From assembly GCA_037133755.1 (NCBI GenBank), contig JBAXNN010000002.1:26595-90594 (forward strand): a stretch of 64,000 nt of DNA. The letters run 5' to 3'. Below, one piece after another: positions 1-64,000 of this stretch. Both the position numbers and the translations under genes were made by a program. The stretch comes from Thermoleophilia bacterium (GTDB lineage: Bacteria; Actinomycetota; Thermoleophilia; Gaiellales; F1-60-MAGs149). The notes under the pieces were generated by a model that saw nothing but the letters and a program-made list of their open reading frames with translations, had not been told where the DNA came from and did not search any database. Within the stretch, counting starts at the first letter, position 1, and every line of letters starts with the position of its first letter.

Positions 1-1189
1 CGACCTCGACGATGCTGAGGACCGGTCCGAAGACCTCCTCGCGCGCGATCTCCATGTCGGCGGTGACGCCCTGGACGATCGTCGGGCCGACGTACGCGCC
101 CTCCTCGGACAGACCAGTCGAGCGGCCGTCGATGGCCAGCGTCGCGCCCTGCGCGAGGGCGTTATCGATCATGCCGCGGATGCGGTCGCGGGCCTCGCAG
201 GAGACGACGGGGCCGACGCTCGTGCTCGACTCCATGCCGTCACCGACGGTCAGCGCCTCGGTACGGGGCAGGAGCTCCTTGGCGAGGTCCTTCCACGCGC
301 CACCCACGGCGACGATGATCGAGCCGGCCATGCAGCGCTGGCCCGCAGCACCGAAGGCCGAGCCGATGATGTTGTCGGCCGTCTTGTCCATGATCGCGTC
401 GGGCATGACGAGCATCGAGTTCTTCGCACCGCCGAGCGCCTGGACGCGCTTCTTCTTGGCGGCCGCGCGCTCGTAGATGTACGCGGCGGTCGAGGCCGAG
501 CCGACGAACGAGACGGCGTCGATGCCCGGATGGTCGAGGATGCCGTTGACGACATCGCGCGAGCCGTTGACGAGGTTGACCACGCCGTCGGGCAGACCGA
601 GCTCGTGGATGATCTCGAACACGATCTGCTGCGTCATCGGGACCTGCTCCGACGGCTTCAGGATGAACGTGTTGCCGCAGGCGATCGCGAAGGGCAGGAA
701 CCACATCGGGACCATCGCCGGGAAGTTGAACGGCGTGATCGCGGCGCAGACGCCGACGGGCTGGCGAATCGTCTCGGTGTCGATCTTCGTGGCGACGCCC
801 TCGAGGATGCGTCCCTGCATCGTCGTCGGGATTGCGGTGGCGCACTCGACCATCTCGATCATGCGGGCCACCTCGGCCTGCGCGTCGGGATACGTCTTGC
901 CCATCTCGCGGGTCGCGGTCGCGGCGATCTCATCGGCGCGCTTGACGAGCTGCTCGCGGAAGCCGAAGAGCCAGCGGGCACGCTCGATCGTGCTCTTGGC
1001 CTTCCACGCGGGGAAGGCGGCACGCGCAGCTTGGACGGCGGCGTCGACGTCGTTGGCACCCGACAGCGGGACCTGGGCGAGGACCTCGCCGGTAGCGGGG
1101 TTCGTGATGTCCAGCAGCTCGGAGCTGGTGGACGGCACCCAACCGCCGTTGATGTAGTTCGGCAGGATCTTCGTTGCGGTCGCGCTCAT
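1..1189 (-). CDS. mmsA: Methylmalonate-semialdehyde dehydrogenase (CoA-acylating), partial; C-terminus lies outside the window
   Basis: The frame runs off the window edge, so it is absent from the ORF track. My translation from the ATG at 1189 reads MSATATKILPNYINGGWVPSTSSELLDITNPATGEVL...AITPFNFPAMVPMWFLPFAIACGNTFILKPSEQ. This is an aldehyde dehydrogenase fold with an MmsA-type N-terminus. Confidence 0.85.
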   Translation of the reverse strand, partial: MSATATKILPNYINGGWVPSTSSELLDITNPATGEVLAQVPLSGANDVDAAVQAARAAFPAWKAKSTIERARWLFGFREQLVKRADEIAATATREMGKTYPDAQAEVARMIEMVECATAIPTTMQGRILEGVATKIDTETIRQPVGVCAAITPFNFPAMVPMWFLPFAIACGNTFILKPSEQVPMTQQIVFEIIHELGLPDGVVNLVNGSRDVVNGILDHPGIDAVSFVGSASTAAYIYERAAAKKKRVQALGGAKNSMLVMPDAIMDKTADNIIGSAFGAAGQRCMAGSIIVAVGGAWKDLAKELLPRTEALTVGDGMESSTSVGPVVSCEARDRIRGMIDNALAQGATLAIDGRSTGLSEEGAYVGPTIVQGVTADMEIAREEVFGPVLSIVEV

Positions 1190-1244
1190 ATCTCGATGCA
1201 CCTCAAAGGGGACGTTGGTGATGGGTGGATGCTAGCCGCGCAGC

Positions 1245-1673
1245 CTACGCGGCGGCGCGTTCCATCAGCTGGCGCTTGACGCGCGCCAGGATGGCTCCGA
1301 CGCTGCGCATACGCAGCGGGGAGACGACCTCGATCAGGCCAAGACCCGCCGCGAAGTCGGACGGGGTGCCGAGCACCTCGTCGATCGTGCAGCCGTCGAG
1401 GCCCGCGTGGATGATGCCCGCGAACCCCTTCGACGTCGGTGCCTCATCGGGCGCCGCGAAGTAGAGGCGGACAACGTCACCGTCCTCGATCTCGGCGTGC
1501 ACGAACAGCGGCGTCTGGCATTCGTCCACCCGCTCGAGATCCTGCCCTTCGAAGCGGGCCGGCAGAGCGGGCAGGTCGTTGGCGTACTCAAACAGCAGGT
1601 CGAGGCGCTCGGTGCGGTCGACCTCCTGAAATTCGCCGACGATCTCGGCGAGGCGCGGGGGCAGCTCGCTCAC
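1245..1673 (-). CDS. SufE-like sulfur acceptor protein
   Basis: This is the C-terminal part of ORF 1245..1916. It contains [13 protein letters not shown] (SufE active-site Cys context) and [20 protein letters not shown] start at 1673 overlaps the upstream stop as GTGA. Confidence 0.7.
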
Positions 1674-2548
1674 GCAGGCTTCTCGATCGGCACGCGCACG
1701 GCGTTGCCCCACTCGACCCACGAGCCGTCGTAGTTGCGGACGTGCTCGAAGCCAAGCAGGTGCGTGAGGACGAACCACGTGTGGCTCGAGCGCTCGCCGA
1801 TGCGGCAGTACGTGATGACATCGTCGCCGGCCTTCATGCCGAGCTCGCCCTCGTAGATGCCGCGCAGGTCCTCGACCGACTTGAACGAGCCGTCGTCGTT
1901 GGCGGCGCGCTTCCACGGCACGTTCTGCGCGGTCGGCACGTGCCCGCCGCGCTGCACGCCCTCCTGCGGATAGTCGGGCATGTGCAGCAGCTCGCCGGAG
2001 AACTCGCCGGGCGAGCGCACGTCGACGAGGGGACCGTTGCCGATGTGCTTGAGCACGTCCTCCTTGAAGGCGCGGATCGTCGCGTCATCGCGCGGCACGA
2101 CGGGGTACGTGCTCGGCGTCGCCACGGTAGCGTCGGTCGTCATGTCGCGGCCCTCGGCGACCCACTTGGCGCGGCCACCGTCGAGCAGGCGCACGTCGGC
2201 GTGGCCGAAGAGGCTGAAGACCCAGAGGGCGTACGCGGCCCACCAGTTGAAGTTGTCGCCGTAGACCACGACCGTCGAGTCGGGCGTGATGCCGCGGGCG
2301 CTGCACATGGCGGCGAACGCCTCGGGCGAGACGTAATCGCGCATCACGTCGTCGTTGAGATCTAGATGCCAGTCGACGTGATGGGCGCCGGGGATGTGGC
2401 CCGTGCGGTAGAGCAGCACGTCCTCGTTCGACTCGATTACGACGAGGCCGTTGTCGCCGAGGTGCTCGGCGAGCCAGTCGGTCGTGACGAGGCGCTCCGG
2501 ATGGGCGTAGGCCTGGAGCTTGGATGCGGAATCAGCGGCGATCGTCAT
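1670..2548 (-). CDS. Thiosulfate sulfurtransferase (tandem rhodanese domains)
   Basis: ORF 1670..2587, with the start taken at [26 protein letters not shown]. It contains [15 protein letters not shown] (rhodanese active-site loop, CRxGxR). Confidence 0.85.
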
Positions 2549-2620
2549 GAGGTCCTCAGATGATGGAGTGCGGCACGGTGGAGCCATGCCGAATGGTAGG
2601 AGTGCTTCGTACTTCTGGGG

Positions 2621-3331
2621 TCAGAGCGGTGCGAGTCGATCCACGATCCGGTCGAGCGGCGACCAGAACGCGGACTGCGCGGCGGGGGTGCTCTGCAGAG
2701 CGGAGAGATGGCCGTACGTGCAGTCGTCGTCCGACGCCAGCACGCGTACCGCGGCCGGATGCGGCGCAATCGAGTTGACGATCGACGCTGCCCCGCGCTC
2801 GCCCACAACCTGATCCCGGTCGCCGACGAGCATCGTGACCGTCGTGGTCGGGGGCACGACGAGCGGGCCGCGATCGTGACCGCGGACGAAGTACGGGAAC
2901 ACGCCGAAGACCGCAGACGGCACGGGGATGCCCCAGCGCTCGGCCTCCGCGGCCGCCACGACGGCGAGGCCCGCGCCGTACGAGTAGCCCGCGGCGATCA
3001 ACGGCCGGTCGGTCAGGCCGAGCTCGGCGAGACCATCGCGCACGCCGGCGACGGCACCGGCCAGCATCTGCCGGCGCGACGATCGCAGGCTCGCCTGATA
3101 GCGGGGAAACACCACGGTGACGTTGCGCCCCGTGAGGTGACGGATCCACTGCAGGTAGTTGCGGGGCGTGCGGTCGCTCCAGCCGTGCAGCAGCACGACC
3201 GTGGCGCGCGACTCGCCGTCAGGGTGAAAGACGTCGGCCGTGCCAGCCTCGACCGTGGCGGCATCCGACGGCGGACCTTCCCACGTCGCTGCCAGCTTGG
3301 AGACGGCCAGAGCGGGGAGGGGAGTACGCAT
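2621..3331 (-). CDS. Alpha/beta hydrolase family protein (no signal peptide seen)
   Basis: 236 aa with VVLLHGW, a GYSYG nucleophile-elbow-like motif and an LVGDRDQVVG acid loop. It is a paralog of the next gene. Confidence 0.6.
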   Translation of the reverse strand: MRTPLPALAVSKLAATWEGPPSDAATVEAGTADVFHPDGESRATVVLLHGWSDRTPRNYLQWIRHLTGRNVTVVFPRYQASLRSSRRQMLAGAVAGVRDGLAELGLTDRPLIAAGYSYGAGLAVVAAAEAERWGIPVPSAVFGVFPYFVRGHDRGPLVVPPTTTVTMLVGDRDQVVGERGAASIVNSIAPHPAAVRVLASDDDCTYGHLSALQSTPAAQSAFWSPLDRIVDRLAPL

Positions 3332-3376
3332 GCTCCCTGCTCTTCGCGCACCGTGGAGCGCGCGGACTGCGCCGCC

Positions 3377-4114
3377 TCAGTTCGGTGCGAGCCGGTCTAC
3401 GAGCTTGTCAAGCGGCAGCCAGAACGCTTTCTGCGCCTGGGCGTCCGTGCCCTTCGGCGCGAAGTGATCGAACGTGATGGCATCTGTCGACTTGAGGGTC
3501 GTGATCGTGGCGGGGTGCGGCGCGATCGCGGCCGCCAACTGCTCAGCGCCGTTCGTGCCCACGACCTGATCGGCATCGCCGACCAGCAGGGACACGCTCG
3601 TGGCCTTCGGCACGGTGCCAAACGGCTGAGGCACCGTCGGCGGCATGGCGGGGAACACGCCGTAGACCGCGGCGGGCTCTGGCACGTCCCACGCCGTGGC
3701 GTTGGCGGCGTAGACGACGGCGAAGCCACCTCCGAGCGAGTAGCCAGCGGCGACGACCGGGCCCTGCGGCGGTGCCTGCTCGAACCCGGCGCGGATCGCC
3801 TGCTCCGTGCCGTCGAGCATCTGGCTCGGCGTCGACAGGATGCCGCGTTGATAGCGCGGGTAGATGACCATCACGCCCGTCTCGTTGAGATGCGCGATCC
3901 ACGGCTCGTAGCCCTTGGGCGCCACGTCGTTCCAGCCGTGGAGCAACACGACGGTGGCGCGCTCGGTGCCCTGTGCCGGGAAGACGTCGGCGGTCGCCGT
4001 CGTGGGCGCGGTGGTCGCGGCCTGGATCGTCGTCGGTGCGTCGCCCGTACGCGTCGTCGCTCCACCACAGCCCACGAGGAGAAGGGCGGCGAGGAGAGGG
4101 AGGAGGCGTCGCAT
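3377..4114 (-). CDS. Lipoprotein alpha/beta hydrolase family protein
   Basis: 245 aa. MRRLLPLLAALLLVGCGG is a lipobox. It has VVLLHGW, GYSLGG and LVGDADQVVG, and it is colinear with 2621..3331. Confidence 0.65.
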   Translation of the reverse strand: MRRLLPLLAALLLVGCGGATTRTGDAPTTIQAATTAPTTATADVFPAQGTERATVVLLHGWNDVAPKGYEPWIAHLNETGVMVIYPRYQRGILSTPSQMLDGTEQAIRAGFEQAPPQGPVVAAGYSLGGGFAVVYAANATAWDVPEPAAVYGVFPAMPPTVPQPFGTVPKATSVSLLVGDADQVVGTNGAEQLAAAIAPHPATITTLKSTDAITFDHFAPKGTDAQAQKAFWLPLDKLVDRLAPN

Positions 4115-5055
4115 CAGAAGTGGAAGAGCTCGCCCTGCGCCGGGCCGGGCGCGGTGGAGACGGGCACGTGCGCATCATGCAGCAGCTGACGCAGCCGATC
4201 GGCGTTGTCGGGCCCCTGCGTGTCGGCGTTCGTGTTGAACATCGCGTAGGCCTTGGTGGTCGCGCGCGACAGCTCGCGCAGCGGCTCGATCCACTCCGAC
4301 AGCTCGGCATCGGAGTAGAGATGGTCGAAGCGCGACGACGCGCCCTCGCCGCGGCTGTTCCAGGTCGCCGCGTTGCGGCCGTGGAAGCGCACGTAGGCGG
4401 TATCGGTGGTGGAGGCGATCACCGTCTGCGCGACGTTGGTCGTGTGCACCTTCGGCGCATCGACCACGACGTACGTGAGGTTGCGCTCGCGCAGCGACGA
4501 GAACGTCTCCTCCTGCAGATCAGGCGCGAGCCAGTCGTGCTGACGAAACTCGATCAGCAGCTCGTCGTCGGGGAGGGCGGTGCGGGCGTGGTCGATCACC
4601 TCCCAGGCATGCCGGCCGGGGATCGCCGAGTGCGGCAGCTGAAACAGCACGCCGCCGAGCTTGTCCTCTGCGCGCAGCGGATCGAGCGCGCGGCGAAAGC
4701 GGGCGAAGACGCGATCGCGCAGCGCCTCGCTCGGCACGACGTAGCCCTGTGGCGTCACCTCATCGACGAGCGTGCGCAAATCAGCGGGCAACTGCTCGGG
4801 GCGCACGCGGTGCCCCGTCATCAGCCCAAACGCCTTGATGTGGAAGACGAAGCCGGGCGGCGTGCGCTGCCCCCAGTTGTAGACCGTGTGATCGGCCGGG
4901 ATGGCGTAGTACGACGAGTCGACCTCGACCGTGTCGTAGTGCTCCGCGTAGAACCGCAGGCGCGCTTCGGCCGTCGTCGCCGTGCTGGGGTACCAGTCGG
5001 CGATCAGGCCCTTCTCGACCCACGCGCACGTGCCAACGCGGATCGTGGCGCTCAC
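4114..5055 (-). CDS. DUF72 (YecE-like) family protein
   Basis: 313 aa. MSATIRVGTCAWVEKGLIADWYP...RLRFYAEHYDTVEVDSSYYAIP is typical of DUF72. The GTG start overlaps the puuE stop. Confidence 0.75.
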   Translation of the reverse strand: MSATIRVGTCAWVEKGLIADWYPSTATTAEARLRFYAEHYDTVEVDSSYYAIPADHTVYNWGQRTPPGFVFHIKAFGLMTGHRVRPEQLPADLRTLVDEVTPQGYVVPSEALRDRVFARFRRALDPLRAEDKLGGVLFQLPHSAIPGRHAWEVIDHARTALPDDELLIEFRQHDWLAPDLQEETFSSLRERNLTYVVVDAPKVHTTNVAQTVIASTTDTAYVRFHGRNAATWNSRGEGASSRFDHLYSDAELSEWIEPLRELSRATTKAYAMFNTNADTQGPDNADRLRQLLHDAHVPVSTAPGPAQGELFHF

Positions 5056-5951
5056 GCGGGTGGGTGCTCGGCGATCCAGTGACGCGCGATGTCGACGCGG
5101 CGGGTCGTCCAGACGGCGTCGTGCTTGTTGATGTGCTCGAGCACGCGACGCAGGCCATCGATGCGACCAGGTCGGCCGATCAGACGGCAGTGCAGGCCGA
5201 CGTTGAGGATGCGCGGCGTCGTGGCGCCTTCGCGATAGAGCGCGTTGAAGGCGTCGATGACGTACGTCGAGAAGTCCTCGGCGGTGCCGAACCCGTTCGG
5301 CGTCGAGAAGCGCGCGTCATTCGCGTCGAGCGTGTACGGGATCACGAGGTGGTCGGTACCAGCCTCGCGCGTCCAGAACGGCAACTCGTCGGAGTAGTCG
5401 TCGGACGAGTAGAGGAACCCGCCCTCCTCGGCCACCAGGCGACGCGTGTTGGGCGAGAAGCGGCCGGTGTACCAGCCGTAGGGGCGTTCGCCACCCGCCG
5501 TCTCGATCGCGCGGATCGTGCGCTGGATGTGGTCGCGCTCGACGTCCTCGGGCACGTTCGAATAGTCGTACCAGCGGTAGCCGTGGCTGCAGATCTCGTG
5601 CCCGGCCTTCGCCGCGGCGGTGACCGGATCGGGATTCAGCTCGGTGGCCAGGCCGCACGCGAACATCGTCAGCGGCAGCTGCGCCTCGTCGAAGGCATCG
5701 AGGACGCGCCAGACGCCGACCTTGCCACCGAACTCGTAGATCGTCTCCGTGCTGTAATCGCGCGTCGTGCGCGCCTCGCCCATGATCTCGTGCAGGTACG
5801 TCTCGCTGACGGGATCGCCGTTGAGCGGCGTGCGCTCGGCGCCCTCCTCGTAGTTGAGGACGAAGCTGACGGCCACGCGTGCGCCGCCGGGCCAGTTCGC
5901 CTGGGGCGGGGTGCGGCCGTAGCCGACGAGATCGCGAGGACGGTTGGGCAT
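5052..5951 (-). CDS. puuE: PuuE-type allantoinase (polysaccharide deacetylase fold)
   Basis: 299 aa. PRDLVGYGRTPPQANWPGGARVAVSFVLNYEEGAE...HEICSHGYRWYDY...LVIPYTLDANDARF...GLHCRLIGRPGR closely follows PuuE as I recall it. Confidence 0.8.
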   Translation of the reverse strand: MPNRPRDLVGYGRTPPQANWPGGARVAVSFVLNYEEGAERTPLNGDPVSETYLHEIMGEARTTRDYSTETIYEFGGKVGVWRVLDAFDEAQLPLTMFACGLATELNPDPVTAAAKAGHEICSHGYRWYDYSNVPEDVERDHIQRTIRAIETAGGERPYGWYTGRFSPNTRRLVAEEGGFLYSSDDYSDELPFWTREAGTDHLVIPYTLDANDARFSTPNGFGTAEDFSTYVIDAFNALYREGATTPRILNVGLHCRLIGRPGRIDGLRRVLEHINKHDAVWTTRRVDIARHWIAEHPPA

Positions 5952-6006
5952 GGGGGAATCCTAGGCGCACCTACTCGCCTCGTCGTGGTGCGACGCCCCG
6001 TACCCT

Positions 6007-6816
6007 GTGGGGGTGACTCCGGACGCCCCGATCGGCATGTTCGACTCCGGCGTGGGCGGCCTGACCGTTCTGCACGCCACGCTCGTGCGCCTGCCCAACG
6101 AGGATGTCGTCTACCTGGGCGACACCGGCCGCTTTCCGTACGGGCCGCGCTCCAAGGACGAGCTGATCACGTACGGCCGCGAGCTGACCGCGATCCTCGT
6201 GGAGCAGGGCGCGAAGCTGATCGTCGTCGCGTGTAATTCCGCGACCGCTGCGGCGCTGCCCGCGCTGCAGCGCGAGTCGCCCGTGCCCGTGCTCGGCGTG
6301 ATCACGCCGGAGGCGCACGCCGCCGTGCAGGCCACGCGCGTCCGCAAGGTGGGCGTGCTCGCCACCGAGGCGACCGTCAATAGCCAGCGCTACGTCGAGG
6401 CGATTCATGATCTCGACGCCGGCATCGAGGTAACGCAGGTCGCCTGCCCGGGCCTGGCCGAGTCGATCCAGGGCGGCGAGCCGTACTCCGAGCGCACGCT
6501 CGAGCTTGTCCAGACCGCCTGCGCACCGCTCCGCGAGGCCGGCGTCGACGTCGTCGTGCTCGGCTGCACGCACTACCCGCTGGTCCGCCACATGCTCCAG
6601 CGCGAGCTCGGCCCGGACGTGCAGACGATCGCCGCCGCCGAAGAGCTCGCCGAGGAGATCGCCGAGACGCTCATGCGCAAGGGCTGGCAGCGCGGCGACG
6701 ACCATCGCGGGGCGTACCGCTTTCTCGCCACGGGCGATGTCGAGGCCTTCCGCGAGGAAGGCACGCGCTTCCTGCAGTTGCCGATTGGCGACGTCGAGCA
6801 CGTCGCTGTCGGCTGA
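6007..6816 (+). CDS. murI: Glutamate racemase
   Basis: 269 aa with IGMFDSGVGGLTVL, VVACNSATAAAL and VLGCTHYPL (the two catalytic Cys contexts). The start is 6007 or 6013, both GTG. Confidence 0.9.
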   Translation: MGVTPDAPIGMFDSGVGGLTVLHATLVRLPNEDVVYLGDTGRFPYGPRSKDELITYGRELTAILVEQGAKLIVVACNSATAAALPALQRESPVPVLGVITPEAHAAVQATRVRKVGVLATEATVNSQRYVEAIHDLDAGIEVTQVACPGLAESIQGGEPYSERTLELVQTACAPLREAGVDVVVLGCTHYPLVRHMLQRELGPDVQTIAAAEELAEEIAETLMRKGWQRGDDHRGAYRFLATGDVEAFREEGTRFLQLPIGDVEHVAVG

Positions 6817-6914
6817 CCTCAAGGCGCGTGTACGCTGCGGGTGCTCGATCCCGCTGCGCTCCATGATCTGCGCTCGAGCCGATGTTCCATCCAATGGGAC
6901 CCTGACTGTCCCGG

Positions 6915-7095
6915 CGCCACCCTAACCCGGTCGCGTCGAGCGGGGGACCCACCTGCATAAAGCAGGTTCGACGGGACACGGAGCGCGGCGGGTGAAAGCA
7001 CCTCGCACCCGGTTGGCGTGCCGCGGGGCAGACGCGGGAATCTTCGGATGCCGGCTCTGTGTGCCGCGGTAGCGTCAGGCCATGGCAGCGATCGA
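6915..7095 (+). ncRNA. Candidate ydaO/yuaA-type (c-di-AMP) riboswitch in the leader of 7311..8546
   Basis: GAGCGGGGGACCCA at 6938..6951 exactly matches the conserved core I recall from the Bacillus ydaO element. It is followed by a hairpin CCTGC-ATAAA-GCAGG (6952..6966) and a GGGTGAAAGC element (6990..6999), which resembles GGGGUGAAUC. It is on the same strand as the downstream gene. The boundaries are approximate. Confidence 0.45.
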
Positions 7096-7207
7096 GCGAC
7101 ACCGTGTTCTCCCGACCACGCGCAGCGGCACGATCGGCGCGCTCCCAACCGCTATCGCGTTAGTCATTCTCGTCGTCCTGCTCGGCATGGAGGCGACTGG
7201 GCTGATG

Positions 7208-7238
7208 GCGTAGCTGGTTGCGTAGCTGGTTGCGTAGC
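7208..7238. repeat. 12-nt tandem repeat GCGTAGCTGGTT, 2.6 copies
   Basis: I read it directly: gcgtagctggtt gcgtagctggtt gcgtagc, inside the untranslated leader. Confidence 0.8.
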
Positions 7239-7310
7239 GACGACACGCAAACCGAACATGTGGCTTGTGGCGAAAACGCGGTGCGGCTTTCCCGCTGATA
7301 CGGTGAAGGC

Positions 7311-8546
7311 ATGCGAACCCTCTTGCGTCGCCGCAACCTGCTCGCCCTCGCCGTCATCGTCGCCTTCGCGCTGGTGGTTGCGCCCAGTGCCTCCGCCGGC
7401 GCGATCTCGACGGTGGTCCAAGTCGGCGAGACCGCTGGCTCGATCTCGCCGAGCACCGTCACCGGCGCAGCAGGGGATACCTTGCAGGTGCACAACGCTG
7501 GAACGCACGCAGGGTCGTATGGCGAATACATCACCATCGAGAACGGCACCGGAACGGCCTCGCTCGGCGGGTACCCGTGTACGAACTCTGGCATCTGCAT
7601 GATCGTGGACGGGTCGACCGAAACACTCACCATCCTCACCCCCGGCACGTTCTGGATCGTGCGCGAATCGTTTAATACGGGCACGACGACAATCGGGACA
7701 CTCACAGTCTCTGCACCTGCACCCGCAGTTGACCCGGTCACCGCCGTGCCGGGCGCGCTCGACTGCGCCTCCAGCAACTGGAACTTCGGCGTCGTCGACT
7801 ACACGCAGGGCGGGTTTGGCGATCAGATCCTCGTGACGTGGGGCATGCCGAAGGTCTGCAGCGGCGGCGTCGCATCCTTTGTGCTCCGGCAGACGACGCC
7901 CGACGGCGCCTCGACGAATGTCCCGGTGGCTTTGTGCACGCCGGACCTCGTCGTCAAGCCTGGGTCATCCGATGCCCTCTGGTCCTGCGCGCTCAAGGTC
8001 GCCGCAGTACCGGCAAACACGCTCGAGTTCCAGGTCGTCGCGACGACGACCGGTGGGCTACAGGCGTCCTCGCGCAGCGTGCAGTGGGTGCGCGATGCGG
8101 CACCAAATGCTGACGTCGCGGGACCGGGCGCCGGTGCCTGCTCGGGGAGGATTTCACCCACTGGCTCTGGCGCGGCCCTAGGGTCAAGCCCGAACCTCAT
8201 TTGCTTCATCGTGCAGCTTGTCATCCAGACCGAGTACGCCTCGAACGGCAACCAGGCGCTGACGGACAAGCAGGCGCGCGAGCTCCTCAACATCGGCGTT
8301 GCCTTCTCCGACACCCAGTCCGCCCGTTCGGGCCGTGCCGCCAAGGCCAAGTGGGTCTCGATCGGCAAGAAGACGATGAAGATCAAGAAGGCAGGCAAGC
8401 TGCGCGTCTCGCTGCCGCTGTCGAAGAAGGGCGTGGCGCTCCTGCGCAAGGGCCCGCTGAAGGTGCGCGTGACCTACACGCTGACCCGCGGCACTGCCAC
8501 GCGGACGATCGTGCAGTACGCGACGCTGCCGCGCATCGCGTCGTAG
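7311..8546 (+). CDS. Secreted cysteine-rich protein of unknown function
   Basis: 411 aa. Signal peptide MRTLLRRRNLLALAVIVAFALVVAPSASAGA. GC3 is good. The C-terminus is lysine-rich (KKTMKIKKAGKLRVSLPLSKKGVALLRKGPLKVRVTYTL). I recognised no family. Confidence 0.7.
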   Translation: MRTLLRRRNLLALAVIVAFALVVAPSASAGAISTVVQVGETAGSISPSTVTGAAGDTLQVHNAGTHAGSYGEYITIENGTGTASLGGYPCTNSGICMIVDGSTETLTILTPGTFWIVRESFNTGTTTIGTLTVSAPAPAVDPVTAVPGALDCASSNWNFGVVDYTQGGFGDQILVTWGMPKVCSGGVASFVLRQTTPDGASTNVPVALCTPDLVVKPGSSDALWSCALKVAAVPANTLEFQVVATTTGGLQASSRSVQWVRDAAPNADVAGPGAGACSGRISPTGSGAALGSSPNLICFIVQLVIQTEYASNGNQALTDKQARELLNIGVAFSDTQSARSGRAAKAKWVSIGKKTMKIKKAGKLRVSLPLSKKGVALLRKGPLKVRVTYTLTRGTATRTIVQYATLPRIAS

Positions 8547-8585
8547 GCGCAACCGCCGGGGCTTTCCCGGTGCGACACTTCACGT

Positions 8586-9716
8586 GTGATCTACCTCGAC
8601 CACGCCGCCACGTCGCCGCCGGATCCGGCGGTGGTCACGAAGATGCTGCCGTTTCTGACGGGCCGCTTTGGCAACCCGTCGGAGCCGCATGCGCTTGGGC
8701 GGCAGGCGCGCGCCGATCTTGATGCGGCGCGGGCCGGCATCGCCGCCGCGCTCGGTGCGCAGCCCGCTGACGTGATTCTGACCGGCGGCGGCACCGAGGC
8801 CGACAACATCGCGGTGCTGGGCCGCTGTCAGGGTGAGCCCGGTCGTATCGTGGTGAGCGCGCTGGAGCACCCGGCCGTGATGCGCGCCGCCGACAACCTG
8901 GCTGAGCGCGGCTGGAAGGTCGCGATCGCGCCCGTGCTGGCCGACGGTCAGCTCGACGTGATGGCGTTTGGCGAGCTCGTGCGGCCTGGCGATGCCGTTG
9001 CGTGCGTGATGGCTGCGAGCAACGTGACCGGCGTGATCCAGCCGCTGGCTGAGGCCGCCGCGATCTGTGCGCACAACGACGTGCCACTCCACATCGATGC
9101 CGTCCAAGCAGCGGCCGGCATGGACCTCGACGTCGGCCACCTTCCCGGCGACGTGACGCTGGCGGTCGCCGCGCACAAGCTCGGCGGGCCGCGTGGCGTT
9201 GGTGCCGTCGTAGGCCCCGGCGTGCAGACGCTCGAGCCGATCAACCACGGTGGTGGCCAGGAGCGCGGCCTGCGCTCGGGCACCGAGAACCTGGCCGGCG
9301 CCGTGGCACTCGCCGAGGCACTGCGCATCCGACAGGGCGACGACGCACCCGCCGAACGAGAACGCCGGGCGGCCCTGCGCGACGACCTCGAACAGCGACT
9401 CGCGCTGCCGGTCGCCGGCGGTGCTGCGCAGCGCCTGCCCGGCCACGCGCTGCTGCTCACGGCCTACCGCGGCGACACCGTCGTGCGTCTGCTCGACGAG
9501 CGCGACATCGCCGTGTCGGCTGGCTCGGCCTGCGCCAGCGGCGACCCGCAGCCCGATCCGGTGCTCGCGGCGATGGGCATCGACCAGACCTTCGCGCGTG
9601 GTGCTGTGCGCGTGACGCTCGGGCCGACCACGACCGCCGAGGAGATCGACGCGCTCGTCGTCGCCTGGGCAGAGATCGAGCAGGGCCTCGACGCGGCTCG
9701 GGAGGCCTCGGCATGA
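8586..9716 (+). CDS. Cysteine desulfurase (class V aminotransferase, IscS/NifS-like)
   Basis: 376 aa with IYLDHAATSPP, AAHKLGGPRGVG (PLP lysine context) and SAGSACASG (active-site Cys loop). Confidence 0.85.
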   Translation: MIYLDHAATSPPDPAVVTKMLPFLTGRFGNPSEPHALGRQARADLDAARAGIAAALGAQPADVILTGGGTEADNIAVLGRCQGEPGRIVVSALEHPAVMRAADNLAERGWKVAIAPVLADGQLDVMAFGELVRPGDAVACVMAASNVTGVIQPLAEAAAICAHNDVPLHIDAVQAAAGMDLDVGHLPGDVTLAVAAHKLGGPRGVGAVVGPGVQTLEPINHGGGQERGLRSGTENLAGAVALAEALRIRQGDDAPAERERRAALRDDLEQRLALPVAGGAAQRLPGHALLLTAYRGDTVVRLLDERDIAVSAGSACASGDPQPDPVLAAMGIDQTFARGAVRVTLGPTTTAEEIDALVVAWAEIEQGLDAAREASA

Positions 9717-11107
9717 TCGACCTCTCGCGCGCCGGCTCGATCGACCAGCCCGATGGCGCAGGGAGCGCCGGTGGTGGACGCTGCGACGACCGCGTGCGCT
9801 TCACCCTGCGCCTCGCCGGCGAACGCCTTGCCGAAGTGCGCTTTGGTGCCGACGCCTGCGCCTCGACGACCGCGGCCGCCGCGTGGCTGGCCGAGGCGGC
9901 AGAGGGAAGCGGGCTGCTCGACGCCGCACGGCTTGGGCTCACCGACGTGCTGGCCGGCACGACGATCGACTCGCCCGAGTGCGCGCTCACCGCCGTCGAC
10001 GCGCTGCACGCAGCGCTGGGTGATGCCGTCGTGCGCGGTGCGTCGATCGCCGCCGACCCGCACCGTGTGGGCATCGCCATGAGCGGTGGGGTCGATTCCG
10101 CGATGGTGTTGACGAGCGCGGTGGAGGAGGGGCACGAGGCGGTTGGGCTGACGCTGCGCCTCTGGATCGACCCGGATGCCCCAAATCCCGAACGCGCCTG
10201 CTGCGCGCCGAGTGCCGTGCGCGCCGCGCGCGATCTGTGCCACGCCAAGGGCATGCCGCACTTCATGCTCGACCTGCGCGAGGACTTCCGCGCCGCGGTG
10301 GTCGAGCCGTTCGTGGCGGGCTACGCCGCGGGCGAGACGCCCAACCCGTGCGCCACGTGCAACGGCGCCTTCCGCTTCGACGCCATCGACGCCATCGCTA
10401 CGGCCCTCGGCTGCAGCGAATGGCGCACCGGCCACTACGCGCGACTCGTCGAGCGAGACGGTGCGCTGCTGGTGGCGCGGGGTGCCGACCCGGATAAGGA
10501 CCAGTCGGCCATGCTCGCGCTGGTCGACCCGGCGATTCTCGCCCGCGTGCGGCTGCCGCTGGGCGAGCGCATCAAGCGCGACGTGGTCGCCGAGGCCGGC
10601 GCGAAGGGGCTCGCCGCGGCGAAGGCGCCGGAGAGCCAGGAGGTGTGCTTCCTCGGCGGTGGTGAGTTGGCGCCATTCCTCGAACGGCAGGGCGTCGAGT
10701 TGGTTCCCGGCCCGATCGTCGACGAACAGGGCGTGGAGCTCGGTACGCACCACGGTGCCGTGGCCTTCACGCCAGGTCAGCGCCGCGGCCTCGGCGTGTC
10801 GCGCGGCACCGACGCGCTGTACGTGCTCAAGGTCGATGCACTGTCCAACACCGTCGTGGTCGCCACGCTCGAACGCCTCGGCCGCCGCGAGGTTGAACTG
10901 CGCGACGTGCGCCTGCGCGTGCCCTGTGACCGCGTCGGCGCAAGCTTCCGGGTGCGCGCCGAGCCGATCCCCGCCGCGCTCGCTGCGCACGCCGACGGCA
11001 CGGCGACGCTGGTGCTCGACCGCGATGCCTTCCAGGTCGCCCCCGGCCAGGTCGCCGCGCTCTACGACGGCGACTGCATCGTGGCCGCCGGCGTCGTCGC
11101 CGGCTGA
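9713..11107 (+). CDS. mnmA: tRNA 2-thiouridylase MnmA with an N-terminal IscU/SufU-like domain
   Basis: 464 aa. Residues about 1-105 resemble a U-type scaffold with three Cys (GGGRCDD, GADACAST, SPECAL). The rest is MnmA: the PP-loop AMSGGVDS, NPCATCNGAFRF and ESQEVCF. Confidence 0.85.
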   Translation: MIDLSRAGSIDQPDGAGSAGGGRCDDRVRFTLRLAGERLAEVRFGADACASTTAAAAWLAEAAEGSGLLDAARLGLTDVLAGTTIDSPECALTAVDALHAALGDAVVRGASIAADPHRVGIAMSGGVDSAMVLTSAVEEGHEAVGLTLRLWIDPDAPNPERACCAPSAVRAARDLCHAKGMPHFMLDLREDFRAAVVEPFVAGYAAGETPNPCATCNGAFRFDAIDAIATALGCSEWRTGHYARLVERDGALLVARGADPDKDQSAMLALVDPAILARVRLPLGERIKRDVVAEAGAKGLAAAKAPESQEVCFLGGGELAPFLERQGVELVPGPIVDEQGVELGTHHGAVAFTPGQRRGLGVSRGTDALYVLKVDALSNTVVVATLERLGRREVELRDVRLRVPCDRVGASFRVRAEPIPAALAAHADGTATLVLDRDAFQVAPGQVAALYDGDCIVAAGVVAG

Positions 11108-11144
11108 CGGCTCGGCGTTCGCAATCGCGTACCCTGCCGGGGCA

Positions 11145-13784
11145 ATGCTGGCTCACGAAATCCGCGCCGCCTATCGGAACCACTTCGAGCAGAACGGGCA
11201 TCTCGTCATGCCCTCGGCGAGCCTCGTGCCCGCATCGCTCGATCCGTCGGTGCTGCTCACGACCGCAGGCATGCAGCCGTTCAAGCCGTTCTTCCTCGGT
11301 CTCGACACGCCGCCGGCCACGCGCCTGACGAGCGTGCAGAAGTGCTTCCGCACGACGGACATCGACGAGGTCGGCAAGACCGCGCGTCATCTCACCTTCT
11401 TCGAGATGATGGGCAACTTCTCGTTCGGCGACTACTTCAAGGCCGGCGCCATCGAGTTTGCGTGGACGCTCGTCAGCGGCGCGTGGCAGATGGACACCGA
11501 CAAGGTGTGGATCACGGTCTTTGCCGGCGACGACCAGGTGCCCGGTGACGACGAGGCGCGCGAGCTCTGGCTCGCCCAGGGCGTGCCCGCCGAGCGCATC
11601 GTCGGCCTCGGCCGCAAGGACAACTTCTGGCAGGCCGGCCCGACCGGACCCTGCGGCCCGTGCAGCGAGCTCTACTACGACCGCGGCGTCGAGCACGGCT
11701 GCGGACGTCTCGCTGGCCCTGACGGCTGCAAGCCGGGCTGCGACTGCGACCGCTTCCTCGAGTTCTGGAACCTCGTGTTCATGCAGTACGACCAGGCCGA
11801 GGATGGCTCGCTCTCGCCGCTGCCCAAGACGGGCGTCGACACGGGCGCGGGCGTCGAGCGCGTCGCCGCGCTGCAGCAGGGCGTGCACTCGGTCTACGAG
11901 ACCGACGGCTTCAAGGCGATCATCGCCGCGATCGAGGAGTGGACCGGCACGTCGTACGAGTCTGGCGGCATCCACACCAAGGCGCTGCGCGTGCTCGCCG
12001 ACCACGGCCGCGCGATGACGTTCCTCGCCGCCGACGGCGTATTGCCCGCCAACGAGTCGCGTGGCTACATCCTGCGCCGCGTCATCCGCCGCGCCGTCTC
12101 GCACGGCCATCGCCTCGGCATCAAGGGCACGTTCCTCGAGCGCCTCGCCGATCTCGTGATCACGCAGCTCGGCGACGTCTACCCCGAGCTGGTGCAGAAC
12201 CGCGACGACGTGATCCGCATTCTCAGCGGCGAGGAGGAGCGCTTTCTTCGCACCCTCGAGACCGGCACGACCCAGTTGGAGGAGCGAATTGCGCGCGTCC
12301 GCGCCGAGGGCGGCACCGCGCTGCCCGCCGCCGACGCCTTCCTCCTGCACGACACCTATGGCTTCCCGTTCGAGCTCACGCAAGAGCTCGTCGCCGAGCA
12401 GGATCTCTCGGTCGACGAGGCCGGCTTCGCCGAGCTGATGGAGGCACAGCGCCAGCGCGCTCGCAGCGCCGCCGGCAAGGGTAGCGGTGTCGACATGGAC
12501 AAGGTCGCCGCGTTCGCGCGCGAGGCCGGGTTCGTAACGGAGTTCGTCGGCTACGACCAGAACGACATCCGCACGCGCATCGGTGCCCTCACCGACGTCG
12601 GCGATGGCCGCATTACCGTGAAGCTGCGCGAGTCGCCGTTTTATCCCGAGGGTGGCGGCCAGGTCTCCGACGCCGGCCACATCGAGTCCGACACGGGCCG
12701 CGCCGCGATCGTCGACGTGATCCGCTTCGATAAGGACCAGACGCTGATCGTCGTCATGGAGCACGGCGAGTTGATGGAAAACCAGGAGGTGCGCGCGATC
12801 GTCGATACGACGACTCGCCGCCCGACGCAGGCCAACCACACCGGTACGCACGTGCTGCATCGCGCGCTGCAGGAGGTGCTCGGCGACCACGTTCGTCAGA
12901 AGGGCTCGTCCGTGCGTCCCGACAAGCTGCGCTTCGACTTCTCGCACGAGACCCCGCTGACGCCGGAGGAGCTGGCGCGCGTTGAGGACATCGTCAACCG
13001 CGTCGTCATCGAGGGGCACCGCGTCTTCACGTTCGAGACCTCGCAGGACGAGGCGCGCGAGCTCGGCGCGATGATGCTGTTTGGCGAGAAGTACGGCGAC
13101 GTCGTCCGCGTGGTCGAGATCGAAGGCTTCTCCCGCGAGCTCTGCGGTGGCACGCACGTGGCCACGACGGCCGAGATCGGCCCGATGCGCATCGTGTCGG
13201 AGTCGAGCGTCGGTCAGGGCGTGCGTCGCATCGAAGCCGTCACCAGCGGTGTCGCGATCGACCTGCTGCGCCAGCGCGAGCGCGCGGCTGACGAGGCGTC
13301 GAAGGCGCTCAAGGTCGGGCCCGAGCGCCTGCCCGAGGCCGTCCGCGATCTGCAGGCCAAGGTGCGCGAGCTCGAGAAGCAGCTGAAGGCCGGCGGTGGG
13401 TCCGCGGGTGGTGCAGCCGTCGACGAGCTGGCTGCGCAGGCGCAGGAGCGCGGTGGCGTGAAGCTCGTGGCTGCCGGGGTGGGCGAGATCGCCCCCGACG
13501 CGCTGCTCGAGCTGGCCGATCATCTGCGTGGCGCGCTCGGCTCGAGCGTCGTGCTGCTGATCGGCGAGAACGCGGGCAAGGTCGCGCTGATCTGCGCGGC
13601 GACGCCGGAGGCCGTGGCCGCCGGTGCCGACGCGGGTGCCGTGATGAAGGTCGCAGCGCCGCTCGTGGGTGGTGGCGGTGGTGGCAAGCCGAATCTGGCC
13701 CGTGCCGGTGGCAAAGACGCCAGCGGCATCCCCGCTGCGCTCGAGGCAGGCCTCGCGGCTCTCGCCGACCAGCTGCCGGCCTGA
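11145..13784 (+). CDS. alaS: Alanine--tRNA ligase
   Basis: The start is taken at MLAHEIRAAYRNHFEQNGH, in frame with ORF 10176..13784. It contains FFEMMGNFSFGDYFK, WNLVFMQY and a C-terminal DHHA1-like GGGGGKPNLA. Confidence 0.95.
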   Translation: MLAHEIRAAYRNHFEQNGHLVMPSASLVPASLDPSVLLTTAGMQPFKPFFLGLDTPPATRLTSVQKCFRTTDIDEVGKTARHLTFFEMMGNFSFGDYFKAGAIEFAWTLVSGAWQMDTDKVWITVFAGDDQVPGDDEARELWLAQGVPAERIVGLGRKDNFWQAGPTGPCGPCSELYYDRGVEHGCGRLAGPDGCKPGCDCDRFLEFWNLVFMQYDQAEDGSLSPLPKTGVDTGAGVERVAALQQGVHSVYETDGFKAIIAAIEEWTGTSYESGGIHTKALRVLADHGRAMTFLAADGVLPANESRGYILRRVIRRAVSHGHRLGIKGTFLERLADLVITQLGDVYPELVQNRDDVIRILSGEEERFLRTLETGTTQLEERIARVRAEGGTALPAADAFLLHDTYGFPFELTQELVAEQDLSVDEAGFAELMEAQRQRARSAAGKGSGVDMDKVAAFAREAGFVTEFVGYDQNDIRTRIGALTDVGDGRITVKLRESPFYPEGGGQVSDAGHIESDTGRAAIVDVIRFDKDQTLIVVMEHGELMENQEVRAIVDTTTRRPTQANHTGTHVLHRALQEVLGDHVRQKGSSVRPDKLRFDFSHETPLTPEELARVEDIVNRVVIEGHRVFTFETSQDEARELGAMMLFGEKYGDVVRVVEIEGFSRELCGGTHVATTAEIGPMRIVSESSVGQGVRRIEAVTSGVAIDLLRQRERAADEASKALKVGPERLPEAVRDLQAKVRELEKQLKAGGGSAGGAAVDELAAQAQERGGVKLVAAGVGEIAPDALLELADHLRGALGSSVVLLIGENAGKVALICAATPEAVAAGADAGAVMKVAAPLVGGGGGGKPNLARAGGKDASGIPAALEAGLAALADQLPA

Positions 13785-13849
13785 TTCCGTCACGAATTCG
13801 CGCGTTTTCGCGCGTCGTGCGGCGCGCGTCAGCGGCTAGGGTGCGGCCT

Positions 13850-14239
13850 ATGAAGGTCGTGGCACTCGACTACGGATCGGCCCGCACCGGTGTGGCCGTG
13901 TGTGATCCCTCGGGCACCCTTGCGCGCCCGCTCGAGACGATCGAGCGCATCGGCGCCAAGGAGGGCACCGCGCGACTGCTCGAGGTGATCGCCGAGCACG
14001 AAGCCGAGCTGCTGCTCGTCGGTCTGCCGCTGATGCCCGACGGCACGCGTGGCGAGCAGGCCAACGCCACGATGGCGTTCGTCGGGCGCCTGCGCCCGCA
14101 GACGGCTGTGCCCATCGAGTTCGAGGACGAGCGCTTCACCAGCGCCGTCGCGCAGACCAAGGGTGGGGAGGCCGGGCTCGACGCCCGCGCCGCGGCCGAG
14201 TTGCTGCAGGGCTGGCTGGATCGGCAGGGCGCCGCATGA
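13850..14239 (+). CDS. ruvX: YqgF/RuvX-like putative pre-16S rRNA nuclease
   Basis: MKVVALDYGSARTGVAVCDP..., about 130 aa, in the conserved position after alaS. Confidence 0.85.
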   Translation: MKVVALDYGSARTGVAVCDPSGTLARPLETIERIGAKEGTARLLEVIAEHEAELLLVGLPLMPDGTRGEQANATMAFVGRLRPQTAVPIEFEDERFTSAVAQTKGGEAGLDARAAAELLQGWLDRQGAA

Positions 14240-15228
14240 CGCGCCGACGGTTCATCGTGCTCCTGCTCGGACTGCTGAGCGTTGGCGTGCTCGCGGCCTG
14301 TGGCGGCAGCGCTCCGGCACCAGGCGAGAAGGTCGTCGTCACCATTCCCGCTGGCGCCACCGCCGGCCAGATCGCGCAGATCCTCGAAGACGCCGGCGTC
14401 GTGAGCAGCGCCAACGACTTCGTCGAGCGCATCGTCGCCGACGGCCAGGGCGAGGGCTTCAAGCCCGGCACGTACGCGCTACGCACGAACGAGGAGTACG
14501 ACCGCATCGTCTTCCAACTCAACAACGGACCAACGGCCGACGCGGCGCGCCTGACGATCCCGGAGGGGTACGCCATCTGGGACATCAAGGCCGCCGTGCG
14601 CGAGGTTGGCATCAAGCCCGCGCAGTACCAGGCGGCGCTCGACGCCCACCAACCGCCCACGGGGTTTCTCTCGGCTGGTGAACAGGCGGCAACGCTCGAG
14701 GGATTTCTCTTTCCTGCCACCTACGATGTCGCCGTGCCTGCCGACGCGAATGCCCTCGTCTCCGACCAGCTGGCGGCGTTCAGCGACAACTGGGCCTCGG
14801 TCGACATGACCTACGCGAGTTCGAAGAACCTGACGCGCTACGACGTGCTCAAGATCGCCTCGCTGATCGAGCGCGAGGCGCAGGCACCCAACGATCGCGC
14901 CAAGATCGCCTCGGTCATCTACAACCGACTGCACGCGGGCATGTCGCTCGGTATCGACGCATCGGTCCAGTACGGCCTCGGCTCGTGGGGCGAGCTGAGT
15001 GGTACCGACCTGCAGAGCGACTCGCCGTACAACCTGCGGCGCTTCAAGGGACTACCACCCACGCCGATCTGCAACCCCGGCGTGGCCGCCATGCAGGCGG
15101 CTGCCAACCCGGAGAAGACCGATTACCTGTACTACTACGCCATCAAGGGTGATCCGAAGGGTCGCCACTGGTTCACCAACAGCTACGACGCCTTCCTCCA
15201 GTACCAGAAAGAGCACCCTTACTCGTGA
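14236..15228 (+). CDS. mltG: Endolytic murein transglycosylase MltG (YceG-like)
   Basis: 330 aa with an N-terminal TM segment/lipobox, LEGFLFPATY, ASLIEREA, VIYNRL and SPYNLRRFKGLPPTPICNPG. Confidence 0.85.
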   Translation: MTRRRFIVLLLGLLSVGVLAACGGSAPAPGEKVVVTIPAGATAGQIAQILEDAGVVSSANDFVERIVADGQGEGFKPGTYALRTNEEYDRIVFQLNNGPTADAARLTIPEGYAIWDIKAAVREVGIKPAQYQAALDAHQPPTGFLSAGEQAATLEGFLFPATYDVAVPADANALVSDQLAAFSDNWASVDMTYASSKNLTRYDVLKIASLIEREAQAPNDRAKIASVIYNRLHAGMSLGIDASVQYGLGSWGELSGTDLQSDSPYNLRRFKGLPPTPICNPGVAAMQAAANPEKTDYLYYYAIKGDPKGRHWFTNSYDAFLQYQKEHPYS

Positions 15229-16052
15229 TCAGCGGAACCACACGACTGCTCGGCGTGATCGGCGATCCGGTCTCGCACTCGCGCTCGCCGCGGATGCAGA
15301 ACGCCGCCCTCAAGCAGATGGGCCTCGACTGGACGTACGTGCCGCTGCACGTCACCGCGGATCAGCTTGAGCACGCGCTGCGCGGCCTGCATGCGCTCGG
15401 CTTCGTCGGCGCCAACGTGACGGTGCCGCACAAGGAGGCCGTCGCCCAGCTGGTTGACGAGCTGCGCCCCGTCGCGAAGGCGAGCGGATCGGTCAACACC
15501 ATCACCATCGACGCCGACGGCCGCCTGATCGGCGACTCGACCGACGGGCCGGCCATCGCTGCCGCGATCTCGTCGGAGGTGGGGGAGCGGTATCAGGGCA
15601 CCGTCACGGTCCTGGGCGCCGGCGGCTCCGCGCGTGCCGCAGCCGCAGCGCTGGCCCAAGACGGATGCACGGTGCAGATCTTCGCGCGCCGCCCCGAAGC
15701 CTCGGCCGCGCTCGCCGCCGATCTCGCCGGCACCGGCGATGTCGTCGCGGTCGCCGAGCTGCCCGATCCGGTCGGCGCCGTGATCGTCAACTGCACGCCG
15801 GTTGGTGCGCTCGTCGACCCCGAGGGCATGCCACTGCCGGCATCGCGCCTGCTCGACGTGCGCGTTGTCGTCGACCTGGCCTACCGCGCCGACGCTACGC
15901 CGACGCCGCTGATCACCGCAGCCGCCGAGGCCGGATGCGCGGTTGTCGATGGCCTCGAGATCCTCGCGCGCCAAGGTGCGCATGCGCTTGAGATCTGGAC
16001 GGGCGAGACGGCACCGCTCGAAACGATGCTGGCCGCCGCACGCGGCACGTGA
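15225..16052 (+). CDS. aroE: Shikimate dehydrogenase
   Basis: 275 aa with LLGVIGDPVSHSRSPRMQNAA, NVTVPHK and LGAGGSARA. Confidence 0.85.
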   Translation: MISGTTRLLGVIGDPVSHSRSPRMQNAALKQMGLDWTYVPLHVTADQLEHALRGLHALGFVGANVTVPHKEAVAQLVDELRPVAKASGSVNTITIDADGRLIGDSTDGPAIAAAISSEVGERYQGTVTVLGAGGSARAAAAALAQDGCTVQIFARRPEASAALAADLAGTGDVVAVAELPDPVGAVIVNCTPVGALVDPEGMPLPASRLLDVRVVVDLAYRADATPTPLITAAAEAGCAVVDGLEILARQGAHALEIWTGETAPLETMLAAARGT

Positions 16053-16681
16053 TCCTGATCGGGCTCGCCGTCGGTGCCCTGCTGGGGCTCTTGGCTGTGC
16101 CCGCTGTCGCCCGTCTGCCACGAGGTATCCCCGAACGACTCGCCCAACCGGCGTGGACGGCGCGTGCCGGACGCCCGGTCGTGTTGTGCGCGGCAGGTGC
16201 GGCAGTCGGCGCACTGCTCGGTGCGGCGGCGCCCGATACCCGCACGTTCGCGCTTGGCCTCGTGCTGCTGGCCGTCCTGCTGCCAGCCACCGCAATCGAC
16301 ATCGCCTGGCGCGTCGTGCCCGACACGCTGGTGCTCGTCGGCGCGCTCGGTGGTCTCGGCGTCGTCGCGCTGGCGATGCCCGACCAGCTCGTGCCGCACC
16401 TCGTGGCGGGTCTGATCGGTGGACTGGGGGCACTGCTCGTCGCGATCGCCGCCCGAGGTGGGTTCGGGCTCGGCGACGTCAAGGTGATTGCCATGACCGG
16501 GCTCGTCCTGGGTGCGGCGCTTCCGCTCGCGGTGGTTGGTGGCCTGCTGATCGCAGGCCTGGTCTCGCTGCCGATTCTGATCCTGCGGGGACGCGGTGCG
16601 ACGCTGCCGCTCGTGCCGTTTCTGGCGGCTGGGGCGTTGCTGGCCTGTCTCGCGCCCGCCCGGGCCGCAATCGGGCTCTAG
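16049..16681 (+). CDS. A24-family prepilin peptidase-like membrane protein
   Basis: 210 aa, polytopic and hydrophobic, with a GLGDVKV motif. Confidence 0.65.
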   Translation: MILIGLAVGALLGLLAVPAVARLPRGIPERLAQPAWTARAGRPVVLCAAGAAVGALLGAAAPDTRTFALGLVLLAVLLPATAIDIAWRVVPDTLVLVGALGGLGVVALAMPDQLVPHLVAGLIGGLGALLVAIAARGGFGLGDVKVIAMTGLVLGAALPLAVVGGLLIAGLVSLPILILRGRGATLPLVPFLAAGALLACLAPARAAIGL

Positions 16682-16878
16682 CAGCGGGATTACGACTGTG
16701 ACCAAACCGTGATGTTCTGATCACGAGATGGCCATGTTTCCCGCGTACTGTTCAGACCAAGCGACGGTCCCTCCCTCTAATCCGTCGCCCGACGAGCCCA
16801 GTAGGCCGTCCGGTCTCACCGCCCAACGGCGGATCCTCCCAACCTCGAGCGTCGCGCCCCATCCGGCGCGGCGCTCAG

Positions 16879-17217
16879 GTGGTAGAGGAGACGGAGATCG
16901 CCGCGTGGGCATACGATTCCCGCATGGCACCGATCCGCCAAGTAGCGCCCGGAGGCGGCGTGGAGTTCGAGGTCGATCCGTCGACCGGGCATTCCGCATG
17001 GCGCGTAGCCGGCCGCCGTGCGAACGTCGCTCGCGCCCGCTCGGTCGCCGGCGACGGAGCGGTCGACCGCATCCTGCGCGACACGATCTCTCAGCTGCGC
17101 GCGCAGGCGGCCGAGGGCGGAGAGGACCGCGAGGCGCTGCGGAACTTCGCCGGTCGTCTGTGGATCACGCGGCATGGCGACGCGCCCGTCGCCGACGATC
17201 AGAACCGCCTGTTCTGA
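16879..17217 (+). CDS. Hypothetical protein (start uncertain)
   Basis: 112 aa. GC3 bias favours this frame over the overlapping frames. I recognised no motif. An alternative ATG lies at 16924. Confidence 0.4.
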   Translation: MVEETEIAAWAYDSRMAPIRQVAPGGGVEFEVDPSTGHSAWRVAGRRANVARARSVAGDGAVDRILRDTISQLRAQAAEGGEDREALRNFAGRLWITRHGDAPVADDQNRLF

Positions 17218-17218
17218 C

Positions 17219-17683
17219 CTACTGGCCGGCGAGGACGCCGATGGCCGTCTGCGCGGCGGCGAAGGCCCGGTCGAACTCGGCCGCCGGCACCGGGGTCGAG
17301 GCGGCGACTGCCAACGCATCGACGGCGCGCACGGCGCGGAGGTAGTCGCCCGGCGCGAGCGCTTCGAAGGAGGCGTGCTGCGTGGCCAACTGCTCCTTGA
17401 CGCGCACGATGCGCTCCTGCGCGTCGGCGTACGGCGTCGGCTTGACGATCGTGCCGTCGGGCACGGCGAGGTCGTACTTGGCCTTGACGGGGGCAAGCTG
17501 GGCATTCAACGCCGTGGCGTTGAGGCGCACCTGATCGGCCAACGTCTGCAGGTCGGGTGCCGCCGAGCGGCCGACAAATACGCCGATCGCCAGGCCGACA
17601 ACCAGCGCCAGAATCGCGAAGATACTCGCGCCGACGATGACGCGGCCGGTTAGCTCGTTGCCGTCGTTCTGCCAGGCGCTCAT
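17219..17683 (-). CDS. Membrane-anchored helical protein, downstream partner of the FTR1 permease
   Basis: The start is taken at MSAWQNDGNELTGRVIVGASIFAILALVVGLAIGVFVG (one TM segment). The remainder is Ala/Gln-rich and helical. Confidence 0.6.
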   Translation of the reverse strand: MSAWQNDGNELTGRVIVGASIFAILALVVGLAIGVFVGRSAAPDLQTLADQVRLNATALNAQLAPVKAKYDLAVPDGTIVKPTPYADAQERIVRVKEQLATQHASFEALAPGDYLRAVRAVDALAVAASTPVPAAEFDRAFAAAQTAIGVLAGQ

Positions 17684-17717
17684 GCGCGAAGCATGCCCGA
17701 GGCGCGCCGCAGGGGGA

Positions 17718-18785
17718 TCAGGCCGAGATCGCGGTCGGGATCGGCTCGGCGACCGGCGCGGCGGTCGCGGGGACCGCTGCCTGCTCGCCGCGTCCACGGG
17801 GACGACGCACCTTCACGTACTCGGCCGCGTAGTACGAGCCGATCACGAAGGCAGCGGCGAGGAACTGCGCGCCGAGCGTCTCGACTGTCGGATAGACCTC
17901 GAACCACGTCCCCATCCAGACCGGAATGACACCGACGAGAATCGGGTGGACCGGCAGCCAGCCGAGCTCCTGGAAGGTTGCAGCCGTGCCGCCGACCATC
18001 ACGACGAGGACGAAGCCGAGCAGGATGCCGGTGATCACGAGCATCCGCTTGTACGGCAGCTTCTGCTGGAAGATGAAGAGGCACGCGCCGACGGCGAGCG
18101 TGAGGGCGAAGCCGATCGCGACACCCTCGAGGACGACCGACGCACTCGTGACGAGGCGCAGGTTCTGGAGGAAGAGAACGGTCTCGAAGCCCTCGCGGAA
18201 GACGCTGGTGAAGCCGAGCAGGATCATGCCGGTCAGGATGCCGCCGCCCGCGCCGGCCAGCATCTCCTTCTTGCGCGCGTTCTGCTGCGAGATCCAGCCG
18301 GTCCAGTAGACGTTGTGCATGAACCAGTTCATGACGACGAGCAGGACGGCGACGGCGATGAAGCCGGTGATCGCCTCGAGGCGCATGCCAAGGCCAGCGA
18401 ACTGGTCGAGGATCGCGCCCATCACGAACCACGTGATGACCGAGGCGCCCAACGCCACGACCGAGCCGAGGAACACCGGACGGCGCAGGTGGCGGTTCGC
18501 GCCCATCATGCTGGCGGTGATCGCCGCGAGGATGAGCACCGCTTCGAGGCCCTCGCGGAAGACGATCATGGAGGCGTTGAAGATGACCGTGCCGTCGCTC
18601 ATCGTGCCGCGACCGGCGACGCTGGGATCAACCGGGCCGGTCTCGGCCGTGGCGATCAGGTAGACCGCAGCCGACAGCAGACCCAGTGCCAGGCCCCACA
18701 GCGCGAACTTGCGCAGACGCCGCGACGGACGCGGTGCGATCGTGCGACCGGTGGGGCAGGACATTGGTGCGTTGGAGTCGGGCAA
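17718..18785 (-). CDS. FTR1/EfeU-family high-affinity iron permease
   Basis: 355 aa, multi-TM, with two REXXE motifs (REGLEAVLIL and REGFETVLFL). The start is TTG at 18785 or ATG at 18764. Confidence 0.8.
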   Translation of the reverse strand: MPDSNAPMSCPTGRTIAPRPSRRLRKFALWGLALGLLSAAVYLIATAETGPVDPSVAGRGTMSDGTVIFNASMIVFREGLEAVLILAAITASMMGANRHLRRPVFLGSVVALGASVITWFVMGAILDQFAGLGMRLEAITGFIAVAVLLVVMNWFMHNVYWTGWISQQNARKKEMLAGAGGGILTGMILLGFTSVFREGFETVLFLQNLRLVTSASVVLEGVAIGFALTLAVGACLFIFQQKLPYKRMLVITGILLGFVLVVMVGGTAATFQELGWLPVHPILVGVIPVWMGTWFEVYPTVETLGAQFLAAAFVIGSYYAAEYVKVRRPRGRGEQAAVPATAAPVAEPIPTAISA

Positions 18786-18816
18786 AGCGATGTTCCTTGG
18801 GATCCAGAGCCACCAG

Positions 18817-18861
18817 TAGGGTGACCTAACGATCGGACGCCCGCATCTTAGGGGTACCTAA
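18817..18861. promoter_or_regulatory. Two related 13-bp palindromic boxes upstream of the FTR1 gene
   Basis: TAGGGTGACCTAA (18817..18829) and TAGGGGTACCTAA (18849..18861). They have TAGG/CCTA inverted arms, a 32-bp spacing, and lie 32-76 bp upstream of the permease start. Confidence 0.3.
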
Positions 18862-18938
18862 GGCGCGCCGTCAAGCACCTACTTCGCGAGCGCGAGCGGC
18901 GTGGATGAGCGGCCCGTCGCGATACCCTGTCACGACTG

Positions 18939-20126
18939 ATGGCGCTCTCCTTCGTCACCTCCGGCCAGTCGCACGGTCCCGGCATCGTCGCGATCCTCTC
19001 GGGTCTGCCCGCGGGCCTGCTTCCGGACCGCGATCGCCTGCAGCGTGATCTGGCCCGACGCCAGGCTGGCTACGGCCGTTCGCCGCGTCAGGCGATCGAG
19101 ACCGACGAGGCCACGATCCTCGGCGGCATGCGCCATGGCCGCACGCTCGGCGGGCCGCTCAGCCTGATCGTCAAGAACCGCGATCACGAGAACTGGGGCG
19201 CCGCCCAGAGCGCCTGGCCCGTCACCGACGAGGAGCTCGCCGAGGTCCATGCGCGGCGCACGCGCGTCGTCAACGTGCCGCGCCCGGGCCACGCCGACCT
19301 GTCGGGCGTCATGAAGTACGAGCTGCCCGACGTCCGCGATGTGCTCGAGCGCGCCTCGGCTCGCGAGACCTCTGCCCGTGTGGCGGTCGGCGCGTTCTGC
19401 AAGGACCTGCTCGACACCGTCGGTATCACCGTCCATGGCCACGTTGTGCGCGTCGGTGCCGTTGAGGCCCCGCACCGCGACGACATCACGGCGCGCGAGT
19501 TCATCGAGATGAGCGAGCGTCAGGTCGGCTGCCTCGACGCCGACACCGACGCCAAGATGGTCGAGGAGATCGAGGCCGCCAAGAAGGCGCAGGACACGCT
19601 CGGCGGCATCGTTGAGGTGCGCGCGTTCGGCTGCCCGCCCGGGCTCGGCTCCTACGCCTCCGAGGACTGGCGTCTCGACGCGCGCATCGCGGGTGCCGCG
19701 ATGGGCATCCAGGCGATGAAGGCCGTCGAGATCGGAGACGGCTGGGCCAACGCCTCGCTGCGCGGCAGTGCCGTGCACGACGAGCTCCGCTACGACGAAG
19801 GCTACAAGCGCGACTCCAACCGCGCGGGCGGGCTCGAGGGCGGCATGACCAACGGTGAGCCCGTCGTCGTGCGCATCGCCATGAAGCCCCTGCCGACGCT
19901 GATGAAGCCGCTCAAGACCGCGACGCTCGACACGCACGAGCCGGCCGAGGCGCTGGTCGAGCGCTCCGACACGACCGCGATCTATGCGGCTGCCGTGGTG
20001 GCCGAGGCCGTCATCGCCTTCGAGTTGGCGCGCGCCGCCAAAGAGAAGTTCGGCGGCGATGCGATTGGCGACTTCGTCGCGGCGCACGCGCACTACCTCA
20101 ACCGGATTCCCTGGTCGCCCGCATGA
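18939..20126 (+). CDS. aroC: Chorismate synthase
   Basis: 395 aa with TSGQSHGPGIVAILSG, RPGHADL and GGMTNGEPVVVR. Confidence 0.95.
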   Translation: MALSFVTSGQSHGPGIVAILSGLPAGLLPDRDRLQRDLARRQAGYGRSPRQAIETDEATILGGMRHGRTLGGPLSLIVKNRDHENWGAAQSAWPVTDEELAEVHARRTRVVNVPRPGHADLSGVMKYELPDVRDVLERASARETSARVAVGAFCKDLLDTVGITVHGHVVRVGAVEAPHRDDITAREFIEMSERQVGCLDADTDAKMVEEIEAAKKAQDTLGGIVEVRAFGCPPGLGSYASEDWRLDARIAGAAMGIQAMKAVEIGDGWANASLRGSAVHDELRYDEGYKRDSNRAGGLEGGMTNGEPVVVRIAMKPLPTLMKPLKTATLDTHEPAEALVERSDTTAIYAAAVVAEAVIAFELARAAKEKFGGDAIGDFVAAHAHYLNRIPWSPA

Positions 20127-21604
20127 GCCGGCCCGACGTCCTCGTCGGGTTCATGGGTGCCGGCAAGTCCACCGTCGGCGAGTTGCTGGCGGCGCTCAAG
20201 GGCACCACGTTCGTCGACGTCGACCGCGAGCTCGAGCGCCGCACGTCGCGCTCCATCCCCGATCTCTTCGGCGATGGCGAGGAGCAGTTCCGCGAGCTCG
20301 AGGAGCAGGTCATCACCGAGCTGATCGCGGCGGGCGAGCACGGCGTGATCGCGCCGGGCGGCGGCGCGCTGTCGCGCCCGGGCACGCGCGCGCTGGTGCG
20401 CCAACAGGCTCGCGTGCTGTTTCTCGACGCTCCGGCCGAGGTGCTGTGGCAGCGCGTCGAGGCCGACGGTGGCGCTGGCACGCGCCCGCTGGCCGTCAAC
20501 TTCCATCGTTTCGAGGACCTGCATAGCCAGCGCCAGACGCTCTACGTGACAGCCGCCGACGCGATCGTCGATGCCGCGGCCGATCCGGAGACCGTGGCGA
20601 TCGCCTGCCGCGACGCGGGCGTCGTGCGCCCCGGTGCACTCGACCGCATCGCAGAGTTGGCTGACGGCCGCCGCGCCTTCGTCGTGGTCGATCTACCCGT
20701 CGCCGACCGCATCCCGGAAGGGCTCGAGGTCTACACGCTGCCCGGAGGCGAGCAGTGCAAGACCGTCTCGCACGTCGAAGCGCTCTGGCGTGCGTTCGCC
20801 GAGGCCGAGCTCGAGCGCCGCGATCTCGTCGTCGCCATCGGCGGCGGCGCTGTCACCGACGTGACCGGCTTTGCCGCCGCGACCTTCCGCCGCGGGCTTG
20901 ACTGGGTCTCGTGCCCGACGACGCTCGTCGGCCAGGTCGACGCCGGCATCGGTGGCAAGACCGGGATCGACGTCGCCGCCAAGAACGACGTGGGCAGCTT
21001 CCATCCGCCGATTGCCGTGCTGGCCGACCCGTCGCTGCTGACCACGCTGGTCGACCGCGAATGGCGTGCCGGCTTCGCCGAGGCGCTCAAGACCGGCCTG
21101 CTCGCGGGCGGGCCACTGTGGGAGCTCGTGCGCGAATGGCCCACGACGCGCGGCACCGACGACGAGCGCTGGACCCTCGTGCGTCGCTGCGCCGCGCTCA
21201 AGCACCGCGTCGTGGCCGCCGACCCGACCGAGCAGGGCGTGCGCGCCATCCTCAACCTCGGCCATACGATCGGCCATGGCGTCGAGCACGCCGCGGGTGG
21301 CCGCTATCTGCACGGCGAGGCGATTGCGATCGGTCTTGTCGCGGCGCTGCAGCTGTCGGTCGAGCATGCTGGCCTCGACGTGGCGATTGCCGACGAGGTG
21401 ATGGGCGTCCTCACGCGTCAGGGCCTGCCGACGGTGGCCGACGACGTTGCGCCCGAAGCGGTACTCGACGCGATGCGCTCCGATAAGAAGCGCGTGGCCG
21501 GCCGTACCCGCTTCGTGCTGCTCGAGGCGCCCGGCCAGCCGGTCTGGGGCGTCGAGCTCGACGACGACGCGGTTGCCGCCGCCGTCGACGCCGCGTGCCG
21601 CTGA
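20123..21604 (+). CDS. Bifunctional shikimate kinase / 3-dehydroquinate synthase
   Basis: 493 aa. The N-terminus GFMGAGKSTVG (Walker A) is AroK. From about residue 170 it is AroB: GGGAVTDVTGFAAATFRRGL, DAGIGGKTGID and LNLGHTIGHGVE. Confidence 0.9.
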   Translation: MSRPDVLVGFMGAGKSTVGELLAALKGTTFVDVDRELERRTSRSIPDLFGDGEEQFRELEEQVITELIAAGEHGVIAPGGGALSRPGTRALVRQQARVLFLDAPAEVLWQRVEADGGAGTRPLAVNFHRFEDLHSQRQTLYVTAADAIVDAAADPETVAIACRDAGVVRPGALDRIAELADGRRAFVVVDLPVADRIPEGLEVYTLPGGEQCKTVSHVEALWRAFAEAELERRDLVVAIGGGAVTDVTGFAAATFRRGLDWVSCPTTLVGQVDAGIGGKTGIDVAAKNDVGSFHPPIAVLADPSLLTTLVDREWRAGFAEALKTGLLAGGPLWELVREWPTTRGTDDERWTLVRRCAALKHRVVAADPTEQGVRAILNLGHTIGHGVEHAAGGRYLHGEAIAIGLVAALQLSVEHAGLDVAIADEVMGVLTRQGLPTVADDVAPEAVLDAMRSDKKRVAGRTRFVLLEAPGQPVWGVELDDDAVAAAVDAACR

Positions 21605-21627
21605 GCGTCAACGCGTAGACTGCGCGC

Positions 21628-22062
21628 ATGATCGCGGTCTTCAACGGCGTCAACCTCAACATGCTCGGTCAGCGCGACCCGGCGCAGTACGGCACGCTCA
21701 CGCTGAGCGAGCTCGAGAGCCAGGTCTACGCGTGGGCGGGCGAGCGCAGCATGACGGCGCGCTGCTTCCAGACGAACCACGAGGGCGTGCTGATCGACCA
21801 CATCCATGAGTGCCGCGGCTGGGCCAACGGGTTGATCATCAACCCCGGCGCGTGGACGCACTACTCGTACGCGATCCGCGACGCGCTTGAGATCTTCACC
21901 GCGCCGAAGGTCGAAGTGCACCTATCCGACATCATGCAGCGCGAGGAGTGGCGGCGGCATTCGGTGATCGCAGACGTGATGGACCACCGCATCAGCGGCA
22001 AGGGACCCGACGGGTACCGCGAGGCGCTGGACTGGCTGCACGAGGCCATCGCCAATGTCTGA
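21628..22062 (+). CDS. aroQ: Type II 3-dehydroquinate dehydratase
   Basis: 144 aa with NGVNLNMLGQRDP, QTNHEG, IINPGAWTHYS and VEVHLSD. Confidence 0.9.
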   Translation: MIAVFNGVNLNMLGQRDPAQYGTLTLSELESQVYAWAGERSMTARCFQTNHEGVLIDHIHECRGWANGLIINPGAWTHYSYAIRDALEIFTAPKVEVHLSDIMQREEWRRHSVIADVMDHRISGKGPDGYREALDWLHEAIANV

Positions 22063-23149
22063 GCAGCGCGCCCGCATCGACCGCGCGATCGCCGCGCTCG
22101 GCGGCGCTGGCGTCGACGCGCTGATGGTCACCAACCTCGTCAACGTGCGGTACCTGACGGGCTACACCGGTTCCAACGGCGTCGTCGTCCTGTCGAAGGA
22201 TCGCGCCGTGTTCATCACCGACTTCCGCTACGCCGACGGCGTGGAGCACCTGCGGGCGCTGCTCGACGTCGTCGTGCTCGAGCGCGACATTGCCGGCCTC
22301 ACCGTTGAGGGCCTTGGCGAGTACGCGCCGGGCTGCGCGCGCGTCGGCTTCGAGGGCGCGCTGCCGTACGCCCTGGCAGAGCGCCTGCGCGGCATGACGC
22401 CGAGTGGGGTGGAGCTCGTGCTCGCCGACGGGATCATCGAGGAGCTGCGGATCGTCAAGAGCGACACCGAGATCGCGGCCTCGCGCCACGCCGCCGACAT
22501 CCTCGAGGTCGTCTACACCGACATCGCCAACGGCACCCTCGTGGGGCGCACGGAGGCCGACGTGGCGTGGCAGATCGAGCGCACGATCCGCGAGGCGGGC
22601 TTCCCGGCGCTGTCCTTCGAATCGATCGTCGCGGCGGGCGCCAACGGTGCACGACCGCACTGCGAGCCTGGCCCGACGGTGATCCAGCGCGGCGACCTCG
22701 TGACGGTCGACATCGGCGCGCGCGGCGAGAGCGGCTACTGCTCGGATTGCACCCGCACCTTCGCGGCCGGTGGCGCGCCAGTTGCCGAGGCGGCAGCCGA
22801 CTACCAACTCGTGCTCGACGCCCAGCTCGCCGGCCTCGGCTCAGTGCGCCCCGGCGCGATCGGCGGGGCCTGCGACGCGACCGCCCGCGAGGTCATTGCC
22901 GATGGCGGCTGTGGCGAGCTGTTCGGCCACGGCCTCGGCCACGGCACCGGCCTCGACATCCACGAGGCGCCCACGCTGCGCAAGGGCTCCGAGGACATCC
23001 TCGCCCCGGGCATGATCGTCACCGTCGAGCCCGGCATCTACCGCCCCGGCAAGTGGGGCATCCGGATCGAGGACCAGGTCGTCGTGACCGAGTCCGGCCA
23101 CGAGATCCTGACCGGGTTCACCAAGGACCTGGTCGAGACCGCCGGGTAG
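22055..23149 (+). CDS. M24-family Xaa-Pro aminopeptidase/dipeptidase
   Basis: 364 aa with VNVRYLTGYTGSNG, DIGARGESGYCSDCTRTF, GHGLGHGTGLDIHE and VTVEPGIY. Confidence 0.85.
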   Translation: MSEQRARIDRAIAALGGAGVDALMVTNLVNVRYLTGYTGSNGVVVLSKDRAVFITDFRYADGVEHLRALLDVVVLERDIAGLTVEGLGEYAPGCARVGFEGALPYALAERLRGMTPSGVELVLADGIIEELRIVKSDTEIAASRHAADILEVVYTDIANGTLVGRTEADVAWQIERTIREAGFPALSFESIVAAGANGARPHCEPGPTVIQRGDLVTVDIGARGESGYCSDCTRTFAAGGAPVAEAAADYQLVLDAQLAGLGSVRPGAIGGACDATAREVIADGGCGELFGHGLGHGTGLDIHEAPTLRKGSEDILAPGMIVTVEPGIYRPGKWGIRIEDQVVVTESGHEILTGFTKDLVETAG

Positions 23150-23183
23150 CGCAGCCCGTCCGCCAGCCCGGTACCCTGCGGAC

Positions 23184-23750
23184 ATGGCGGAAATGGTCTC
23201 CACGAATCAGTTCAAGAACGGCATGCACATCGATGTCGACGGCACGACGTATCGCATCGTCGAGTTCCAGCACGTCAAGCCCGGCAAGGGTGGCGCGTTC
23301 GTGCGCACGAAGCTGAAGAACTTCGACAACGGCTCGGTTGTGGATCGCACGTTCCGCGCCGGCGAGAAGTTCCAGCGCATCCTCACGAGCGTCGCCGACA
23401 TGCAGTTTCTCTACGACGATGGCACCGACGTCGTGATGATGGACACGGAGACCTACGAGCAGGTCACGCTCAAGCGCGCGATGTGCGAGGAAGACCTCCG
23501 CTGGCTCAAGGAGGGCGATACCGTCCAGCTCCTCAGCGTCGACGACAACCCCGCGTCGCTGCAGCTGCCCGCCTCGGTCGAGCTCTCCGTCACCGCGACC
23601 GAGCCCGGCGTCAAGGGCGACACCGTGTCCAACGTGATGAAGCCCGCCACGCTCGAGACCGGTGCCGTCGTGCAGGTGCCGCTGTTCGTCAACGAGGGCG
23701 ACCGCATCCGCGTCGACACGCGCGAGGCCAAGTACATCTCGCGTGCCTAG
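23184..23750 (+). CDS. efp: Elongation factor P
   Basis: 188 aa with VSTNQFKNGMHIDVDG, VKPGKGGAFVRTKLKN and ATLETGAVVQVPLFV. Confidence 0.95.
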   Translation: MAEMVSTNQFKNGMHIDVDGTTYRIVEFQHVKPGKGGAFVRTKLKNFDNGSVVDRTFRAGEKFQRILTSVADMQFLYDDGTDVVMMDTETYEQVTLKRAMCEEDLRWLKEGDTVQLLSVDDNPASLQLPASVELSVTATEPGVKGDTVSNVMKPATLETGAVVQVPLFVNEGDRIRVDTREAKYISRA

Positions 23751-23799
23751 CGCTCCGCCTGCGGGCGTGCGTTGCGGGGCTCGTTGTCGATCAGGTGTG

Positions 23800-23898
23800 G
23801 ATGCTCCAAAGGGGTCAGACCCTTTTGGTGCATGCGAGCCGTTGAAGGCACTACGGCGCCGATCATGCTCCAAAAGGGTCTGACCCCTTTGGAGCATC
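23800..23898. repeat. Pair of 34-bp near-palindromic units in inverted orientation (REP-like)
   Basis: Unit 1 (23800..23833) is gatgctccaaaggggtcagacccttttggtgcat. The reverse complement of unit 2 (23865..23898) matches unit 1 at 33 of 34 positions. The spacer is 31 bp. The pair lies directly after the efp stop. Confidence 0.75.
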
Positions 23899-24003
23899 TG
23901 CGCTCGAGCAACCTCTCGCTGCCGATACTCGTTCCCACTGCCCACCCGCCACGGAGCGCGCCCTGCGCGCTCCGGGTTGTCCGGTCGCTAACCTCTTCCA
24001 CTG

Positions 24004-25782
24004 ATGGCACGTCTCGTCGACACCACGCTGCGCATTCTCGCGCAGGAGCCCATCGCCGGCCGTGTGCCCGCGTCGCTCCAGTTCGAGGCGTGCGAGCTGC
24101 TCGACAGCGCCGGCTTCCACGTGCTCGAGGTGACGGGCGGCGGCTGCTTCTACAGCGCCGTCCAGCGCGGCGTCGAGAGCCCCTGGGAGCGCATCCGCAA
24201 TCTTCGCCGTCGCGCCACGCAGACGCCGCTCGGCATGGCGCTGCGCGGCCGCTTCCTCGTCGGAACGCAGCCCGTCGAGCAGGACCTGATTCGCCGCTTC
24301 GTCGATAGTGCTGCCGAGTCGGGCATTGCGGTCTTCCGCATGCACGACGTGATGAACGATCCCGAGGATCTCGCGGGTCCCGTCGAGGCCGTGCGCGAGA
24401 CCGGTGCCCGACTGCACCTCGGCCTCGTCTACGACGAGTATCCGGAGGGCGAGGCGCGCATGCTCGCCCGGGCACCCGAGCTGGCTGCCCTCGGCGCCGA
24501 CCGTCTGCTCCTGCTCGATCCCGCCGGTGCGCTCGACCCGTCGAAGACCGGCGCGCTGATCACCAAGCTGCGCGACGCCGCCGGCATCCCCGTCGGCCTG
24601 TATCCGCAGGGTCCGGGTGGCACCTCGCTCGCCGTCGCCATCGAGGCTGCGCGTGCCGGCGCCGATCCGATCTCCGTCGCCACGTATCCGCTCGCCGTCT
24701 CCGGCCATCGGACCAGCTCGGAGCTGCTCTGCCAGACGATCGACGGCCTCGGTCTCGAGTCGGGCATCGACCAGGGCGTGCTCTGGCAGGTCGCCGAGAT
24801 GCTCGACCGCGCGCTGTTTGCCGACACCACGCTGCCGCCGCCGCTGTCCGCGCACGTCTCGCTGCAGGCCGCGCTGAAGGGCGTGCCCGCGGGGCTCGTC
24901 GCCGGCGTCGAGCGCCGCCTCGAGGCCATCGACGCGAGCGACCGTCTGGCCGAGGTGCTCGACGAGGTCCAGCGTGTGCGCGACGACCTCGGCACACCGC
25001 CCGCTGCCTCGCCGCTCGGCGACGTGATCGCGCGGCAGGCGATCGACCACGTGCTCGAAGGCCGCCGCTGGAATGCCATTGACGGCGAGATGCGCGCCCT
25101 GATTCGCGGTGAGTGGGGCCGGCCTCCGGCACCCATGAATCCCGAGGTCGTGGCGTTGGCCGAGACCGGCAACGGAGGTGCATCCTCGATTTCCGTCCCC
25201 GCCGACATCGCCTCGGCTCGGGCCGAGGTCGGCGAGCTGGCCACCTCCGAGGAGGAGCTCTGCCTCGTCGCGCTGTTTGGCGACGACGCGGTGCCGCTGC
25301 TCGAGCGCCTGCGCGGCCGCCACCAGGCGATCGCCACCGGCGTCACCAACGAGGAGGAAGAGCGCATCCGCGGCCTCGTCGATCTCCTCGAGGAGACCGG
25401 ACTGGGCGAGCTCGAAGTGGAGGAGGGCGGCATCCGCATCTCGCTCCGCCAGCAGACGCAGGTCCAGCAGGTCTTCGCGGCCGCGCCTGCCGCTGCCGCC
25501 GCGGCTCCCGCTGACGCTACCCCTGCCGCACCGAGCGGGCAGCAGATCACGAGCCCGATGGTCGGTACGTTCTATCGCTCGCCCGGCCCCGGCGAGGCGG
25601 CCTTCATCGAGGAGGGCGCCACGGTCGAGGTTGGACAGGTGCTGTGCATCCTCGAGGCGATGAAGCTCTTCAACGAGTTCAAGGCCGAGACCGCCGGCAC
25701 GATCAAGCGCATCCTCGTCGAGGACGCGACGGCCGTCGAGTTCGGCCAGCCGCTGTTCGAGATCGACCCCAGCGGGGCGTAA
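24004..25782 (+). CDS. PycB/OadA/5S-like carboxyltransferase-fold domain (metal ligands substituted) fused to an AccB-type biotin carboxyl carrier domain
   Basis: 592 aa. The N-terminal part aligns with the 5S/OadA TIM barrel (SPWERIRNLRR, LRGRFLVG, FRMHDVMNDPEDL). The C-terminus SPMVGTFYRSPGPGEAAFIEEGATVEVGQVLCILEAMKLFNEFKAE is colinear with E. coli AccB. Confidence 0.8.
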   Translation: MARLVDTTLRILAQEPIAGRVPASLQFEACELLDSAGFHVLEVTGGGCFYSAVQRGVESPWERIRNLRRRATQTPLGMALRGRFLVGTQPVEQDLIRRFVDSAAESGIAVFRMHDVMNDPEDLAGPVEAVRETGARLHLGLVYDEYPEGEARMLARAPELAALGADRLLLLDPAGALDPSKTGALITKLRDAAGIPVGLYPQGPGGTSLAVAIEAARAGADPISVATYPLAVSGHRTSSELLCQTIDGLGLESGIDQGVLWQVAEMLDRALFADTTLPPPLSAHVSLQAALKGVPAGLVAGVERRLEAIDASDRLAEVLDEVQRVRDDLGTPPAASPLGDVIARQAIDHVLEGRRWNAIDGEMRALIRGEWGRPPAPMNPEVVALAETGNGGASSISVPADIASARAEVGELATSEEELCLVALFGDDAVPLLERLRGRHQAIATGVTNEEEERIRGLVDLLEETGLGELEVEEGGIRISLRQQTQVQQVFAAAPAAAAAAPADATPAAPSGQQITSPMVGTFYRSPGPGEAAFIEEGATVEVGQVLCILEAMKLFNEFKAETAGTIKRILVEDATAVEFGQPLFEIDPSGA

Positions 25783-27143
25783 TGCTGCGTCGCTGCCTCG
25801 TCGCGAACCGGGGCGAGATCGCCGTCCGGATCATCCGCGCCTGCCACGAGCTCGGCATCGAAGCAGTCGCCGTCCACTCGACGGCAGACAAGGACGCCAT
25901 GCACGTGCGCATGGCCGATCACGCGGTGCAGATCGGCCCGCCACAGGCGTCGGAGTCGTACCTGCGCGTCGATCGCCTCGTCTCCGCCGCACTGAGCACG
26001 GGCTGCGACTCGATCCATCCGGGCTACGGGTTCCTCGCCGAGAGCACCGAGCTCGTACGCGCGTGCGCCGAGCACGACCTGGTCTGGATTGGTCCCGCCG
26101 CCGAGGTGATCGAGACGATGGGCGACAAGGCCGTCGCCAAGGACACCATGCGCAACGCCGGCCTGCCGCTTGTGCCGGGCTCCGGTGGACGCCTATCGGG
26201 TCCCGACGAGGCCGCCGAGGTCGCCAAGGAAGCCGGCTATCCCGTGCTGCTCAAGGCCGCGGCCGGTGGTGGCGGCAAGGGCATGCGCCTTGTGCACGAG
26301 CCCGGTCAGGTCCGCGATCTGTTCCTCGCCGCCAGCGCCGAAGCGGAAGCCGCCTTCGGCGATGCGGGCATGTACCTCGAGAAGGCCGTGATCGACGCGC
26401 ACCACGTCGAGATCCAGGTGATGGGCGATGGTCTCGGTGGGGGCATCATCCTCGGCGAGCGCGAGTGCTCGATCCAGCGCCGCCACCAGAAGCTGATCGA
26501 GGAGTCGCCGTCGCCGTTCCTCTCTGCCGCCACGCGCGAGCAGATGATGACCGCCGCGCGCGACGCCGTCGAGTCGCTCAAGTACGCCGGTGCCGGCACC
26601 ATCGAGTTCCTGGTCGGTGACGACCAATCGTTCTACTTCATGGAGATGAACACGCGCCTCCAGGTCGAGCACCCGGTAACCGAGGTCGTCGCGGGCTTTG
26701 ACCTCGTGCAGGCGCAGCTGCTCGTCGCCGGCGGCGAATCACTGCCGCAGTGGAGCGAGGCCGAGAATCGCGGCCACGCGATCGAGTTCCGCATCAATGC
26801 GGAGGACCCGATGCACGGCTTCCGCCCCGCGCCGGGCCGCATCGAGCGATTTCGTCCGGCGCTCGGCCCCGGCATCCGCATCGACACCTTCATGGAAGAC
26901 GGCGCCTCCGTCCCGCCGTTCTACGACTCGATGATCGCCAAGCTGATCGTCTCCGGCCCCGACCGCGCGTCGGTGCTGGCGCGCTCGGCCCGAGCGCTCG
27001 ACGAGTTCGAGATCGTTGGCATCCCCACGACCATCCCGCTGCTCCGCGAGATCGTCGACGAGCCCAACTTCCGGGCCGGCCGCTACACGACGACGTACAT
27101 CGACGAAGTCGGCCATACGTTCTCCACGCTCGGAGAGGCGTAG
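25782..27143 (+). CDS. accC: Biotin carboxylase
   Basis: The start is at MLRRCLVANRGEIAVRIIRA, with a TAATG overlap to the upstream gene. It has an ATP-grasp region (PVLLKAAAGGGGKGMRLV), ECSIQRRHQKLIEE and MNTRLQVEHPVTE. Confidence 0.9.
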   Translation: MLRRCLVANRGEIAVRIIRACHELGIEAVAVHSTADKDAMHVRMADHAVQIGPPQASESYLRVDRLVSAALSTGCDSIHPGYGFLAESTELVRACAEHDLVWIGPAAEVIETMGDKAVAKDTMRNAGLPLVPGSGGRLSGPDEAAEVAKEAGYPVLLKAAAGGGGKGMRLVHEPGQVRDLFLAASAEAEAAFGDAGMYLEKAVIDAHHVEIQVMGDGLGGGIILGERECSIQRRHQKLIEESPSPFLSAATREQMMTAARDAVESLKYAGAGTIEFLVGDDQSFYFMEMNTRLQVEHPVTEVVAGFDLVQAQLLVAGGESLPQWSEAENRGHAIEFRINAEDPMHGFRPAPGRIERFRPALGPGIRIDTFMEDGASVPPFYDSMIAKLIVSGPDRASVLARSARALDEFEIVGIPTTIPLLREIVDEPNFRAGRYTTTYIDEVGHTFSTLGEA

Positions 27144-27145
27144 GC

Positions 27146-27580
27146 ATGGCAGCAGAGGCGGAGACCAAGGACGCGGATGCGTCGCGTCGTCAGTCGCGCC
27201 GTGTCGCCGTGATGCTCCTGTACCAGGAGGACATCACCGGCCACGCGATGGACGAGATCGTGTCCCAGCACGAGCGCGATGCCAACCGAGCGTTGCCGGC
27301 CTACTCGCGGCAGCTGATCGACGGCGTGCACGAGCATCAGGCGCGGCTCGATGGCGAGATCGACGACCTCGCCCAGGGGTGGAGCATCGAGCGCATCGCG
27401 CCGGTCGAGCGCGCCGTCCTCCGCGTCGGGCTGCTCGAGCTGGACCAGGACGATCCGCCCGCTGCCGTGGCGATGGCCGAGGCGGTCGCGCTTGCGCGGC
27501 GCTACGCGTCGCCCGAGGCCGCAGCGTTCATCAACGGCATTCTCAGCGCCGCTGCTCGCACACGCGGCAAGGGCCGGTAA
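27146..27580 (+). CDS. nusB: Transcription antitermination factor NusB
   Basis: 144 aa with RRQSRRVAVMLLYQ, ERIAPVERAVLRVGLLEL and FINGILS. Confidence 0.85.
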   Translation: MAAEAETKDADASRRQSRRVAVMLLYQEDITGHAMDEIVSQHERDANRALPAYSRQLIDGVHEHQARLDGEIDDLAQGWSIERIAPVERAVLRVGLLELDQDDPPAAVAMAEAVALARRYASPEAAAFINGILSAAARTRGKGR

Positions 27581-27589
27581 CCTCCGGCT

Positions 27590-27793
27590 ATGTCTGACGT
27601 CGACCCCTTCGACGAGCTCGTCGCTCGCCTCGAGGCTGCACGCACGCGCCTCGACAGCGTCGATTCGCCGGACGACGCCGTCTCCGCGCTCGAGGAGTTG
27701 CAGGAGACCGCCCGCGAGATCTCTGCGGAGATCGACCGGCGTCGCCGCGCGCTCGCCGATGAACGCGGTGATGGACAACTCGACCTCCTCTGA
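27590..27793 (+). CDS. xseB: Exodeoxyribonuclease VII small subunit-like protein
   Basis: 67 aa and helical. FDELVARLEAARTRLDS..DDAVSALEE resembles the XseB N-terminal pattern. It sits where xseB lies in Bacillus, before the polyprenyl synthase gene. Confidence 0.55.
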   Translation: MSDVDPFDELVARLEAARTRLDSVDSPDDAVSALEELQETAREISAEIDRRRRALADERGDGQLDLL

Positions 27794-28658
27794 CCTGGAC
27801 CGCCTGCGCCTCCTCGTCGAGGACGCACTCCGCGGCCCCGTCGACGCGCTGATCACCGAGCGCGGCGAGCTGCAGCGCTTCGGTGAGGCGCTGCGCTATC
27901 CGGTCGGTGCGGGCGGCAAGCGTCTGCGTCCGGTGCTGCTGCTCGCGACGCTCGAGGCGCTCGACGGCAATCTCGCGGCTGGTCTGCCCGCAGCGTGCGC
28001 GCTCGAGCTCGTCCACACGTTCTCGCTGGTCCACGACGACCTGCCGGCGCTCGATAACGATTCGCTGCGCCGTGGCATGCCGACCGCGCACGTGGCCTTT
28101 GGCGAAGACGTCGCGATCCTCGTCGGCGATGGCCTGCTCGCCCTCGCCTTCCGCGTCATCGCCGAAGGGCGCATCGCGGATGCCGAGACGCGGCTCAAGC
28201 TCGTGCACGAGCTGTCGATCGCCACCGACGGCATGGTGCGCGGCCAGTACCTTGATCTGCATCCGACCGACGAGCCCGATGAGGCTTGGGTACGACGCAT
28301 GTGCTCGCTCAAGACCGGGTGTCTGCTCGAGGCCGCGATTGCGATGGGGCTGCACGTCGCCGACGCCGACGCGGCCGTGACCGCCGCGTACCGCGAACTC
28401 GGCGCCGAGATCGGCGTGGCCTTCCAGATCGTCGACGACGTCCTCGACGCCACCTCGACCAGTGAGGAGCTCGGCAAGACCGCGGGCGCTGATGAGGTCA
28501 ACGATCGGCAGTCGTGGGTGCGCGTACTCGGTCTCGCCGAAGCGCAGGCGCGTGCCGAACAGTCGTGGCAGCGCTCGCTCGAGTTGCTCGAAGCGCTGCC
28601 GGGCGATCCGACGGCGCTCCATGCCGTCGTCGAGACGATCTACCGGCGGACCAGCTGA
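27771..28658 (+). CDS. Polyprenyl (farnesyl/geranylgeranyl) diphosphate synthase
   Basis: It has both Asp-rich motifs, LVHDDLPALDND and FQIVDDVLD. The start is ATG at 27771 or 27759, and either overlaps the xseB end. Confidence 0.85.
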   Translation: MDNSTSSDLDRLRLLVEDALRGPVDALITERGELQRFGEALRYPVGAGGKRLRPVLLLATLEALDGNLAAGLPAACALELVHTFSLVHDDLPALDNDSLRRGMPTAHVAFGEDVAILVGDGLLALAFRVIAEGRIADAETRLKLVHELSIATDGMVRGQYLDLHPTDEPDEAWVRRMCSLKTGCLLEAAIAMGLHVADADAAVTAAYRELGAEIGVAFQIVDDVLDATSTSEELGKTAGADEVNDRQSWVRVLGLAEAQARAEQSWQRSLELLEALPGDPTALHAVVETIYRRTS

Positions 28659-29467
28659 TGGCCGGAGCGGGGCGGGAGCGCCTCGATCATGCCCTCGTCG
28701 CGCGCGGGCTCGCACCGACTCGGTCGAAGGCCCAGGCGTGGATCCTCGCGGGGCTTGTCTCGGTCGATGGCGAGCCGGCCAAGACCGCAGGCCAGCAGGT
28801 GACGACCGATCGCGACCTCGTGGTGCGCGACCTGCCGCGCTTTGTCTCTCGCGCCGGCGACAAGCTGGACGGGATGCTCGAGCACCTTGGCTGGGACGTC
28901 ACGGGCGCGGACGTCTTGGATGTGGGCGCCTCGACGGGCGGCTTCACCGACTGTCTGCTGCAGCGTGGCGCCGCGCGCGTCATCGCGGTCGACGTCGGCT
29001 ACGGGCAGCTCGATCATCGCCTCCGCGAGGATCCGCGCGTCACCGTCATGGAACGCACGAACGCGCGCACGCTCGTGGCAGACACACTCACCTTTGCACC
29101 GGATCTGATCGTGGCCGACGTGTCCTTCATCTCGTTGCGACACGTGCTCGGGCCCGCGATTGCCTGCGCCAGAGCGCCCTGGCGGGCCATTGTGCTCGTC
29201 AAGCCGCAGTTCGAGGCGCAACCGGACGACGTCGGCAAGGGTGGCGTTGTGCGCGATCCCATGATCCGTCGCCGAGCGATCGCCTCGGTCGCCCGCTACG
29301 CTTCCGATCTCGGCGCGGTACCGCTGGAGGCACGTGATTCGGGTCATCCAGGCCCCGCCGGCAACCACGAATACCCTCTCGCCCTCGTCTCCAAGGACCA
29401 TCCCCTCGCCCGTGACGCCGACGCCGACCCCGAGCGCATCGCCCAGCAAGCCGTCGATGACGCCTGA
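28658..29467 (+). CDS. tlyA: TlyA-family rRNA 2'-O-methyltransferase
   Basis: It has an S4-like N-terminus (RLDHALVARGLAPTRSKAQAWI), FVSRAGDKL, the SAM motif DVGASTGGFTD and DVSFISL. Confidence 0.85.
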   Translation: MAGAGRERLDHALVARGLAPTRSKAQAWILAGLVSVDGEPAKTAGQQVTTDRDLVVRDLPRFVSRAGDKLDGMLEHLGWDVTGADVLDVGASTGGFTDCLLQRGAARVIAVDVGYGQLDHRLREDPRVTVMERTNARTLVADTLTFAPDLIVADVSFISLRHVLGPAIACARAPWRAIVLVKPQFEAQPDDVGKGGVVRDPMIRRRAIASVARYASDLGAVPLEARDSGHPGPAGNHEYPLALVSKDHPLARDADADPERIAQQAVDDA

Positions 29468-30296
29468 CGTCAAGCGCATCCTGCTGGTCACGCACGGTGA
29501 CCCGATGGTCACCGCGGCGACGCTGCCCGCGCTGGCGGCCGCCCTCGCCGCGCGCGGCGTCGAGCTCGTGCTCAGCGAGGATGAGGTCGCGAAGCATCCC
29601 GACGTGCAGCCGATCAGCGTGGACCGGCCCGACGATGTCGACCTGATCCTCGTGCTCGGCGGCGACGGCACCATGCTGCGCGCGTTGCATCGCGTGATCG
29701 ACCGTCCCGTCGCGTGTGTCGGCGTCAACTACGGCACCTTCGGCTTTCTCACCACGATGCGGGCCAACGAGATGCTCGACCGCCTGCCCGACATCCTCGG
29801 TGGTGGTCTCGAGGTTGTGGAACTGCCCACCGTCTCCGTCGAGACGCCCGATGGGCGGTTTATCGCGATCAACGACGTGCTCGTCACGGCCGACCAGCTC
29901 GGCCGCATGGCGGTGCTCGAGTGGGCGGTCAACGGCGTGGACCTCGGTCAGCGTGGCTGCGACGGCATCCTGATTTCAACCCCGGCTGGCTCCACGGGCT
30001 ACAACCTTTCGGCCGGTGGCTCCGTGATCGAGTGGGGCGTTGACGCCGTCGTCGTGACGTTTGTTGCGCCACACTCGCTCGATGGTCGCCCGTTGATCCT
30101 CGGTCGTGGGCATGAGGTGCGCATCGTCTCGCGCACCCGCGATGTCGGGAGCCGCGTCGTCGTCGACGGGCATGCTCAGGCGCACCTCGCCAAGGGTGAG
30201 ATCGCCGCGATCCGGATGGCCCCGGAGACCGCGCGCCTCGCAATCTTGCCGGACCGTCCGTTCCTGTCCCGGTACCGCGACAAGTTCGGGCACTAG
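29457..30296 (+). CDS. nadK: NAD kinase
   Basis: It contains LILVLGGDGTMLRA, INDVLV and STPAGSTGYNLSAGG. Confidence 0.85.
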   Translation: MTPDVKRILLVTHGDPMVTAATLPALAAALAARGVELVLSEDEVAKHPDVQPISVDRPDDVDLILVLGGDGTMLRALHRVIDRPVACVGVNYGTFGFLTTMRANEMLDRLPDILGGGLEVVELPTVSVETPDGRFIAINDVLVTADQLGRMAVLEWAVNGVDLGQRGCDGILISTPAGSTGYNLSAGGSVIEWGVDAVVVTFVAPHSLDGRPLILGRGHEVRIVSRTRDVGSRVVVDGHAQAHLAKGEIAAIRMAPETARLAILPDRPFLSRYRDKFGH

Positions 30297-30298
30297 GC

Positions 30299-31966
30299 AT
30301 GCTGGAGCGGCTCCAGGTCGACAACCTCGTCGTCCTCCGCTCCGCGGAGATCGAGCCTGCGTCCGGGATGACGGTGATTACCGGCGAGACGGGCGCCGGC
30401 AAGACGATCCTCGCTGGTGCACTCGGGCTGGTACTCGGCGCCAAGGGCGAAGCCGGCCTCGTCGGCCCACATGCCGAACAGGTCGAGGTCGAGGCCACCT
30501 TCCGCATTACCGAGGGAATGCTTCGGGACGACGCATTCGATGGTGTGCGCGAACTCGTCGACGACGTCGATGACGGGCTGCTCGTCTCTCGCCGCCTCGG
30601 GGCAGACGGTCGCGGTCGCACGCTCGTACAGGGGCGGAGCGCCACGCGTGGTGCGCTCGAGGAGGCCGGGGGCAGGCTAGTTGGCGTGGTCTCGCAGCAC
30701 GAGTCGCGTCGTCTGGCCAAGCCCGCTGCGCAGCGAGCGATTCTCGACGCCTTCGGTGGTGACAAGCAGGCCGACAAGGTGACCGCGATGGCCGCCGCCT
30801 GGCGTGCGCTCGTGGCAGCACGCGTAGCGCGTGAGGAAGCCGAGACGGAGGCTGCTGGTCTGGCCGGTCGGATCAGCGAGCTCGAAGGCATTGCCGAGCG
30901 CATCGCGGAGATCCAGCCGCGCACGGGCGAACTCGACGAGCTCGAGGCCGAGCGTCAGCGCCTGCGCTACGCCGACGTCCTCGCGGAGGGGACCTCGGGT
31001 GCCGCTGCGCTCCTATCGCCCGACGAGGGGGCTGGCGCGCTGGGCATGACCGGCGAGGCCGAGCGCGCTGTGCGAGCTGCCGCAGCGCGCGACCCCGAAC
31101 TGGCGCCCATTGCCGACGAGCTGCGCGAGGCTGTGATTCGCCTCGAGGAGGCGTCGCGTTCGCTGCACGCCTACGCCGATGGCATCGAGCACGACCCTGC
31201 GCGTCTTGAGCAGGTGGAGGCACGGCTGGATCGCCTGACCGACCTCGTGCGCCGCCACGGATCGCTGGAGGAGGCAATCGCCGCCGGGGAGGAGGCCGAG
31301 CGCCTGCTCGCCGTTGCGCGCGGCGACGCTGGCGGCCTCGATGCCGTGCGCGCCGCCGAGGCTGCGGCGCAGGCCGCTGCTGTCGATGCCGCAGCTGCGC
31401 TCACGAAGGCGCGCGCCACGCTCGGGCCGAAGCTCGCGAAGGCCGTCCAAGGCCATCTTGCCGATCTCGGCATGGCCGACGCAGCGGTCGAGATCGAGCT
31501 GGCCGAGCGCGACCTCGGCGTGTCGGGTGCCGACGAGGTACGCATCCTGCTGGCCCCCAACCCGGGTCTCAAGCCGGCGCCGATCGCCGACGCCGCCTCG
31601 GGAGGCGAGCTCTCGCGCGTGGCGCTCGCGCTGCGCGTTGCTGCGCACGACCGCGATGCCGTCCCCACGTTGGTCTTCGATGAGGTCGATGCGGGTGTCG
31701 GCGGCGCCACCGCGGTCGCCGTCGGGCAGAAGCTCCGCGAACTCGCGGGCTCGACGCAGGTGATCGTGATCACGCACCTCGCGCAGATCGCGGCACTCGC
31801 CGATCGTCACTATCGCGTGCTCAAGGTCGCTGGCGACCCCACAGAGACGACGATCGAGGTCCTCGACGATGCCGGTGTCGACGCCGAGTTGGCGCGCATG
31901 CTCGGGGGCGACGCCTCGGCTACCGAGGCGTTGGACCTGGCACGCAAGTTGCGAGCCAGCGCCTGA
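30299..31966 (+). CDS. recN: DNA repair protein RecN
   Basis: 555 aa with the Walker A motif ITGETGAGKTIL, a long coiled-coil middle region, ASGGELSRVALAL and LVFDEVDAGVGG. Confidence 0.9.
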   Translation: MLERLQVDNLVVLRSAEIEPASGMTVITGETGAGKTILAGALGLVLGAKGEAGLVGPHAEQVEVEATFRITEGMLRDDAFDGVRELVDDVDDGLLVSRRLGADGRGRTLVQGRSATRGALEEAGGRLVGVVSQHESRRLAKPAAQRAILDAFGGDKQADKVTAMAAAWRALVAARVAREEAETEAAGLAGRISELEGIAERIAEIQPRTGELDELEAERQRLRYADVLAEGTSGAAALLSPDEGAGALGMTGEAERAVRAAAARDPELAPIADELREAVIRLEEASRSLHAYADGIEHDPARLEQVEARLDRLTDLVRRHGSLEEAIAAGEEAERLLAVARGDAGGLDAVRAAEAAAQAAAVDAAAALTKARATLGPKLAKAVQGHLADLGMADAAVEIELAERDLGVSGADEVRILLAPNPGLKPAPIADAASGGELSRVALALRVAAHDRDAVPTLVFDEVDAGVGGATAVAVGQKLRELAGSTQVIVITHLAQIAALADRHYRVLKVAGDPTETTIEVLDDAGVDAELARMLGGDASATEALDLARKLRASA

Positions 31967-32634
31967 TGCGCGTCGTCGATCTGACCCAGCCCTTGTCGCC
32001 GGGCACGACGCCTTGGCCGGGCGAGCAGCCGTTGCGCATCGAGGAGCACGCCAACGTCCCAGCCGACGGGTACTACGCGCGCCGCATCGACCTTCACGAG
32101 CACACGGGCACGCACTTCGACGCCCCGGCGCACTTCGTCGAAGGCGGTGCCACCGTCGATGAGATCGCCGCCGGCCGCCTGGTCGTGCCGGTCCGCGTCG
32201 TCGACGTATCCGGCCAGGCCTCTGAGAATCCCGACTACGCCGTCACGGTCGACGACATCTACGCGATGGAGCGCGAGCACGGCGAGCTTCAACCGGGTGA
32301 CGCGCTGCTCGCCCTGACTGGCTGGGACATGCACCTCGGGGATCCCGAACGGTACGTGGGCGCCATGCGGTTTCCCGGCTTCAGCGCGGAGGCCGCCGAT
32401 CTCGTCGTCGATCGCGGCCTCGCGGGCATCGGCATCGACACGCTGTCGGTCGACCGCGGCTGCGACGACACGTACCCCGTGCATCACCGCACGCTGCCGG
32501 CCGGGCTCTGGCAGCTCGAGGGTCTCGTCGGTCTTGATCTGATTCCCGTCGTGGGCGCCATGCTCGTCGTTGGCGTGCCGCCGGTGGTGGGTGCTTCGGG
32601 GTTTCCGGCGCGCGTGCTCGCACTCGTGCCGTGA
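31966..32634 (+). CDS. Cyclase-family protein (kynurenine formamidase-like)
   Basis: 222 aa with the motif HTGTHFDAPAHF. It has a TGATG overlap with recN. Confidence 0.75.
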   Translation: MRVVDLTQPLSPGTTPWPGEQPLRIEEHANVPADGYYARRIDLHEHTGTHFDAPAHFVEGGATVDEIAAGRLVVPVRVVDVSGQASENPDYAVTVDDIYAMEREHGELQPGDALLALTGWDMHLGDPERYVGAMRFPGFSAEAADLVVDRGLAGIGIDTLSVDRGCDDTYPVHHRTLPAGLWQLEGLVGLDLIPVVGAMLVVGVPPVVGASGFPARVLALVP

Positions 32635-32643
32635 GTCGTCTGA

Positions 32644-34362
<1,719 letters not shown>

Positions 34363-34364
34363 CG

Positions 34365-35471
34365 TTGGACACCGCGCTCGACCTGTTTCTCGAGCTCGCC
34401 CGTCTGCCGACGCCGCCGGGTAAGGAGCGCGCCGCAGTCGACATGGTGCGAGATGTTTTGGCGTCGTTTGGCGTGGAGTCGGTCGAGGACGATGCGGGGC
34501 CGAAGATCAACGGCGATGCCGGCAACCTCTACGCCCGCATCCCTGCGACCGCACCGGGCACGCCGCTGTTCTTCAATGCTCACGTCGACACCGTGCCGAT
34601 GACGGCGCCGATCGACCCCGTGATCGAGGGCGACTTCGTCGTCAATCGTCACCCGACGATCCTCGGTGCCGACAACAAGGCGTCGGTCGCGGGCATCATC
34701 GACGGCGTCCGTCGTGTCGTGCGCGAGGGGATCCCGCACGCGGGTATCGAACTCGTCATCACGGTGCAGGAGGAGATCGGCCTGATCGGTGCCAAGGCGT
34801 TCGATACGGGCCAGCTCGAGGCAACCGTCGGATACGTCTACGACGTCGACGGCGATCCGGGCGCGATGACGATGCGCGCGTCGAGCCAGATCACGCTCGA
34901 TCTCGAGTTCCGCGGCAAGTCCGCGCATGCCGGCATCGCGCCGGAAGACGGGCGCAATGCGATCCACGCCGCAGCGATCGCCCTGTCGCGCCTCAGCATG
35001 GGGCGCGTCGCGCCTGGTGCCTCGCGCAGTGTCGGCGTGATCAACGGTGGCACCCAACGCAACGTCGTGCCTGATCGCTGCAGCGTGCAGTTGGAAGTCC
35101 GCAGCCTCGTCGACGCCGAAGTTGTGGTGCTCGCCCAGGAGATCGTCGATGCCGCCAACGCCGCAGCGGCCGAAACCGAGTGCTCTGTCGAGATCGCCCA
35201 GACGCGCGAGTACACCGCCTACGCCTTCACCAACGACGACCTCGTGGTGCAGATCGCGCGCGCGGGGCTCACGGCGGCAGGGCTCGTGCCGCGCGAGGTC
35301 GAAACGGGCGGTGGTGCTGACGCGCACCTGTTCAACGAGCGCGGACTCCAGTGCCTCAACTTGGCGAGCGGCATGGAGGCCATCCACACGCCGGACGAGC
35401 GCATCAAGGTCGAGCACGTCGAGGATCTCTCGCGGATGACCGTCGAGCTGATCCGCGCCGCTACCGCGTAA
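34365..35471 (+). CDS. M20/M25/M40-family metallopeptidase (peptidase T-like)
   Basis: It contains FNAHVDTVP, GADNKASVAG and VQEEIGLIGA. I propose a TTG start at 34365, just after the pyrG stop. The longer ORF from 34209 would overlap pyrG. Confidence 0.75.
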   Translation: MDTALDLFLELARLPTPPGKERAAVDMVRDVLASFGVESVEDDAGPKINGDAGNLYARIPATAPGTPLFFNAHVDTVPMTAPIDPVIEGDFVVNRHPTILGADNKASVAGIIDGVRRVVREGIPHAGIELVITVQEEIGLIGAKAFDTGQLEATVGYVYDVDGDPGAMTMRASSQITLDLEFRGKSAHAGIAPEDGRNAIHAAAIALSRLSMGRVAPGASRSVGVINGGTQRNVVPDRCSVQLEVRSLVDAEVVVLAQEIVDAANAAAAETECSVEIAQTREYTAYAFTNDDLVVQIARAGLTAAGLVPREVETGGGADAHLFNERGLQCLNLASGMEAIHTPDERIKVEHVEDLSRMTVELIRAATA

Positions 35472-35562
35472 CCATCCTGTGGGACGAGGTGCGGTTTTCC
35501 GCATGTCTGACCGCTAGGATCCGCCTGTTCCCTGAAGGTTCTATCGCCCCCGGAGGTGTCGC

Positions 35563-36693
35563 ATGCGCGTAGGTGTCGTCAAGGAGATCAAGAAGGACGA
35601 GTACCGCGTTGCGCTGACGCCGGCGGGTGCCCGTGAACTGGTCGGGCATGGTCACGACGTCGTCGTCGAGACGACCGCCGGTGTCGGCAGCTCGTTTTCC
35701 GATGAGGCCTACGTCGCCGCTGGCGCAACGATCGCCTCGTGCGAGGACACCTGGGCGACGTGCGACATGATCATGAAGGTCAAGGAGCCGCTCGAGCCGG
35801 AGTACTCGCGCATCCGTGAGGGCCAGATCCTCTTCACGTATCTGCATCTTGCGCCCGACGAGGCGTTGACGAAGGCGCTGATCAACACTGGTGCGACCTG
35901 CATTGCGTACGAGACCGTCGAGACCGACGATCACAAGCTACCGCTGCTTGCCCCGATGAGCGAGGTCGCCGGCCGCCTAGCGCCGCAGATGGGGGCGCAC
36001 TGCCTCGAGAAGCCCAAGGGCGGCCGCGGGATCCTGCTCGCTGGCCTGCCGGGCGTTGCGCCGGCCAAGGTCGTCGTGCTCGGCGGCGGCATCGTCGGTT
36101 ACAACGCCGCCATGATCGCCGTGGGTATGCAGGCCGACGTGTGGGTGCTCGAGCGCTCCGTCGATCGCATGCGCGAGCTCGAGAACATGATGGACGGCCG
36201 CATCACGCTGGAGATCTCGAACCAGCAGATGGTGGAAGAGGCGATTTCGAACGCCGACATGGTGATCGGCGCCGTTCTCGTCGCCGGTGCCCGCGCACCG
36301 CGCCTCGTGACGAAGGACATGCTCAGCGGCATGAAGGAGGGCTCTGTCCTCGTTGACGTCGCGATCGACCAGGGTGGCTGCTTCGAGACCTCGAAGCCGA
36401 CCACGCACTCCGATCCCACGTACGTCGTCGATGGCGTCGTGCACTACTGCGTGGCGAACATGCCGGGCGCTGTGCCGATCACCTCGACGCGCGGCCTCAC
36501 CAACGTGACGTTGCCGTACGCGGAGCTGCTTGCGAACCAGGGCCTCGATGTCGCGTGTCGCGCATCGAAGCCGCTGGCTCGCGGTGTCAACGTGATGGCC
36601 GGCAAGGTCACGAACAAGCCTGTGGCCGAGAGTCACGGCCTGCCGTACACGCATCTCAGCGACCTGATCGAGCGCGTCGATCCGAGCATCTAG
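35563..36693 (+). CDS. ald: Alanine dehydrogenase
   Basis: 376 aa with [30 protein letters not shown] and [11 protein letters not shown]. Confidence 0.9.
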
Positions 36694-36783
36694 GACGGTC
36701 GGTTCGGAATGGGGCTCGACCCAATTCCGAACCTAATTGCGTCCCGCGGAGGGACGAGGGCTGGGGGAGCGAACTTCCCCGTT

Positions 36784-37674
36784 ATGCAGGATCCGCGAAT
36801 CACAGACTTTCTGACGTCGCTGCAGCTCGAGCGCGACGCGTCGCCACACACGATCACGGCCTACCGCACCGACCTAGCCGACCTGCAGGCGTACCTGACG
36901 GCCCGTGGCTTGGACCTCGATGCCGTCACCGGCCAGGATCTCGAACCGTTTTCGCTGGAGCTGCGCGAGCGCGGTCTCTCGCCGGCCACCGTGCGCCGGC
37001 GTCTGGCGGCGGCGCGCTCGCTGCTGCGTCATCGCACCCGTGAGGGCGCGCGGACGGCCGGGGTCCGCGACGTGCCGCTGCCAAAGGCACCGCAGGCTCC
37101 GCCACACGCGCTGTCCTCGGAGCAGACGATTCTGCTCGTCGAGCATCCCGACAACACGCCGCTGGGGCTTCGTGATCGCGCCGTGCTGGAGCTGCTGTAC
37201 GGCGCCGGTCTTCGTGTCTCGGAGCTCTGCGGCCTGCGCCCTGGCGATCTTGACACCGAACTTGGGCTGGTGCGCGTGCTGGGCAAGGGCGGCCGGGAAC
37301 GCGTCGTGCCCTGTGGCGGGCAGGCCGTGCGCGCGGTCGAGCGCTACCTCGCCCGCAGCCGGACATACCTCGGTACGCGGCAGGAACCCGACGCGCTGCT
37401 CGTCAACAATCGCGGCGGCCGCCTGACACGCCGAGGCGTCTTCCTGATCGTCCGGCGCCACGCCGAGCCGCTCGACCTGCCCGAGTGGGTGGGGCCCCAT
37501 GCCCTGCGGCACGCGTTTGCCACGCACCTCGTGGAGGGCGGCTGCGACCTGCGCACCGTGCAGGAGCTGCTCGGCCACCAGCGCATCGCCACCACCGCGA
37601 TCTACACGCACGTCGCAGGCACGCACCTGCGCGAGACGTTCCTGTCCGCGCACCCGCGTGCTCGGGCGGCGTAA
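36784..37674 (+). CDS. XerC/XerD-type tyrosine recombinase
   Basis: The start is taken at MQDPRITDFLTSLQLERDASPHTITAYRTDL. The C-terminus has HALRHAFATHL and LLGHQRIATTAIYTHV (the catalytic Tyr context). Confidence 0.85.
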   Translation: MQDPRITDFLTSLQLERDASPHTITAYRTDLADLQAYLTARGLDLDAVTGQDLEPFSLELRERGLSPATVRRRLAAARSLLRHRTREGARTAGVRDVPLPKAPQAPPHALSSEQTILLVEHPDNTPLGLRDRAVLELLYGAGLRVSELCGLRPGDLDTELGLVRVLGKGGRERVVPCGGQAVRAVERYLARSRTYLGTRQEPDALLVNNRGGRLTRRGVFLIVRRHAEPLDLPEWVGPHALRHAFATHLVEGGCDLRTVQELLGHQRIATTAIYTHVAGTHLRETFLSAHPRARAA

Positions 37675-37755
37675 GCGCGGAACACGCGCGCGTTTGAGCG
37701 CTTCCGGCGCGATTTCCGCACGCGTGAATCAACCCGGGTCCGGCACGCTCACTCC

Positions 37756-38010
37756 GTGCCCATCAGGTTCTCGGATCACGCACGCCAGCGACTTCGCGAG
37801 CGACGATTGCCGCGGGAGGCGGTTGCGCTCGTGATCGCCAATCCGGAGTCCACCGAGGTCCTCGACGAGGACACGTGGAACGAGCGTGTGAGAAGTACTC
37901 GACGTTTGGGGCGCCTGCGGATCGGGGTCGTGTGGACGTGGGAGCACGGTGATCGGTTCGTGATGACTGTCACCGTCGACCCTGCCGGTCGGGAACTGAG
38001 AGGAGACTGA
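37756..38010 (+). CDS. DUF4258-like small protein (putative toxin)
   Basis: 84 aa. IRFSDHARQRLRERRLPREAVALVIANPE fits the DUF4258 pattern as I recall it. The local GC is lower than in the flanks. Confidence 0.55.
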   Translation: MPIRFSDHARQRLRERRLPREAVALVIANPESTEVLDEDTWNERVRSTRRLGRLRIGVVWTWEHGDRFVMTVTVDPAGRELRGD

Positions 38011-38011
38011 C

Positions 38012-38281
38012 GTGCTGTACGATCGCGCCGTGACGATCACTGCCTACACTGCGCCGGGCGAGATTCTGATGATCAACGTGTCTGAGGGCAACTGGGATCA
38101 CATGGACGTGCTCCACCATCATGGAATCGGCGTCGATCTCGATGCTGATGGACACGTGCTCGGCATTGAGGTCATCGAACGTTCCAAGTTCGACCTCGAC
38201 GCCGTCGCCGCGGAGTACGGGATCGAGGACCTCGTCCCGCAGATCCGCGCGGCCATCGCCGTCGCCAAGCCCGGCCCGTAG
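38012..38281 (+). CDS. DUF2283-like small protein (putative antitoxin)
   Basis: 89 aa. VDLDADGHVLGIEVIERS is the hallmark DUF2283 segment. The GTG start lies 1 nt after the upstream stop and is preceded by GAGAGGAG. Confidence 0.6.
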   Translation: MLYDRAVTITAYTAPGEILMINVSEGNWDHMDVLHHHGIGVDLDADGHVLGIEVIERSKFDLDAVAAEYGIEDLVPQIRAAIAVAKPGP

Positions 38282-38304
38282 TCGCGCCCGGCTAGGCTGG
38301 GGGC

Positions 38305-39174
38305 ATGCCCGAGCTGCCCGAGGTCGAGACCGTCCGCCGTCGGCTGCTGCCCCACGTCGAGGGTAAGGGGATCCGTAGCGTCGAGATTCGAGATGCCAGG
38401 CTCGTCGGCCGTGACGATGCGCGTCGCGTTGAGCAACGCCTGAGTGGCCGCACGCTCGTCACGCTCGATCGGCGTGGCAAATACCTGCTGCTGCGCCTTG
38501 ACGGCGGGGAGACCTTGATCTCCCACCTGCGCATGACGGGCAACTGGCTCGTGCCGCCCGGCGATGAGCCACCGCACACCCGCGCGGTGATCACCCTCGC
38601 CGACGGCACGGCAGTTGTCTACGCCGACGCGCGGCGGTTCGGCACATGGGATCTCCTCACCGATGCGGACGCCGGTGTCTACCTGGCCGCCCGGCTGGGG
38701 CCCGAGCCGATCGATGCCGACTTCGACGGTGCCGTGTTGCAGAGCGCCTTCAAGGGACGGCAGGCGCCGGTCAAGGCGCTCCTGCTCGATCAGCGGCTCG
38801 TCGCGGGCATCGGCAACATCTACGCCGACGAGGCGCTCAACGCCGCGTGCATTCATCCGGAGCGGCCCGCCGGGCGCCTCACGCGCGTCCAGTGCGATCG
38901 CCTCGCCGAAACCGTGCGCACGGCGCTCGAAGACGGGATCCGCGCCCAAGGCTCGTCGATACGCGACTTCCGCGCGCCGGATGGCGGGTACGGCTCGATG
39001 CAGGAGCGCTTCCGCGTCTACGGCCGCGACGGGGAGCCGTGCGTAGAGTGCGGCACAGAGATCATCAAGACCCGCTGCGCTGGCCGGGGCACGCACGTGT
39101 GCCCGGTCTGTCAGCCCAAGCCGCGACGTCCCCGGGGAATGCGGCGCCCCTCGTCCACGTTGGAGCAGGTGTGA
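38305..39174 (+). CDS. mutM: Formamidopyrimidine-DNA glycosylase
   Basis: 289 aa with MPELPEVETVRRRL, the H2TH region and a C-terminal zinc finger CVECGTEI...CPVCQ. Confidence 0.9.
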   Translation: MPELPEVETVRRRLLPHVEGKGIRSVEIRDARLVGRDDARRVEQRLSGRTLVTLDRRGKYLLLRLDGGETLISHLRMTGNWLVPPGDEPPHTRAVITLADGTAVVYADARRFGTWDLLTDADAGVYLAARLGPEPIDADFDGAVLQSAFKGRQAPVKALLLDQRLVAGIGNIYADEALNAACIHPERPAGRLTRVQCDRLAETVRTALEDGIRAQGSSIRDFRAPDGGYGSMQERFRVYGRDGEPCVECGTEIIKTRCAGRGTHVCPVCQPKPRRPRGMRRPSSTLEQV

Positions 39175-39425
39175 AAAAGGTCGAGTTCTATTCCGCTGAT
39201 TGGTGCCCCTTCTGCATGCGCGCAAAGGCGCTGCTCGACTCCCGCGGGATCGAGTACGAGGAGACCAACGTTGATCGCATCCCCGGCTTCCGCGAGAAGC
39301 TCGTGGAGATGACGGGACGCATGACGATCCCGCAGATCATTATCGACGGCACGCCTGTCGGCGGCTACGACGACATCGCCGCGCTCGATCGCGCCGGCGA
39401 GCTGCTGCCGCTCGTCCAGGACTAG
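39171..39425 (+). CDS. Glutaredoxin
   Basis: 84 aa with VEFYSADWCPFCMRAK (CPFC active site) and TIPQIIIDGTPVGGYDD. The GTG start overlaps the mutM stop. Confidence 0.8.
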   Translation: MKKVEFYSADWCPFCMRAKALLDSRGIEYEETNVDRIPGFREKLVEMTGRMTIPQIIIDGTPVGGYDDIAALDRAGELLPLVQD

Positions 39426-39431
39426 CGCCAG

Positions 39432-40163
39432 GTGGCAACCGCCTACGCGGCCGACGCGATCGTCTTGCGGAGCTTCCGCACGGGCGAAGCCGACCGCGTA
39501 GTGCACCTGCTGACCCCTGCGGGGCGCGTCAACGTGATCGCCAAGGGCGCGCGCAAGACGACGGCGAAGATGGGCGCGCGTCTCGAGCCGATGACGCGCA
39601 TCGAGGCCATGATCCAGCCCGGCAAGGGTGACCTCTCGACGATCACGGGCGCGCACGTGCTCTGGTCCGGCGACGATCTGCGGCGCGATCCCATCCGGGT
39701 GCTGGCCGCGACGGGCGGCATCGAGGCGATCGTGCGCCTCTTTCCGGAGCCCGAGCCGGATCAACGGTTGTTTGACGGTCTCGCCCGCTACCTCGTGGCG
39801 ATGACGGAGCCGCTGGGCGATGACGTCCGCACCGGCGCCGACGTCGTAACGCTCGCTTTCGTGCTCAAGCTGCTGGCGTTGGCCGGCTGGCGTCCGGAGG
39901 TGGCGGCCTGCGTCGAGTGTGGCGGCGCGGTGGAGGTGTACGACGCCGCGGCTGGGTGCGCGTTCTGCGGCGCCTGCGGCAGCGGCCTGCCGCTCGATCA
40001 GCCGTCCGCCACGGCGGCCACGAGACTCCTCGGCGAGCCGCTTGGTGCGGTCGTCACCCTCTCGGCCACACAGCGCACGACGATCGCACGACTCTGCCGC
40101 GCCACGGCCGAAGAGCACGGCGGCGTGCGCCTGTCGCTGCTCGGCCAGTCGCCTACGGGATGA
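39432..40163 (+). CDS. recO: DNA repair protein RecO
   Basis: 243 aa with AIVLRSFRTGEADRVVHLLT and the Cys cluster CVECGG...CGACG. Confidence 0.8.
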   Translation: MATAYAADAIVLRSFRTGEADRVVHLLTPAGRVNVIAKGARKTTAKMGARLEPMTRIEAMIQPGKGDLSTITGAHVLWSGDDLRRDPIRVLAATGGIEAIVRLFPEPEPDQRLFDGLARYLVAMTEPLGDDVRTGADVVTLAFVLKLLALAGWRPEVAACVECGGAVEVYDAAAGCAFCGACGSGLPLDQPSATAATRLLGEPLGAVVTLSATQRTTIARLCRATAEEHGGVRLSLLGQSPTG

Positions 40164-41250
40164 TCGTGGAGAGCGCGCCCTTCTGGCTGATCAGCCAGAG
40201 CTCGCCATTGCCGTCCTGGCCGATGGCGGCCAGCTTCGGCACCCGGAGGCCCGTGTCGACGAGCTTGGGGTCCTTGCGCAGGATCGAGAAGACGCGGCCA
40301 CTGCAGGCATCACCAAAGACGTACATGTTGCGCAACTTGCGGATCGTCTTGCCGCGGTAGACGTTGCCCGCGATGGGGGCGCAGCCGTAGGCCTTGCCGT
40401 AGGTGGTCAGGGGCGAGATCAGCGTGCCGGGTGTCGGCTGCGGCTTGTACTTGGCGGTGCCGTCGAAGGCACTCCAGCCGAAGTTCGGCAGCACCGGCGC
40501 GGGATTGGGCACCCAGTTGATCTCCTGGTTGTCGGCCTGGCTGGAATCGACCAGCCAGAGGCTGCCGGTACGGGAGTCGAACGAGAAGTGCGGGTTACGC
40601 ACACCCATCGCCCAGACGCTTGGTTCGCCGGCCGTGGCGTCGGTGAAGGGGTTCGACGAGGGGACGACATACGGCTCGGTGCTGTTGACATCGACGCGCA
40701 GGACCTTGCCAAGCAGGGTGTACGGGTTCTGGGCACGGTTGCCGGGATCGCCACCCGCGCCGCCGTCGCCCATGCCGACGTAGAGCAAGCCGTCGGGTCC
40801 GAAGGCCAGCTGCCCGCCGTTGTGGTTGGCGTAGGGCTGGCGGATCGACCACAGCACCGTCGCCGAGCCCTTCAAGAAGTGGTCGTAGCGGCCCTTCTTG
40901 AAGCGCACGATCTGCGTGTCGCCTGCCGCATCGGTGTAGGCAACGAAGACGAAGCCGTTGTCCTTGTAGGCAGGGCTGTAGGCGAGGCCGAGCAGTCCGC
41001 GCTCACCGCCCTGCTGCCCCACGCGGTCGGTCAGGTCGGCGAGCTTGCGCACCTTGCCCTTCACAAACGACACGATCACGCCGTTGCGCTGCGCGATCAC
41101 GGGGTTGAGATTGCCTGGCCGAAACGCCACCACCGTGGGGTTCTTGATGCCCGTCGCGGTCGTCGACAACGACAGGGCGCCCGCGGCCGGCGCCAGCAGC
41201 GCGAGGAGCGCGAGGGCCAGCAGGGGAGGGAGAAGACGTGCAATACGCAT
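40153..41250 (-). CDS. PQQ-dependent sugar (glucose/sorbosone) dehydrogenase-family beta-propeller, secreted
   Basis: The start is taken at [25 protein letters not shown]. It contains [24 protein letters not shown] and WAMGVRNP. Confidence 0.8.
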
Positions 41251-41314
41251 CGCCTCAGGGTATCCCCGGTTCCGGCGGGGCGTCCGGAGGACGGGAATCG
41301 GTAGCCTTCTGAGC

Positions 41315-42181
41315 GTGTCGACAGAACTGGCAGCCACGACGTTTCAGGATCTGATCCTGCGCTTGCAGGCGTTCTGGGCGGCGGAGGGCTGCGCGATCGT
41401 GCAGCCGTACCACACGGAGGTTGGCGCCGGCACGATGAATCCGGCCACGATCTTGCGCTGCCTCGGCCCCGAGCCGTGGTCCACGGCATACGTTGAGCCC
41501 AGCATTCGCCCCACGGACGGCCGCTACGCCGAGAATCCGTATCGCCTGCAGCACTACTACCAGTTCCAAGTGCTGATCAAGCCGTCGCCGGCCGATATCC
41601 AGGAGTCCTACCTGCGCTCGCTGGCGGCGATCGGGATCGACGCCGCGGCGCACGACATCCGCTTCGTGGAGGACAACTGGGAGGCGCCGACCTTGGGCGC
41701 GTGGGGCACGGGCTGGGAGGTGTGGCTCGACGGCATGGAGGTCACGCAGTTCACCTACTTCCAGCAGGCTGGTGGCATCGACTGCGATCCGATCTCGGTC
41801 GAGATCACCTACGGCCTCGAGCGCCTCGCGATGTATCTGCAGGGCGTCGATTCGTGCTGGGACCTGCAGTGGGCGCCCGGGATCACCTACGCCGACGTGC
41901 ATGCTCGCGGCGAGCGCGAGTGGAGCGCCTACAACTTCGAGGTCGCCGACGTGCCCGGTCTGGTGCGCGCGTTCGACCATCACGAGGCCGAGTGTGGCCG
42001 CTGCCTGGAGGCCGGGCTGTCCGTCCCCGCGTACGACCAGGTGCTCAAGTGCTCGCACGCGTTCAATCAGCTTGACGCGCGCGGCGCGATCTCGGTGACG
42101 GAGCGCGTCGCGTACATCGGCCGCGTCCGCGCCCTCGCCCGCGCCGTCTCGCACGCGTATCTGGGGCTCGAGCTGTCGTGA
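41315..42181 (+). CDS. glyQ: Glycine--tRNA ligase alpha subunit
   Basis: The GTG start precedes [25 protein letters not shown]. It contains [15 protein letters not shown]-like [26 protein letters not shown]. Confidence 0.9.
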
Positions 42182-44238
42182 CGCAGTCCCTGCTGATCGA
42201 GCTCGGCTGCGAGGAGCTGCCGGCCAACGCCTGCCGTGTCGCCGAGCGCGAGGCTGGCCCCACGATCGAGAAGCTCCTGACCGCTCGTCGTCTGGCGCCC
42301 ACGTCGGTCGAGACGTTCGTCACGCCGCGTCGCATTGCCGTGATCGCCGAGGGAGTGCCGTCAGAGGCGCCCGCCGAGACCCTCACGCATACCGGACCGC
42401 CCGAGAAGGCGGCGAAGGACGACGCCGGCAACTGGACGAAGGCCGCCGAAGGCTTCGCCCGCAAGCACGGTCTCACGCCCGACCAGCTCGAGGTGCGTGA
42501 CGGGCTGCTGACTGCCACGGTCACGTCGCCAGCCGAACCGCTCGCCGCGCATGCGCAGGCGCTCGTCGATGGCCTGATCGAGGGTCTGCAGATGCCGAAG
42601 AACATGCGTTGGGGCACGGGCACGCTGCGCTTCTCGCGCCCCATCCGCACGCTGATCGTCATGCACGGCGACACGGTGTTGCCGGCCGAGGTCCAGGGCG
42701 TGCAGAGTGGCCGCATCACGCGCGGCCACCGTCTGCTCAACCCCGAGTTCGAGGTCACCAGCGTCGACGACTGGGCGGTCGATCTCGGCGGCGCGGGTGT
42801 CGCCGTGCGCACGGCGGATCGCCGCGAGGTGATCGAGGCGCTGCTGCTGTCGAGCGCCAGGGCATACGACGCGACCTGGGAGGACCCGGCCAATGTGCTC
42901 AACGAGGTTGTGTACCTCGTTGAGTGGCCACGCGTGCTCAACGGTTCGATCAGCGAGCGCCACCTCGCGCTGCCCGAGCGCGTGCTGATCACCGCTATGC
43001 AGTCGCACCAGCGCTACCTACCGCTGCGCGGTACCACGGGCACGCTGCGACCCGCGTTCCTGACCGTCGTCAACTCGCACCCCGACGCCGACGCGACCGT
43101 GCGGGCAGGCAACGAGCGTGTGCTCGCCGGACGCCTTGACGACGCCGTCTTCTCGCTCGAGAAAGATCGCGCCCGTGGCATCGAGGCGATGGCCGAGGAG
43201 CTCGGGCGCATCACCTTCCACCAGCGTCTTGGCACGCTCGCCGACCGCACGGCGCGCCTGATGGCCCTCGTCGAGATCCTCGCGGACGCTGCCGGCATCG
43301 CGGGCGATGACCGCGCACACGCGGTTGAGGCGGCACGCCTGGCCAAGGCCGATCTCGCTTCGACGCTCGTCGGCGAGTTCGCAGAGTTGCAGGGCGAGAC
43401 GGGGATGGAGTACGCCCGTGCCGCCGGCAAGCCCGAGGGCGTCGCGATCGCCATTCGCGAGCAGTACCAGCCCGACGGCGCGGGGCGCCCGCTGCCCGAG
43501 ACGGTGCCCGGTGCGCTGCTGGCGCTGGCCGATCGCTTCGACCAGCTCGTCGGCGTCGTCGCCATCGGTGAGCGCCCGACCGGCTCGCGCGATCCCTATG
43601 CGCTGCGCCGAGCGGCCGCTGGCATCGTGGAGATCCAGGCGCGGTATGGCCTCACGCTCGATCTGCCGCGTCTCGTCGCCCAGGCGCACGCGCTGCTGGT
43701 CGGGCAGAGCGCCGACCTCGAGCTCGACCTCGAGGCGACGCAGGAGATCGTCGTGCCGTTCATCCTCGATCGCGTTGATCAGGCCCTTGGCGAGGCTGGT
43801 GTCCCTGTGGACGTTCAGCGTGCCGCCCGCGGTGCCGGCAGCGTCGATCCCGCGCGCCATGCGGCCGTGGCGCACGCGCTGCATGCCGCTGCCGACGCGC
43901 CCGAACTCGCCGCGGCGCACGCGGCCGTCACACGGTGTAGCCGGATTGCCGAGAAGGAGCAGGCCGCCGACACGCTCAATGCCGCGCTCTTCCAGGACCA
44001 GGCGGAGACCGCGCTCGCCGAGGCCATCGCGACGGTCGGACCGCGCATTGCTGCAGAGCGCGACCCGGCTGCTGCGCTGCGCATCGCCGCTGAGCTCGCG
44101 CCGTCGGTCGACGCGCTCTTCGATGGCGTGATGGTGCTGGCCGAGGACCCCGCGCTGCGCGGCAACCGCGTCCGCCTCCTGCGCGAGGCACTTGCTGCCT
44201 TCGCGCCCGTCGGCGACCTGACCCAGCTGCAGCGATGA
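42178..44238 (+). CDS. glyS: Glycine--tRNA ligase beta subunit
   Basis: 686 aa with [21 protein letters not shown] and MRWG. It overlaps the glyQ stop. Confidence 0.9.
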
Positions 44239-45080
44239 GCAACGCGCCCGTCGAGATCCACATCATTTCGGACTCCACGGGCGATACGGCGTCGCGCGTG
44301 GCGCGCGCCGCGCAGGCCCAGTTTTCGTCGTCGCCCGTCAACATCGTGCGCCACCCGCGCGTCACGACGGTTGCCGGCCTGCAGTCCGTCTTCACCAAGC
44401 TCAGCGGCCAGGCCCGCACCACGGTGTTCTTCACGCTGATCGATCGCGATCTGCGTCGTCAGGCGACAGAGCTGTGCGAGCAGCACGGGTTGCCCGGTTG
44501 CGACCTGCTCGGCGCGCCACTTGAGGCGCTGCAGCTTGCCTCTGGCGATGAGGCCGAGCTCGTGCCGGGCCGTCCGGTGGCGCTCGAGATGGACTACTTC
44601 AAGCGCGTCGCCGCGATGGAGTTCGCCGTCAAACACGACGATGGGCTCTCCGGCGAAGGGCTCGATGAGGCCGACATCGTCATCGTGGGCGTTTCGCGCA
44701 CCGGCAAGACGCCGCTCTCGATGTACCTCGGCTACCTCGGGTACAAGACGGCCAACACGCCGCTTGTGCCCGGTGTTGAGCCACCCGCGCAGCTGTTCCG
44801 TGTCGATCGCTCCAAGATCGTGGGCCTCACCATCGACCCCGAGCGCCTCCAACGCATCCGCGGTCGCCGCCTGCGCGCGATGGGTGGGCGCGCCCGTGAC
44901 AACTACGCCGATCTTGCCAAGATCCTGGAGGAGCTCGACGAGTGCACGGGCATCTTCCGCAAGCTCGGCTGCCCAGTGATCGACGTCTCGAACCTCGCGG
45001 TCGAAGAATCGGCTCTCCGCGTCATAAACTTGGTCGAAGAGCGTTCCCGCGCCGAAGGAGATACCGATGGCCTTTCATGA
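44235..45080 (+). CDS. PpsR/PDRP-family bifunctional kinase-pyrophosphorylase (DUF299)
   Basis: 281 aa with IHIISDSTGDTA and VGVSRTGKTPLSMYL. Confidence 0.8.
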   Translation: MSNAPVEIHIISDSTGDTASRVARAAQAQFSSSPVNIVRHPRVTTVAGLQSVFTKLSGQARTTVFFTLIDRDLRRQATELCEQHGLPGCDLLGAPLEALQLASGDEAELVPGRPVALEMDYFKRVAAMEFAVKHDDGLSGEGLDEADIVIVGVSRTGKTPLSMYLGYLGYKTANTPLVPGVEPPAQLFRVDRSKIVGLTIDPERLQRIRGRRLRAMGGRARDNYADLAKILEELDECTGIFRKLGCPVIDVSNLAVEESALRVINLVEERSRAEGDTDGLS

Positions 45081-45708
45081 CATGCGTGTGGCCTACCGCA
45101 ACGGCGAGCTCGCTGAGACCGCGGCCGGGGAGAATCCAATCGAGTTGTTCATGGCGTGGATCGGCACGGCGCGCGGGTCGGGAGCGATCCTCGAGCCGAA
45201 CGCGATGACGCTTGCCACCGTCGACGAGCGGGGTCGCCCCGTCGCGCGCATGGTGCTGTTGAAGGAAGTCGAGGACGACGGCTCGTTCGTCTTCTACACC
45301 AATCGTGCTGGCCGCAAGGGGCGCGAGCTTGCCGCCAATCCCTTCGCGTCGCTCGTGTTCTGGTGGGAGCCGCTCGAGCGTCAGGTCCGCATCGAGGGCG
45401 CCGTCACGGAGACCAGCGACGAGGACACGGCGGCGTACTTCGCCACGCGCCCCCGCCAGAGTCGGATCGGCGCTTGGGCGTCAAACCAGAGCGAAGAGGT
45501 AGCCGACCGCGCCACGCTTGAGCAGCGCTTCGCCGAAGCCGATGCCGCGCATCCCGGCGAGGACGTGCCGGTGCCGCCGTGGTGGGGTGGCTACCGCATC
45601 GCGCCGGCGGCAATCGAGTTCTGGCAGGGGCGGATGGGTCGCATGCACGATCGACTTCGGTATACGCGCGATGGTGCACGCTGGCAGCGTGTGCGCCTGC
45701 AGCCGTAG
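45067..45708 (+). CDS. pdxH: Pyridoxamine 5'-phosphate oxidase
   Basis: 213 aa with RMVLLKEV, FVFYTNRAGRKGREL, ERQVRIEG and IEFWQGRMGRMHDRLRY. Confidence 0.9.
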   Translation: MAFHDMRVAYRNGELAETAAGENPIELFMAWIGTARGSGAILEPNAMTLATVDERGRPVARMVLLKEVEDDGSFVFYTNRAGRKGRELAANPFASLVFWWEPLERQVRIEGAVTETSDEDTAAYFATRPRQSRIGAWASNQSEEVADRATLEQRFAEADAAHPGEDVPVPPWWGGYRIAPAAIEFWQGRMGRMHDRLRYTRDGARWQRVRLQP

Positions 45709-45730
45709 CGCAACCCGGTAGCCTCTCCGT

Positions 45731-46360
45731 ATGCCGAAGTCTCGCGTCGTCGCGCCCAGCATGGTCGAGCAGACCTGCGAGATCCTGCGCGAGCGCATCC
45801 GCACCGGGGAGCTGCCACCTGGCACGCGCCTGCGGCAGGAGACGTTGGCCGAGGAACTCGGTATCTCGCGCACCCCGCTGCGCGAGGCGATGCGCCTCCT
45901 GGCGGCCGATGGTCTCGTCGAGCTCGAACCCAATCGCGGTGCGGTGGTTACGGCGCTGAGCCGCGAGGCGCAGGTGCGGTTCTGGGAGGCGCGGCTCGCC
46001 CTCGAACCTGCTGCCGCGCGCCTTGGCGCCGAGGTGCGCAACCGCGAGGCGTTGAAGGCGATGGCGGCTGCGATCGCCGAGCAGCGTGCCGGTGCCGACG
46101 GTGGGTTCGCTGCCAACCGCGCGTTTCACCTTGCCGTGGTCCATTCGGCCGGCAACCCGCATCTCGACCGCTTCGCCGAGTCCCTATGGGTGCAGGCCGT
46201 GGGTTCGGTCATCTTCGACGCGCAGACCGAGGATGCTCAGATGGCAAAGAGCTATGCCGAGCCGCACCAAGCGATCCTCGACGCGATTACCGCCGGTGAT
46301 GCTGAGCTGGCCGAACGGCTGACGCGCGAGCACATCCTTGCGTCGCCTGTGCCGGCCTGA
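45731..46360 (+). CDS. GntR-family transcriptional regulator (FCD-type C-terminal domain)
   Basis: 209 aa with LPPGTRLRQETLAEELGISRTPLREAMRLLAADGLV (winged HTH) and a helical C-terminal domain. Confidence 0.8.
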   Translation: MPKSRVVAPSMVEQTCEILRERIRTGELPPGTRLRQETLAEELGISRTPLREAMRLLAADGLVELEPNRGAVVTALSREAQVRFWEARLALEPAAARLGAEVRNREALKAMAAAIAEQRAGADGGFAANRAFHLAVVHSAGNPHLDRFAESLWVQAVGSVIFDAQTEDAQMAKSYAEPHQAILDAITAGDAELAERLTREHILASPVPA

Positions 46361-46565
46361 CGACGCGAAGGCCTCGATGTTGGCGCTGGACGACGCGAAG
46401 GCCTCGAGGTGGCTCGGTCCGAAAGGACCGATTCACCTCGAGGTCATCGCGTCGCCTGGCTCCGAGAAGCTCGATAGCTAGAGCCACTGCTTCATCGCTT
46501 GATCATCCAAGGCGACGGGATCACCTCGAGGTGAATCGGTCGCTTCCGACCGAGCCACCTCGAGG
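46359..46565. repeat. Composite intergenic palindromic element (19-bp direct repeat plus 55-bp inverted repeat pair)
   Basis: gacgacgcgaaggcctcga occurs at 46359..46377 and again at 46389..46407. The arms 46402..46456 and 46511..46565 are reverse complements at 50 of 55 positions. Each arm carries two CCTCGAGG palindromes and an inner 5-bp hairpin. Confidence 0.8.
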
Positions 46566-46577
46566 TGTTCCCGTCGA

Positions 46578-48035
46578 CTACGAGACCGTGCCGTCCAGGA
46601 TCTGGAGCGTCTTCAGGTCCGAGTAGAAGTCGAGCGCGAAGTCGCCGCCCTCACGGCCGATGCCGCTGATGCCCGCGCCGCCGAAGGGGGCGGTGAGATC
46701 ACGCACCAGGAAGCAGTTGACCCAAAAGGTGCCAGCGCGCACGGTGCGGCCGATGCGGTCAGCACGCTCGGCGTCGGAGGTGAAGAGGATGCCGGACAGG
46801 CCGTACTCGGTCGAGTTGGCGAGCGCGACGGCTTCCTCCTCGGTCGTGAACGTCTGGATCGTCAGGACGGGACCGAACACCTCGTTTTGGACGATCTCAC
46901 TGTCGTTGGACTTCGGGCGGATCAGCGTCTGCTCGTACCAGTTGCCGCCGAGCTCCGACACCTTGCCGCCACGCAGTACCTCGTCACCGTTCGCGCGAGC
47001 GCGGTCGACGAAGCCGGCGACGCGCGCCAGATGGTCGGGGTGGATCAGCGGGCTGATCGTCGTGGCGTCGTCGTGGGGATCGCCGAGCACCTGCGCATCG
47101 ACGTTCGCGTTGAAGCGCGCGAGAAAGTCGTCGACTACCGACTCCTCAATGAGCAGACGCGTGCCCGACAGGCAGACCTGGCCGGCGTCGTCGTACTGCA
47201 GCGCAGCCTTGGCCGCCGCGGCGTCAAGATCGGCGTCGGCGAAGACAATGAAGGGGTTCTTGCCACCGAGCTCGGCGGTGAAGGGCACGATGTTCTCCGC
47301 GCCGGCGCGGCCAATGTGGCGCGCGGTCTCGGGCGAGCCGGTGAAGCTGAGGCGCCGGACGCGACGATCGGTCGTGAGTGCCACACCGACTTCCTCGCCG
47401 ATGCCCTGCACGAGGTTGAAGACGCCGGGCGGGAAGCCCGCCTTGTCCACGAGGTCGAAGAGCATGGAGCACGACAGCGGCGACCACTCGGCGGGCTTGA
47501 GCACCACGGTGCAGCCGGCGGCGAGCGCCGGTGCGCACTTCCACGTGGAGAGCATGAACGGCGCATTCCACGGGGTGATCACGACGGCTGGTCCGCTCGG
47601 GTTGCGCACGACGCGGTTGGCCGTGCCGTTCGACTCCCAGACGCGCTCGCTGTACTCGCAGGCGAGGTCGGCGTAGGCGCGGAAGTTGCGGGCCCCGCGG
47701 CCAATCACGCGGGCCTTGAGCGAGCGCTCGAGCATGGCCATGTCCCAGCACTCGACCTCGGCGATGTGGTCGACGTGCTCATCGATCAGGTCGGCCAGGC
47801 GGTGCAGATACGGGGCACGCCCCTCGGGACCGAGCGCGGCCCAGGCGGGGAAGGCGCGGACGGCGGCGCTGATCGCGGCATCGGCGGTGGCGGCATCGCC
47901 GCGACACACCTCGGCCAGCAGCGAGCCGTCGATCGGCGACCGGTCTTCGAACGTCGCGGCACTGCCAACACGGGCGCCATCGATGTAGTGCTCGGGCGAG
48001 ACGGTGTGGCCGTGGACGTCGACGCGGTTGCTCAC
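46578..48035 (-). CDS. NAD(P)-dependent aldehyde dehydrogenase (ring-fission semialdehyde dehydrogenase-like)
   Basis: The GTG start at 48035 overlaps the upstream stop as GTGA. It contains ITPWNAPFMLSTWK, ELGGKNP and GQVCLSGTR (the catalytic Cys context). It resembles the HpaE/XylG class. Confidence 0.85.
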   Translation of the reverse strand: MSNRVDVHGHTVSPEHYIDGARVGSAATFEDRSPIDGSLLAEVCRGDAATADAAISAAVRAFPAWAALGPEGRAPYLHRLADLIDEHVDHIAEVECWDMAMLERSLKARVIGRGARNFRAYADLACEYSERVWESNGTANRVVRNPSGPAVVITPWNAPFMLSTWKCAPALAAGCTVVLKPAEWSPLSCSMLFDLVDKAGFPPGVFNLVQGIGEEVGVALTTDRRVRRLSFTGSPETARHIGRAGAENIVPFTAELGGKNPFIVFADADLDAAAAKAALQYDDAGQVCLSGTRLLIEESVVDDFLARFNANVDAQVLGDPHDDATTISPLIHPDHLARVAGFVDRARANGDEVLRGGKVSELGGNWYEQTLIRPKSNDSEIVQNEVFGPVLTIQTFTTEEEAVALANSTEYGLSGILFTSDAERADRIGRTVRAGTFWVNCFLVRDLTAPFGGAGISGIGREGGDFALDFYSDLKTLQILDGTVS

Positions 48036-48841
48036 GCGTCGCCTCGCAGGTCGGTGATGGTCTCGAGGTCGTTCACCGAGTACGCGAATGTGAAGCGATA
48101 GCCCTTGCCGACCTTGACCGGCGCGAGCGCGATGTGCTCCTCGTTGGGGGCATCGCCGAACGACAGCGTGGCGTCGCCCTCCCAGATCGCGGAGATCGAG
48201 CGATCGTACGACTTGGCGCGCACGAGCTCGTGCACGGCGGGCGTCTCGTGCGTGCCCTCGGCCAGCTGCGGAAAGTGGCGGCGATTGACCAGCGGCGGCG
48301 CGTTGTGCTCGGGGCCGCCGGCGCTCTCGCCCGTCAGCTTGACGGTGGCTTCGATCAGACGGCGATCGTTTGCGGCCATCGTGCACCCAAACGTCGAGCC
48401 AGCGGCGATCGCCGGGTCGGCGAGCGTGCCGAGGCCGAAGGTGCGCGTCATCCAGACCGAGCCGAGCTTCTTCGGGAAGCCCTGGATCCAGCCGCGCACG
48501 AGCGCGAAGTCGCGATCAACCCAGATGTAGGGGCACGTCGTGACGTGCTCGTCGCCGAGCATGCCGTTGACGACGATGAACGCCTCCTTGTACTGGCTGC
48601 GCGCCGGATCGATCAGCTCGTTCTGGTCGGTCACGCAGGACTGCCAGTCGGCGAAGATCACCGCGGCACGGCCCGGATCGGCCGCGTACGGCTCGATGCC
48701 GGGCGGCAGCACCGCCGCGACGGCTGCCGGGTCGGCCCAGTAGTCCACAACGACGAAGTCGCCGACGTAGTGCCACGGGGGCGACGGCACCAGGCTCGCG
48801 CTGCCGGTGGGGGATAGGGGGAGGCTGTAGCCCTTGCTCAT
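48032..48841 (-). CDS. Acetoacetate decarboxylase (ADC)-family protein
   Basis: 269 aa with PPWHYVGDF and VRGWIQGFPKKLG. The latter aligns with the Schiff-base lysine region (YPKKLG) of clostridial Adc. Confidence 0.65.
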   Translation of the reverse strand: MSKGYSLPLSPTGSASLVPSPPWHYVGDFVVVDYWADPAAVAAVLPPGIEPYAADPGRAAVIFADWQSCVTDQNELIDPARSQYKEAFIVVNGMLGDEHVTTCPYIWVDRDFALVRGWIQGFPKKLGSVWMTRTFGLGTLADPAIAAGSTFGCTMAANDRRLIEATVKLTGESAGGPEHNAPPLVNRRHFPQLAEGTHETPAVHELVRAKSYDRSISAIWEGDATLSFGDAPNEEHIALAPVKVGKGYRFTFAYSVNDLETITDLRGDA

Positions 48842-48857
48842 GTGATCTCCTCGCGGC

Positions 48858-50162
48858 TCAGACGTGATCCGCGTACTCGGTCCATTCCCATTCGGTGACG
48901 ACGCGGGCGAAGCGGTGCAGCTCGCGCCGCTTCACGTCGACGACGGTGCGCACCATGCGCTCGCCGAGCGCATCGGCGATGATCGTGTCGGCCTCGAGCG
49001 CGTCGAGTGCTGCCCCGAGATCCTGCGGTAGCGCGACCGGGTCGCCGATCGCCAGTCCGCGCTCGATGCCATCGCGGCCGGCAGCCAGCGCGGCGGTGAG
49101 CAACAGGTACGGGTTCGCAGAGGCATCGCCGATGCGCAGCTCGACGCGCGTGGCGTCGCCGTTCTGCGGCGGCACACGCAGGTACGCGGTGCGGTCATCG
49201 CCGCCCATGTCGGCCTGCAGCGGCGCGAGCCCGATGTTGGCGTTGGCGAGGCGCTTGAACGAGTTGATCGTGGGGCACGCGAGTGCCGTCAGCGCCTGCG
49301 CGTGCACGATCAGGCCGGCGGCGAAGGCGCGACCGATCTCCGACAGGCCGCCCTCGGGCTGCGCGAAGGCGTTGCCTGCGTCGTTCCAGAGCGAGAGGTG
49401 GATGTGATGGCTCGAGCCCTCAGCGTCGGCGAACGGCTTGCCCATGAAGTTCGCTCGTAGTCCGTTGCGTCCCGCGGTCTCGCGGACGACCTCCTCGAAG
49501 AGGAAGACGCGGTCCGTCGCATCGAGTGCCTCGCCGTGGTTGAGGTTCAGCTCGAACTGGCCGGGCGAGACCTCGCGATGCGCGGCCGTGACGCCGAGGC
49601 CCATGGCCACGCAGGCGTCCTGCGTGGCACGGAGCACACCGTTGGGGTCGGCCGCCCAACCGGAGGTGTAGGCCAGACCGACGCCGGGCGAGTAGCGCCC
49701 GACGGACGGTCCCGAGCCCGGCTCGAGCAGATAGAACTCGGGCTCCGACGCGGACACCGCGCGATAGCCATGTGCCTGCAATCGTGCGAGCTCGGCCTTC
49801 AGGAGCGAGCGCACGCAGAGACCAGACGGCACGTGGCCGGGGTCCACGACGTCGGCGAGGATCCACGCGGTCTGCGGATCCCACGGCACCTGCCGCGCGG
49901 TGCTGGCGTCGGGCACGGAGTGCGTATCGGGTAGGCCGATGCCGCCGGGATGCGGCGCGTCCATCAGCGGCTCACCGTCGAGGCCCTCGACGAGACTGGC
50001 CTCGCAGTAGCCGATACCGCTCGCGAGCTCGGGCAGCGACGACAGCGGGTAGTCCTTGCTGCGCGGGCGCCCGTGCGGATCCGCGTGGATCACGCGCACG
50101 CGCGTAATGCCCTGCGCAGCCAGCGAGTCGCGCAGGGTGGTGAGTGCGGCGGTGTCGGTCAT
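48858..50162 (-). CDS. Glutamine synthetase-like gamma-glutamyl ligase family protein
   Basis: 434 aa with SEPEFYLLEP, GSSHHIHLSLW, NSFKRL and RVELRIGDASANPYL. Confidence 0.8.
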   Translation of the reverse strand: MTDTAALTTLRDSLAAQGITRVRVIHADPHGRPRSKDYPLSSLPELASGIGYCEASLVEGLDGEPLMDAPHPGGIGLPDTHSVPDASTARQVPWDPQTAWILADVVDPGHVPSGLCVRSLLKAELARLQAHGYRAVSASEPEFYLLEPGSGPSVGRYSPGVGLAYTSGWAADPNGVLRATQDACVAMGLGVTAAHREVSPGQFELNLNHGEALDATDRVFLFEEVVRETAGRNGLRANFMGKPFADAEGSSHHIHLSLWNDAGNAFAQPEGGLSEIGRAFAAGLIVHAQALTALACPTINSFKRLANANIGLAPLQADMGGDDRTAYLRVPPQNGDATRVELRIGDASANPYLLLTAALAAGRDGIERGLAIGDPVALPQDLGAALDALEADTIIADALGERMVRTVVDVKRRELHRFARVVTEWEWTEYADHV

Positions 50163-50165
50163 CGA

Positions 50166-51098
50166 TTAGTCGGCGAGCGGGGGCAGCGGCGTGCCCTGCG
50201 CCTCGAGCTGGTGGCGCTCCGAGTGCACGGCGGCCTCGTCGAAGCGGAAGTACGAGCGCGGCGGCAGGACGCCCCACGTGTTGGATCCCCAGGCGTCGTC
50301 GGCCCACTCGCGGGGCGTGTGCGGGAGGCGCAAGATCTCCATGTCGCAGTAGAGCTCGACGAAGAGGTTCTCCTCGGGGATGCGCACGTAGGCGCAGAGG
50401 TTGCGCGCGAGGTTGTGATGCACGGGACCCCAGCCGAGCCAGCGGCCGTGGCGACCGAGGTGGTCGAGGAACACGCGCAGCTGACCCCAATCAACGATGT
50501 CGAACGCGATGTGGTGGAAGTGCGCCGGGCCCATGCCGACGATCGCCATCTGGTGGTGCTCGGGATGCACGTGCAGCCACACGCCGGCCTCGCCGAGCTT
50601 GTCGGACACGTGCATGCCCATCACGTCGGTGTAGAACGTGGTCGTCTCGGCCAGGTTGGGCGCGAGGATGTTGACGTGGCCGAGGCGGCGCGGGTGCATG
50701 CCGAAGGGCGGTGCGGTCCGGCGTCCGGCGTCGGGCCAGAGCTCGATCGCCGAGCGCTCGCGGAACGGCATCAGCTGCAGGCCGCTGCCGGAGGGGTCGG
50801 CAAACCGCAGCGAGCCGTCGGGCTCCCGGGTGTACGAGACGTTGCAGGCGTCGAGGTGCTTGGCCGCCTCGTCGAGCGAGCAATCCTCGGCGAGCTCCCA
50901 CGCGCTGTGGTCGTGATCGGCCTCGGCGTCCTGCACGAGCTCGAGGCAGTAGTCCTCCGAGTCGCAGCGCAGCAGCGAGCGGCCGGGCTCCTTCGCAACG
51001 ACCTCGAGCCCGAACTGCACCGACCAGCGGGCGGTTGCCTCATCGAGGTCCAGCACGCGCAGACACGCGTGGTGCAGGTCATGGATGCGGATGCTCAT
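50166..51098 (-). CDS. Two-domain VOC-superfamily extradiol ring-cleavage dioxygenase-like protein
   Basis: 310 aa with two glyoxalase-like modules. Candidate metal ligands are in LGHVNI, HFHHIAF and FVELYCD. Confidence 0.7.
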   Translation of the reverse strand: MSIRIHDLHHACLRVLDLDEATARWSVQFGLEVVAKEPGRSLLRCDSEDYCLELVQDAEADHDHSAWELAEDCSLDEAAKHLDACNVSYTREPDGSLRFADPSGSGLQLMPFRERSAIELWPDAGRRTAPPFGMHPRRLGHVNILAPNLAETTTFYTDVMGMHVSDKLGEAGVWLHVHPEHHQMAIVGMGPAHFHHIAFDIVDWGQLRVFLDHLGRHGRWLGWGPVHHNLARNLCAYVRIPEENLFVELYCDMEILRLPHTPREWADDAWGSNTWGVLPPRSYFRFDEAAVHSERHQLEAQGTPLPPLAD

Positions 51099-51099
51099 C

Positions 51100-51957
51100 T
51101 CATACCTCCCCGGCGGCGACGCGCCGTTCGGCTTCGTCCTCGGGAATCGCCAGCGCGACGTGCAGGGTGTTCGCTGAGGTCTCGGGCTGGTCGCCTGGAC
51201 CCGTCAGGTCGACATTCCAGTCGACCACGGTGTTGCGCAGTGCGGGGAAGCCCGCGATCTCGACCTCGACGACGTCGCCGACCTCCATCGGGCGCGAGTT
51301 GGCCGGGGTGCCGGTCAGCACGACGTCGCCCGGCACCAGCGTGATCACGCGGCACAGGTCGGCGAGCTGGTAGCGGTAGTCCCAAATCAGGTCGTCGGCG
51401 TCGCCTTGCTGCACGATCTCGCCGTTGACGCGCGTCGTCAGCGTGAAGCCATCGTCGGGCGTCCACTGGTCGGCGGTGATCATCGCCGGGCCGATCGGCA
51501 GGAAGCCGTCCTGGCCCTTGACGCGCAGCATCGAGCCGCGGTCGGCGTGGCGGAAGTCGTGCAGGCCCACGTCGTTGGCGGGCGCGAAGCCGGCCACGTA
51601 CTTGTGCACGTGCTCGGCCTTCACGCCCTTCATCTCGCGCCCGACGACGACGGCGATCTCGCCCTCGTAGTTGAGGAACTGCGTGCCGTGCGGACGGCGC
51701 AGCTCGCCGAGGTGCCCGTTGAGCGTGGTGGGGGGCTTCATGAAGTAGGACGGCTCAGGCGGCGTGTTGGCCTTGTACTCGGTCAGGCGCGACTGGTAGG
51801 TGAGGTGCACGGCGATGATCTTCGTCGGCTCGACCGGCGCCAGCCAATGCGCGTCCGCGGAAGCGACCTCAGTGCCGTTCTCGAGAAGGACGACACCGTC
51901 GTCCTTCAGCTCGCCCCAATGGGGCTCACCGTTATGGAGGATGCGGACGCGCAGCAT
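51100..51957 (-). CDS. Fumarylacetoacetate hydrolase (FAH)-family isomerase/decarboxylase/hydrolase
   Basis: The start is taken at MLRVRILHNGEPHWGEL. It contains YEGEIAVVVGR, GFAPANDV, KGQDGFLPIGP and GDVVLTGTP. Confidence 0.8.
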   Translation of the reverse strand: MLRVRILHNGEPHWGELKDDGVVLLENGTEVASADAHWLAPVEPTKIIAVHLTYQSRLTEYKANTPPEPSYFMKPPTTLNGHLGELRRPHGTQFLNYEGEIAVVVGREMKGVKAEHVHKYVAGFAPANDVGLHDFRHADRGSMLRVKGQDGFLPIGPAMITADQWTPDDGFTLTTRVNGEIVQQGDADDLIWDYRYQLADLCRVITLVPGDVVLTGTPANSRPMEVGDVVEVEIAGFPALRNTVVDWNVDLTGPGDQPETSANTLHVALAIPEDEAERRVAAGEV

Positions 51958-52082
51958 CAGACTGCCTCGCCGATCGACGTCTTGGTGCTGATGCGGTCCA
52001 TGTGCCCCTCCCGGCCGGACTCCCGGCGCATCCGGGATCCTAGGTCTCCTGCGGCGTGCATACGGAGCAGCGCCGGTAATTC

Positions 52083-52099
52083 TGGATACTGTATCCAAT
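52083..52099. promoter_or_regulatory. Candidate operator TGGATACTGTATCCAAT in the divergent promoter region 51958..52221
   Basis: TGGATAC-T-GTATCCA is a perfect 7+7 inverted repeat. A near-identical 17-mer recurs at 59145..59161. Confidence 0.35.
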
Positions 52100-52221
52100 T
52101 TGACGCGTGATGGGAACCCCGTGCGTCATGCTCCTGCCAGCGGTTCGGAGGGATTCGCGGGAGCGCCGCGAAGGAGCCGCGAGATCCACGCCCTATGGGG
52201 CGCAAGCAAGGGGGAGCACAT

Positions 52222-53661
52222 ATGGGCGCGCAAGCGCAGGGAGGCGAGAAGCTCGGTAAGGGCAATCTCAGCCTGCTCGATGTCATCGCACAGTCGATCG
52301 GGTTCATCGGACCCGTCTTCGCAGCTGCGTTCTTCATTCCGACCATCGTCGGCGCTTCGCTGAACGGCAAGGGCGCCGGACTCGCGAGTCCGGTCTCGAT
52401 CATCATCGCGATGATCGGCATGTGCGCCGTCGCGTGGATCATCTCGCGTTTCGCGCGCCGCATCCATGCCGCCGGCTCGCTGTACGACTACGTCACCGAG
52501 GCGTTCGGCGAGCGCATTGGCTTTGTCGGCGGCTGGGTCTACTACGGCGGCGTGATCGCCCTGACCCTCGCCATTGGTCTGGCGTTCGGCGGCTTCCTGC
52601 ACGACACGCTGTTCTTTAACCACGACATCAACATCGCGTGGTACTGGCTGTCGATTGCCTTCTGGATCGTCGCGGGGCTGATGATGCTGCGGGGCGTGGC
52701 GATCTCGACGCGTGTGCAGCTCGTGCTCGGTCTCGGCTCGTTCCTGATCATCCTGATCTTCTCGATCTGGGTGATCATCAAGGTCGGTGGCGACGGCGGC
52801 CTCAGCGCCCAGCCGTTCAATCCGAGCTCGTCGGATCAGGGCTGGAACGGCATCTTCTTCGGAATTCTCTACGCCGTGATCATGTTCATCGGCTTTGAGT
52901 CCTCCGCGAACCTTGCCGAGGAGACGAGTAACCCACGCAAGCACCTGCCGCTCGCGATCTTCGGCTCGTGCATCGCCGTGGGTGTGTTCTACGTGATCGT
53001 GACGTACGCCCAGGCCGTCGGCTTTGGCCTCTCGGTGCAGGCATGGCTCGAGGCCTTCCCGCCGCTCTACGCGCTGGCCGCCGATCCGAACTACGGCAGC
53101 ACGGGCTTCGGCGAGCTGATCCAGTGGCTCGTCGTGATCGACATCGCGGCCGTCGGTCTCGGTACCGCGACCGGCTCGAGCCGCGGTATCTTCGCCCTCG
53201 CGCGTGACGGTCGTCTGCCGTCCTTCCTTGCGAAGGTGCATCCCAAGTACAAGACGCCATACGTTGCCTCGACCGTCCTCGCGATCGCCTCGATCATCCT
53301 GATCGCGATTGTCGCCTGGACGAACGGCCTGATGAGCGTGGGCGAGATGGATCCGGGCGAGTGGTTCCCGATGTTCAACTGGCTCGCGACCTTCGGTGGC
53401 TTCATGATGATCGCCGTCTACATCGCGATCTGCGTGGCCGCGTTCAAGGGTATGCCTGGCGAGTCGAGCGGTCTGCTCGCCTTGGCCGGCATCGTCGGCG
53501 GTCTCGTCTCGATCGGCGCGATCTACGGCGTGATCGTCCAGTACGCCGACATCCCGGCCTACAACCGCGTGTGGTGGATCGCGGTGCTGTGGCTGGTGGG
53601 TGGCGTGATCATCATGCTGATCCTCAATCAGATGGGCCGTCTGCGCAACAAGACGGTCTAG
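52222..53661 (+). CDS. APC-superfamily amino acid/amine permease
   Basis: About 480 aa, polytopic, with LSLLDVIAQSIGFIGPVF and GFESSANLAEE. I prefer the ATG at 52222, which follows GGGGGAG. An alternative start is at 52195. Confidence 0.8.
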   Translation: MGAQAQGGEKLGKGNLSLLDVIAQSIGFIGPVFAAAFFIPTIVGASLNGKGAGLASPVSIIIAMIGMCAVAWIISRFARRIHAAGSLYDYVTEAFGERIGFVGGWVYYGGVIALTLAIGLAFGGFLHDTLFFNHDINIAWYWLSIAFWIVAGLMMLRGVAISTRVQLVLGLGSFLIILIFSIWVIIKVGGDGGLSAQPFNPSSSDQGWNGIFFGILYAVIMFIGFESSANLAEETSNPRKHLPLAIFGSCIAVGVFYVIVTYAQAVGFGLSVQAWLEAFPPLYALAADPNYGSTGFGELIQWLVVIDIAAVGLGTATGSSRGIFALARDGRLPSFLAKVHPKYKTPYVASTVLAIASIILIAIVAWTNGLMSVGEMDPGEWFPMFNWLATFGGFMMIAVYIAICVAAFKGMPGESSGLLALAGIVGGLVSIGAIYGVIVQYADIPAYNRVWWIAVLWLVGGVIIMLILNQMGRLRNKTV

Positions 53662-53748
53662 CTCGACGCACGCGGAGGGGCCCGGGGCTTCGGCTCCGGG
53701 CCCCTCTTTGCGTTTCGGGGGAGCGGCCTGCAGCGGTACGCTTCCGCC

Positions 53749-54948
53749 GTGGCCATCAACGCCGACCCCGTGATCGACCCGGAACGCCGTCAGCGATTGC
53801 TCGACATCGTCGACGAGATCGGTCCTGCCTTCCTCGAGCGCGCGCCGAAGTACGACCGCGAGGCGTCGTTCCCGTTCGAGAACTTCGACGATCTCTACGA
53901 CGTCGGCTTCTACGGGCTCTGCATCCCGACGCGCTACGGCGGCCTCGGCGCGAGCTTCAACGACTACATGCACATCGGCGCGGCCATCGGTGCCTACTGC
54001 CCGATGACGGCGCTGACCTTCAACATGCACACGCAGACCGTCCTCTGGACGGGCGTCGCGGCCGACGACCTCGACATGAGCGACGAACACCGTGCCGCGC
54101 ACGAGACCCTGCGCGCCGAGCTCTATCGCCGGATCATCGAGGAGAAGGCGCTGCAGTCGCAGCCGCTCAGCGAGGGCATCGCGCAGGGCGCCACGCGCGG
54201 CTTTGCGACGACGGCCGAGAAGGTCGACGGCGGCTACAAGGTCAACGGTCGCAAGATCTTCGCCTCGCTGTCGGGCGCAGCCTCTGACTACAACATCACC
54301 TGCGTCGAGACGAGCGAGGACGAGATCCTCTTCCTCGCGATCGCGGCCGACGATCCGGGCGTCGAGATCGTCGGCGACTGGGATCCGCTCGGCATGCGCG
54401 GCACGGTCTCGCGCACGCTGCTCTTCAAGGACGCCTTCGCGCCGGACGACGCAGTGCTGCTGCCGCCGGGCATCTACAACCAGCTGGCCGAGCGCTGGCC
54501 GTACGTCTACATGACGCTGACGCCTGCCTACATGGGCCTGTCGAAGGCCGTCGTCGATTTCGTGCGCGACTACATGTCCTCGCAGGCGCCTCCCGGTGTC
54601 ACGTCGCGCCGCGAGGTACCCCAGAAGCAACAGGGTTGGGCCGAGCTGCAGATCATGTACGAGAAGAGCCGCGCGCTGTTCGACAAGGTCGTCGACGAGG
54701 CGCGCGTCGATCCGACGCCCGACATGGTGGCGCGCGCGCTGGCCGCGAGCTTCACGACGATGGAGACCGCGCCCGAGCTCGCCTCGTTGGCGATCCGCAC
54801 GTGCGGCGGCCTGTCGATGCTCAAGGAATTCCGGCTCGAGCAGTACTACCGCGATGCCCGCTGCGGCTCGCTGATGCTGCCGTGGAGTGCCGAGGTCTGC
54901 CTGCATCGCCTGGGCCAGCACGGCATCTTCCCCGACGACGCGGCGTAG
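53749..54948 (+). CDS. Acyl-CoA dehydrogenase-fold flavoenzyme (possibly a group-D-like oxygenase)
   Basis: 399 aa with GYKVNGRKIFASL, DPLGMRGT and EQYYRDARCGSLM. It starts at a GTG. Confidence 0.7.
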   Translation: MAINADPVIDPERRQRLLDIVDEIGPAFLERAPKYDREASFPFENFDDLYDVGFYGLCIPTRYGGLGASFNDYMHIGAAIGAYCPMTALTFNMHTQTVLWTGVAADDLDMSDEHRAAHETLRAELYRRIIEEKALQSQPLSEGIAQGATRGFATTAEKVDGGYKVNGRKIFASLSGAASDYNITCVETSEDEILFLAIAADDPGVEIVGDWDPLGMRGTVSRTLLFKDAFAPDDAVLLPPGIYNQLAERWPYVYMTLTPAYMGLSKAVVDFVRDYMSSQAPPGVTSRREVPQKQQGWAELQIMYEKSRALFDKVVDEARVDPTPDMVARALAASFTTMETAPELASLAIRTCGGLSMLKEFRLEQYYRDARCGSLMLPWSAEVCLHRLGQHGIFPDDAA

Positions 54949-54949
54949 T

Positions 54950-55738
54950 GTGATTCGCGACGTCGACGAGGCGCCGATCGCCTGGCGCGAGGCGGGCGAG
55001 GGGCCACTCGTGCTGTTTCTGCACGGCCTCGGTGCGACGCGGACCAGTTGGGACGCCCAGCTCGATGCCCTCGCCGACGGCTACCGCTGCGTGGCGTGGG
55101 ACGTGCCCGGCTACGGGTGCTCCGAGCCGCTTGCCGACTTCTCGCTGGAGGCCGCCGCCGACGCCGCCGCCGCGCTGATCGATCGACTCGGTGGCAGCGC
55201 CCACATCGTCGGGCTCTCGATGGGCGGCATGATCGCGCTGCAGCTCGCGCTCCGGCATCCCGCTGTCGTGCGGTCGCTGGCGATCGTCGACTCGAGCCCG
55301 GCCTTCGGCATGGATGGCACCGACCCGGACGAGTGGCGTGCCGCCCGGCTGGCGCCGCTCGACGCCGGCGCGCAGGTTCCCGACTTCGCCGAGCCCGTGC
55401 TGCGTGGCGTGATGGGTCCGAACGTGTCCGACGAGGCCGTCGCGGCGGCGGTCGCGTCGATGCTGCGCGTCCCGCTCGCCGGACTGCGGCAGACGATCGC
55501 CGCGCTGCCCGGACACGACGTCCGCGCGCGCCTTGGCGACATCGCCGCGCCCACGCTCGTGGTCGTCGGCGAGCTCGACGAGGAGACGCCGCCTGCCTAC
55601 TCCGAGGCGATCGCGGCGGGCATCCCCGGCGCGCGTCTCGAGGTGATCGCCGGAGCCGGGCACTACACGTCGTTCGAGGCGCCCGACGCGCTCAACCGGC
55701 TGCTGCGCGATCATCTCGACATGGTGGAGGCCGCCTGA
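54950..55738 (+). CDS. Alpha/beta hydrolase, NicD (N-formylmaleamate deformylase)-like by context
   Basis: 262 aa with LVLFLHGLG, the nucleophile elbow GLSMGG and GAGHYTSFE. It has an ATGA overlap with the next gene. Confidence 0.65.
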   Translation: MIRDVDEAPIAWREAGEGPLVLFLHGLGATRTSWDAQLDALADGYRCVAWDVPGYGCSEPLADFSLEAAADAAAALIDRLGGSAHIVGLSMGGMIALQLALRHPAVVRSLAIVDSSPAFGMDGTDPDEWRAARLAPLDAGAQVPDFAEPVLRGVMGPNVSDEAVAAAVASMLRVPLAGLRQTIAALPGHDVRARLGDIAAPTLVVVGELDEETPPAYSEAIAAGIPGARLEVIAGAGHYTSFEAPDALNRLLRDHLDMVEAA

Positions 55739-56766
55739 TGGAGCACCGCACGCTCGACGTCTTCCGCCGCGCCCTCGTGGCGAGCGGCCTCACCGCCGGC
55801 GAGGTCGTCGCCGTGCTCAGCGAGTCCGGCAGCCGCGCTGCGCTCGTGGATGCCGCACGGCTCGCCGCCGAGGATCTCGGCGGCCGTGTCGTCGACGTGC
55901 GCATGCCGACGCCTGCCAACCCCGGCCCGGTCGCGATTCGTTCGACCGGCTCGAGCATCGCGCTTCAGGGCAATCCCGCGGCGATCGCCGCGCTCTGCGC
56001 CGCCGACCTCGTGCTCGACTGCACCGTCGAGGGCCTGCTGCACGCGCCCGAGCTGCCCGCCATTCTGAGCGCCGGCTCGCGCGTGCTGATGATCCCCAAC
56101 GAGGATCCCGAGGCCTTCGAGCGTTGGGCGCCGGACGACGGGGCATTGAAGGCACGCGTGCTGGCCGGCCTCGAGCGTCTGCGTGCCGCCGACGCGATGC
56201 ACGTCACCTCGCCGGCCGGCACCGACCTGCGCGTCGCCCTCGCCGGCGCCTTCACGGCCGGCTCGTGGGGCTCGACGGATGGCCCGGGCACGATCGCGCA
56301 CTGGCCGGGCGGCCTCGTCGTCGCGTTCCCCGCCGCGTACTCCGTGGAGGGCACGCTCGTGCTCGCGCCGGGCGATGCGAATCTCACCTTCAAGGAGTAC
56401 CTGCGCGAGCCGGTGCGTCTGACGATCGCGGGCGACCGCATCACGGCGATCGACGGCGACAATCTCGACGCCGATCTGCTGCGCTCGTATCTCGCCGCGT
56501 TCGACGAGGAAGAGGCGTACAGCGTGAGTCACGTCGGCTGGGGCATGAACCCCGCCGCGCGCTGGGATGCTCTCGTGATGGTCGACAAGCGCGAGACCAA
56601 CGGCATCGAGCTGCGCGCCTTCGAGGGGAATTTCCTCTTCTCGACGGGCGCCAACGAGAACGCTGGCCGCTTCACGCGCGGCCACTTCGACTTCCCGATG
56701 CGCCACTGCACCGTGCGCCTCGACGGCGAGACCGTGGTCGATGCCGGCCGCGTTGTCGGCGGCTAG
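55738..56766 (+). CDS. NicX-like (M29 aminopeptidase-fold) 2,5-dihydroxypyridine 5,6-dioxygenase family protein
   Basis: 342 aa. HWPGGLVVAFP...EGTLVL...SHVGWGMNP...RAFEGNFLFSTGANE...HFDFPMRHCTV is colinear with Pseudomonas putida NicX as I recall it. Confidence 0.7.
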   Translation: MEHRTLDVFRRALVASGLTAGEVVAVLSESGSRAALVDAARLAAEDLGGRVVDVRMPTPANPGPVAIRSTGSSIALQGNPAAIAALCAADLVLDCTVEGLLHAPELPAILSAGSRVLMIPNEDPEAFERWAPDDGALKARVLAGLERLRAADAMHVTSPAGTDLRVALAGAFTAGSWGSTDGPGTIAHWPGGLVVAFPAAYSVEGTLVLAPGDANLTFKEYLREPVRLTIAGDRITAIDGDNLDADLLRSYLAAFDEEEAYSVSHVGWGMNPAARWDALVMVDKRETNGIELRAFEGNFLFSTGANENAGRFTRGHFDFPMRHCTVRLDGETVVDAGRVVGG

Positions 56767-57533
56767 CGCGCCTGGAGGATCTCGCGTATCTGCCCGGCGG
56801 TCGCGCCGTGACGCATCAGCCAGGCGTGGGCGCGCCTACGAGCGCCGGCATCGCTGGCCGCCGTGGGGTAGCGGCGGCGCACCTGGCGCTCGAGCTCGTC
56901 CATGTCGGCGGGCGGCTTGGTCTTTTCGGCCTCGCCGGCAACTTCGGAGGCGAGACGCCCGGCGAGCTGCGGGCTGAATCCACGGCGGGCGAGGAACCCG
57001 TAGGCACGTGAGCGGCTGCTCGCCGTACTCGGCCGGGCCTCGAGCAGTCGTCGCGCCTCGGCCTCCTCGTCGAAGTCGGCGTAGGCCTCCTCGACCGCAG
57101 AGGTGATGTCGGCATCGGCGAAGCCCTGCTTGCGCAGGCGCTGTTGCGTCGAGAACGGCGCCTGGCCCGCATCGCGAAAGCGTCGAGCGCGCGTGGCGGC
57201 GAGCACGCGGTCGTTGAGCGCGCCGAGCTCCGCGCAGCGGTCGAGCGTGCGCTCGGCCACCGCTTCGTCGAAGCCCTTGCGCTTGAGGCGGTCGCGCATC
57301 TGCCCGCGCGACGCCATCCGGAAGTCGAGCGACCGGATTGCGTAGCTGAGTGCAGCGGCGGTGTCGCGCTGCTGCTCAAGTCGAGTACGGCGCGCGTCGT
57401 CGAGCTCGCTGCCGAGGTGCAGGTCCTCATCGACGACGAGCGAGGCCGGCAGCGTCGTCCAGTACGCGCCATCGAGATGCACCTTCACGGACGGCTTGCC
57501 GTTGACGGCCGCCAGTCGCGTGATCTTGGACAT
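56763..57533 (-). CDS. recX: RecX-family regulatory protein-like
   Basis: The start is taken at MSKITRLAAVNG. It has repeated three-helix modules (RGQMRDRLKRKGFDEAVAERTLDRCAELGALND, QQRLRKQGFADADI, YGFLARRGFSPQL). Confidence 0.6.
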   Translation of the reverse strand: MSKITRLAAVNGKPSVKVHLDGAYWTTLPASLVVDEDLHLGSELDDARRTRLEQQRDTAAALSYAIRSLDFRMASRGQMRDRLKRKGFDEAVAERTLDRCAELGALNDRVLAATRARRFRDAGQAPFSTQQRLRKQGFADADITSAVEEAYADFDEEAEARRLLEARPSTASSRSRAYGFLARRGFSPQLAGRLASEVAGEAEKTKPPADMDELERQVRRRYPTAASDAGARRRAHAWLMRHGATAGQIREILQAR

Positions 57534-57558
57534 TTTGGGCCCGGCCCCAGAATGACCG

Positions 57559-57596
57559 AAAAAACGACAATTTGGGGCCGGCCCCAAAATGACCGC
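57559..57596 (-). terminator. Candidate intrinsic terminator after the AsnC-like gene
   Basis: The minus strand reads TAG-gcggtca-TTTGGGG-CCGG-CCCCAAA-TTGTCGTTTTTT. This is a GC-rich stem, a 4-nt loop and a U-rich tail. Confidence 0.5.
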
Positions 57597-57875
57597 CTAG
57601 ACGTCGCCGATCTCGAACATCGCGTCGAGATCGTGGCGCGAGTACGCGCGGAAGGCGGGCAGCGTCTCGGTGCGAGCGATGCCGTCGATGGCGAGCAGGC
57701 CGCTCGTGACGAGGTCGGCCATCGCCTCGTTGCTCGAGACGCGCACGATTGCGACGAGGTCGTAGCGGCCGGCGACCGAGTGGACCTCGGCGACGCCGTC
57801 GGTGGTGGCGAGACGGTCGGCGACCTCAGCGAGGCGGCCGCGCTCGACGTCGATCAGGACGAATGCAGTGACCAT
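57597..57875 (-). CDS. Stand-alone Lrp/AsnC-type ligand-binding (RAM) domain protein
   Basis: 92 aa. MVTAFVLIDVERGRLAEVADRLATTDGVAEVHSVAGRYDLVAIVRV is a typical AsnC C-terminal domain. There is no HTH. Confidence 0.7.
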   Translation of the reverse strand: MVTAFVLIDVERGRLAEVADRLATTDGVAEVHSVAGRYDLVAIVRVSSNEAMADLVTSGLLAIDGIARTETLPAFRAYSRHDLDAMFEIGDV

Positions 57876-57885
57876 GAGGTGGAGT

Positions 57886-59073
57886 CTAGTCCTCGTCCCA
57901 CAACTCGGACTTGATCATGTCCCACGCCTCGCCGGGATCGCCGGGCATGGCGGGGATGTAGCGCGCGCCCTCGTGCGGCGTGGACGGCGGCGTCCACGAG
58001 CCGCGCTTCTGCAGCCGCTTGATGTTGGCGCGGTAGACCTCGTCGACCTCGGCGTGCGAGCCCGGCTCGTCCTTCAGCCAGAGGTTCTTCGGATGGATCG
58101 GCTCGTCGTACATGTCCTTGAAGAGCTCGGTGCGGAGGTCCTTCATCCAGTTCGAGTTGAGGTTCATCGCGCGGAAGTTGCGCAACGCCTCGATGTCGAT
58201 GATGCCGGCGCAGAAGCTGTTCATGCCGCTCTGCGACAGCCCGAGCACCTGGCCCTGGAAGTCGATGATGTGGCCGTTGCCGCCACCGATGTCGTACGGC
58301 TGCTCCATCTTCGGATGCACGTAGACGGGGCCGACGTTCGGGCAGACCATGTACAGCGAGTTGAAGTGCGCGTGCGCGCGGTTCTGCAGCAGCCACGTGC
58401 CGCCGGCGTCGGGACCGGCCTGGGTCATCGGCACGGCTTCGCTCGGGCGGTAGACGACCTCGGCGCCGTTGAAGGCGAGCGCGCGGACGGCCTCGGGGTA
58501 CTCGCCGTCGGAGCAGCAGATCGTGCCGATGTTGCCGATGTCCTTCGTCTTGAGCACGGGGTAGAACGCGTCGAGCCCCTCGCCGAACACCTCGATCCAG
58601 CGGTCGTAGACGTCGTGCGGGGTGGTCGAGCGCTCGCGGCACCAGAGGTGGTTCTTCGCGGCCTTGTGCACGATCTTCCCGTTCGGGCCGATCACGAACA
58701 GCATGTTGAAGAAGCGGTCGTCCATCACCTCGGGCAGCCGCGCCTTGCACTGGACGACGATGTACGTGCCGTACTGCTTGGCGAGCTTGCCGAGCCGCTG
58801 CGTCTCCGGGCCGGGCAGGTCGATGAACAGCTCGCGGGCGGCGACGGTGTGGGGGATGTCGAAGATCTCGTCGGTGAAGCCCGTCAGCGCGCCTTCGGCG
58901 AGCGCGATCAGCCGGACGGGCATGTTGATGCCGATGATCGAGACGGCGGCGTGGATCGCGTCCTCGATGACGTCGAGGTTGCGCTCGATCTCGCTGCGCT
59001 TGGAGATGCCGCGCACCACCGTCGAGAGTCCCACTGCCATGTAGGGCGCTACGGGCCCTGTCTGCTTCGCCAT
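57886..59073 (-). CDS. Carbon-nitrogen hydrolase (nitrilase superfamily) amidase-like protein
   Basis: The start is taken at MAKQTGPVAPYMAVGLS. The candidate Glu-Lys-Cys triad contexts are LIALAEGAL, VHKAAKNHLW and TICCSDGEYPE. Confidence 0.75.
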   Translation of the reverse strand: MAKQTGPVAPYMAVGLSTVVRGISKRSEIERNLDVIEDAIHAAVSIIGINMPVRLIALAEGALTGFTDEIFDIPHTVAARELFIDLPGPETQRLGKLAKQYGTYIVVQCKARLPEVMDDRFFNMLFVIGPNGKIVHKAAKNHLWCRERSTTPHDVYDRWIEVFGEGLDAFYPVLKTKDIGNIGTICCSDGEYPEAVRALAFNGAEVVYRPSEAVPMTQAGPDAGGTWLLQNRAHAHFNSLYMVCPNVGPVYVHPKMEQPYDIGGGNGHIIDFQGQVLGLSQSGMNSFCAGIIDIEALRNFRAMNLNSNWMKDLRTELFKDMYDEPIHPKNLWLKDEPGSHAEVDEVYRANIKRLQKRGSWTPPSTPHEGARYIPAMPGDPGEAWDMIKSELWDED

Positions 59074-59144
59074 GTTCGGCCTCCTGTGGGGTGCAAGCGT
59101 ACGCGAATGACGGGGGGTGCCTCTTGACACCTTCGGAGAACGAT

Positions 59145-59161
59145 TGGATACTGGATCCAAT
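59145..59161. promoter_or_regulatory. Candidate operator TGGATACTGGATCCAAT in the divergent promoter region 59074..59183
   Basis: It matches the 52083..52099 motif at 16 of 17 positions. It extends to the palindrome ATTGGAT-actgg-ATCCAAT. A TTGACA-like hexamer lies at 59124. Confidence 0.35.
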
Positions 59162-59183
59162 CTGCTCTGGAGGATCGTTTCCG

Positions 59184-60650
59184 ATGGCTGCAACCGAGAC
59201 TAGTTCCAACGTGGCGGCGCGCACCGGCGCCGAATTCCTCGAGGGTCTGCGCAACGACAAGGATCGCGAGATCTGGATCGGCGGCGAGTGCGTCACGAAC
59301 CCGATGGATCACGAGTTCCTGGCCACGGGTGCCGAGGCGATCGCGCGCGTCTTCGACACGCAGCACGAGCACGCCGAGGTCTGCCTCGCGCCGAATCCCG
59401 ATGACGGCCGCCTCGTCAACCGCACGCACCTGATCCCGCGCAGCAAGGACGATCTCGAGAAGCGCCGTGCGTCGATGGAGATCATCGCGGGCGCGACGGG
59501 CGGGATGATGGGCCGCGTCCCCGACTACCTCAACGTGACGTTCGCCTGCTTCGCCGGAGCGTCGGAGGTGTGGGCGCGCCGCGGCAACGAGCGCGGCGCG
59601 GAGAACATCGTCAACTACCAGAAGCTGATGCGCGATCGGGATCTCTCGACGACGCACGCGATCATGAATCCCGTCGCTGACCGCTCGAAGTCGGATGCCC
59701 AGCAGATGGGCGGCGAGATCTCCCTGCACAAGGTTGGCGAGTGCGCGGAGGGCATCATCGTCCGTGGCGCGCGCATGCTCGCGACCCTCGCGCCGTTCGC
59801 CGACGAGATCTCGGTCTATCCCGGCTCGCCCCTGCAGGAGGGTGACGAGGCCTACGCGCTTGCGTTCGCGCTGCCGATGTCGACGCCGGGCCTGCGGTTC
59901 ATCTGCCGCGATTCGTTCGCGAAGCCGAAGAGCACCTTCGACTACCCGTTGAGCGCGCGCTTTGACGAGATGGACGCCGTCGTGATCTTCGACGACGTCG
60001 TCGTGCCCTGGGATCGCCTCTTCCTCGACGGCGATCTCGAGGGTTACGACGAGGTCATCACCGACTCCGGCTGGCGTGGCCACATCATGCACCAGGCCTT
60101 CACCCGGTCCTACGTGAAGCTGATGTTCGCGTTCGGGCTCGGCCACGCGATGGCGCAGACCACGGGCGTGGCGCGCTTCGACCACATCCAGGAGAAGCTC
60201 GGCCAGATCTGGAACATGACCGAGCTCACGCGCTCGGCGCTCGTTGCCGCGGAGGCCGATTCGTTCCTCGACAACCACGGCGTCTGGTATCCGCATGATC
60301 GCCCGCTGATGGCGCTGCGCGGCGAGATGCCGAAGTGGCTGCCCCGTACGCACGAGCTGCTGCAGCTGATCGGCGGCGGGTCGTTCATGGCGACCCCGTC
60401 CGAGGCCGACTTCAACTCGGCGATCCGCGGCGACATCGAGAAGTACTTCCAGGCCGCCGGTGGCAACGCCGAGCAGCGTGTACGCATCTTCCGTCTCGCG
60501 TGGGACTTCATCGGCTCCGACCTCGGCGGGCGCAGCGAGCTCTACGAGCGCTTCTACCTGTCGGACTCGTGGCGGATGACGCAGCTGGCCTACCGCACGG
60601 CGGACACCACGTTCGCCGAGTCGCTGGTCGACCAGTTCATGCACGACTAA
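59184..60650 (+). CDS. HpaB-family (4-hydroxyphenylacetate 3-monooxygenase-like) flavin-dependent oxygenase component
   Basis: The start is at MAATETSSNVAARTGAEFLEGLRND, preceded by GGAGGA. It is 488 aa with GGMMGRVPDYLN and NPVADRSK. The length and N-terminus are typical of the HpaB family. Confidence 0.8.
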   Translation: MAATETSSNVAARTGAEFLEGLRNDKDREIWIGGECVTNPMDHEFLATGAEAIARVFDTQHEHAEVCLAPNPDDGRLVNRTHLIPRSKDDLEKRRASMEIIAGATGGMMGRVPDYLNVTFACFAGASEVWARRGNERGAENIVNYQKLMRDRDLSTTHAIMNPVADRSKSDAQQMGGEISLHKVGECAEGIIVRGARMLATLAPFADEISVYPGSPLQEGDEAYALAFALPMSTPGLRFICRDSFAKPKSTFDYPLSARFDEMDAVVIFDDVVVPWDRLFLDGDLEGYDEVITDSGWRGHIMHQAFTRSYVKLMFAFGLGHAMAQTTGVARFDHIQEKLGQIWNMTELTRSALVAAEADSFLDNHGVWYPHDRPLMALRGEMPKWLPRTHELLQLIGGGSFMATPSEADFNSAIRGDIEKYFQAAGGNAEQRVRIFRLAWDFIGSDLGGRSELYERFYLSDSWRMTQLAYRTADTTFAESLVDQFMHD

Positions 60651-60833
60651 TCGGATTTTTCCGATGACTCTGTCTGAATAGATCGGCTTCCCTTTCGAGG
60701 GTCGCGACCGATGGTCCGGGCGTGCGGCTGGCGCGACGGCTTCCGTAGTAAACCGCGCTTGCGTTCGCGTAGATCGCCGTAGTACCGTCCGGTGCACGGT
60801 GTCCGTCCGGCACCTCTCTGCCTGGAGCGCCCC

Positions 60834-63800
60834 GTGAACCCGAATCGCCGTTCGATCTTCCTTCGTAGCGGTGTGGCGGCGACGGCGCTGGTGGGCGCGG
60901 CCTTCATTGCGGGTCCGGCTGCTGCGGCTGAGCAGGGAGCAGCGGTCGACGCGTCGACGTCGCGCGTGGCGCGTGCCACGGGCGAGGTGCCTCAGACGCT
61001 GCCCGACTTCCGTGCGCTGATCTCGAGCGAGGCCGGCTGTGTCGCCAACGCCGAGTACATGGCCCGTCACCTGCAGTGGTCGGTCAACAGTCCGCGTGTC
61101 AGCCAGAGCACGGTCGTGCGCGTGATCGCGCGTATCAAGCGGGCGTCGGCGCCGTGCAACAACTTGCTGTTTCGCAACGGCAATCGGGTGCATCCCGATG
61201 CCGGCATCCTGACGGGCAACGGCTTCAGCTTCAAGGCAGCCACCTGCACTGGCGCCGAGGCATGCGACGGCGGTAACGGCGGCCTGCTGATGGGTTCCGG
61301 TGGCAACGGCGCCAACGGCGGTGACGGCGGCGACGCCGGCTGGTACAGCGGTCGTGCCGGCAACGGCGGCGACGCGGTTGTGGCAGGCCAAGACGGCGGC
61401 GACGGCGGCCGCGCCGGTCGCGTCGGCGCGGGCGGCAATGGCGGCGCTGGCCTGGAGAGCGGCGACGGCGGCAATGGCGGCAGGGGCGGCCTCCTGAGCG
61501 GCAACGGCGGCAATGGCGGTAACGGCGGCAGCGCGACGACGGCGGGCCAGGCTGGTGGCGATGGCGGCGCCGGTGGTCGTGCCGTGGCGAAGAAGGGCGT
61601 CGGCGGCCGCGGCGGGGCAGGCGGGGCAGGCGCGGCAGGCGCCGCGGGGGCGACCGGCACAACCGGGTCCGGTGTCGGGGTCGCTGGCGGAACCGGTGGC
61701 AACGGCGGTAACGGTGGCAGCGGTGGCAACGGTGGTGCTGGCGGCAGTGCACCCAAGGGAGTCGCAGGCAACGGCGGCGCCGGCGGTGCTGCGGGCAACG
61801 CAGGCAACGGCGGTGCAGGCGGTGCGGGCTACGACGGCGTCACAGCCGGCGAGAACGGCTCGAGCGGCGGCACGGGCGGCCTGTCCGGCACGCCGGGCGC
61901 AGCGGGCAAGGGTGGCGCCGCGGGTGCCGGCGCAGCCGCAGGTTCCGCTGGCGCGGCAGGTGACGCCGCGTCGGTCGCCGTCGCGGGTGCTGGCGGTCGA
62001 GGCGGCAACGGCGCTGGAGCACTTGCCAACGTCGCGGGTGCCAGTGGTGGCAACGGCGGCACAGGTGGTGCCGCCACGGGCAGTGGTCGCGCGGGTGCCG
62101 GCGGCATTGGCGGCAACGGCGGCGCTGGCGGTACCGGCACGGCGGGTACGCTGACGGCAGTAGCCGGTGTCGGCAAGGCCGGCGGTAGCGGTGGCAACGG
62201 CGGTACCGGCGGTGTGGCGGCTACGGGAGTGGCCGGAGCTGGCGGGGTTGGCGGTAACGCAGGCGTAGGTGGTACCGGTGGCGCCGGATTCAACGGCGTT
62301 GGCGCCAATGGCGCCAACGGTGGTGCAGCGGGCGCGGCAGGTAACGGCGGCACCGGAGGAGCGACCACGTCGGGTACCGCCGGCGTTGGCGGTGCCGGCG
62401 GCGACGGCGCACGCGGTGGCAGTGGCGGCCTTGGCAATCTCGGGGGTAACGGCGGCAACGGTGGAGCGGCAGGTGCTGGCGGTGCCGGTGGTTCGGGCGG
62501 CAGTGCGGCCTCCGGAGGCACCAACGGCAACGGCGGCGCAGGCGGCAATGGCGGTGCCGGCGGATCCGGAGCCAACGGCGGCGCCGGTGACCCAATCGCA
62601 GGTGCTACGGCGAACGGTGGCAATGGCGGCAACGGCGGAGCCAGTGCCGCAGCTGGTACGGGAGGTTCCGCTGGTAGCGGTGGTATCGGTGGCGCGAGCG
62701 GCGCCAGTGGTACCGCTGCCACTGCGAGCAACGGCGGCAACGGCGGTGCTGGCTGGGACTCGACTGTCGCGGGCGTGGCGGGCGGCGTGGGTGGTAACGG
62801 CGGTGATGTTGGTAGCGGTGCGGGTGGTAGCGGCGGTAACGGTGGTGCCGGGGGCGCCGGCTTCGTCGGCGTTGACGCAACCGCCTTGGCCGCCGCGTCG
62901 GCGGGTACGAGCGGGGGTAGCGGAGGTGCCGGGGGTGCATCAACGAGCGGCAATGGTGGCGCGGGTGGCGCGGGTGGCGCGGGTGGCGCCGGTGGCGACG
63001 GCCTCGTCGGCGGTGCGCAGGCGCTTGCAAGCGGCGAGGCCGGCGGTACTGGTGGCGCGGGTGGCGCTGGCGGTTCAGTGAGGACAGGGATCGCCGGCAA
63101 TGGCGGCGCGGGCGGAGGAGCCGGCGCAGGCGGCGACACCGCTGTCGGCGCGTCTGGTGTGATCGGACAGGTCGGCGGTCCGGGCCGCAGCGGCGGCGCG
63201 GGCGGCGCTGGTGGAGACGCGACGGGTGGCCGTGCGGGCAACGGCGGCGCTGGCGGTGCTGGAAGCACCGGAGGCGCGGGCGGCGGGTCCAACCTCAGCG
63301 GCAACTCCGGCGGCAACGGCGGTGCCGCGGGTGCCGGCGGGGCCGGCGGTCCTGGCGGAAATGCGGCCGGCACCAACGGAAATGGCGGCAATGGAGGTAG
63401 GGCCGGCAACGGCGGCGCAGGTGGCGCGGGCTTGGCTGGCACGCTTGGCAATGCGGGTACGTCGGGCGGCGCGGGTGGCTCGGCCACTGCTGCCCCCGGC
63501 GCCGCAGGCGCAGCAGGTTCTGGCGCCGGCTCGGCGGGCACTGCGGGCACCGCTGGTGCCTACGGCAATGGTGGCGCGGGCGGCGCTGGCGGCGCTGGCT
63601 TCGTCGGCGTCGATGCCACGAACGCAAGCGCTTCCGTGGCTGGTACCAGCGGTGGCAGTGGCGGTGCCGGCGGCGATGCGACCGGTGGGAACGCGGGTAA
63701 CGGCGGCAACGGTGGCAACGGCGGCAACGGCGGCAACGGCTTTTCGCCCGTGGCCAATCCCGGTGGGTCGAATGGTGGCAGCGCTGGTAGCGGCGGCGCT

Positions 63801-64000
63801 GGCGGCGCTGCGACAACAGGCTCCGGTGGTAACGGCGGTGCCGCCGGCACCGCGGGCAATGGCGGTAACTCGCTTGGCGGCTCTGCGAGCGGCGGTGCTG
63901 CAGGCAGCGGTGCCGCTGGCGGCGCGGGTGGTACGAGCAGCGGCAGCGGCGGCAACGGTGGCAACGGCGGTAACGGTTCGTCTGGCGGTAACGGCGGCAC
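60834..64000 (+). CDS. Large secreted glycine-repeat (PGRS-like) protein, partial; continues beyond the window
   Basis: The frame is open from GTG 60834 (GGAG lies 7 nt upstream) to the window end, more than 1055 codons, so it is not in the ORF track. The N-terminus VNPNRRSIFLRSGVAATALVGAAFIAGPAAAAEQ looks like a Tat/Sec signal. A four-Cys domain follows, then continuous GGxGGxGG repeats (GGNGGLLMGSGGNGANGGDGG...). Confidence 0.75.
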   Translation, partial: MNPNRRSIFLRSGVAATALVGAAFIAGPAAAAEQGAAVDASTSRVARATGEVPQTLPDFRALISSEAGCVANAEYMARHLQWSVNSPRVSQSTVVRVIARIKRASAPCNNLLFRNGNRVHPDAGILTGNGFSFKAATCTGAEACDGGNGGLLMGSGGNGANGGDGGDAGWYSGRAGNGGDAVVAGQDGGDGGRAGRVGAGGNGGAGLESGDGGNGGRGGLLSGNGGNGGNGGSATTAGQAGGDGGAGGRAVAKKGVGGRGGAGGAGAAGAAGATGTTGSGVGVAGGTGGNGGNGGSGGNGGAGGSAPKGVAGNGGAGGAAGNAGNGGAGGAGYDGVTAGENGSSGGTGGLSGTPGAAGKGGAAGAGAAAGSAGAAGDAASVAVAGAGGRGGNGAGALANVAGASGGNGGTGGAATGSGRAGAGGIGGNGGAGGTGTAGTLTAVAGVGKAGGSGGNGGTGGVAATGVAGAGGVGGNAGVGGTGGAGFNGVGANGANGGAAGAAGNGGTGGATTSGTAGVGGAGGDGARGGSGGLGNLGGNGGNGGAAGAGGAGGSGGSAASGGTNGNGGAGGNGGAGGSGANGGAGDPIAGATANGGNGGNGGASAAAGTGGSAGSGGIGGASGASGTAATASNGGNGGAGWDSTVAGVAGGVGGNGGDVGSGAGGSGGNGGAGGAGFVGVDATALAAASAGTSGGSGGAGGASTSGNGGAGGAGGAGGAGGDGLVGGAQALASGEAGGTGGAGGAGGSVRTGIAGNGGAGGGAGAGGDTAVGASGVIGQVGGPGRSGGAGGAGGDATGGRAGNGGAGGAGSTGGAGGGSNLSGNSGGNGGAAGAGGAGGPGGNAAGTNGNGGNGGRAGNGGAGGAGLAGTLGNAGTSGGAGGSATAAPGAAGAAGSGAGSAGTAGTAGAYGNGGAGGAGGAGFVGVDATNASASVAGTSGGSGGAGGDATGGNAGNGGNGGNGGNGGNGFSPVANPGGSNGGSAGSGGAGGAATTGSGGNGGAAGTAGNGGNSLGGSASGGAAGSGAAGGAGGTSSGSGGNGGNGGNGSSGGNGG

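Follow-up and report, generated by a model that had tools for sequence, protein, structure and literature searches.

The gene directly upstream of accC in the window (the whole 64-kb stretch of DNA that was analysed) is, as judged from its sequence, a fusion of two parts: a carboxyltransferase (CT) fold of the PycB/OadA/5S type (~440 residues) and a complete AccB (~140 residues). The catalytic residues of the CT-like domain are all lost, yet its conservation matches that of essential neighbouring genes, which argues that the domain serves as a pseudoenzyme module, retained for a task other than catalysis; we hold this with moderate confidence. With similar reserve, we consider the gene product as a whole likely to be an AccB-type carrier that partners AccC and that holds, in the same polypeptide, a pseudoenzyme domain of the PycB/OadA type. 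Among all sampled Gaiellales – abundant, barely cultured Actinobacteria of soil and freshwater – the accC-linked carrier is a 590-residue protein of which three quarters appear to be dead enzyme under strong selection.

Domain organisation of the fusion protein

Coordinates of the gene, its parts and its neighbours are given in Table 1. Within the N-terminal part, Pfam PYC_OADA matches residues 293-435 (7e-14), and sequence matches to PDB entries include 5ks8_C (PycB, 8.6e-61), 2nx9 (OadA, 7e-53) and 1rqb (5S, 1e-48). Scores against the curated family models fall below their cut-offs: 20 bits for Pfam HMGL-like (cut-off 29), 339 bits for the NCBIfam PycB model NF006761 (cut-off 402) and 289 bits for TIGR01108 (cut-off 756). 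The AF2 model of the protein has an overall pLDDT of 81, with eight beta-alpha units in the barrel half (pLDDT mostly >85), and Foldseek relates it to 5ks8 (1e-36), 1rqb (TM 0.81) and 2nx9 (TM 0.86): the TIM barrel and helical funnel of the CT fold are thus predicted to be intact.

Table 1. Features of the fusion gene and its neighbours (positions in the window).
Feature	Position	Strand	Basis
efp, upstream neighbour defining the slot	23184..23750	+	ORF list; conserved synteny
Putative pseudo-CT/AccB fusion gene, whole	24004..25782	+	592 aa + stop; ORF list, translation
Residues 1-290: TIM-barrel half of CT fold (HMGL-like/DRE-TIM type), without metal site	24004..24873	+	AF2, Foldseek, Pfam
Ile11 (ATT) at metal-ligand Asp column; RD.HQS to RILAQE	24034..24036	+	alignments
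Leu171 (CTC) at carbamylated-Lys column; KDM to LDP	24514..24516	+	alignments
Tyr200-Pro-Gln202 at His-x-His metal-ligand columns	24601..24609	+	alignments
Residues 291-440: helical 'funnel' half of CT fold (PYC_OADA domain)	24874..25323	+	Pfam, alignments
Residues 450-486: AccB N-terminal segment (ERIRGLVDLLEETGLGELEVEEGGIRISLRQ)	25351..25461	+	TIGR00531, 4hr7_B
Residues 487-511: flexible linker, Ala/Pro-rich	25462..25536	+	sequence; AF2 pLDDT
Residues 512-592: biotinyl domain with AccB-type thumb (GTFYRSPGPGEAAF)	25537..25779	+	Pfam; 1bdo, 3bdo, 1a6x matches
Lys554, biotin attachment residue in EAMKL	codon 25663-25665	+	sequence, Pfam domain
accC, biotin carboxylase, 453 aa	25782..27143	+	NF006367

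The C-terminal part scores 132-138 bits against the AccB model TIGR00531 (cut-off 115), covering profile positions 6-155 of 156, and Pfam Biotin_lipoyl matches residues 514-587 (4e-21). Residues 451-587 match 4hr7_B (E. coli BCCP; 1.7e-28, aligned to its residues 22-175), a chain from a BC-BCCP complex; residues 450-486 correspond to the stretch through which E. coli BCCP makes contact with biotin carboxylase. An HMM built from residues 450-486, searched against 120 intact relatives (see below), the window protein and three PDB fragments, gave 121 matches: all 120 intact relatives and the window protein. In the AF2 model the segment begins as a single helix (450-465) that is followed by disorder, with pLDDT <50 at residues 466-507. 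Lys554 lies in the motif EAMKLF, and the lysine is kept in 78 of 78 alignable Gaiellales genomes. By its sequence, the C-terminus is thus a complete AccB, with BC-binding segment, Ala/Pro linker, thumb and EAMK lysine.

The TAA stop codon of the fusion gene (25780-25782) overlaps the ATG of accC (25782-25784) by one A, and the two genes are translationally coupled through this TAATG. The accC product scores 618 bits against NF006367 (cut-off 597) and has the C-terminal end ...EVGHTFSTLGEA. Several elements of the initial annotation are borne out by these data: the assignment of the N-terminal part to the CT fold, the AccB-like and not PycB-like character of the C-terminus, and the overlap with accC, which is seen at 25780-25784.

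Loss of the active site

Four methods agree on the metal-ligand columns, namely pairwise alignment (phmmer), multiple alignment with three PDB references (MAFFT), profile-profile alignment (hhalign) and fold comparison: the ligand Asp is replaced by I11, the carbamylated Lys by L171 and the two His by Y200 and Q202. The replacement of all four ligands, which the initial annotation had read from the letters, is thus upheld; the profile comparison places no Asp, Lys, His or His at these columns. That comparison, of the family profile with the profile of intact CT-AccB fusions, gives a probability of 100 (E 5e-115) over 582 collinear columns, a match that spans the full length of the window protein.

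Substitutions extend beyond the ligands themselves: near them H13 has become A, S15 has become E, PGG reads PAG and N301 has become G. Since a VPAGLVAG loop substitutes for PGGM(I/L)(S/T)N, the position of the catalytic Ser/Thr is Ala300. The conserved Tyr of LLGY is T88 in the window protein and the conserved Asp of GGATFD is Y50. Overall, 44 positions conserved to 90% or more in active CTs do not reach that level in the Gaiellales family, among them the catalytic or pocket residues D11, S15, W44, D50, Q83, Y88, K171, G296 and N301.

The same losses are found throughout the genomes sampled. L or I occupies column 11 (79 of 79 Gaiellales genomes); column 171 is Lys in none of 80 (H in 57, N in 12, L in 8); at column 200 most of the 80 have Y (71), the others H (eight) or F (one); column 202 is Q in every one of the 80, and Ala stands at the catalytic Ser/Thr position in 72 of 80. 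The Asp, the Lys and the second His are absent from all 120 of the closest database clusters and from 79-80 of the 80 species genomes. This survey of the taxonomic range, which had been proposed at the outset, places the dead fusion in the 120 closest clusters and in 80 species-representative Gaiellales genomes: loss of the metal site is therefore neither a chance nor a one-off event.

Intact relatives, distribution and selection

CT-AccB fusions with D, K, H, H, Y, D, S and N at the catalytic columns are found in other lineages (120 of 120 sequences), examples being P0346 (Thermoleophilia MAG, GCA_054640535.1), P0138, and P0142 (Syntrophomonadaceae). They have the same length as the window protein, the same order of parts (barrel, funnel, AccB N-segment, linker, thumbed biotinyl domain) and the same genomic slot; the window protein, by contrast, keeps none of the eight residues. 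While the window protein falls below the PycB cut-off and above that for AccB, the intact relatives exceed both (830-866 and 144-162 bits, respectively). In other Thermoleophilia MAGs the slot reads aroC...pepP-efp-X-accC-nusB-xseB-ispA...recN, and in Syntrophomonadaceae spoIIIA-X-accC-asp23-nusB. In the intact relatives the AccB N-segment starts with a relic Met (MDINKLKELI...).

The Gaiellales gene is a positional orthologue of these intact fusions in sister lineages. Because the intact orthologues occupy the identical slot, the gene is probably a decayed descendant of an apparently active CT-AccB fusion. Of the initial proposal that a pseudo-CT was grafted onto the BCCP, the fusion itself therefore stands, and the grafting of a ready-made pseudo-module probably does not. 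Identity to the intact orthologues is ~30% in the CT part as against 43-64% in neighbouring genes, which implies acceleration specific to the domain. In other lineages (the SKDD, DMHR and DNHR clades) the CT domain has decayed differently and the full-length protein has been kept; such repeated decay argues for a structural need for the CT-like domain. An NJ tree of CT domains (50 sequences, 200 bootstraps) gives the Gaiellales clade 100% support and joins it to the SKDD clade at 74%; its deep nodes lack support and are likely to be affected by long-branch attraction, so that the losses may have been either shared or independent.

The order pepP-efp-[fusion gene]-accC-nusB is conserved in nearly all of the 80 Gaiellales species genomes (exceptions to accC adjacency: three contigs that end early, L068 with no accC match, and L081 with a match ~4 kb downstream), and in the window the neighbours are efp, accC, nusB, xseB and ispA. 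Synteny across relatives thus agrees with the early placement of the gene in the accB slot upstream of accC, within a Bacillus-like gene order. Nearly all of the 120 protein clusters and 80 species genomes retain a full-length open frame of ~590 aa (contig ends or assembly errors shorten the few exceptions), and 107 positions are at least 90% conserved in the Gaiellales family. With L005 left out (values >1, frame offset suspected), dN/dS is 0.03-0.10 for the CT-like part, 0.03-0.09 for accC and 0.03-0.13 for efp: purifying selection today acts on the dead CT-like domain as strongly as it does on accC.

Role of the CT-like domain and relation to known systems

The scheme that we propose begins with an ancestral hybrid in which AccC and the fused carrier would have worked in cis with a pyruvate-type CT and, probably, in trans with an acyl-CoA CT. 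A single BC and a single carrier may thus have been common to pyruvate carboxylase and acetyl-CoA carboxylase, an undescribed form of sharing at which the intact relatives hint. In Gaiellales the cis activity would have been given up. Lys554 would be biotinylated, AccC would dock at residues ~450-486 and carboxylate the biotin, and the swinging biotinyl domain would hand CO2 to a CT encoded elsewhere, most likely that of acetyl-CoA carboxylase. The dead domain would no longer carboxylate pyruvate; it would persist because it supplies a folded and probably dimeric core around which BC and BCCP are organised as a subcomplex. In addition, the domain's pocket, which is remodelled yet conserved, may accommodate a regulatory ligand or dock biotin. 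Pfam scans of 40 of the called ORFs of the 64-kb window detected no accA/accD, Carboxyl_trans, oadB/G or birA, only housekeeping and catabolic genes (further genes were annotated through the 80%-identical locus L001). An Rfam scan of the locus returned only a chance match to a miRNA model, on an intergenic hairpin.

The pocket raises a second possibility. R10, Q14 and R81, the Arg/Gln/Arg that bind substrate in active CTs, are invariant in the Gaiellales family; D172, D115, N118 and D119 are kept; and newly fixed residues stand at strand ends (G47, C48, H114, P173, Y200, Q202). The pocket is thus not simply in decay, and a pure scaffold would explain this pattern no better than ligand binding or altered catalysis. 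In a reading that overlaps with the scheme above, the domain could be a metabolite sensor or biotin-docking regulator, whose retention would be explained by ligand binding and not by scaffolding, with pyruvate, oxaloacetate, 2-oxoglutarate or its own (carboxy)biotin as candidate ligands that would tune carboxybiotin delivery. We regard this as tentative. The position of C48, H114, P173, Y200 and Q202 at the C-terminal ends of the barrel strands, all five being invariant, is consistent with it, as is a dN/dS as low as that of enzymes. However, position 171 varies between H, N, L, M and Q, Leu being the residue of this genome, and the sister SKDD clade keeps the CT-like domain with an unconserved pocket, so that retention does not need this pocket. 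In its fullest form, which we likewise offer as a minority view, the dead barrel would have been rebuilt as a ligand site from R10, Q14, R81 and D172 together with the five new residues, and a metabolite or the protein's own carboxybiotin would, speculatively, exert direct control over the acetyl-CoA carboxylase biotin carrier throughout the Gaiellales. If true, this would be an in-cis metabolic sensor made from a pseudoenzyme, doing a job for which PII-BCCP interactions are responsible elsewhere.

The kept Arg/Gln/Arg triad, the strong purifying selection and the new conserved Cys and His at the barrel mouth would also fit a CT or decarboxylase that uses pyruvate or some other acceptor in a non-canonical reaction; such chemistry, whether metal-independent or dependent on a candidate new site such as Cys48/His114/Asp172, we consider improbable. 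All four ligands are gone of a metal that is required for enolate stabilisation, and no member of the CT family (PC, 5S, OadA) is known to work without it. Moreover, Ala has taken the place of the proton-shuttling Ser/Thr in 72 of 80 genomes, the Tyr and the GGATFD Asp are lost, and His171, a candidate new ligand, is missing in this genome. Were the domain without function and in decay, it or the whole gene being about to be lost, or were it an artefact of assembly or annotation, this would account for the lost catalytic residues and for the CT part having moved much further from the intact orthologues than the genes around it; such a reading is very improbable, and effectively refuted by conservation and selection, given the frame kept in almost all genomes, the 107 conserved positions, the low dN/dS of the domain and the confident AF2 model. 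That the protein is an ordinary beta subunit of a two-subunit pyruvate carboxylase (PycB), with the adjacent BC as PycA, is very improbable: the CT and BCCP beside a BC gene and 5ks8 as best PDB match speak for it, but it is contradicted by the lost active site (metal ligands and catalytic Ser/Thr), the sub-cut-off PycB score, the AccB-type carrier, and the absence of both a BT-like beta-sheet domain and an Ala-rich C-terminal helix of the BC.

The pseudoenzyme module that we favour can be set against known systems. In PycB of Methylobacillus flagellatus (5KS8) a BT-like four-stranded sheet with an HGE motif lies between CT and BCCP and pairs with an Ala-rich hydrophobic C-terminal helix of the BC subunit (PMC5059739). 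This PycB is the closest match in both sequence and fold, and the window protein shares with it the order of CT (TIM barrel and funnel) and BCCP, with a separate BC subunit encoded alongside; however, its CT-BCCP linker is an AccB N-segment, its biotinyl domain is thumbed, its AccC partner lacks the hydrophobic C-terminal helix and its CT lacks metal site and catalytic Ser/Thr. No counterpart of the BT-like sheet in the window protein aligned to 5ks8 residues 440-526. As in AccB of E. coli and B. subtilis (TIGR00531; 4HR7, 1BDO), residues 450-592 match the whole profile and the gene immediately precedes accC, to which it is coupled, but stand-alone AccB (~150-170 aa) has no equivalent of the 449-residue N-terminal extension. 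With OadA (2NX9) and 5S (1RQB) the protein shares the CT fold (TM 0.81-0.86) and the motifs ESPWERxR, LRG and FRxxDxxND; unlike them it has no metal ligands, and 5S, unlike it, has no fused carrier. No oadB/oadG or 12S/1.3S genes lie near the fusion gene.

Non-catalytic modules are known from plant BADC proteins, which resemble BCCP but carry no biotin, and from eukaryotic ACC with its central domain (PMC12706156, PMC4833862). Like these, the CT-like domain would be an inert conserved module in or bound to BC/BCCP machinery, with regulation or architecture as its role; unlike these, it would be a dead pyruvate-type CT, and the likeness is one of analogy, with no homology. Full-text literature searches found no account of an AccB fusion whose pyruvate-type CT is catalytically dead; all that Lombard & Moreira 2011 note is 'divergent sequences of unknown function'. 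The single slot offers a natural series – small AccB, intact CT-AccB, several differently decayed fusions – suited to study of how a catalytic domain turns structural or regulatory.

An exact look-up found no copy of the window protein in public assemblies. Public records name such proteins 'oxaloacetate decarboxylase alpha', 'pyruvate carboxylase subunit B', '2-oxoglutarate carboxylase large subunit' or 'BCCP'. To judge from the residues lost, the fusion protein almost certainly has no anaplerotic or Na+-pumping activity, and as a consequence of the misleading annotation metabolic reconstructions may credit Gaiellales with one or the other. The intact fusions, which are uncharacterised, are annotated as 'acetyl-CoA carboxylase BCCP' or 'oxaloacetate decarboxylase alpha'.

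Domains and catalytic residues of the fusion protein

The initial annotation had described a carboxyltransferase (CT)-like domain joined to an AccB-type biotin carboxyl carrier protein (BCCP) in one reading frame; this ORF is present, and matches to Pfam, NCBIfam and PDB sequences agree with the description. Pfam places Biotin_lipoyl at residues 514-587 (4e-21) and the PYC_OADA 'funnel' domain at residues 293-435 (7e-14); the HMGL-like barrel model scores only 20 bits (gathering score 29). NCBIfam models for PycB, OadA and 5S match end-to-end, each far under its cut-off (the top score, from NF006761, is 339 bits where 402 are required). The AccB equivalog TIGR00531 exceeds its cut-off of 115, with 132 bits for the whole protein and 137.7 for residues 454-592, covering positions 6-155 of 156 in the profile. 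Over residues 4-476 the best PDB matches are 5ks8_C (two-subunit pyruvate carboxylase of Methylobacillus, beta subunit; 8.6e-61), 2nx9 (Vibrio OadA) and 1rqb (5S subunit of Propionibacterium), while residues 451-587 match the BCCP chain of the E. coli biotin carboxylase (BC)-BCCP complex (4hr7_B, 1.7e-28). The C-terminal 143 residues form a complete AccB, and the gene is coupled to accC (NF006367, 618 bits; cut-off 597), whose start shares one base with the fusion-gene stop (TAATG).

Features of the window and of loci from related genomes
Feature	Locus	Coordinates	Strand	Remark
Pseudo-CT/AccB fusion gene	window	24004-25782	+	592-codon ORF
Intact CT-AccB fusion	L092	8001-9845		accB slot upstream of accC; intact fusions are from other Thermoleophilia MAGs and Syntrophomonadaceae
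Intact CT-AccB fusion	L087	1563-3413		accB slot upstream of accC
Intact CT-AccB fusion	L088	6001-7908		accB slot upstream of accC
Differently decayed CT-AccB gene	L090	8001-9842
Differently decayed CT-AccB gene	L085	6001-7932
Differently decayed CT-AccB gene	L086	6001-7797
efp/fusion-gene intergenic region	window	23751-24003
Two palindromic units	window	23800-23898		33-35 nt each
Shikimate kinase + 3-dehydroquinate synthase	window	20123-21604	+	one 493-aa ORF
alaS (mechanical ORF)	window	10176-13784	+	1202 aa
Glycine-repeat frame	window	~61200-64000	+	>900 codons; runs off window end
ORF, no Pfam match	window	2621-3331	-
ORF, no Pfam match	window	3377-4114	-
ORF, no Pfam match	window	7311-8546	+

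In phmmer alignments the motifs LRDGHQS / LRDAHQS, IKDMA, HLHAH / NLHCH and PGGM(I/L)(S/T)N of active enzymes read LRILAQE, LLDPA, GLYPQ and PAGLVAG, and MAFFT alignments with 5ks8_C, 2nx9 and 1rqb give the same ligand columns. Substitution of the metal ligands, claimed from sequence inspection, also holds in the profile-profile comparison that had been named as a possible refutation: a 21-sequence profile of the window-gene family was aligned by hhalign to a 17-sequence profile of intact relatives (probability 100%, E 5e-115, 582 collinear columns); at the four ligand columns, Asp is paired with L/I, Lys with L/H and the two His with Y and Q. Other catalytic residues are replaced too. The Ser/Thr of the PGGM(I/L)(S/T)N loop, which shuttles a proton in pyruvate carboxylase, is A300; the Tyr of LLGY is T88 and the Asp of GGATFD is Y50. 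An AlphaFold2 model (mean pLDDT 81, with the Ala/Pro linker below 50) has an eight-stranded barrel and a helical funnel, and its superposition on the CT structures of 5S and OadA gives a target-normalised TM of 0.81-0.86. Together, alignments and model show that the CT fold is retained and the metal site lost: the metal site of the PycB/OadA/5S enzyme family cannot be built from the N-terminal 440 residues.

By these comparisons the protein passes the tests for AccB, except for the small stand-alone size, and should work like AccB. It does not belong with the active PycB/OadA/5S CTs, whose metal site and catalytic residues it lacks and whose models it matches below cut-off. It differs from Methylobacillus-type PycB in having no BT-like sheet with an HGE motif and in its partner BC, which is missing the Ala-rich C-terminal helix described for the BC subunit of that two-subunit enzyme (PMC5059739); no oadB or oadG gene lies near the window gene. 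Plant BADC proteins and the central domain of eukaryotic ACC are conceptually alike as inert ACC modules but not homologous. Public annotations call the family active enzymes or simply BCCP, and no paper describing an AccB fused to a dead pyruvate-type CT turned up in full-text literature searches. We class the window protein as a pseudoenzyme that derives from a biotin-enzyme fusion.

Conservation across Gaiellales

The fusion is not a one-off. The 120 closest protein clusters (47-95% identity) belong, where named, to Gaiellales, Gaiellaceae, Thermoleophilia or Actinobacteria MAGs; a few truncated entries aside, lengths are ~580-600 aa, and Asp, Lys and the second His occur in none. When one genome was scanned per GTDB species, at least 586 stretches matched, and the best 80, which were examined, are all from Gaiellales-type MAGs; the nearest among the matches listed are freshwater MAGs (95-97% identical) from Lake Mendota, Lac Pavin and Loclat. 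The gene order pepP-efp-[gene]-accC-nusB hardly varies among the 80. Asp is found in 0/79 at its column (L or I instead), Lys in 0/80 (H57, N12, L8), the first His in 8/80 (Y71) and the second His in 0/80 (Q80), while the biotinyl Lys is present in 78/78; R10, Q14, R81 and D172 are invariant across the Gaiellales genomes examined.

Nei-Gojobori dN/dS between the window and five relatives (L006-L010) is 0.03-0.10 for CT-like residues 1-440, 0.03-0.09 for accC and 0.03-0.13 for efp, and within the family 107 positions of the dead domain reach 90% conservation or more. Since the dN/dS ranges are alike, the dead domain is constrained to the same degree as its essential neighbours.

Intact and differently decayed relatives

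A search with residues 1-450 against 1.84 billion representative proteins recovered three groups: a few clusters (50% identity level) of the window-gene family; ordinary CTs with D-K-H-H at the ligand columns (25-37% identity); and CT proteins with an AccB-like carrier (thumb plus N-terminal segment), some fully canonical. These uncharacterised intact CT-AccB fusions are the nearest relatives of the window protein. One of them, P0138, and its 119 closest relatives come from Thermoleophilia or Actinobacteria MAGs where named, and D, K, H, H, Y, D, S and N are kept in all alignable sequences. Intact fusions score above both cut-offs (PycB 830-866 bits, AccB 144-162 bits), and the relic initiator MDINKLKELI at the start of their AccB part points to a read-through joining of a CT gene with accB. 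Such fusions suggest that pyruvate carboxylase, and possibly acetyl-CoA carboxylase as well, is served by a single BC and a single carrier, which would be an undescribed arrangement.

The Thermoleophilia MAG GCA_054640535.1 has the order aroC-aroK-aroB-aroQ-pepP-efp-[P0346]-accC-nusB-xseB-ispA-dxs-tlyA-nadK-recN around its intact fusion; that of Syntrophomonadaceae, spoIIIAA-AH-[P0142]-accC-asp23-nusB-...-folD-xseA, places the gene in the classical Bacillus accB slot. Given this shared position, the window gene is orthologous by position to a CT-AccB hybrid that is apparently active. Neighbouring genes of the window and GCA_054640535.1 share 43-64% identity and the biotinyl domains 55%, but the CT parts only 30%, which indicates a burst of change limited to the CT part and followed by the present constraint.

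Other CT-AccB proteins have decayed differently. The P0220 family, from a second 'Thermoleophilia' MAG group, has S-K-D-D, other pocket residues unconserved and an identical slot; P0187, from an organism of 51% GC, has D-M-H-R directly upstream of a BC gene; and P0167, from Hydrogenedentota, has D-N-H-R and no adjacent BC gene. A neighbour-joining tree sets the Gaiellales clade (100% support) beside the S-K-D-D clade (74%), its deep nodes being unsupported and prone to long-branch attraction. The differing replacement residues argue that decay probably ran separately in these lineages, the tree setting no number of independent losses. Degenerate CTs with a short (non-AccB) carrier also occur, for example in Candidatus Acidoferrum (D-E-H-H).

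Possible roles of the dead domain, and other features of the window

We consider it rather probable that the dead CT is the dimeric core of a BC-carrier subcomplex, its AccB part delivering to a CT encoded elsewhere. Lys554 would be biotinylated; AccC would bind segment 450-486 and carboxylate the biotin, by analogy with E. coli BC-BCCP (4HR7); and the biotinyl domain would swing on the Ala/Pro linker to the other CT, most plausibly that of acetyl-CoA carboxylase. A CT elsewhere is proposed because, with the cis site dead, the conserved BC and biotinyl Lys still require an acceptor. The dimeric role would follow the active homologues: the CTs of PC and 5S are obligate dimers (PMC5059739, plus general knowledge). 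Repeated catalytic loss with the whole polypeptide kept is what would be expected if CT activity were dispensable and the folded domain structurally needed by the carrier/BC complex.

The main competitor, which we hold to be unlikely, is that the pocket and not the fold is under selection, as a putative metabolite or biotin-docking site: the Arg/Gln/Arg triad that binds substrate does not vary, and strand ends have gained fixed new residues (G47, C48, H114, P173, Y200, Q202). Non-canonical catalysis by the CT-like domain seems more doubtful still. A functionless relic is effectively excluded by the constraint (dN/dS 0.03-0.10; 107 conserved positions), as is an ordinary PycB by the missing metal site and catalytic residues and the scores under cut-offs.

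Just upstream of the fusion gene are two copies of a palindromic unit (ATGCTCCAAAGGGGTCAGACCCTTTTGGTGCAT), 97% complementary to each other and each itself a hairpin, with no further copies in the window. The spacer holding them is ~255 bp in the close relatives L006, L007 and L008 but only ~40 bp in L005, L009 and L001; this suggests the insertion of a small hairpin element, either MITE/REP-like or a terminator. Further upstream, the fusion of shikimate kinase with 3-dehydroquinate synthase recurs in the close relative L001, the two being separate genes in L090 and L092. In the alaS ORF the class II tRNA-synthetase domain does not begin until residue 328, which would mean a true start far downstream or else a long N-terminal extension. 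For three ORFs whose GC3 (0.84-0.88) resembles that of coding sequence, Pfam gave no match at E <= 1e-5. The frame at the window end consists almost wholly of GGxGGNGG/GGAGG repeats (local GC 0.74-0.79, GC skew +0.23 to +0.26) and matches the mycobacterial PGRS repeat model weakly, below threshold (24.9 bits, cut-off 27); a PGRS-like glycine-rich protein is unusual in a Gaiellales genome.

Follow-up and report, generated by a model that had tools for sequence, protein, structure and literature searches.

Atu1419 of Agrobacterium fabrum, a VanR-type GntR/FCD repressor (PDB 6Z74), represses a hydroxycinnamic (aromatic) acid catabolic cluster and is autoregulated; its operators are identical short palindromes placed over the -10 boxes of several promoter regions, each a 10-bp ATGTA-TACAT with converging GTA/TAC triplets, and the tetrameric protein loops the DNA from one site to another over 109-190 bp, with a folate derivative as effector (PMC7797058). 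DipR of Alcaligenes faecalis, a proteobacterial GntR/FadR-family repressor, controls the six units of a dipicolinate cluster and is also autoregulated; each promoter carries a conserved palindrome with the core GTATAC/GAATAC, footprints extend from -35 to +1, binding has been demonstrated experimentally and the inducer is the substrate (PMC11472048). In Caulobacter crescentus the VanO operator is ATTGGATCCAAT, whose half-sites ATTGGA and TCCAAT abut (12 bp) (PMC3300003, PMC5377333).

The DNA analyzed here, a stretch of 64 kb referred to as the window, belongs to a freshwater bacterium of the Gaiellales (Actinomycetota). Gaiellales are an abundant, almost entirely uncultured actinobacterial order of freshwater and soil, and we know of no transcriptional regulation described in them. 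The window holds a catabolic island with two nearly identical palindromes, sites 1 and 2, which are probably operators for a GntR/FCD repressor of the FadR/VanR type that acts as a dimer, most probably the product of 45731-46360, and that controls a catabolic regulon.

Atu1419 is a PDB relative of the window GntR protein (E = 7.7e-14) and, as in its cluster, palindromes overlap promoter elements of catabolic genes; here, however, the dyad has 15-19 bp, a reversed TAC-N-GTA core and TGG/CCA arms, and the sites are 7 kb apart. Neither site follows the canonical GntR/FadR operator pattern (N)yGT(N)xAC(N)y around a GTA-TAC core, the palindrome core being ATAC-T-GTAT with its triplets in the opposite order. 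The likeness to DipR lies in one FadR-type repressor serving several units of an N-heterocycle catabolic cluster, binding being predicted in our case. As its outer arms, ATTGGA...TCCAAT, site 2 carries exactly the two VanO halves, and the VanR repressor of Caulobacter crescentus is GntR-type; whereas the VanO arms abut, those of site 2 are 7 bp apart (TACTGGA), which places it outside the VanO type. Because the arms are spaced and the inner bases of the dyad are its best conserved positions (PWM), the binding geometry must differ from that of VanO. FadR/PdhR-type operators, reportedly given by Rigali et al. in 2002 as TGG-N5-CCA, share the TGG/CCA-armed dyad and are bound by a wHTH dimer of the same GntR plus FCD subfamily; compared with them, the spacing between the arms here (TGG-N9-CCA) would be 4 bp longer.

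Two palindromes in a divided island

The earlier note had described a 17-bp palindrome, identical at 16 positions and with dyad symmetry, in the two divergent intergenic regions of the island. Site 1, TGGATACTGTATCCAAT (52083-52099), and site 2, TGGATACTGGATCCAAT (59145-59161), indeed differ at one of 17 positions. The core of site 1 (52083-52097) is a perfect 7-1-7 palindrome whose central hexamer is TACTGT (plus strand) or TACAGT (minus strand), and site 2 can be extended to a 9-1-9 palindrome, ATTGGATAC-T-GGATCCAAT, in which 8 of 9 pairs match. The neighbours are those previously named, an FAH-family gene and an amino-acid permease gene at site 1, a CN-hydrolase gene and an HpaB-like oxygenase gene at site 2 (Table 1).

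Table 1. Predicted features of the island, with positions in the window
Feature	Position	Strand	Description or basis
GntR/FCD (FadR/VanR-type) transcription factor, proposed repressor	45731..46360	+	Pfam domains, orthology
Leftward catabolic operon	46578..51957	-	same genes behind motif in distant relatives
Aldehyde dehydrogenase	46578 to about 48020	-	leftward operon
ADC/MppR-like	48032-48841	-	leftward operon
GS-like gamma-glutamyl ligase	48858-50162	-	leftward operon
Extradiol dioxygenase	50166-51098	-	leftward operon
FAH/HpaG-like	51100-51957	-	leftward operon
14-codon upstream ORF MDRISTKTSIGEAV	51957..52001	-	Shine-Dalgarno present; stop overlaps FAH start (TGATG)
Candidate -10 of FAH-operon promoter	52037..52042	-	TAGGAT on minus strand; ~48 nt from site 1 centre
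Operator site 1 (predicted)	52083..52099	.	TGGATAC-T-GTATCCA plus AT; interval between FAH operon (minus) and permease operon (plus)
Rightward operon	52222..56766	+	synteny kept in L001, L006, L007, L011, L013-L015
Amino-acid permease	52222-53661	+	rightward operon
ACAD-fold flavoprotein	53749-54948	+	rightward operon
Alpha/beta hydrolase	54887-55738	+	rightward operon; identified at Pfam level only
NicX-like 2,5-dihydroxypyridine dioxygenase homologue	55738-56766	+	rightward operon
Leftward operon from site 2	56763..59073	-	genes in close relatives only
RecX-like protein	56763-57587	-	site 2 leftward operon
Stand-alone AsnC/RAM-domain protein	57597-57875	-	site 2 leftward operon
CN-hydrolase	57886-59073	-	site 2 leftward operon
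Candidate -10 of CN-hydrolase promoter	59096..59101	-	TACGCT on minus strand; ~51 nt from site 2 centre
Predicted HpaB-like gene promoter	59124..59152	+	-35 TTGACA 59124-59129, 17-nt spacer, -10 GATACT 59147-59152
Operator site 2 (predicted)	59143..59161	.	interval between CN-hydrolase operon (minus) and HpaB-like gene (plus)
HpaB-like flavin-dependent aromatic hydroxylase (oxygenase component)	59184..60650	+	Pfam HpaB_N + HpaB

A search of both strands of the window with up to 3 mismatches returned sites 1 and 2 alone, against a chance expectation of 0.03 (100 dinucleotide shuffles, none of which reached the observed count). A PWM from related loci, whose statistics are partly circular because its training sites were selected by similarity, also found only these two in the 64 kb, the next best match scoring below 8 bits, in agreement with the reading by eye that there was no further copy. 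The likeness between the sites ends at the palindrome edges, and they are therefore not pieces of a longer duplicated segment.

The palindromes are conserved among uncultured Gaiellales bacteria. Comparison with 80 related loci provided the phylogenetic footprinting that the earlier note had proposed, and the motif proved to be the sole invariant block within otherwise divergent intergenic DNA. Around site 1 an alignment of 8 sequences has a mean identity of 58% with the palindrome as the sole contiguous invariant block, and around site 2 TGGATA.TG.ATCCAAT is invariant in 16 sequences. In 19/19 close relatives the motif precedes the HpaB start by 22-26 nt, and in 46 of 57 distant loci it precedes the first gene of the operon by less than 200 nt. 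Of the 128 PWM matches in 1.285 Mb of related loci, none falls inside island coding regions, and 126 precede an island gene start by at most 250 nt. The operator consensus is G[GC]ATA-NTG-TAT[CG]CAAT; in the PWM, G0, A2, T3 and A4 mirror T8, A9, T10 and C12, and these conserved positions flank the -10 hexamer on both sides, as expected for dimer binding.

In distant relatives the FAH, dioxygenase, HpaB, ADC and ALDH genes form one operon with one motif copy at its head, while in the clade of the window this ancestral-type operon is divided and each part has kept a copy. Both halves of the island thus derive from one ancestral operon, and the view of sites 1 and 2 as one conserved, putative cis-regulatory element joining them is supported. 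The inference drawn in the earlier note is borne out in part, but direct control of the four transcription units is not supported, a clear overlap of operator and -10 element being present in the window at the HpaB promoter only.

The GntR/FCD protein as candidate regulator

The product of 45731-46360, which the earlier note had proposed as regulator, is the sole GntR/FCD protein in the window. It has an N-terminal GntR winged helix-turn-helix (PF00392, residues 13-73, 66.6 bits, cut-off 27) and a C-terminal all-helical FCD effector/dimerisation domain (PF07729, residues 85-202, 84.2 bits, cut-off 24.3), and aligns full-length to the FCD structures 7xp0, 6z74 and 4p9f. An orthologue is found in 39 of the 80 related loci and every one of these 39 carries the motif, which lies directly upstream (<200 nt) of the GntR gene in 24 of them, a placement that would suit autoregulation; in 3 further loci it precedes an adjacent same-strand pair of permease and GntR genes. 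Moreover, among unrelated metagenome contigs that hold the exact motif, it occurs at most 1.5 kb from a GntR/FCD homologue in 9/20 contigs with GC of at least 0.6 versus 3/100 others (Fisher p = 2.7e-6). The proposal is therefore supported in its main part, and this protein is the best candidate regulator of both sites, although a PWM scan found no operator upstream of the window's own GntR gene.

That missing site also belongs to the case for a different reading, which we regard as unlikely, i.e. that the palindromes are genuine operators bound by another transcription factor encoded elsewhere, while the linked GntR protein regulates something else. The window GntR gene stands behind housekeeping genes (glyQS, a kinase/pyrophosphorylase and PNPOx, the last with a 22-nt gap), the motif is present in 30 of the 41 loci that have no GntR gene within 10 kb, and the TAC-N-GTA core mismatches the GTA-TAC core of characterised FadR/VanR-type relatives; all of these points also count against the GntR protein as repressor. 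However, GntR is the sole transcription factor among gene families common to at least 11 loci, on which the survey was centred (rarer families being mostly without annotation), and no other was found among the window ORFs scanned; the motif directly upstream of GntR genes, and beside GntR homologues in unrelated contigs, likewise speaks against it.

The AsnC-domain protein, suggested earlier as an accessory sensor, fared differently: the AsnC and RecX-like genes are confined to the close clade of the window and the role is not supported, because conservation of the motif and of the GntR gene reaches far more widely than that of the AsnC gene.

A bolder extension of the GntR/FCD reading, possible yet doubtful at present, is that the motif represents the founding operator of a new GntR/FCD clade of Gaiellales and other high-GC bacteria, a 9-1-9 dyad with a central -10 hexamer TANNNT on both strands (TACTGT/TACAGT) through which one dimer would gate promoters either way. 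If this is true, the reversed core and the TGG-N9-CCA arms imply a DNA-binding geometry unlike that of the solved FadR and Atu1419 complexes.

Promoter context of the sites

In the relatives, a TTGAC-like -35 box precedes the central TA(N)TGT by 16-19 nt at 82 of 108 strong sites, a spacing that puts the -10 element within the reach of the operator, so that the two overlap. In the window such a sigma-70-type arrangement is present at site 2, where the -10 hexamer GATACT falls inside the operator; the promoter matches the consensus at 10 of 12 positions (0.0 expected in shuffles), and 16 relatives share an invariant CTTGAC followed by a spacer of variable sequence. At site 1 the promoter search gave no consensus sigma-70 promoter, which counts against the repressor reading. 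The HpaB-like gene is thus the unit that appears most clearly to be under the operator.

The same features could be read as those of a promoter only, made up of a -10 hexamer, a discriminator and the region where transcription starts, perhaps for leaderless mRNAs, and with no dedicated regulator. The central hexamer fits TANNNT at 16-19 nt from the conserved TTGAC, the start codon follows CCAATC after 1-4 nt in distant loci, and conservation is slightly stronger in the right half than in the left. We consider this improbable because the dyad-symmetric conservation reaches beyond the hexamer, by 3-4 nt on the upstream side and 7 nt on the downstream side, a symmetry that ordinary promoters do not hold across 30% protein divergence, because the full palindrome is kept at site 1 without any -35 box, and because in unrelated contexts, too, the motif goes together with GntR genes.

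Against the repressor reading, too, each of the two leftward units, FAH and CN-hydrolase, appears to be served by a separate conserved TANNNT hexamer at a distance of about 50 nt from the dyad centre (a TA[CG]GAT block in 6 of 8 aligned sequences, those of the window, L001, L006, L007, L013 and L014, for the former; a partly conserved CGTACG/CTAG block in the site 2 alignment for the latter), and the operator would therefore lie near -60 of these candidate promoters. This geometry, similar at both sites (48 and 51 nt), would suit a GntR protein that binds there as an activator or in a dual role, perhaps at the divergent FAH and CN-hydrolase promoters; we give this little credence, since most sites overlap the -10 hexamer, which implies repression, and the characterised FCD regulators compared, Atu1419 and DipR, are repressors. 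A chance resemblance, or remnants of mobile or repetitive elements, for which nothing but the short length of the sites speaks, is effectively refuted by the shuffles, by presence in close relatives and by both alignments, in which orthologous positions are conserved across dozens of species while flanks have diverged, and no extended repeat surrounds the sites.

The predicted regulon

Returning to repression by the GntR/FCD protein, we propose that without inducer the repressor would occupy the dyad centred over the -10 hexamer of a promoter of housekeeping type, thereby blocking RNA polymerase, in the window at TTGACA-17-GATACT before the HpaB-like gene; binding of a pathway substrate or intermediate to the FCD domain would then release it. 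The regulon would comprise an Hpa-like aromatic meta-cleavage pathway (HpaB-like hydroxylase, extradiol dioxygenase, FAH/HpaG-like enzyme, ALDH and ADC-like enzyme) and would also take in genes for uptake and for amine or N-heterocycle handling; in most Gaiellales these genes form a single operon with a single predicted operator, and in the lineage of the window the operon was split with a copy retained per part. The FAH, permease and CN-hydrolase units may also be under its control. Most likely, the cluster serves aromatic or N-heterocycle degradation and is switched by the nearby GntR-type repressor.

The enzymes resemble HpaB, HpaD, HpaE and HpaG of the hpa (4-hydroxyphenylacetate/homoprotocatechuate) regulons, with all NCBIfam scores below the equivalog cut-offs: 408 bits for HpaB-1 (cut-off 480), 196 for HpaG-C (276) and about 90-98 for HpaD/catechol 2,3-dioxygenase (about 320). 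In E. coli the known hpa regulators belong to the MarR and AraC types, and our literature search found no GntR-type repressor of a homoprotocatechuate pathway. Of a maleamate (2,5-dihydroxypyridine) pathway module, which would consist of a NicX-type dioxygenase, a NicD-type deformylase and a NicF-type amidase, the window has a NicX homologue that aligns full-length to 7cn3 (E = 2.7e-62), with the alpha/beta hydrolase next to it; among the genes annotated here no NicF-type isochorismatase was seen, a CN-hydrolase being found instead.

The regulatory principle is not new and this is ordinary gene regulation; what the locus offers for Gaiellales is a concrete testable regulon, with regulator, operator consensus, promoter architecture and target gene set. 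The common origin of the island halves helps to assign the HpaB-like, ADC/MppR-like, GS-like and NicX-like enzymes to a single pathway and, given a known effector, regulator and operator could together be used as an inducible switch.

The short upstream ORF that precedes the FAH gene has the same layout, with a different peptide, in L001, L006 and L013.

The two palindromes and the catabolic island

Two palindromes that an earlier note had described in the divergent promoter regions of a catabolic island were confirmed: TGGATACTGTATCCAAT at 52083-52099 (site 1) and TGGATACTGGATCCAAT at 59145-59161 (site 2) differ at a single position. Site 1 contains a perfect 7-1-7 palindrome (TGGATAC-T-GTATCCA); site 2, extended to 59143-59161, reads ATTGGATAC-T-GGATCCAAT and is symmetric at 8 of 9 arm positions. 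The impression, gained by eye, that the window holds no further copy was borne out, because a search of both strands of the 64 kb allowing up to 3 mismatches matched sites 1 and 2 alone, and a weight matrix built from the sites of related loci gave no other match above 8 bits in the window. By chance 0.03 copies are expected (dinucleotide shuffles), and the observed count was reached in 0 of 100 shuffles. The likeness of the two sites stops at the palindrome edges, so they are not part of a longer duplication.

The genes around both sites were mapped by Pfam, NCBIfam and PDB comparisons in a window of 69% G+C.

Features of the island and of its left flank
Feature	Coordinates	Strand	Remark
PNPOx	45067-45708	+	
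GntR/FCD regulator	45731-46360	+	matches Pfam GntR and FCD
Aldehyde dehydrogenase (ALDH)	46578 to about 48020	-	
ADC/MppR-like	48032-48841	-	
GS-like gamma-glutamyl ligase	48858-50162	-	
Extradiol dioxygenase	50166-51098	-	
FAH/HpaG-like	51100-51957	-	
Site 1	52083-52099		
Amino-acid permease	52222-53661	+	
ACAD-fold flavoprotein	53749-54948	+	
Alpha/beta hydrolase	54887-55738	+	
NicX homologue	55738-56766	+	PDB 7cn3, E = 2.7e-62
RecX-like	56763-57587	-	below all NCBIfam cut-offs
Stand-alone AsnC/RAM domain	57597-57875	-	
CN-hydrolase	57886-59073	-	
Site 2	59143-59161		
HpaB-like oxygenase	59184-60650	+	

Housekeeping genes (glyQ, glyS, a kinase/pyrophosphorylase, RecO, Fpg) lie to the left of PNPOx; a XerC/XerD-type tyrosine recombinase gene (36694-37674, plus strand) also sits among such genes, some 8 kb to the left of the island, with no sign of island mobility. 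At the other end, 61067-64000 carries overlapping long Pro/Ala/Gly-rich ORFs in several frames, with high G+C at all three codon positions and no Pfam match. Inside the island, one protein reaches the threshold of no Pfam or NCBIfam family yet is a full-length homologue of NicX, a 2,5-dihydroxypyridine 5,6-dioxygenase; it and the adjoining alpha/beta hydrolase together suggest that a maleamate-type N-heterocycle module has been joined to an Hpa-like aromatic module. The RecX-like gene ends the operon of the CN-hydrolase and the AsnC-domain protein rather than standing beside recA, and it is present in some close relatives only.

Conservation of the motif and history of the operon

A scan with the HpaB-like protein, limited to one genome per species, retrieved 80 related loci with 67-98% identity to the query. 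All are from metagenome-assembled or single-cell genomes, and the taxon given is nearly always Gaiellales, Thermoleophilia or unclassified Actinomycetota; the 5 with other taxon labels are probably mis-binned. Gene order was established in each by tblastn of 15 island proteins. The window-type layout is found in 19 close relatives (L001-L019, 81-98% identity), and most of the 61 distant loci (67-72%) have the genes in one plus-strand operon, FAH-dioxygenase-HpaB-ADC-ALDH, behind which P450, GS-like, flavin reductase and Rieske genes often lie.

In orthologous promoter regions the motif is present. All 19 close relatives have it 22-26 nt before the HpaB start, and a second copy, with FAH on one side and the permease or ACAD gene on the other, was found in L001, L006, L007, L011, L013, L014 and L015, a count that takes in all close relatives whose sequence is long enough to cover that region. 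When the site 2 regions are aligned, the invariant blocks are CTTGAC, TGGATA.TG.ATCCAAT, parts of the ribosome-binding site and the start codon, and the 16-17 nt between CTTGAC and the palindrome are unconserved; in the alignment of site 1 regions (mean identity 58%), TGGATA.TGTATCCAA is the sole contiguous invariant block. Upstream sequence suffices in 57 distant loci, and in 46 of these a copy of the form G[GC]ATA[CTA]TGTATCCAATC precedes the first gene of the operon by less than 200 nt. Across 1.285 Mb of loci the matrix gave 128 matches of at least 13 bits, none inside island coding regions and 126 no more than 250 nt ahead of the start of an operon gene, permease, GntR, CN-hydrolase or ACAD gene; these counts are partly circular, the matrix coming from similarity-selected sites, and the gene-anchored alignments are not. 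Good copies outside recognised island genes, near 11254 in L073 and 13751 in L078, may mark additional regulon members. Dyad mirror positions 1 and 11 (GG..CC versus GC..GC) showed no clean covariation pattern.

Since distant loci keep these genes in one operon, the two halves of the window's island are pieces of a single ancestral operon. In the window clade (the window and L001-L019), as gene order indicates, this presumed operon is split, with its FAH part in inverted orientation and HpaB on its own, and each fragment has kept the predicted promoter-operator, which makes the clade a clean example of such retention.

Downstream of ALDH in the distant loci L043, L065, L029 and others are genes for a P450, a GS-like ligase, a C26 gamma-glutamyl hydrolase, a class-III aminotransferase, a flavin reductase and a Rieske protein. 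We take this set to resemble routes in which amines are gamma-glutamylated, such as the ipu pathway, and the company of these genes hints at an aromatic amine as the substrate.

Predicted operator and promoter architecture

Of 108 strong sites, 82 have a TTGAC-like hexamer 16-19 nt before the palindrome's central TA(N)TGT, so the dyad centre itself is a TANNNT -10 element. The conserved positions are symmetric beyond the hexamer (G0, A2, T3 and A4 mirror T8, A9, T10 and C12, followed by A13, A14 and T15), a pattern that a dimeric protein would explain better than a bare promoter. In the distant loci L022, L047, L055 and many others, the first operon gene has a GTG start 1-4 nt after CCAATC, that is, 8-11 nt past the TACTGT hexamer; this placement suggests leaderless or near-leaderless mRNAs in distant Gaiellales loci. 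In the HpaB copy of the window clade TACTGT has become TACTGG at the centre, and with the -35 box 2 nt farther upstream GATACT becomes the -10 element. A promoter scan of the window found TTGACA-17-GATACT at 59124-59152 (10 of 12 matches, none expected), with the GATACT hexamer within site 2; a start near 59159 is implied, which would give a leader of about 25 nt with GGAGGA.

The leftward genes have their own TANNNT-like hexamers on the minus strand, TAGGAT at 52042-52037 for FAH and TACGCT at 59101-59096 for the CN-hydrolase, 48 and 51 nt from the respective dyad centres; if these are real -10 elements, the operator would lie near -60 of both promoters and direct repression is uncertain. Alternatively, TACAGT within site 1 could drive a long FAH leader; no consensus promoter was found at site 1, and the minus-strand -35-like hexamers TTCCCA and TTCACA, 17 nt from TACAGT, are weak and unconvincing. 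No promoter can be recognised for the permease operon in the window; in distant loci this gene carries a motif copy and a TTGAC box of its own. The common control of four transcription units that had been proposed thus stays plausible as a regulon, and the architecture of operator and promoter points to direct control of the HpaB unit only.

A minus-strand ORF of 14 codons (MDRISTKTSIGEAV, 51957-52001) precedes FAH, with a strong Shine-Dalgarno sequence and a stop overlapping the FAH start (TGATG). The layout recurs in L001, L006 and L013 with unrelated peptides of 10-14 codons, and it may reflect translational coupling or a leader peptide.

The candidate regulator and comparison with known systems

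When all predicted proteins of the 80 loci were clustered, GntR emerged as the sole transcription factor in families common to at least 11 loci; no second GntR/FCD protein was found in the window, and a Pfam scan of 48 window ORFs found no other recognisable transcription factor. By tblastn an orthologue is present in 39 of the 80 loci (46-56% identity), and all 39 have the motif. In 24 of them a copy precedes the GntR gene itself by less than 200 nt, often with its own TTGAC box; in three more (L047, L050 and L051) the motif stands before an adjoining same-strand pair of permease and GntR. The orthologue in the close relative L014 is 71% identical and the PNPOx-GntR order is kept. In 30 loci the motif occurs with no GntR gene within 10 kb, and the GntR gene of the window is without a site of its own, being probably transcribed from an upstream housekeeping transcript.

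The AsnC-domain protein, put forward earlier as an accessory sensor, is not supported: it has no HTH, no full-length Lrp/AsnC partner was found in the window, and its gene is restricted to the close clade, the motif being far older. The RecX-like protein, confined to the window, L001, L002, L015 and L017, was rejected as regulator on the same ground of age. With both genes in the close clade only, the element is independent of them.

The exact 16-mer GGATAHTGKATCCAAT, searched for in metagenomes and used there only to contrast GntR adjacency, matched at least 120 contigs. Among those listed, 100 of 120 have a GC below 0.6 and are mostly AT-rich chance matches; in 9/20 contigs with GC of at least 0.6 the motif has a GntR/FCD homologue no more than 1.5 kb away, against 3/100 of lower GC (Fisher p = 2.7e-6). 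Where tblastn also detected them, these homologues are 29-39% identical to that of the window, and the GntR-adjacent high-GC contigs among the matches listed carry no island genes. One contig (L093) has TTGACA-18-TACAGT in the same layout. Such adjacency is independent evidence for GntR as the regulator. Comparative genomics supports the main proposal well, and it is likely that a shared operator unites the island as one regulon, with the GntR/FCD protein as its predicted regulator.

The best PDB relatives of this protein are FCD regulators, including Atu1419, which represses an aromatic-acid cluster via identical ATGTATACAT palindromes overlapping -10 boxes (PMC7797058). In an N-heterocycle cluster, DipR acts as the repressor of six units via GTATAC palindromes (PMC11472048). 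MoyR of M. tuberculosis was set aside as a comparator, since it is HutC-type and binds direct repeats. The window system is a further predicted case of a known kind, the FadR/VanR-type catabolic repressor with its operator over the -10 element. Literature searches yielded no paper about control of hpa-like genes by a GntR-type protein (GntR with homoprotocatechuate), on regulation in Gaiellales (Gaiellales with GntR) or on PDB 7XP0; the core 13-mers are absent from the searchable literature, where only unrelated mouse CRISPR papers matched. Undescribed so far, the operator form seems to reach beyond Gaiellales. The points of interest are modest: an uncultured lineage, this operator form, and an operon split with its promoter-operator retained. 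The motif differs from those of Atu1419, DipR and the Caulobacter operator VanO, ATTGGATCCAAT (PMC3300003, PMC5377333), in its core TAC-N-GTA, with the triplets reversed, and its arms TGG-N9-CCA; the VanO halves are the outer arms of site 2, abutting in VanO and 7 bp apart in site 2.

Follow-up and report, generated by a model that had tools for sequence, protein, structure and literature searches.

In the nicotinate pathway of Pseudomonas putida, NicX opens the ring of 2,5-dihydroxypyridine (2,5-DHP) to give N-formylmaleamate, which is deformylated by NicD. The class of ring-cleaving Fe(II) dioxygenases founded on NicX has a single known substrate and, to our knowledge, cleavage of 2,5-DHP is the sole activity of the family. 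According to the 2021 structure paper, no further substrate had been reported. The roles of the Fe ligands and of other NicX residues have been described, among them Glu177, through which the enzyme holds the ring N-H and C2=O of 2,5-DHP and whose replacement in the E177A variant leaves 2.7% activity (PMC7910607); the triad of NicD is S101/D125/H245 (PMC3831237). In the NicC-NicX-NicD core, as in its pic, hpa and VPP equivalents, hydroxylation, Fe(II)-dependent ring fission and trimming by an α/β-hydrolase are co-encoded. The operon described here would follow the same order, but two of its three enzymes are non-orthologous to those of the core, and the isochorismatase-type maleamate amidase and maleate isomerase are missing.

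Gene order and operon structure

Genes of the window (the whole 64,000-nucleotide stretch analysed) were called using GC3-based gene calling and ORF listing (Table 1); related loci are designated by L numbers. Four co-oriented genes encode an APC permease, an ACAD-fold protein, an α/β-hydrolase and a 342-aa NicX-like protein. The hydrolase gene probably starts at the GTG at 54950 (the longest ORF begins at 54887), 2 nt past the ACAD stop codon (TAG, 54946–54948), which leaves these genes 1 nt apart. An ATGA overlap had been claimed for the hydrolase/NicX-like junction, which instead reads TGATG, with a 1-nt overlap between the stop (TGA, 55736–55738) and the start (ATG, 55738–55740). From these tight junctions and the conserved synteny described below, the genes at 53749–56766 are predicted to form one operon, in agreement with the original prediction that the NicX-like gene is operonic with the α/β-hydrolase and ACAD-fold genes. 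Pfam assignments of the neighbouring products likewise agreed with the classes given earlier (AA_permease, three Acyl-CoA_dh domains, Abhydrolase_1, CN_hydrolase, and HpaB_N with HpaB).

The permease, of an amino acid/amine family, is an accessory upstream gene. A terminator-like hairpin with a 15-bp stem (53674–53707) lies 3' of it, and in the relatives L001, L011, L015 and L018 it is missing from the interval that separates the FAH gene from the ACAD gene; in Ensifer, Aminobacter and Sinorhizobium, too, the operon comes with APC permeases.

Table 1. Features of the window around the NicX-like gene, with strand and supporting matches.
Feature	Position	Strand	Basis
Divergent homoprotocatechuate-type meta-cleavage genes	46578-52098	-	NCBIfam and Pfam matches
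HpaE-like ALDH	46578-48050	-	HpaE, 492 bits
ADC/MppR-like	48032-48841	-	MppR; PDB 4ZBO, E=2e-70
Glutamine-synthetase (GS)-like ligase, 434 aa	48858-50162	-	Pfam Gln-synt_C
Extradiol dioxygenase	50166-51098	-	HpaD/catechol 2,3-dioxygenase
FAH/HpaG-like	51100-52098	-	HpaG-C-term
APC permease	52195-53661	+	Pfam AA_permease_2, 6e-35
ACAD-fold flavoprotein, 399 aa	53749-54948	+	Pfam Acyl-CoA_dh_N, _M, _1/_2
Serine α/β-hydrolase, PcaD-like, 262 aa	54950-55738	+	Pfam Abhydrolase_1, 3e-32
NicX-family mononuclear Fe(II) dioxygenase homologue, 342 aa	55738-56766	+	Full-length match to PDB 7CN3
Nitrilase-superfamily amidase, AmiE/AmiF-like branch, 395 aa	57886-59073	-	Pfam CN_hydrolase, 4e-28
HpaB-family oxygenase	59091-60650	+	TIGR02309 HpaB-1, 408 bits

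NicX-like protein: conserved metal site and altered pocket

The 342-aa protein matched P. putida NicX (7CN3) with E=2.7e-62 and 41.6% identity by phmmer, residues 7–340 aligning with 10–342 and 137 of the 329 aligned residues being identical. The colinearity with NicX noted earlier was thus far beyond chance and the quoted motifs HWPGG, SHVGWGMNP, NFLFSTGANE and HFDFPMRHC were all present, although the match covered the whole protein and not just the C-terminal half. In the alignment, H265, S302, H316 and D318 correspond to the four Fe(II) ligands of NicX (H265, S302, H318 and D320), and L101, H102, H188 and R293 to Leu104, His105, His189 and Arg293, all of which are kept. At the level of sequence, the match to 7CN3 settles the fold and places the protein in the NicX family with its Fe(II) site intact. 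No Pfam or NCBIfam model matched the protein itself in our scans, and the Pfam family PF26233 (NicX) was reached via precomputed annotations of its homologues; an exact-sequence look-up returned no encoding contig.

Substitutions were found in the substrate pocket. Glu177, the lactam-recognition residue expected of a 2,5-DHP enzyme, is Ser176 here, Glu308 is replaced by Asn, Val175 by Ala, and the Cys76 segment by 'RST-G'. Of the 120 cluster representatives nearest to it, 117 have serine at position 177, whereas the six NicX proteins inside real nic clusters had Glu (five) or Gln (one), and the 342-aa protein fell in a clade apart from canonical NicX. More than 5,800 of 8,000 scored candidates matched at E≤1e-10; the best 120 were drawn chiefly from metagenome assemblies (freshwater and other) and Gaiellales MAGs. 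Compared to NicX/Hpo of P. putida KT2440 and S16 (7CN3), the protein therefore shares fold, family, Fe ligands, Arg293, the Leu104-His105 gate, His189 and an adjoining serine hydrolase gene, but differs at pocket positions 177, 175 and 308 and in the Cys76 segment, in its clade, in lacking NicC, NicE and NicF partners, and in having an ACAD-fold enzyme where NicX is accompanied by a group A FAD monooxygenase.

ACAD-fold flavoenzyme and α/β-hydrolase

The best PDB match of the ACAD-fold protein was 5GJ7/5Z8T (E=3e-42), followed by the nitrososynthase DnmZ, DszC/TdsC and MsuC. We found no paper mentioning 5GJ7 or 5Z8T, so these structures carry no functional name. The C-terminal segment 'YYRDARCGSLMLPWS' aligned with 'LYRDVRAGGFMHPYN' of DnmZ, the two sharing the motif R-D-x-R-x-G-x-x-M-x-P, and an alignment with 1WS9, a true ACAD, ended ahead of the catalytic-Glu region. 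At the level of sequence, the protein is thus predicted to combine three ACAD domains and a monooxygenase-type C-terminal motif with loss of the ACAD catalytic glutamate, as in two-component (group D) flavin monooxygenases; it probably supplies the oxygenase component of such a system and does not look like a dehydrogenase. It was 40–41% identical to the ACADs beside NicX-like genes in Ensifer and Aminobacter, whose clusters also carry flavin reductases; in the window, no flavin reductase was found by tblastn or by Pfam scans of all but a few ORFs. The protein accordingly resembles group D monooxygenases (DszC/TdsC, DnmZ, MsuC, HsaA and SadA-type) in its three-domain ACAD fold and in the flavin reductase genes of orthologous clusters, but has low identity to any characterised member. 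A literature search returned nothing relevant joining NicX or dihydroxypyridine with an acyl-CoA dehydrogenase or flavin reductase.

The hydrolase had been likened to NicD, of which it is not an orthologue. NCBIfam placed it closest to PcaD-type 3-oxoadipate enol-lactonases, with scores of 174 and 151 bits that fall short of the cut-off. An α/β-hydrolase fold with a Ser-Asp-His triad is predicted from the sequence, which shows a nucleophile motif (GLSMGG), Asp at Ser+24 and GAGH towards the C terminus. By blastp, four NicD proteins matched at 19–33% identity (E 1e-6 to 1e-9), three of them over just ~105 N-terminal residues (25–33% over this stretch), whereas NicD proteins from different phyla are 30–66% identical to one another over their full length; the hydrolase of the Ensifer operon matched at 35% identity (E=1e-33). 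Homology to the nic counterpart extends to just one of the three operon products, the dioxygenase.

The operon in relatives

The tight trio of ACAD, hydrolase and NicX-like genes was found in Gaiellales (L001–L018, L045–L048 and L055), in L019, L031, L050 and L054, a range that includes other Actinomycetota, and on alphaproteobacterial plasmids (L043, L051 and L052). Across these loci, identity was 40–67% for the ACAD and 32–64% for the hydrolase. In Acidimicrobiales just the ACAD and NicX-like genes stay adjacent; the order is ALDH-ACAD and then the NicX-like gene, with no hydrolase between, and an ATGA overlap joins an HpaE-like semialdehyde dehydrogenase gene to the ACAD gene.

Homologues of NicC, NicD, NicE and NicF were detected by tblastn neither in the window nor in ~45 related loci with this operon type, and matches were confined to the canonical loci L040–L042, L044 and L053. 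The absence of NicE from the window, as originally noted, was therefore confirmed and holds for NicC and NicF homologues as well, the four nic partner genes co-occurring with canonical NicX only. An Asp/Glu racemase ORF at 5965–6816 was considered as NicE and ruled out, as tblastn showed no similarity; our guess is a housekeeping enzyme such as MurI.

The genes that recur beside the operon encode flavin reductases, GS-like ligases, amidases (nitrilase-superfamily or AS), P450s, APC permeases, OCD-family proteins and aromatic lower pathways; GS-like ligases, P450s, amidases and APC permeases set these surroundings apart from those of the nic cluster. The trio occurred without any lower aromatic pathway in L045, L046, L048 and L043. 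A 2Fe-2S/MoCo hydroxylase lies directly upstream of it in L031, the operon is adjoined by a PaaX regulator gene in L049 and by a gene for a PaaK-like ligase in L056, and in Aminobacter a gentisate/5-aminosalicylate dioxygenase-like cupin and an FAH gene lie upstream.

The nitrilase-superfamily amidase of the window (best weak matches formamidase and aliphatic amidase), a possible amide-hydrolysing step, was 92–98% identical in the Gaiellales relatives that have it and was missing from L011 and L015. The association with an amidase held more widely, since amidases of several kinds, non-orthologous to that of the window, lie near homologous operons in L046, L048, L055, L051 and L023. A CN-hydrolase of Aminobacter showed no similarity to the window protein at E≤1e-5 and is analogous at most. 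The GS-like ligase, whose NCBIfam matches to type III GS and to γ-glutamylputrescine synthetase both scored under the cut-off, is a recurrent but dispensable partner: it was missing in about half of the Gaiellales relatives, whereas GS-like genes are in or adjoin the operon in L019, L043, L049, L051, L052 and L056 and lie within ~4 kb in L023. Across lineages the GS-like genes and amidases are non-orthologous (27–34% identity or undetectable), and their recurrence could partly be coincidence.

Flanking homoprotocatechuate genes

From their family matches, the genes flanking the operon are assigned to a homoprotocatechuate meta-cleavage pathway, with the GS-like gene sitting within the run between the extradiol dioxygenase and ADC/MppR-like genes. 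In Acidimicrobiales and in L049, members of these families again lie to the sides of the ACAD/NicX-like genes, and a divergent promoter region is common to the operon and the meta-cleavage genes here and in L001. Counterparts of HpaB, the HpaD-type extradiol dioxygenase, HpaE and HpaG are as in the Hpa pathway, but an Sbi00515/MppR-like ADC-family protein stands in place of the HpaH/HpaI hydratase-aldolase, the genes are interleaved with the NicX-like operon, and all NCBIfam scores lie under the equivalog cut-offs.

The HpaB-family oxygenase matched Thermus HpaB, a 4-hydroxyphenylacetate 3-hydroxylase (2YYG, E=7e-100), and was just 26% identical to the HpaB-like protein of the nic-type Peribacillus locus L042, so that a role as pyridine hydroxylase, as in that locus, was rejected; as a probable 4-hydroxyphenylacetate 3-hydroxylase it would feed the meta-cleavage pathway. 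Either this enzyme or the ACAD-fold enzyme had been put forward as the source of hydroxylation. The latter is the likely hydroxylase, because it is the conserved partner and looks like a flavin monooxygenase, whereas HpaB more likely belongs with the homoprotocatechuate genes.

Discussion

The window offers an example of a large uncharacterised sister clade of NicX with an intact metal centre, a rebuilt substrate pocket and conserved partners of its own. Characterising this clade could broaden the known chemistry of the family, put right the automatic labels '2,5-DHP dioxygenase' and 'peptidase M29' that are now widespread, and reveal which nitrogenous aromatic compound is eaten by abundant uncultured freshwater and soil Actinomycetota. 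The question is directly testable because culturable carriers exist (Ensifer adhaerens W2-A and Aminobacter aminovorans KCTC 2477).

The pocket changes and different partner genes point to an unstudied route for another N-containing aromatic compound. The likeliest reading, to which we give an even chance, is an operon that carries out hydroxylation, NicX-type ring fission and hydrolysis of such a compound, working like NicC, NicX and NicD. The ACAD-fold protein, with reduced flavin from a separate reductase, would hydroxylate an aromatic or heteroaromatic ring, the dioxygenase would open the ring beside that hydroxyl, and the serine hydrolase would take off the resulting acyl, imide or lactone group, while the amidase, GS-like ligase and permease would contribute to uptake and nitrogen handling. 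The substrate is probably an N-containing six-membered aromatic, 5-hydroxy-2-pyridone-like but substituted or differently built, and would be unlike plain 2,5-DHP because the lactam-holding residues are replaced by small ones. The 2Fe-2S/MoCo hydroxylase of L031 and the recurrent GS-like ligases, amidases, OCD-family proteins and APC permeases are hints of such a substrate. Against the three-step proposal stand the closest resemblance of the hydrolase, which is to enol-lactonases and not to deformylases, the failure to find a flavin reductase among the window ORFs scanned, the non-orthology of the GS-like genes and amidases of different lineages, and 2,5-DHP as the one substrate known for the family; the Acidimicrobiales arrangement fits a carbocyclic substrate that gives a semialdehyde.

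The original prediction was of pyridine-ring degradation via 2,5-DHP, in which the ACAD-fold enzyme would make 2,5-DHP from a hydroxypyridine, the NicX-like protein would convert it to N-formylmaleamate, the hydrolase would deformylate this product and the nitrilase-superfamily amidase could take the place of NicF. NicX family membership and the complete Fe site, with His189 kept, agree with it, as do the translational coupling of the hydrolase to the dioxygenase gene, an AmiE/AmiF-like amidase 1.1 kb away and the Mo-hydroxylase adjoining the trio in L031; a hydrogen bond to the lactam could still come from the Ser side chain, and many homologues are annotated as 2,5-DHP dioxygenase by JGI. 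Nevertheless, Glu177 is lost, as is Glu308, along with the native Cys76 segment, position 177 is Glu or Gln in all six NicX proteins of real nic clusters, the hydrolase is no orthologue of NicD, and NicE and NicF never occur near this operon type in ~45 loci. The route from 2,5-DHP to maleamate is thus not the best reading, and we consider it unlikely. A metallohydrolase resembling M29 peptidases, for example one removing the γ-glutamyl group that the GS-like ligase would attach, is far less probable still. Several homologues are named 'peptidase M29' or 'leucyl aminopeptidase' by NCBI, and GS-like ligases needing a matching hydrolase recur nearby, but 'aminopeptidase' names are also stuck on the NicX genes of bona fide nic clusters, and the mononuclear NicX ligand set is intact, including the unusual Ser302, together with Arg293. 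A search of the PDB gave no M29 structure at E<0.01, the matches besides NicX being spurious TAL-repeat proteins alone; the protein thus does not group with aminopeptidase T, an outcome that the original prediction had asked to be checked.

Loss of the lactam-recognising residue would agree with a carbocyclic substrate, either a para-diol or an aminophenol. The ACAD-fold hydroxylase would make this compound, for instance a hydroxyphenylacetate derivative resembling hydroquinone or homogentisate, and the semialdehyde or lactone from its cleavage would pass to the HpaE-like ALDH, FAH and ADC-like proteins, the operon thereby serving the hydroxyphenylacetate island as a second entry branch. The promoter region shared with the meta-cleavage genes, the coupled HpaE-like ALDH and ACAD genes of Acidimicrobiales, the PaaX and PaaK-like neighbours, the Aminobacter cupin and FAH genes and the enol-lactonase-like hydrolase all point this way. 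Against it, four loci carry the trio without a lower aromatic pathway, the recurrent nitrogen-handling genes are left unexplained, the L031 trio has as its neighbour a Mo-hydroxylase of the kind typical for oxidising N-heterocycles, and we know of no NicX-family member that acts on carbocycles; we hold this reading to be as doubtful as the 2,5-DHP module. A more speculative and rather less probable idea is that the Ser177 clade does not act on pyridones and cleaves the HO-C=C-NH-C(=O) unit of an N-acylated ortho-aminophenol (a γ-glutamyl-hydroxyanilide or related γ-glutamylated arylamine), in which case the GS-like ligase would make the amide, the ACAD-fold enzyme or a P450 would hydroxylate, and the α/β-hydrolase would split the imide. 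If true, this would add a new route of arylamine catabolism and give the NicX family its first substrate other than a pyridine.

Active site of the NicX-like protein

The 342-aa protein matched P. putida NicX (PDB 7CN3) over its full length (E=2.7e-62, with 137 of 329 aligned residues identical), confirming the kinship with NicX on which the original prediction was built. In NicX, Fe(II) is held by His265, Ser302, His318 and Asp320, the last positioned by Arg293; Leu104 and His105 form the gate, while Glu177 and His189 make hydrogen bonds with the N1-H and O2 of 2,5-dihydroxypyridine (2,5-DHP). An E177A variant keeps 2.7% of activity, and no substrate besides DHP is known for the family (PMC7910607).

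When the iron ligands were checked by alignment to NicX, all four were conserved in the window protein, together with Arg293, Leu104, His105 and His189 (NicX numbering). Compared to NicX, Glu177 was replaced by Ser176 (window-protein position), Val175 by Ala and Glu308 by Asn, and an 'RST-G' motif took the place of the Cys76 segment. Residue 177 was Ser, Thr or Gly in the window protein and its relatives (Ser in 117 of the 120 nearest 90%-cluster representatives), whereas in six canonical proteins from genuine nic (nicotinate-type) clusters it was Glu in five and Gln in one, with a 'PGRWDH' motif after it. In a neighbour-joining tree built from full-length representatives of the family, the window protein's clade branched separately from the one holding all canonical enzymes.

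Operon structure and partner enzymes

Window G+C was ~70%, and genes were therefore called by third-position GC.

Features of the operon, its flanks and other segments discussed in the text
Feature	Position	Strand
Asp/Glu racemase-family ORF	5965-6816	+
GlyQ/GlyS	40982-44238	+
PNPOx	45028-45708	+
GntR/FCD regulator	45731-46360	+
HpaE-like ALDH	46578-48050	-
ADC/MppR-like protein	48032-48841	-
GS-like ligase	48858-50162	-
Extradiol dioxygenase	50166-51098	-
FAH/HpaG-like protein	51100-52098	-
APC permease	52195-53661	+
Terminator-like hairpin	53674-53707	+
ACAD-fold protein	53749-54948	+
α/β-hydrolase	54887 or 54950 to 55738	+
NicX-like protein, 342 aa	55738-56766	+
RecX	56763-57587	-
Stand-alone AsnC/Lrp ligand-binding domain, 92 aa	57597-57875	-
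CN-hydrolase	57886-59073	-
HpaB	59091-60650	+
Long ORF	61067-61807	-
Long ORF	61829-63550	-

The stop codon of the hydrolase gene and the start codon of the NicX-like gene have one base in common (TGATG), so the ATGA overlap originally described at this junction was not found. An in-frame GTG, a candidate start for the hydrolase, lies 2 nt past the ACAD stop, making the three genes essentially contiguous. Directly 3' of the APC permease gene, a strong, GC-rich hairpin with a 15-bp stem sets the permease apart from this trio, and the permease was not at the corresponding position in four relatives.

In sequence alignment, the C-terminus of the ACAD-fold protein carries a motif in common with the flavin monooxygenase DnmZ, not the catalytic-Glu segment of dehydrogenases, and flavin reductase genes lie within the orthologous Ensifer and Aminobacter clusters. 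Together these point to the ACAD-fold enzyme as the supplier of hydroxylation, a role already proposed for it and now well supported.

For comparison, genuine nic clusters were taken from Pseudomonas, Shinella, Peribacillus, Azospirillum and Embleya plasmids. Every one of them had, besides NicX, hydroxylases of the NicC or HpaB type together with NicD, an Asp/Glu racemase-family NicE and an isochorismatase-family NicF. No homologue of NicC, NicD, NicE or NicF was found in the window or in any non-canonical locus examined, in agreement with the earlier failure to see a maleate isomerase (NicE) in the window. The α/β-hydrolase had been taken for a NicD, an identity that did not hold up: its matches to NicD proteins were weak (E 1e-6 to 1e-9) and in three of four cases covered only ~105 N-terminal residues, whereas NicD proteins of different phyla matched one another over their full length, and its best family was PcaD-type enol-lactonase. 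The nic core NicC-NicX-NicD follows the scheme proposed for the window trio, but the partners in the trio are non-orthologous and the pocket is remodelled.

Conservation of the operon in other genomes

Across 39 genome loci and further contigs, the ACAD-fold, PcaD-like hydrolase and NicX-like genes formed a recurrent operon. It occurred throughout Gaiellales (loci L001-L018, and L045-L048 and L055 with otherwise unrelated neighbours), in other Actinomycetota (L019, L049, L050, L054), in one Burkholderiales MAG (L031) and on alphaproteobacterial plasmids of Ensifer, Aminobacter and Sinorhizobium, where the order was NicX-like, ACAD, hydrolase, TetR, GS-like, flavin reductase and APC permease. 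In Acidimicrobiales (L021-L033), the ACAD and NicX-like genes alone were adjacent, with no closely related hydrolase beside the pair. In one of these loci (L023, 7199-9957), an HpaE-like ALDH gene shares an ATGA with the start of the ACAD gene, and the NicX-like gene comes next; the ALDH thus holds the ACAD-adjacent place that the hydrolase has in the window operon.

Recurrent non-orthologous neighbours included GS-like ligases (at least six lineages), amidases of the nitrilase-superfamily or amidase-signature type, P450s, OCD-family proteins and APC or MFS transporters. Directly upstream of the NicX-like, hydrolase and ACAD genes, the Burkholderiales MAG (L031, 7002-13073) has a hydroxylase pair that binds 2Fe-2S and MoCo and is of a type employed on N-heterocycles. 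A substrate of the isoquinoline or pyridine type would suit this set, e.g. with 1-oxo-isoquinoline to phthalamate chemistry.

A second non-canonical NicX clade was observed in Proteobacteria (L024, L034, L035, L036 and L039; matches at ~10001-11020 in each except L036, at 6249-7259). It has Arg/Lys175, Ala/Gly177 and Tyr189, with His308 in three of five, and probably has yet another substrate specificity. An α/β-hydrolase gene lies upstream in four of the five loci, and L034 also carries a LysR regulator and a 561-aa group A FAD aromatic hydroxylase.

The flanking meta-cleavage pathway

Family matches assign a meta-cleavage route of the homoprotocatechuate type to HpaB and the divergently transcribed genes, near-complete across 46578-52098 (-) and 59091-60650 (+). 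HpaB matched Thermus HpaB (E=7e-100), the extradiol dioxygenase resembles HpaD/C23O, the ALDH HpaE (492 bits) and the FAH protein HpaG. The ADC-family protein matched MppR and PDB 4ZBO (E=2e-70), the aldolase-dehydratase Sbi00515; this ADC-family protein occupies the place of the usual HpaH/HpaI hydratase-aldolase and may catalyse a non-canonical last step.

The same families border ACAD/NicX-like genes in other genomes. Acidimicrobiales loci have a LigB-type HpaD besides the HpaE-like ALDH, L049 also has PaaX, TDO and P450 genes, and the Aminobacter operon is preceded by genes for a gentisate/5-aminosalicylate dioxygenase-like cupin, an FAH protein and a nitrilase. Such recurring proximity suggests that the two sets of genes are functionally linked, although the trio was also found entirely alone, without a lower aromatic pathway; it may feed that pathway or be a branch of its own.

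Proposed function and alternatives

The reading with the best support, in which we place about even confidence, is a hydroxylate-cleave-hydrolyse module analogous to NicC/NicX/NicD, acting on what is likely an N-containing aromatic compound related, but probably not identical, to 2,5-DHP. The ACAD-fold enzyme would hydroxylate the substrate, the NicX-like dioxygenase would cleave its ring and the PcaD-like hydrolase would hydrolyse the product. The literal reading, with 2,5-DHP itself as substrate, would suit the retained iron site and His189; given the remodelled pocket, we consider it unlikely. Similarly doubtful is a carbocyclic para-diol or aminophenol substrate whose product feeds an HpaE-like ALDH, a reading in keeping with the Acidimicrobiales gene order; the hydroxylase pair of the Burkholderiales MAG points to N-heterocycles.

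There is a slimmer chance that the NicX-like enzyme cleaves γ-glutamylated hydroxy-arylamines, which, if true, would account for the GS-like and P450 partners and for the small residues at the lactam-holding sites of NicX. That the protein is a hydrolase and not an oxygenase is very improbable, as no M29 peptidase structure matched its 342 residues. No description of the ACAD/NicX association was found in the searchable literature; Ensifer adhaerens W2-A and Aminobacter aminovorans KCTC 2477 are culturable carriers of the operon, making the hypothesis directly testable.

Surrounding genes

The nearest relatives were freshwater Gaiellales and Thermoleophilia MAGs (82-93% identity), and the remaining scanned window held housekeeping genes (among them shikimate-pathway genes, EF-P, CTP synthase, NAD kinase, AlaRS, GlyQ/GlyS, RecO and Fpg). 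The glycyl-tRNA synthetase GlyQ/GlyS is of the two-subunit kind; the genome's closest kin are Actinomycetota (Gaiellales), and a single-chain dimeric form is the one found in most actinobacteria. The Asp/Glu racemase-family ORF, ~50 kb away from the operon, showed no similarity to NicE and may encode a housekeeping racemase such as MurI.

The recX gene, with no adjoining recA, lies between the NicX-like and AsnC-domain/CN-hydrolase genes; recX and the NicX-like gene overlap by 4 nt at their stop-codon ends, and recX was missing from the corresponding position in relatives L009, L010, L013 and L017. The Lrp/AsnC (RAM) protein lacks a DNA-binding domain, was 72-99% identical in most relatives and was invariably adjoined by the CN-hydrolase. 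A Pfam scan of the two long ORFs gave no match; their region (61000-64000) has G+C up to 0.75, strong positive GC skew (0.24) and unusually high second-codon-position GC (0.65-0.70), and may encode low-complexity or repetitive protein.
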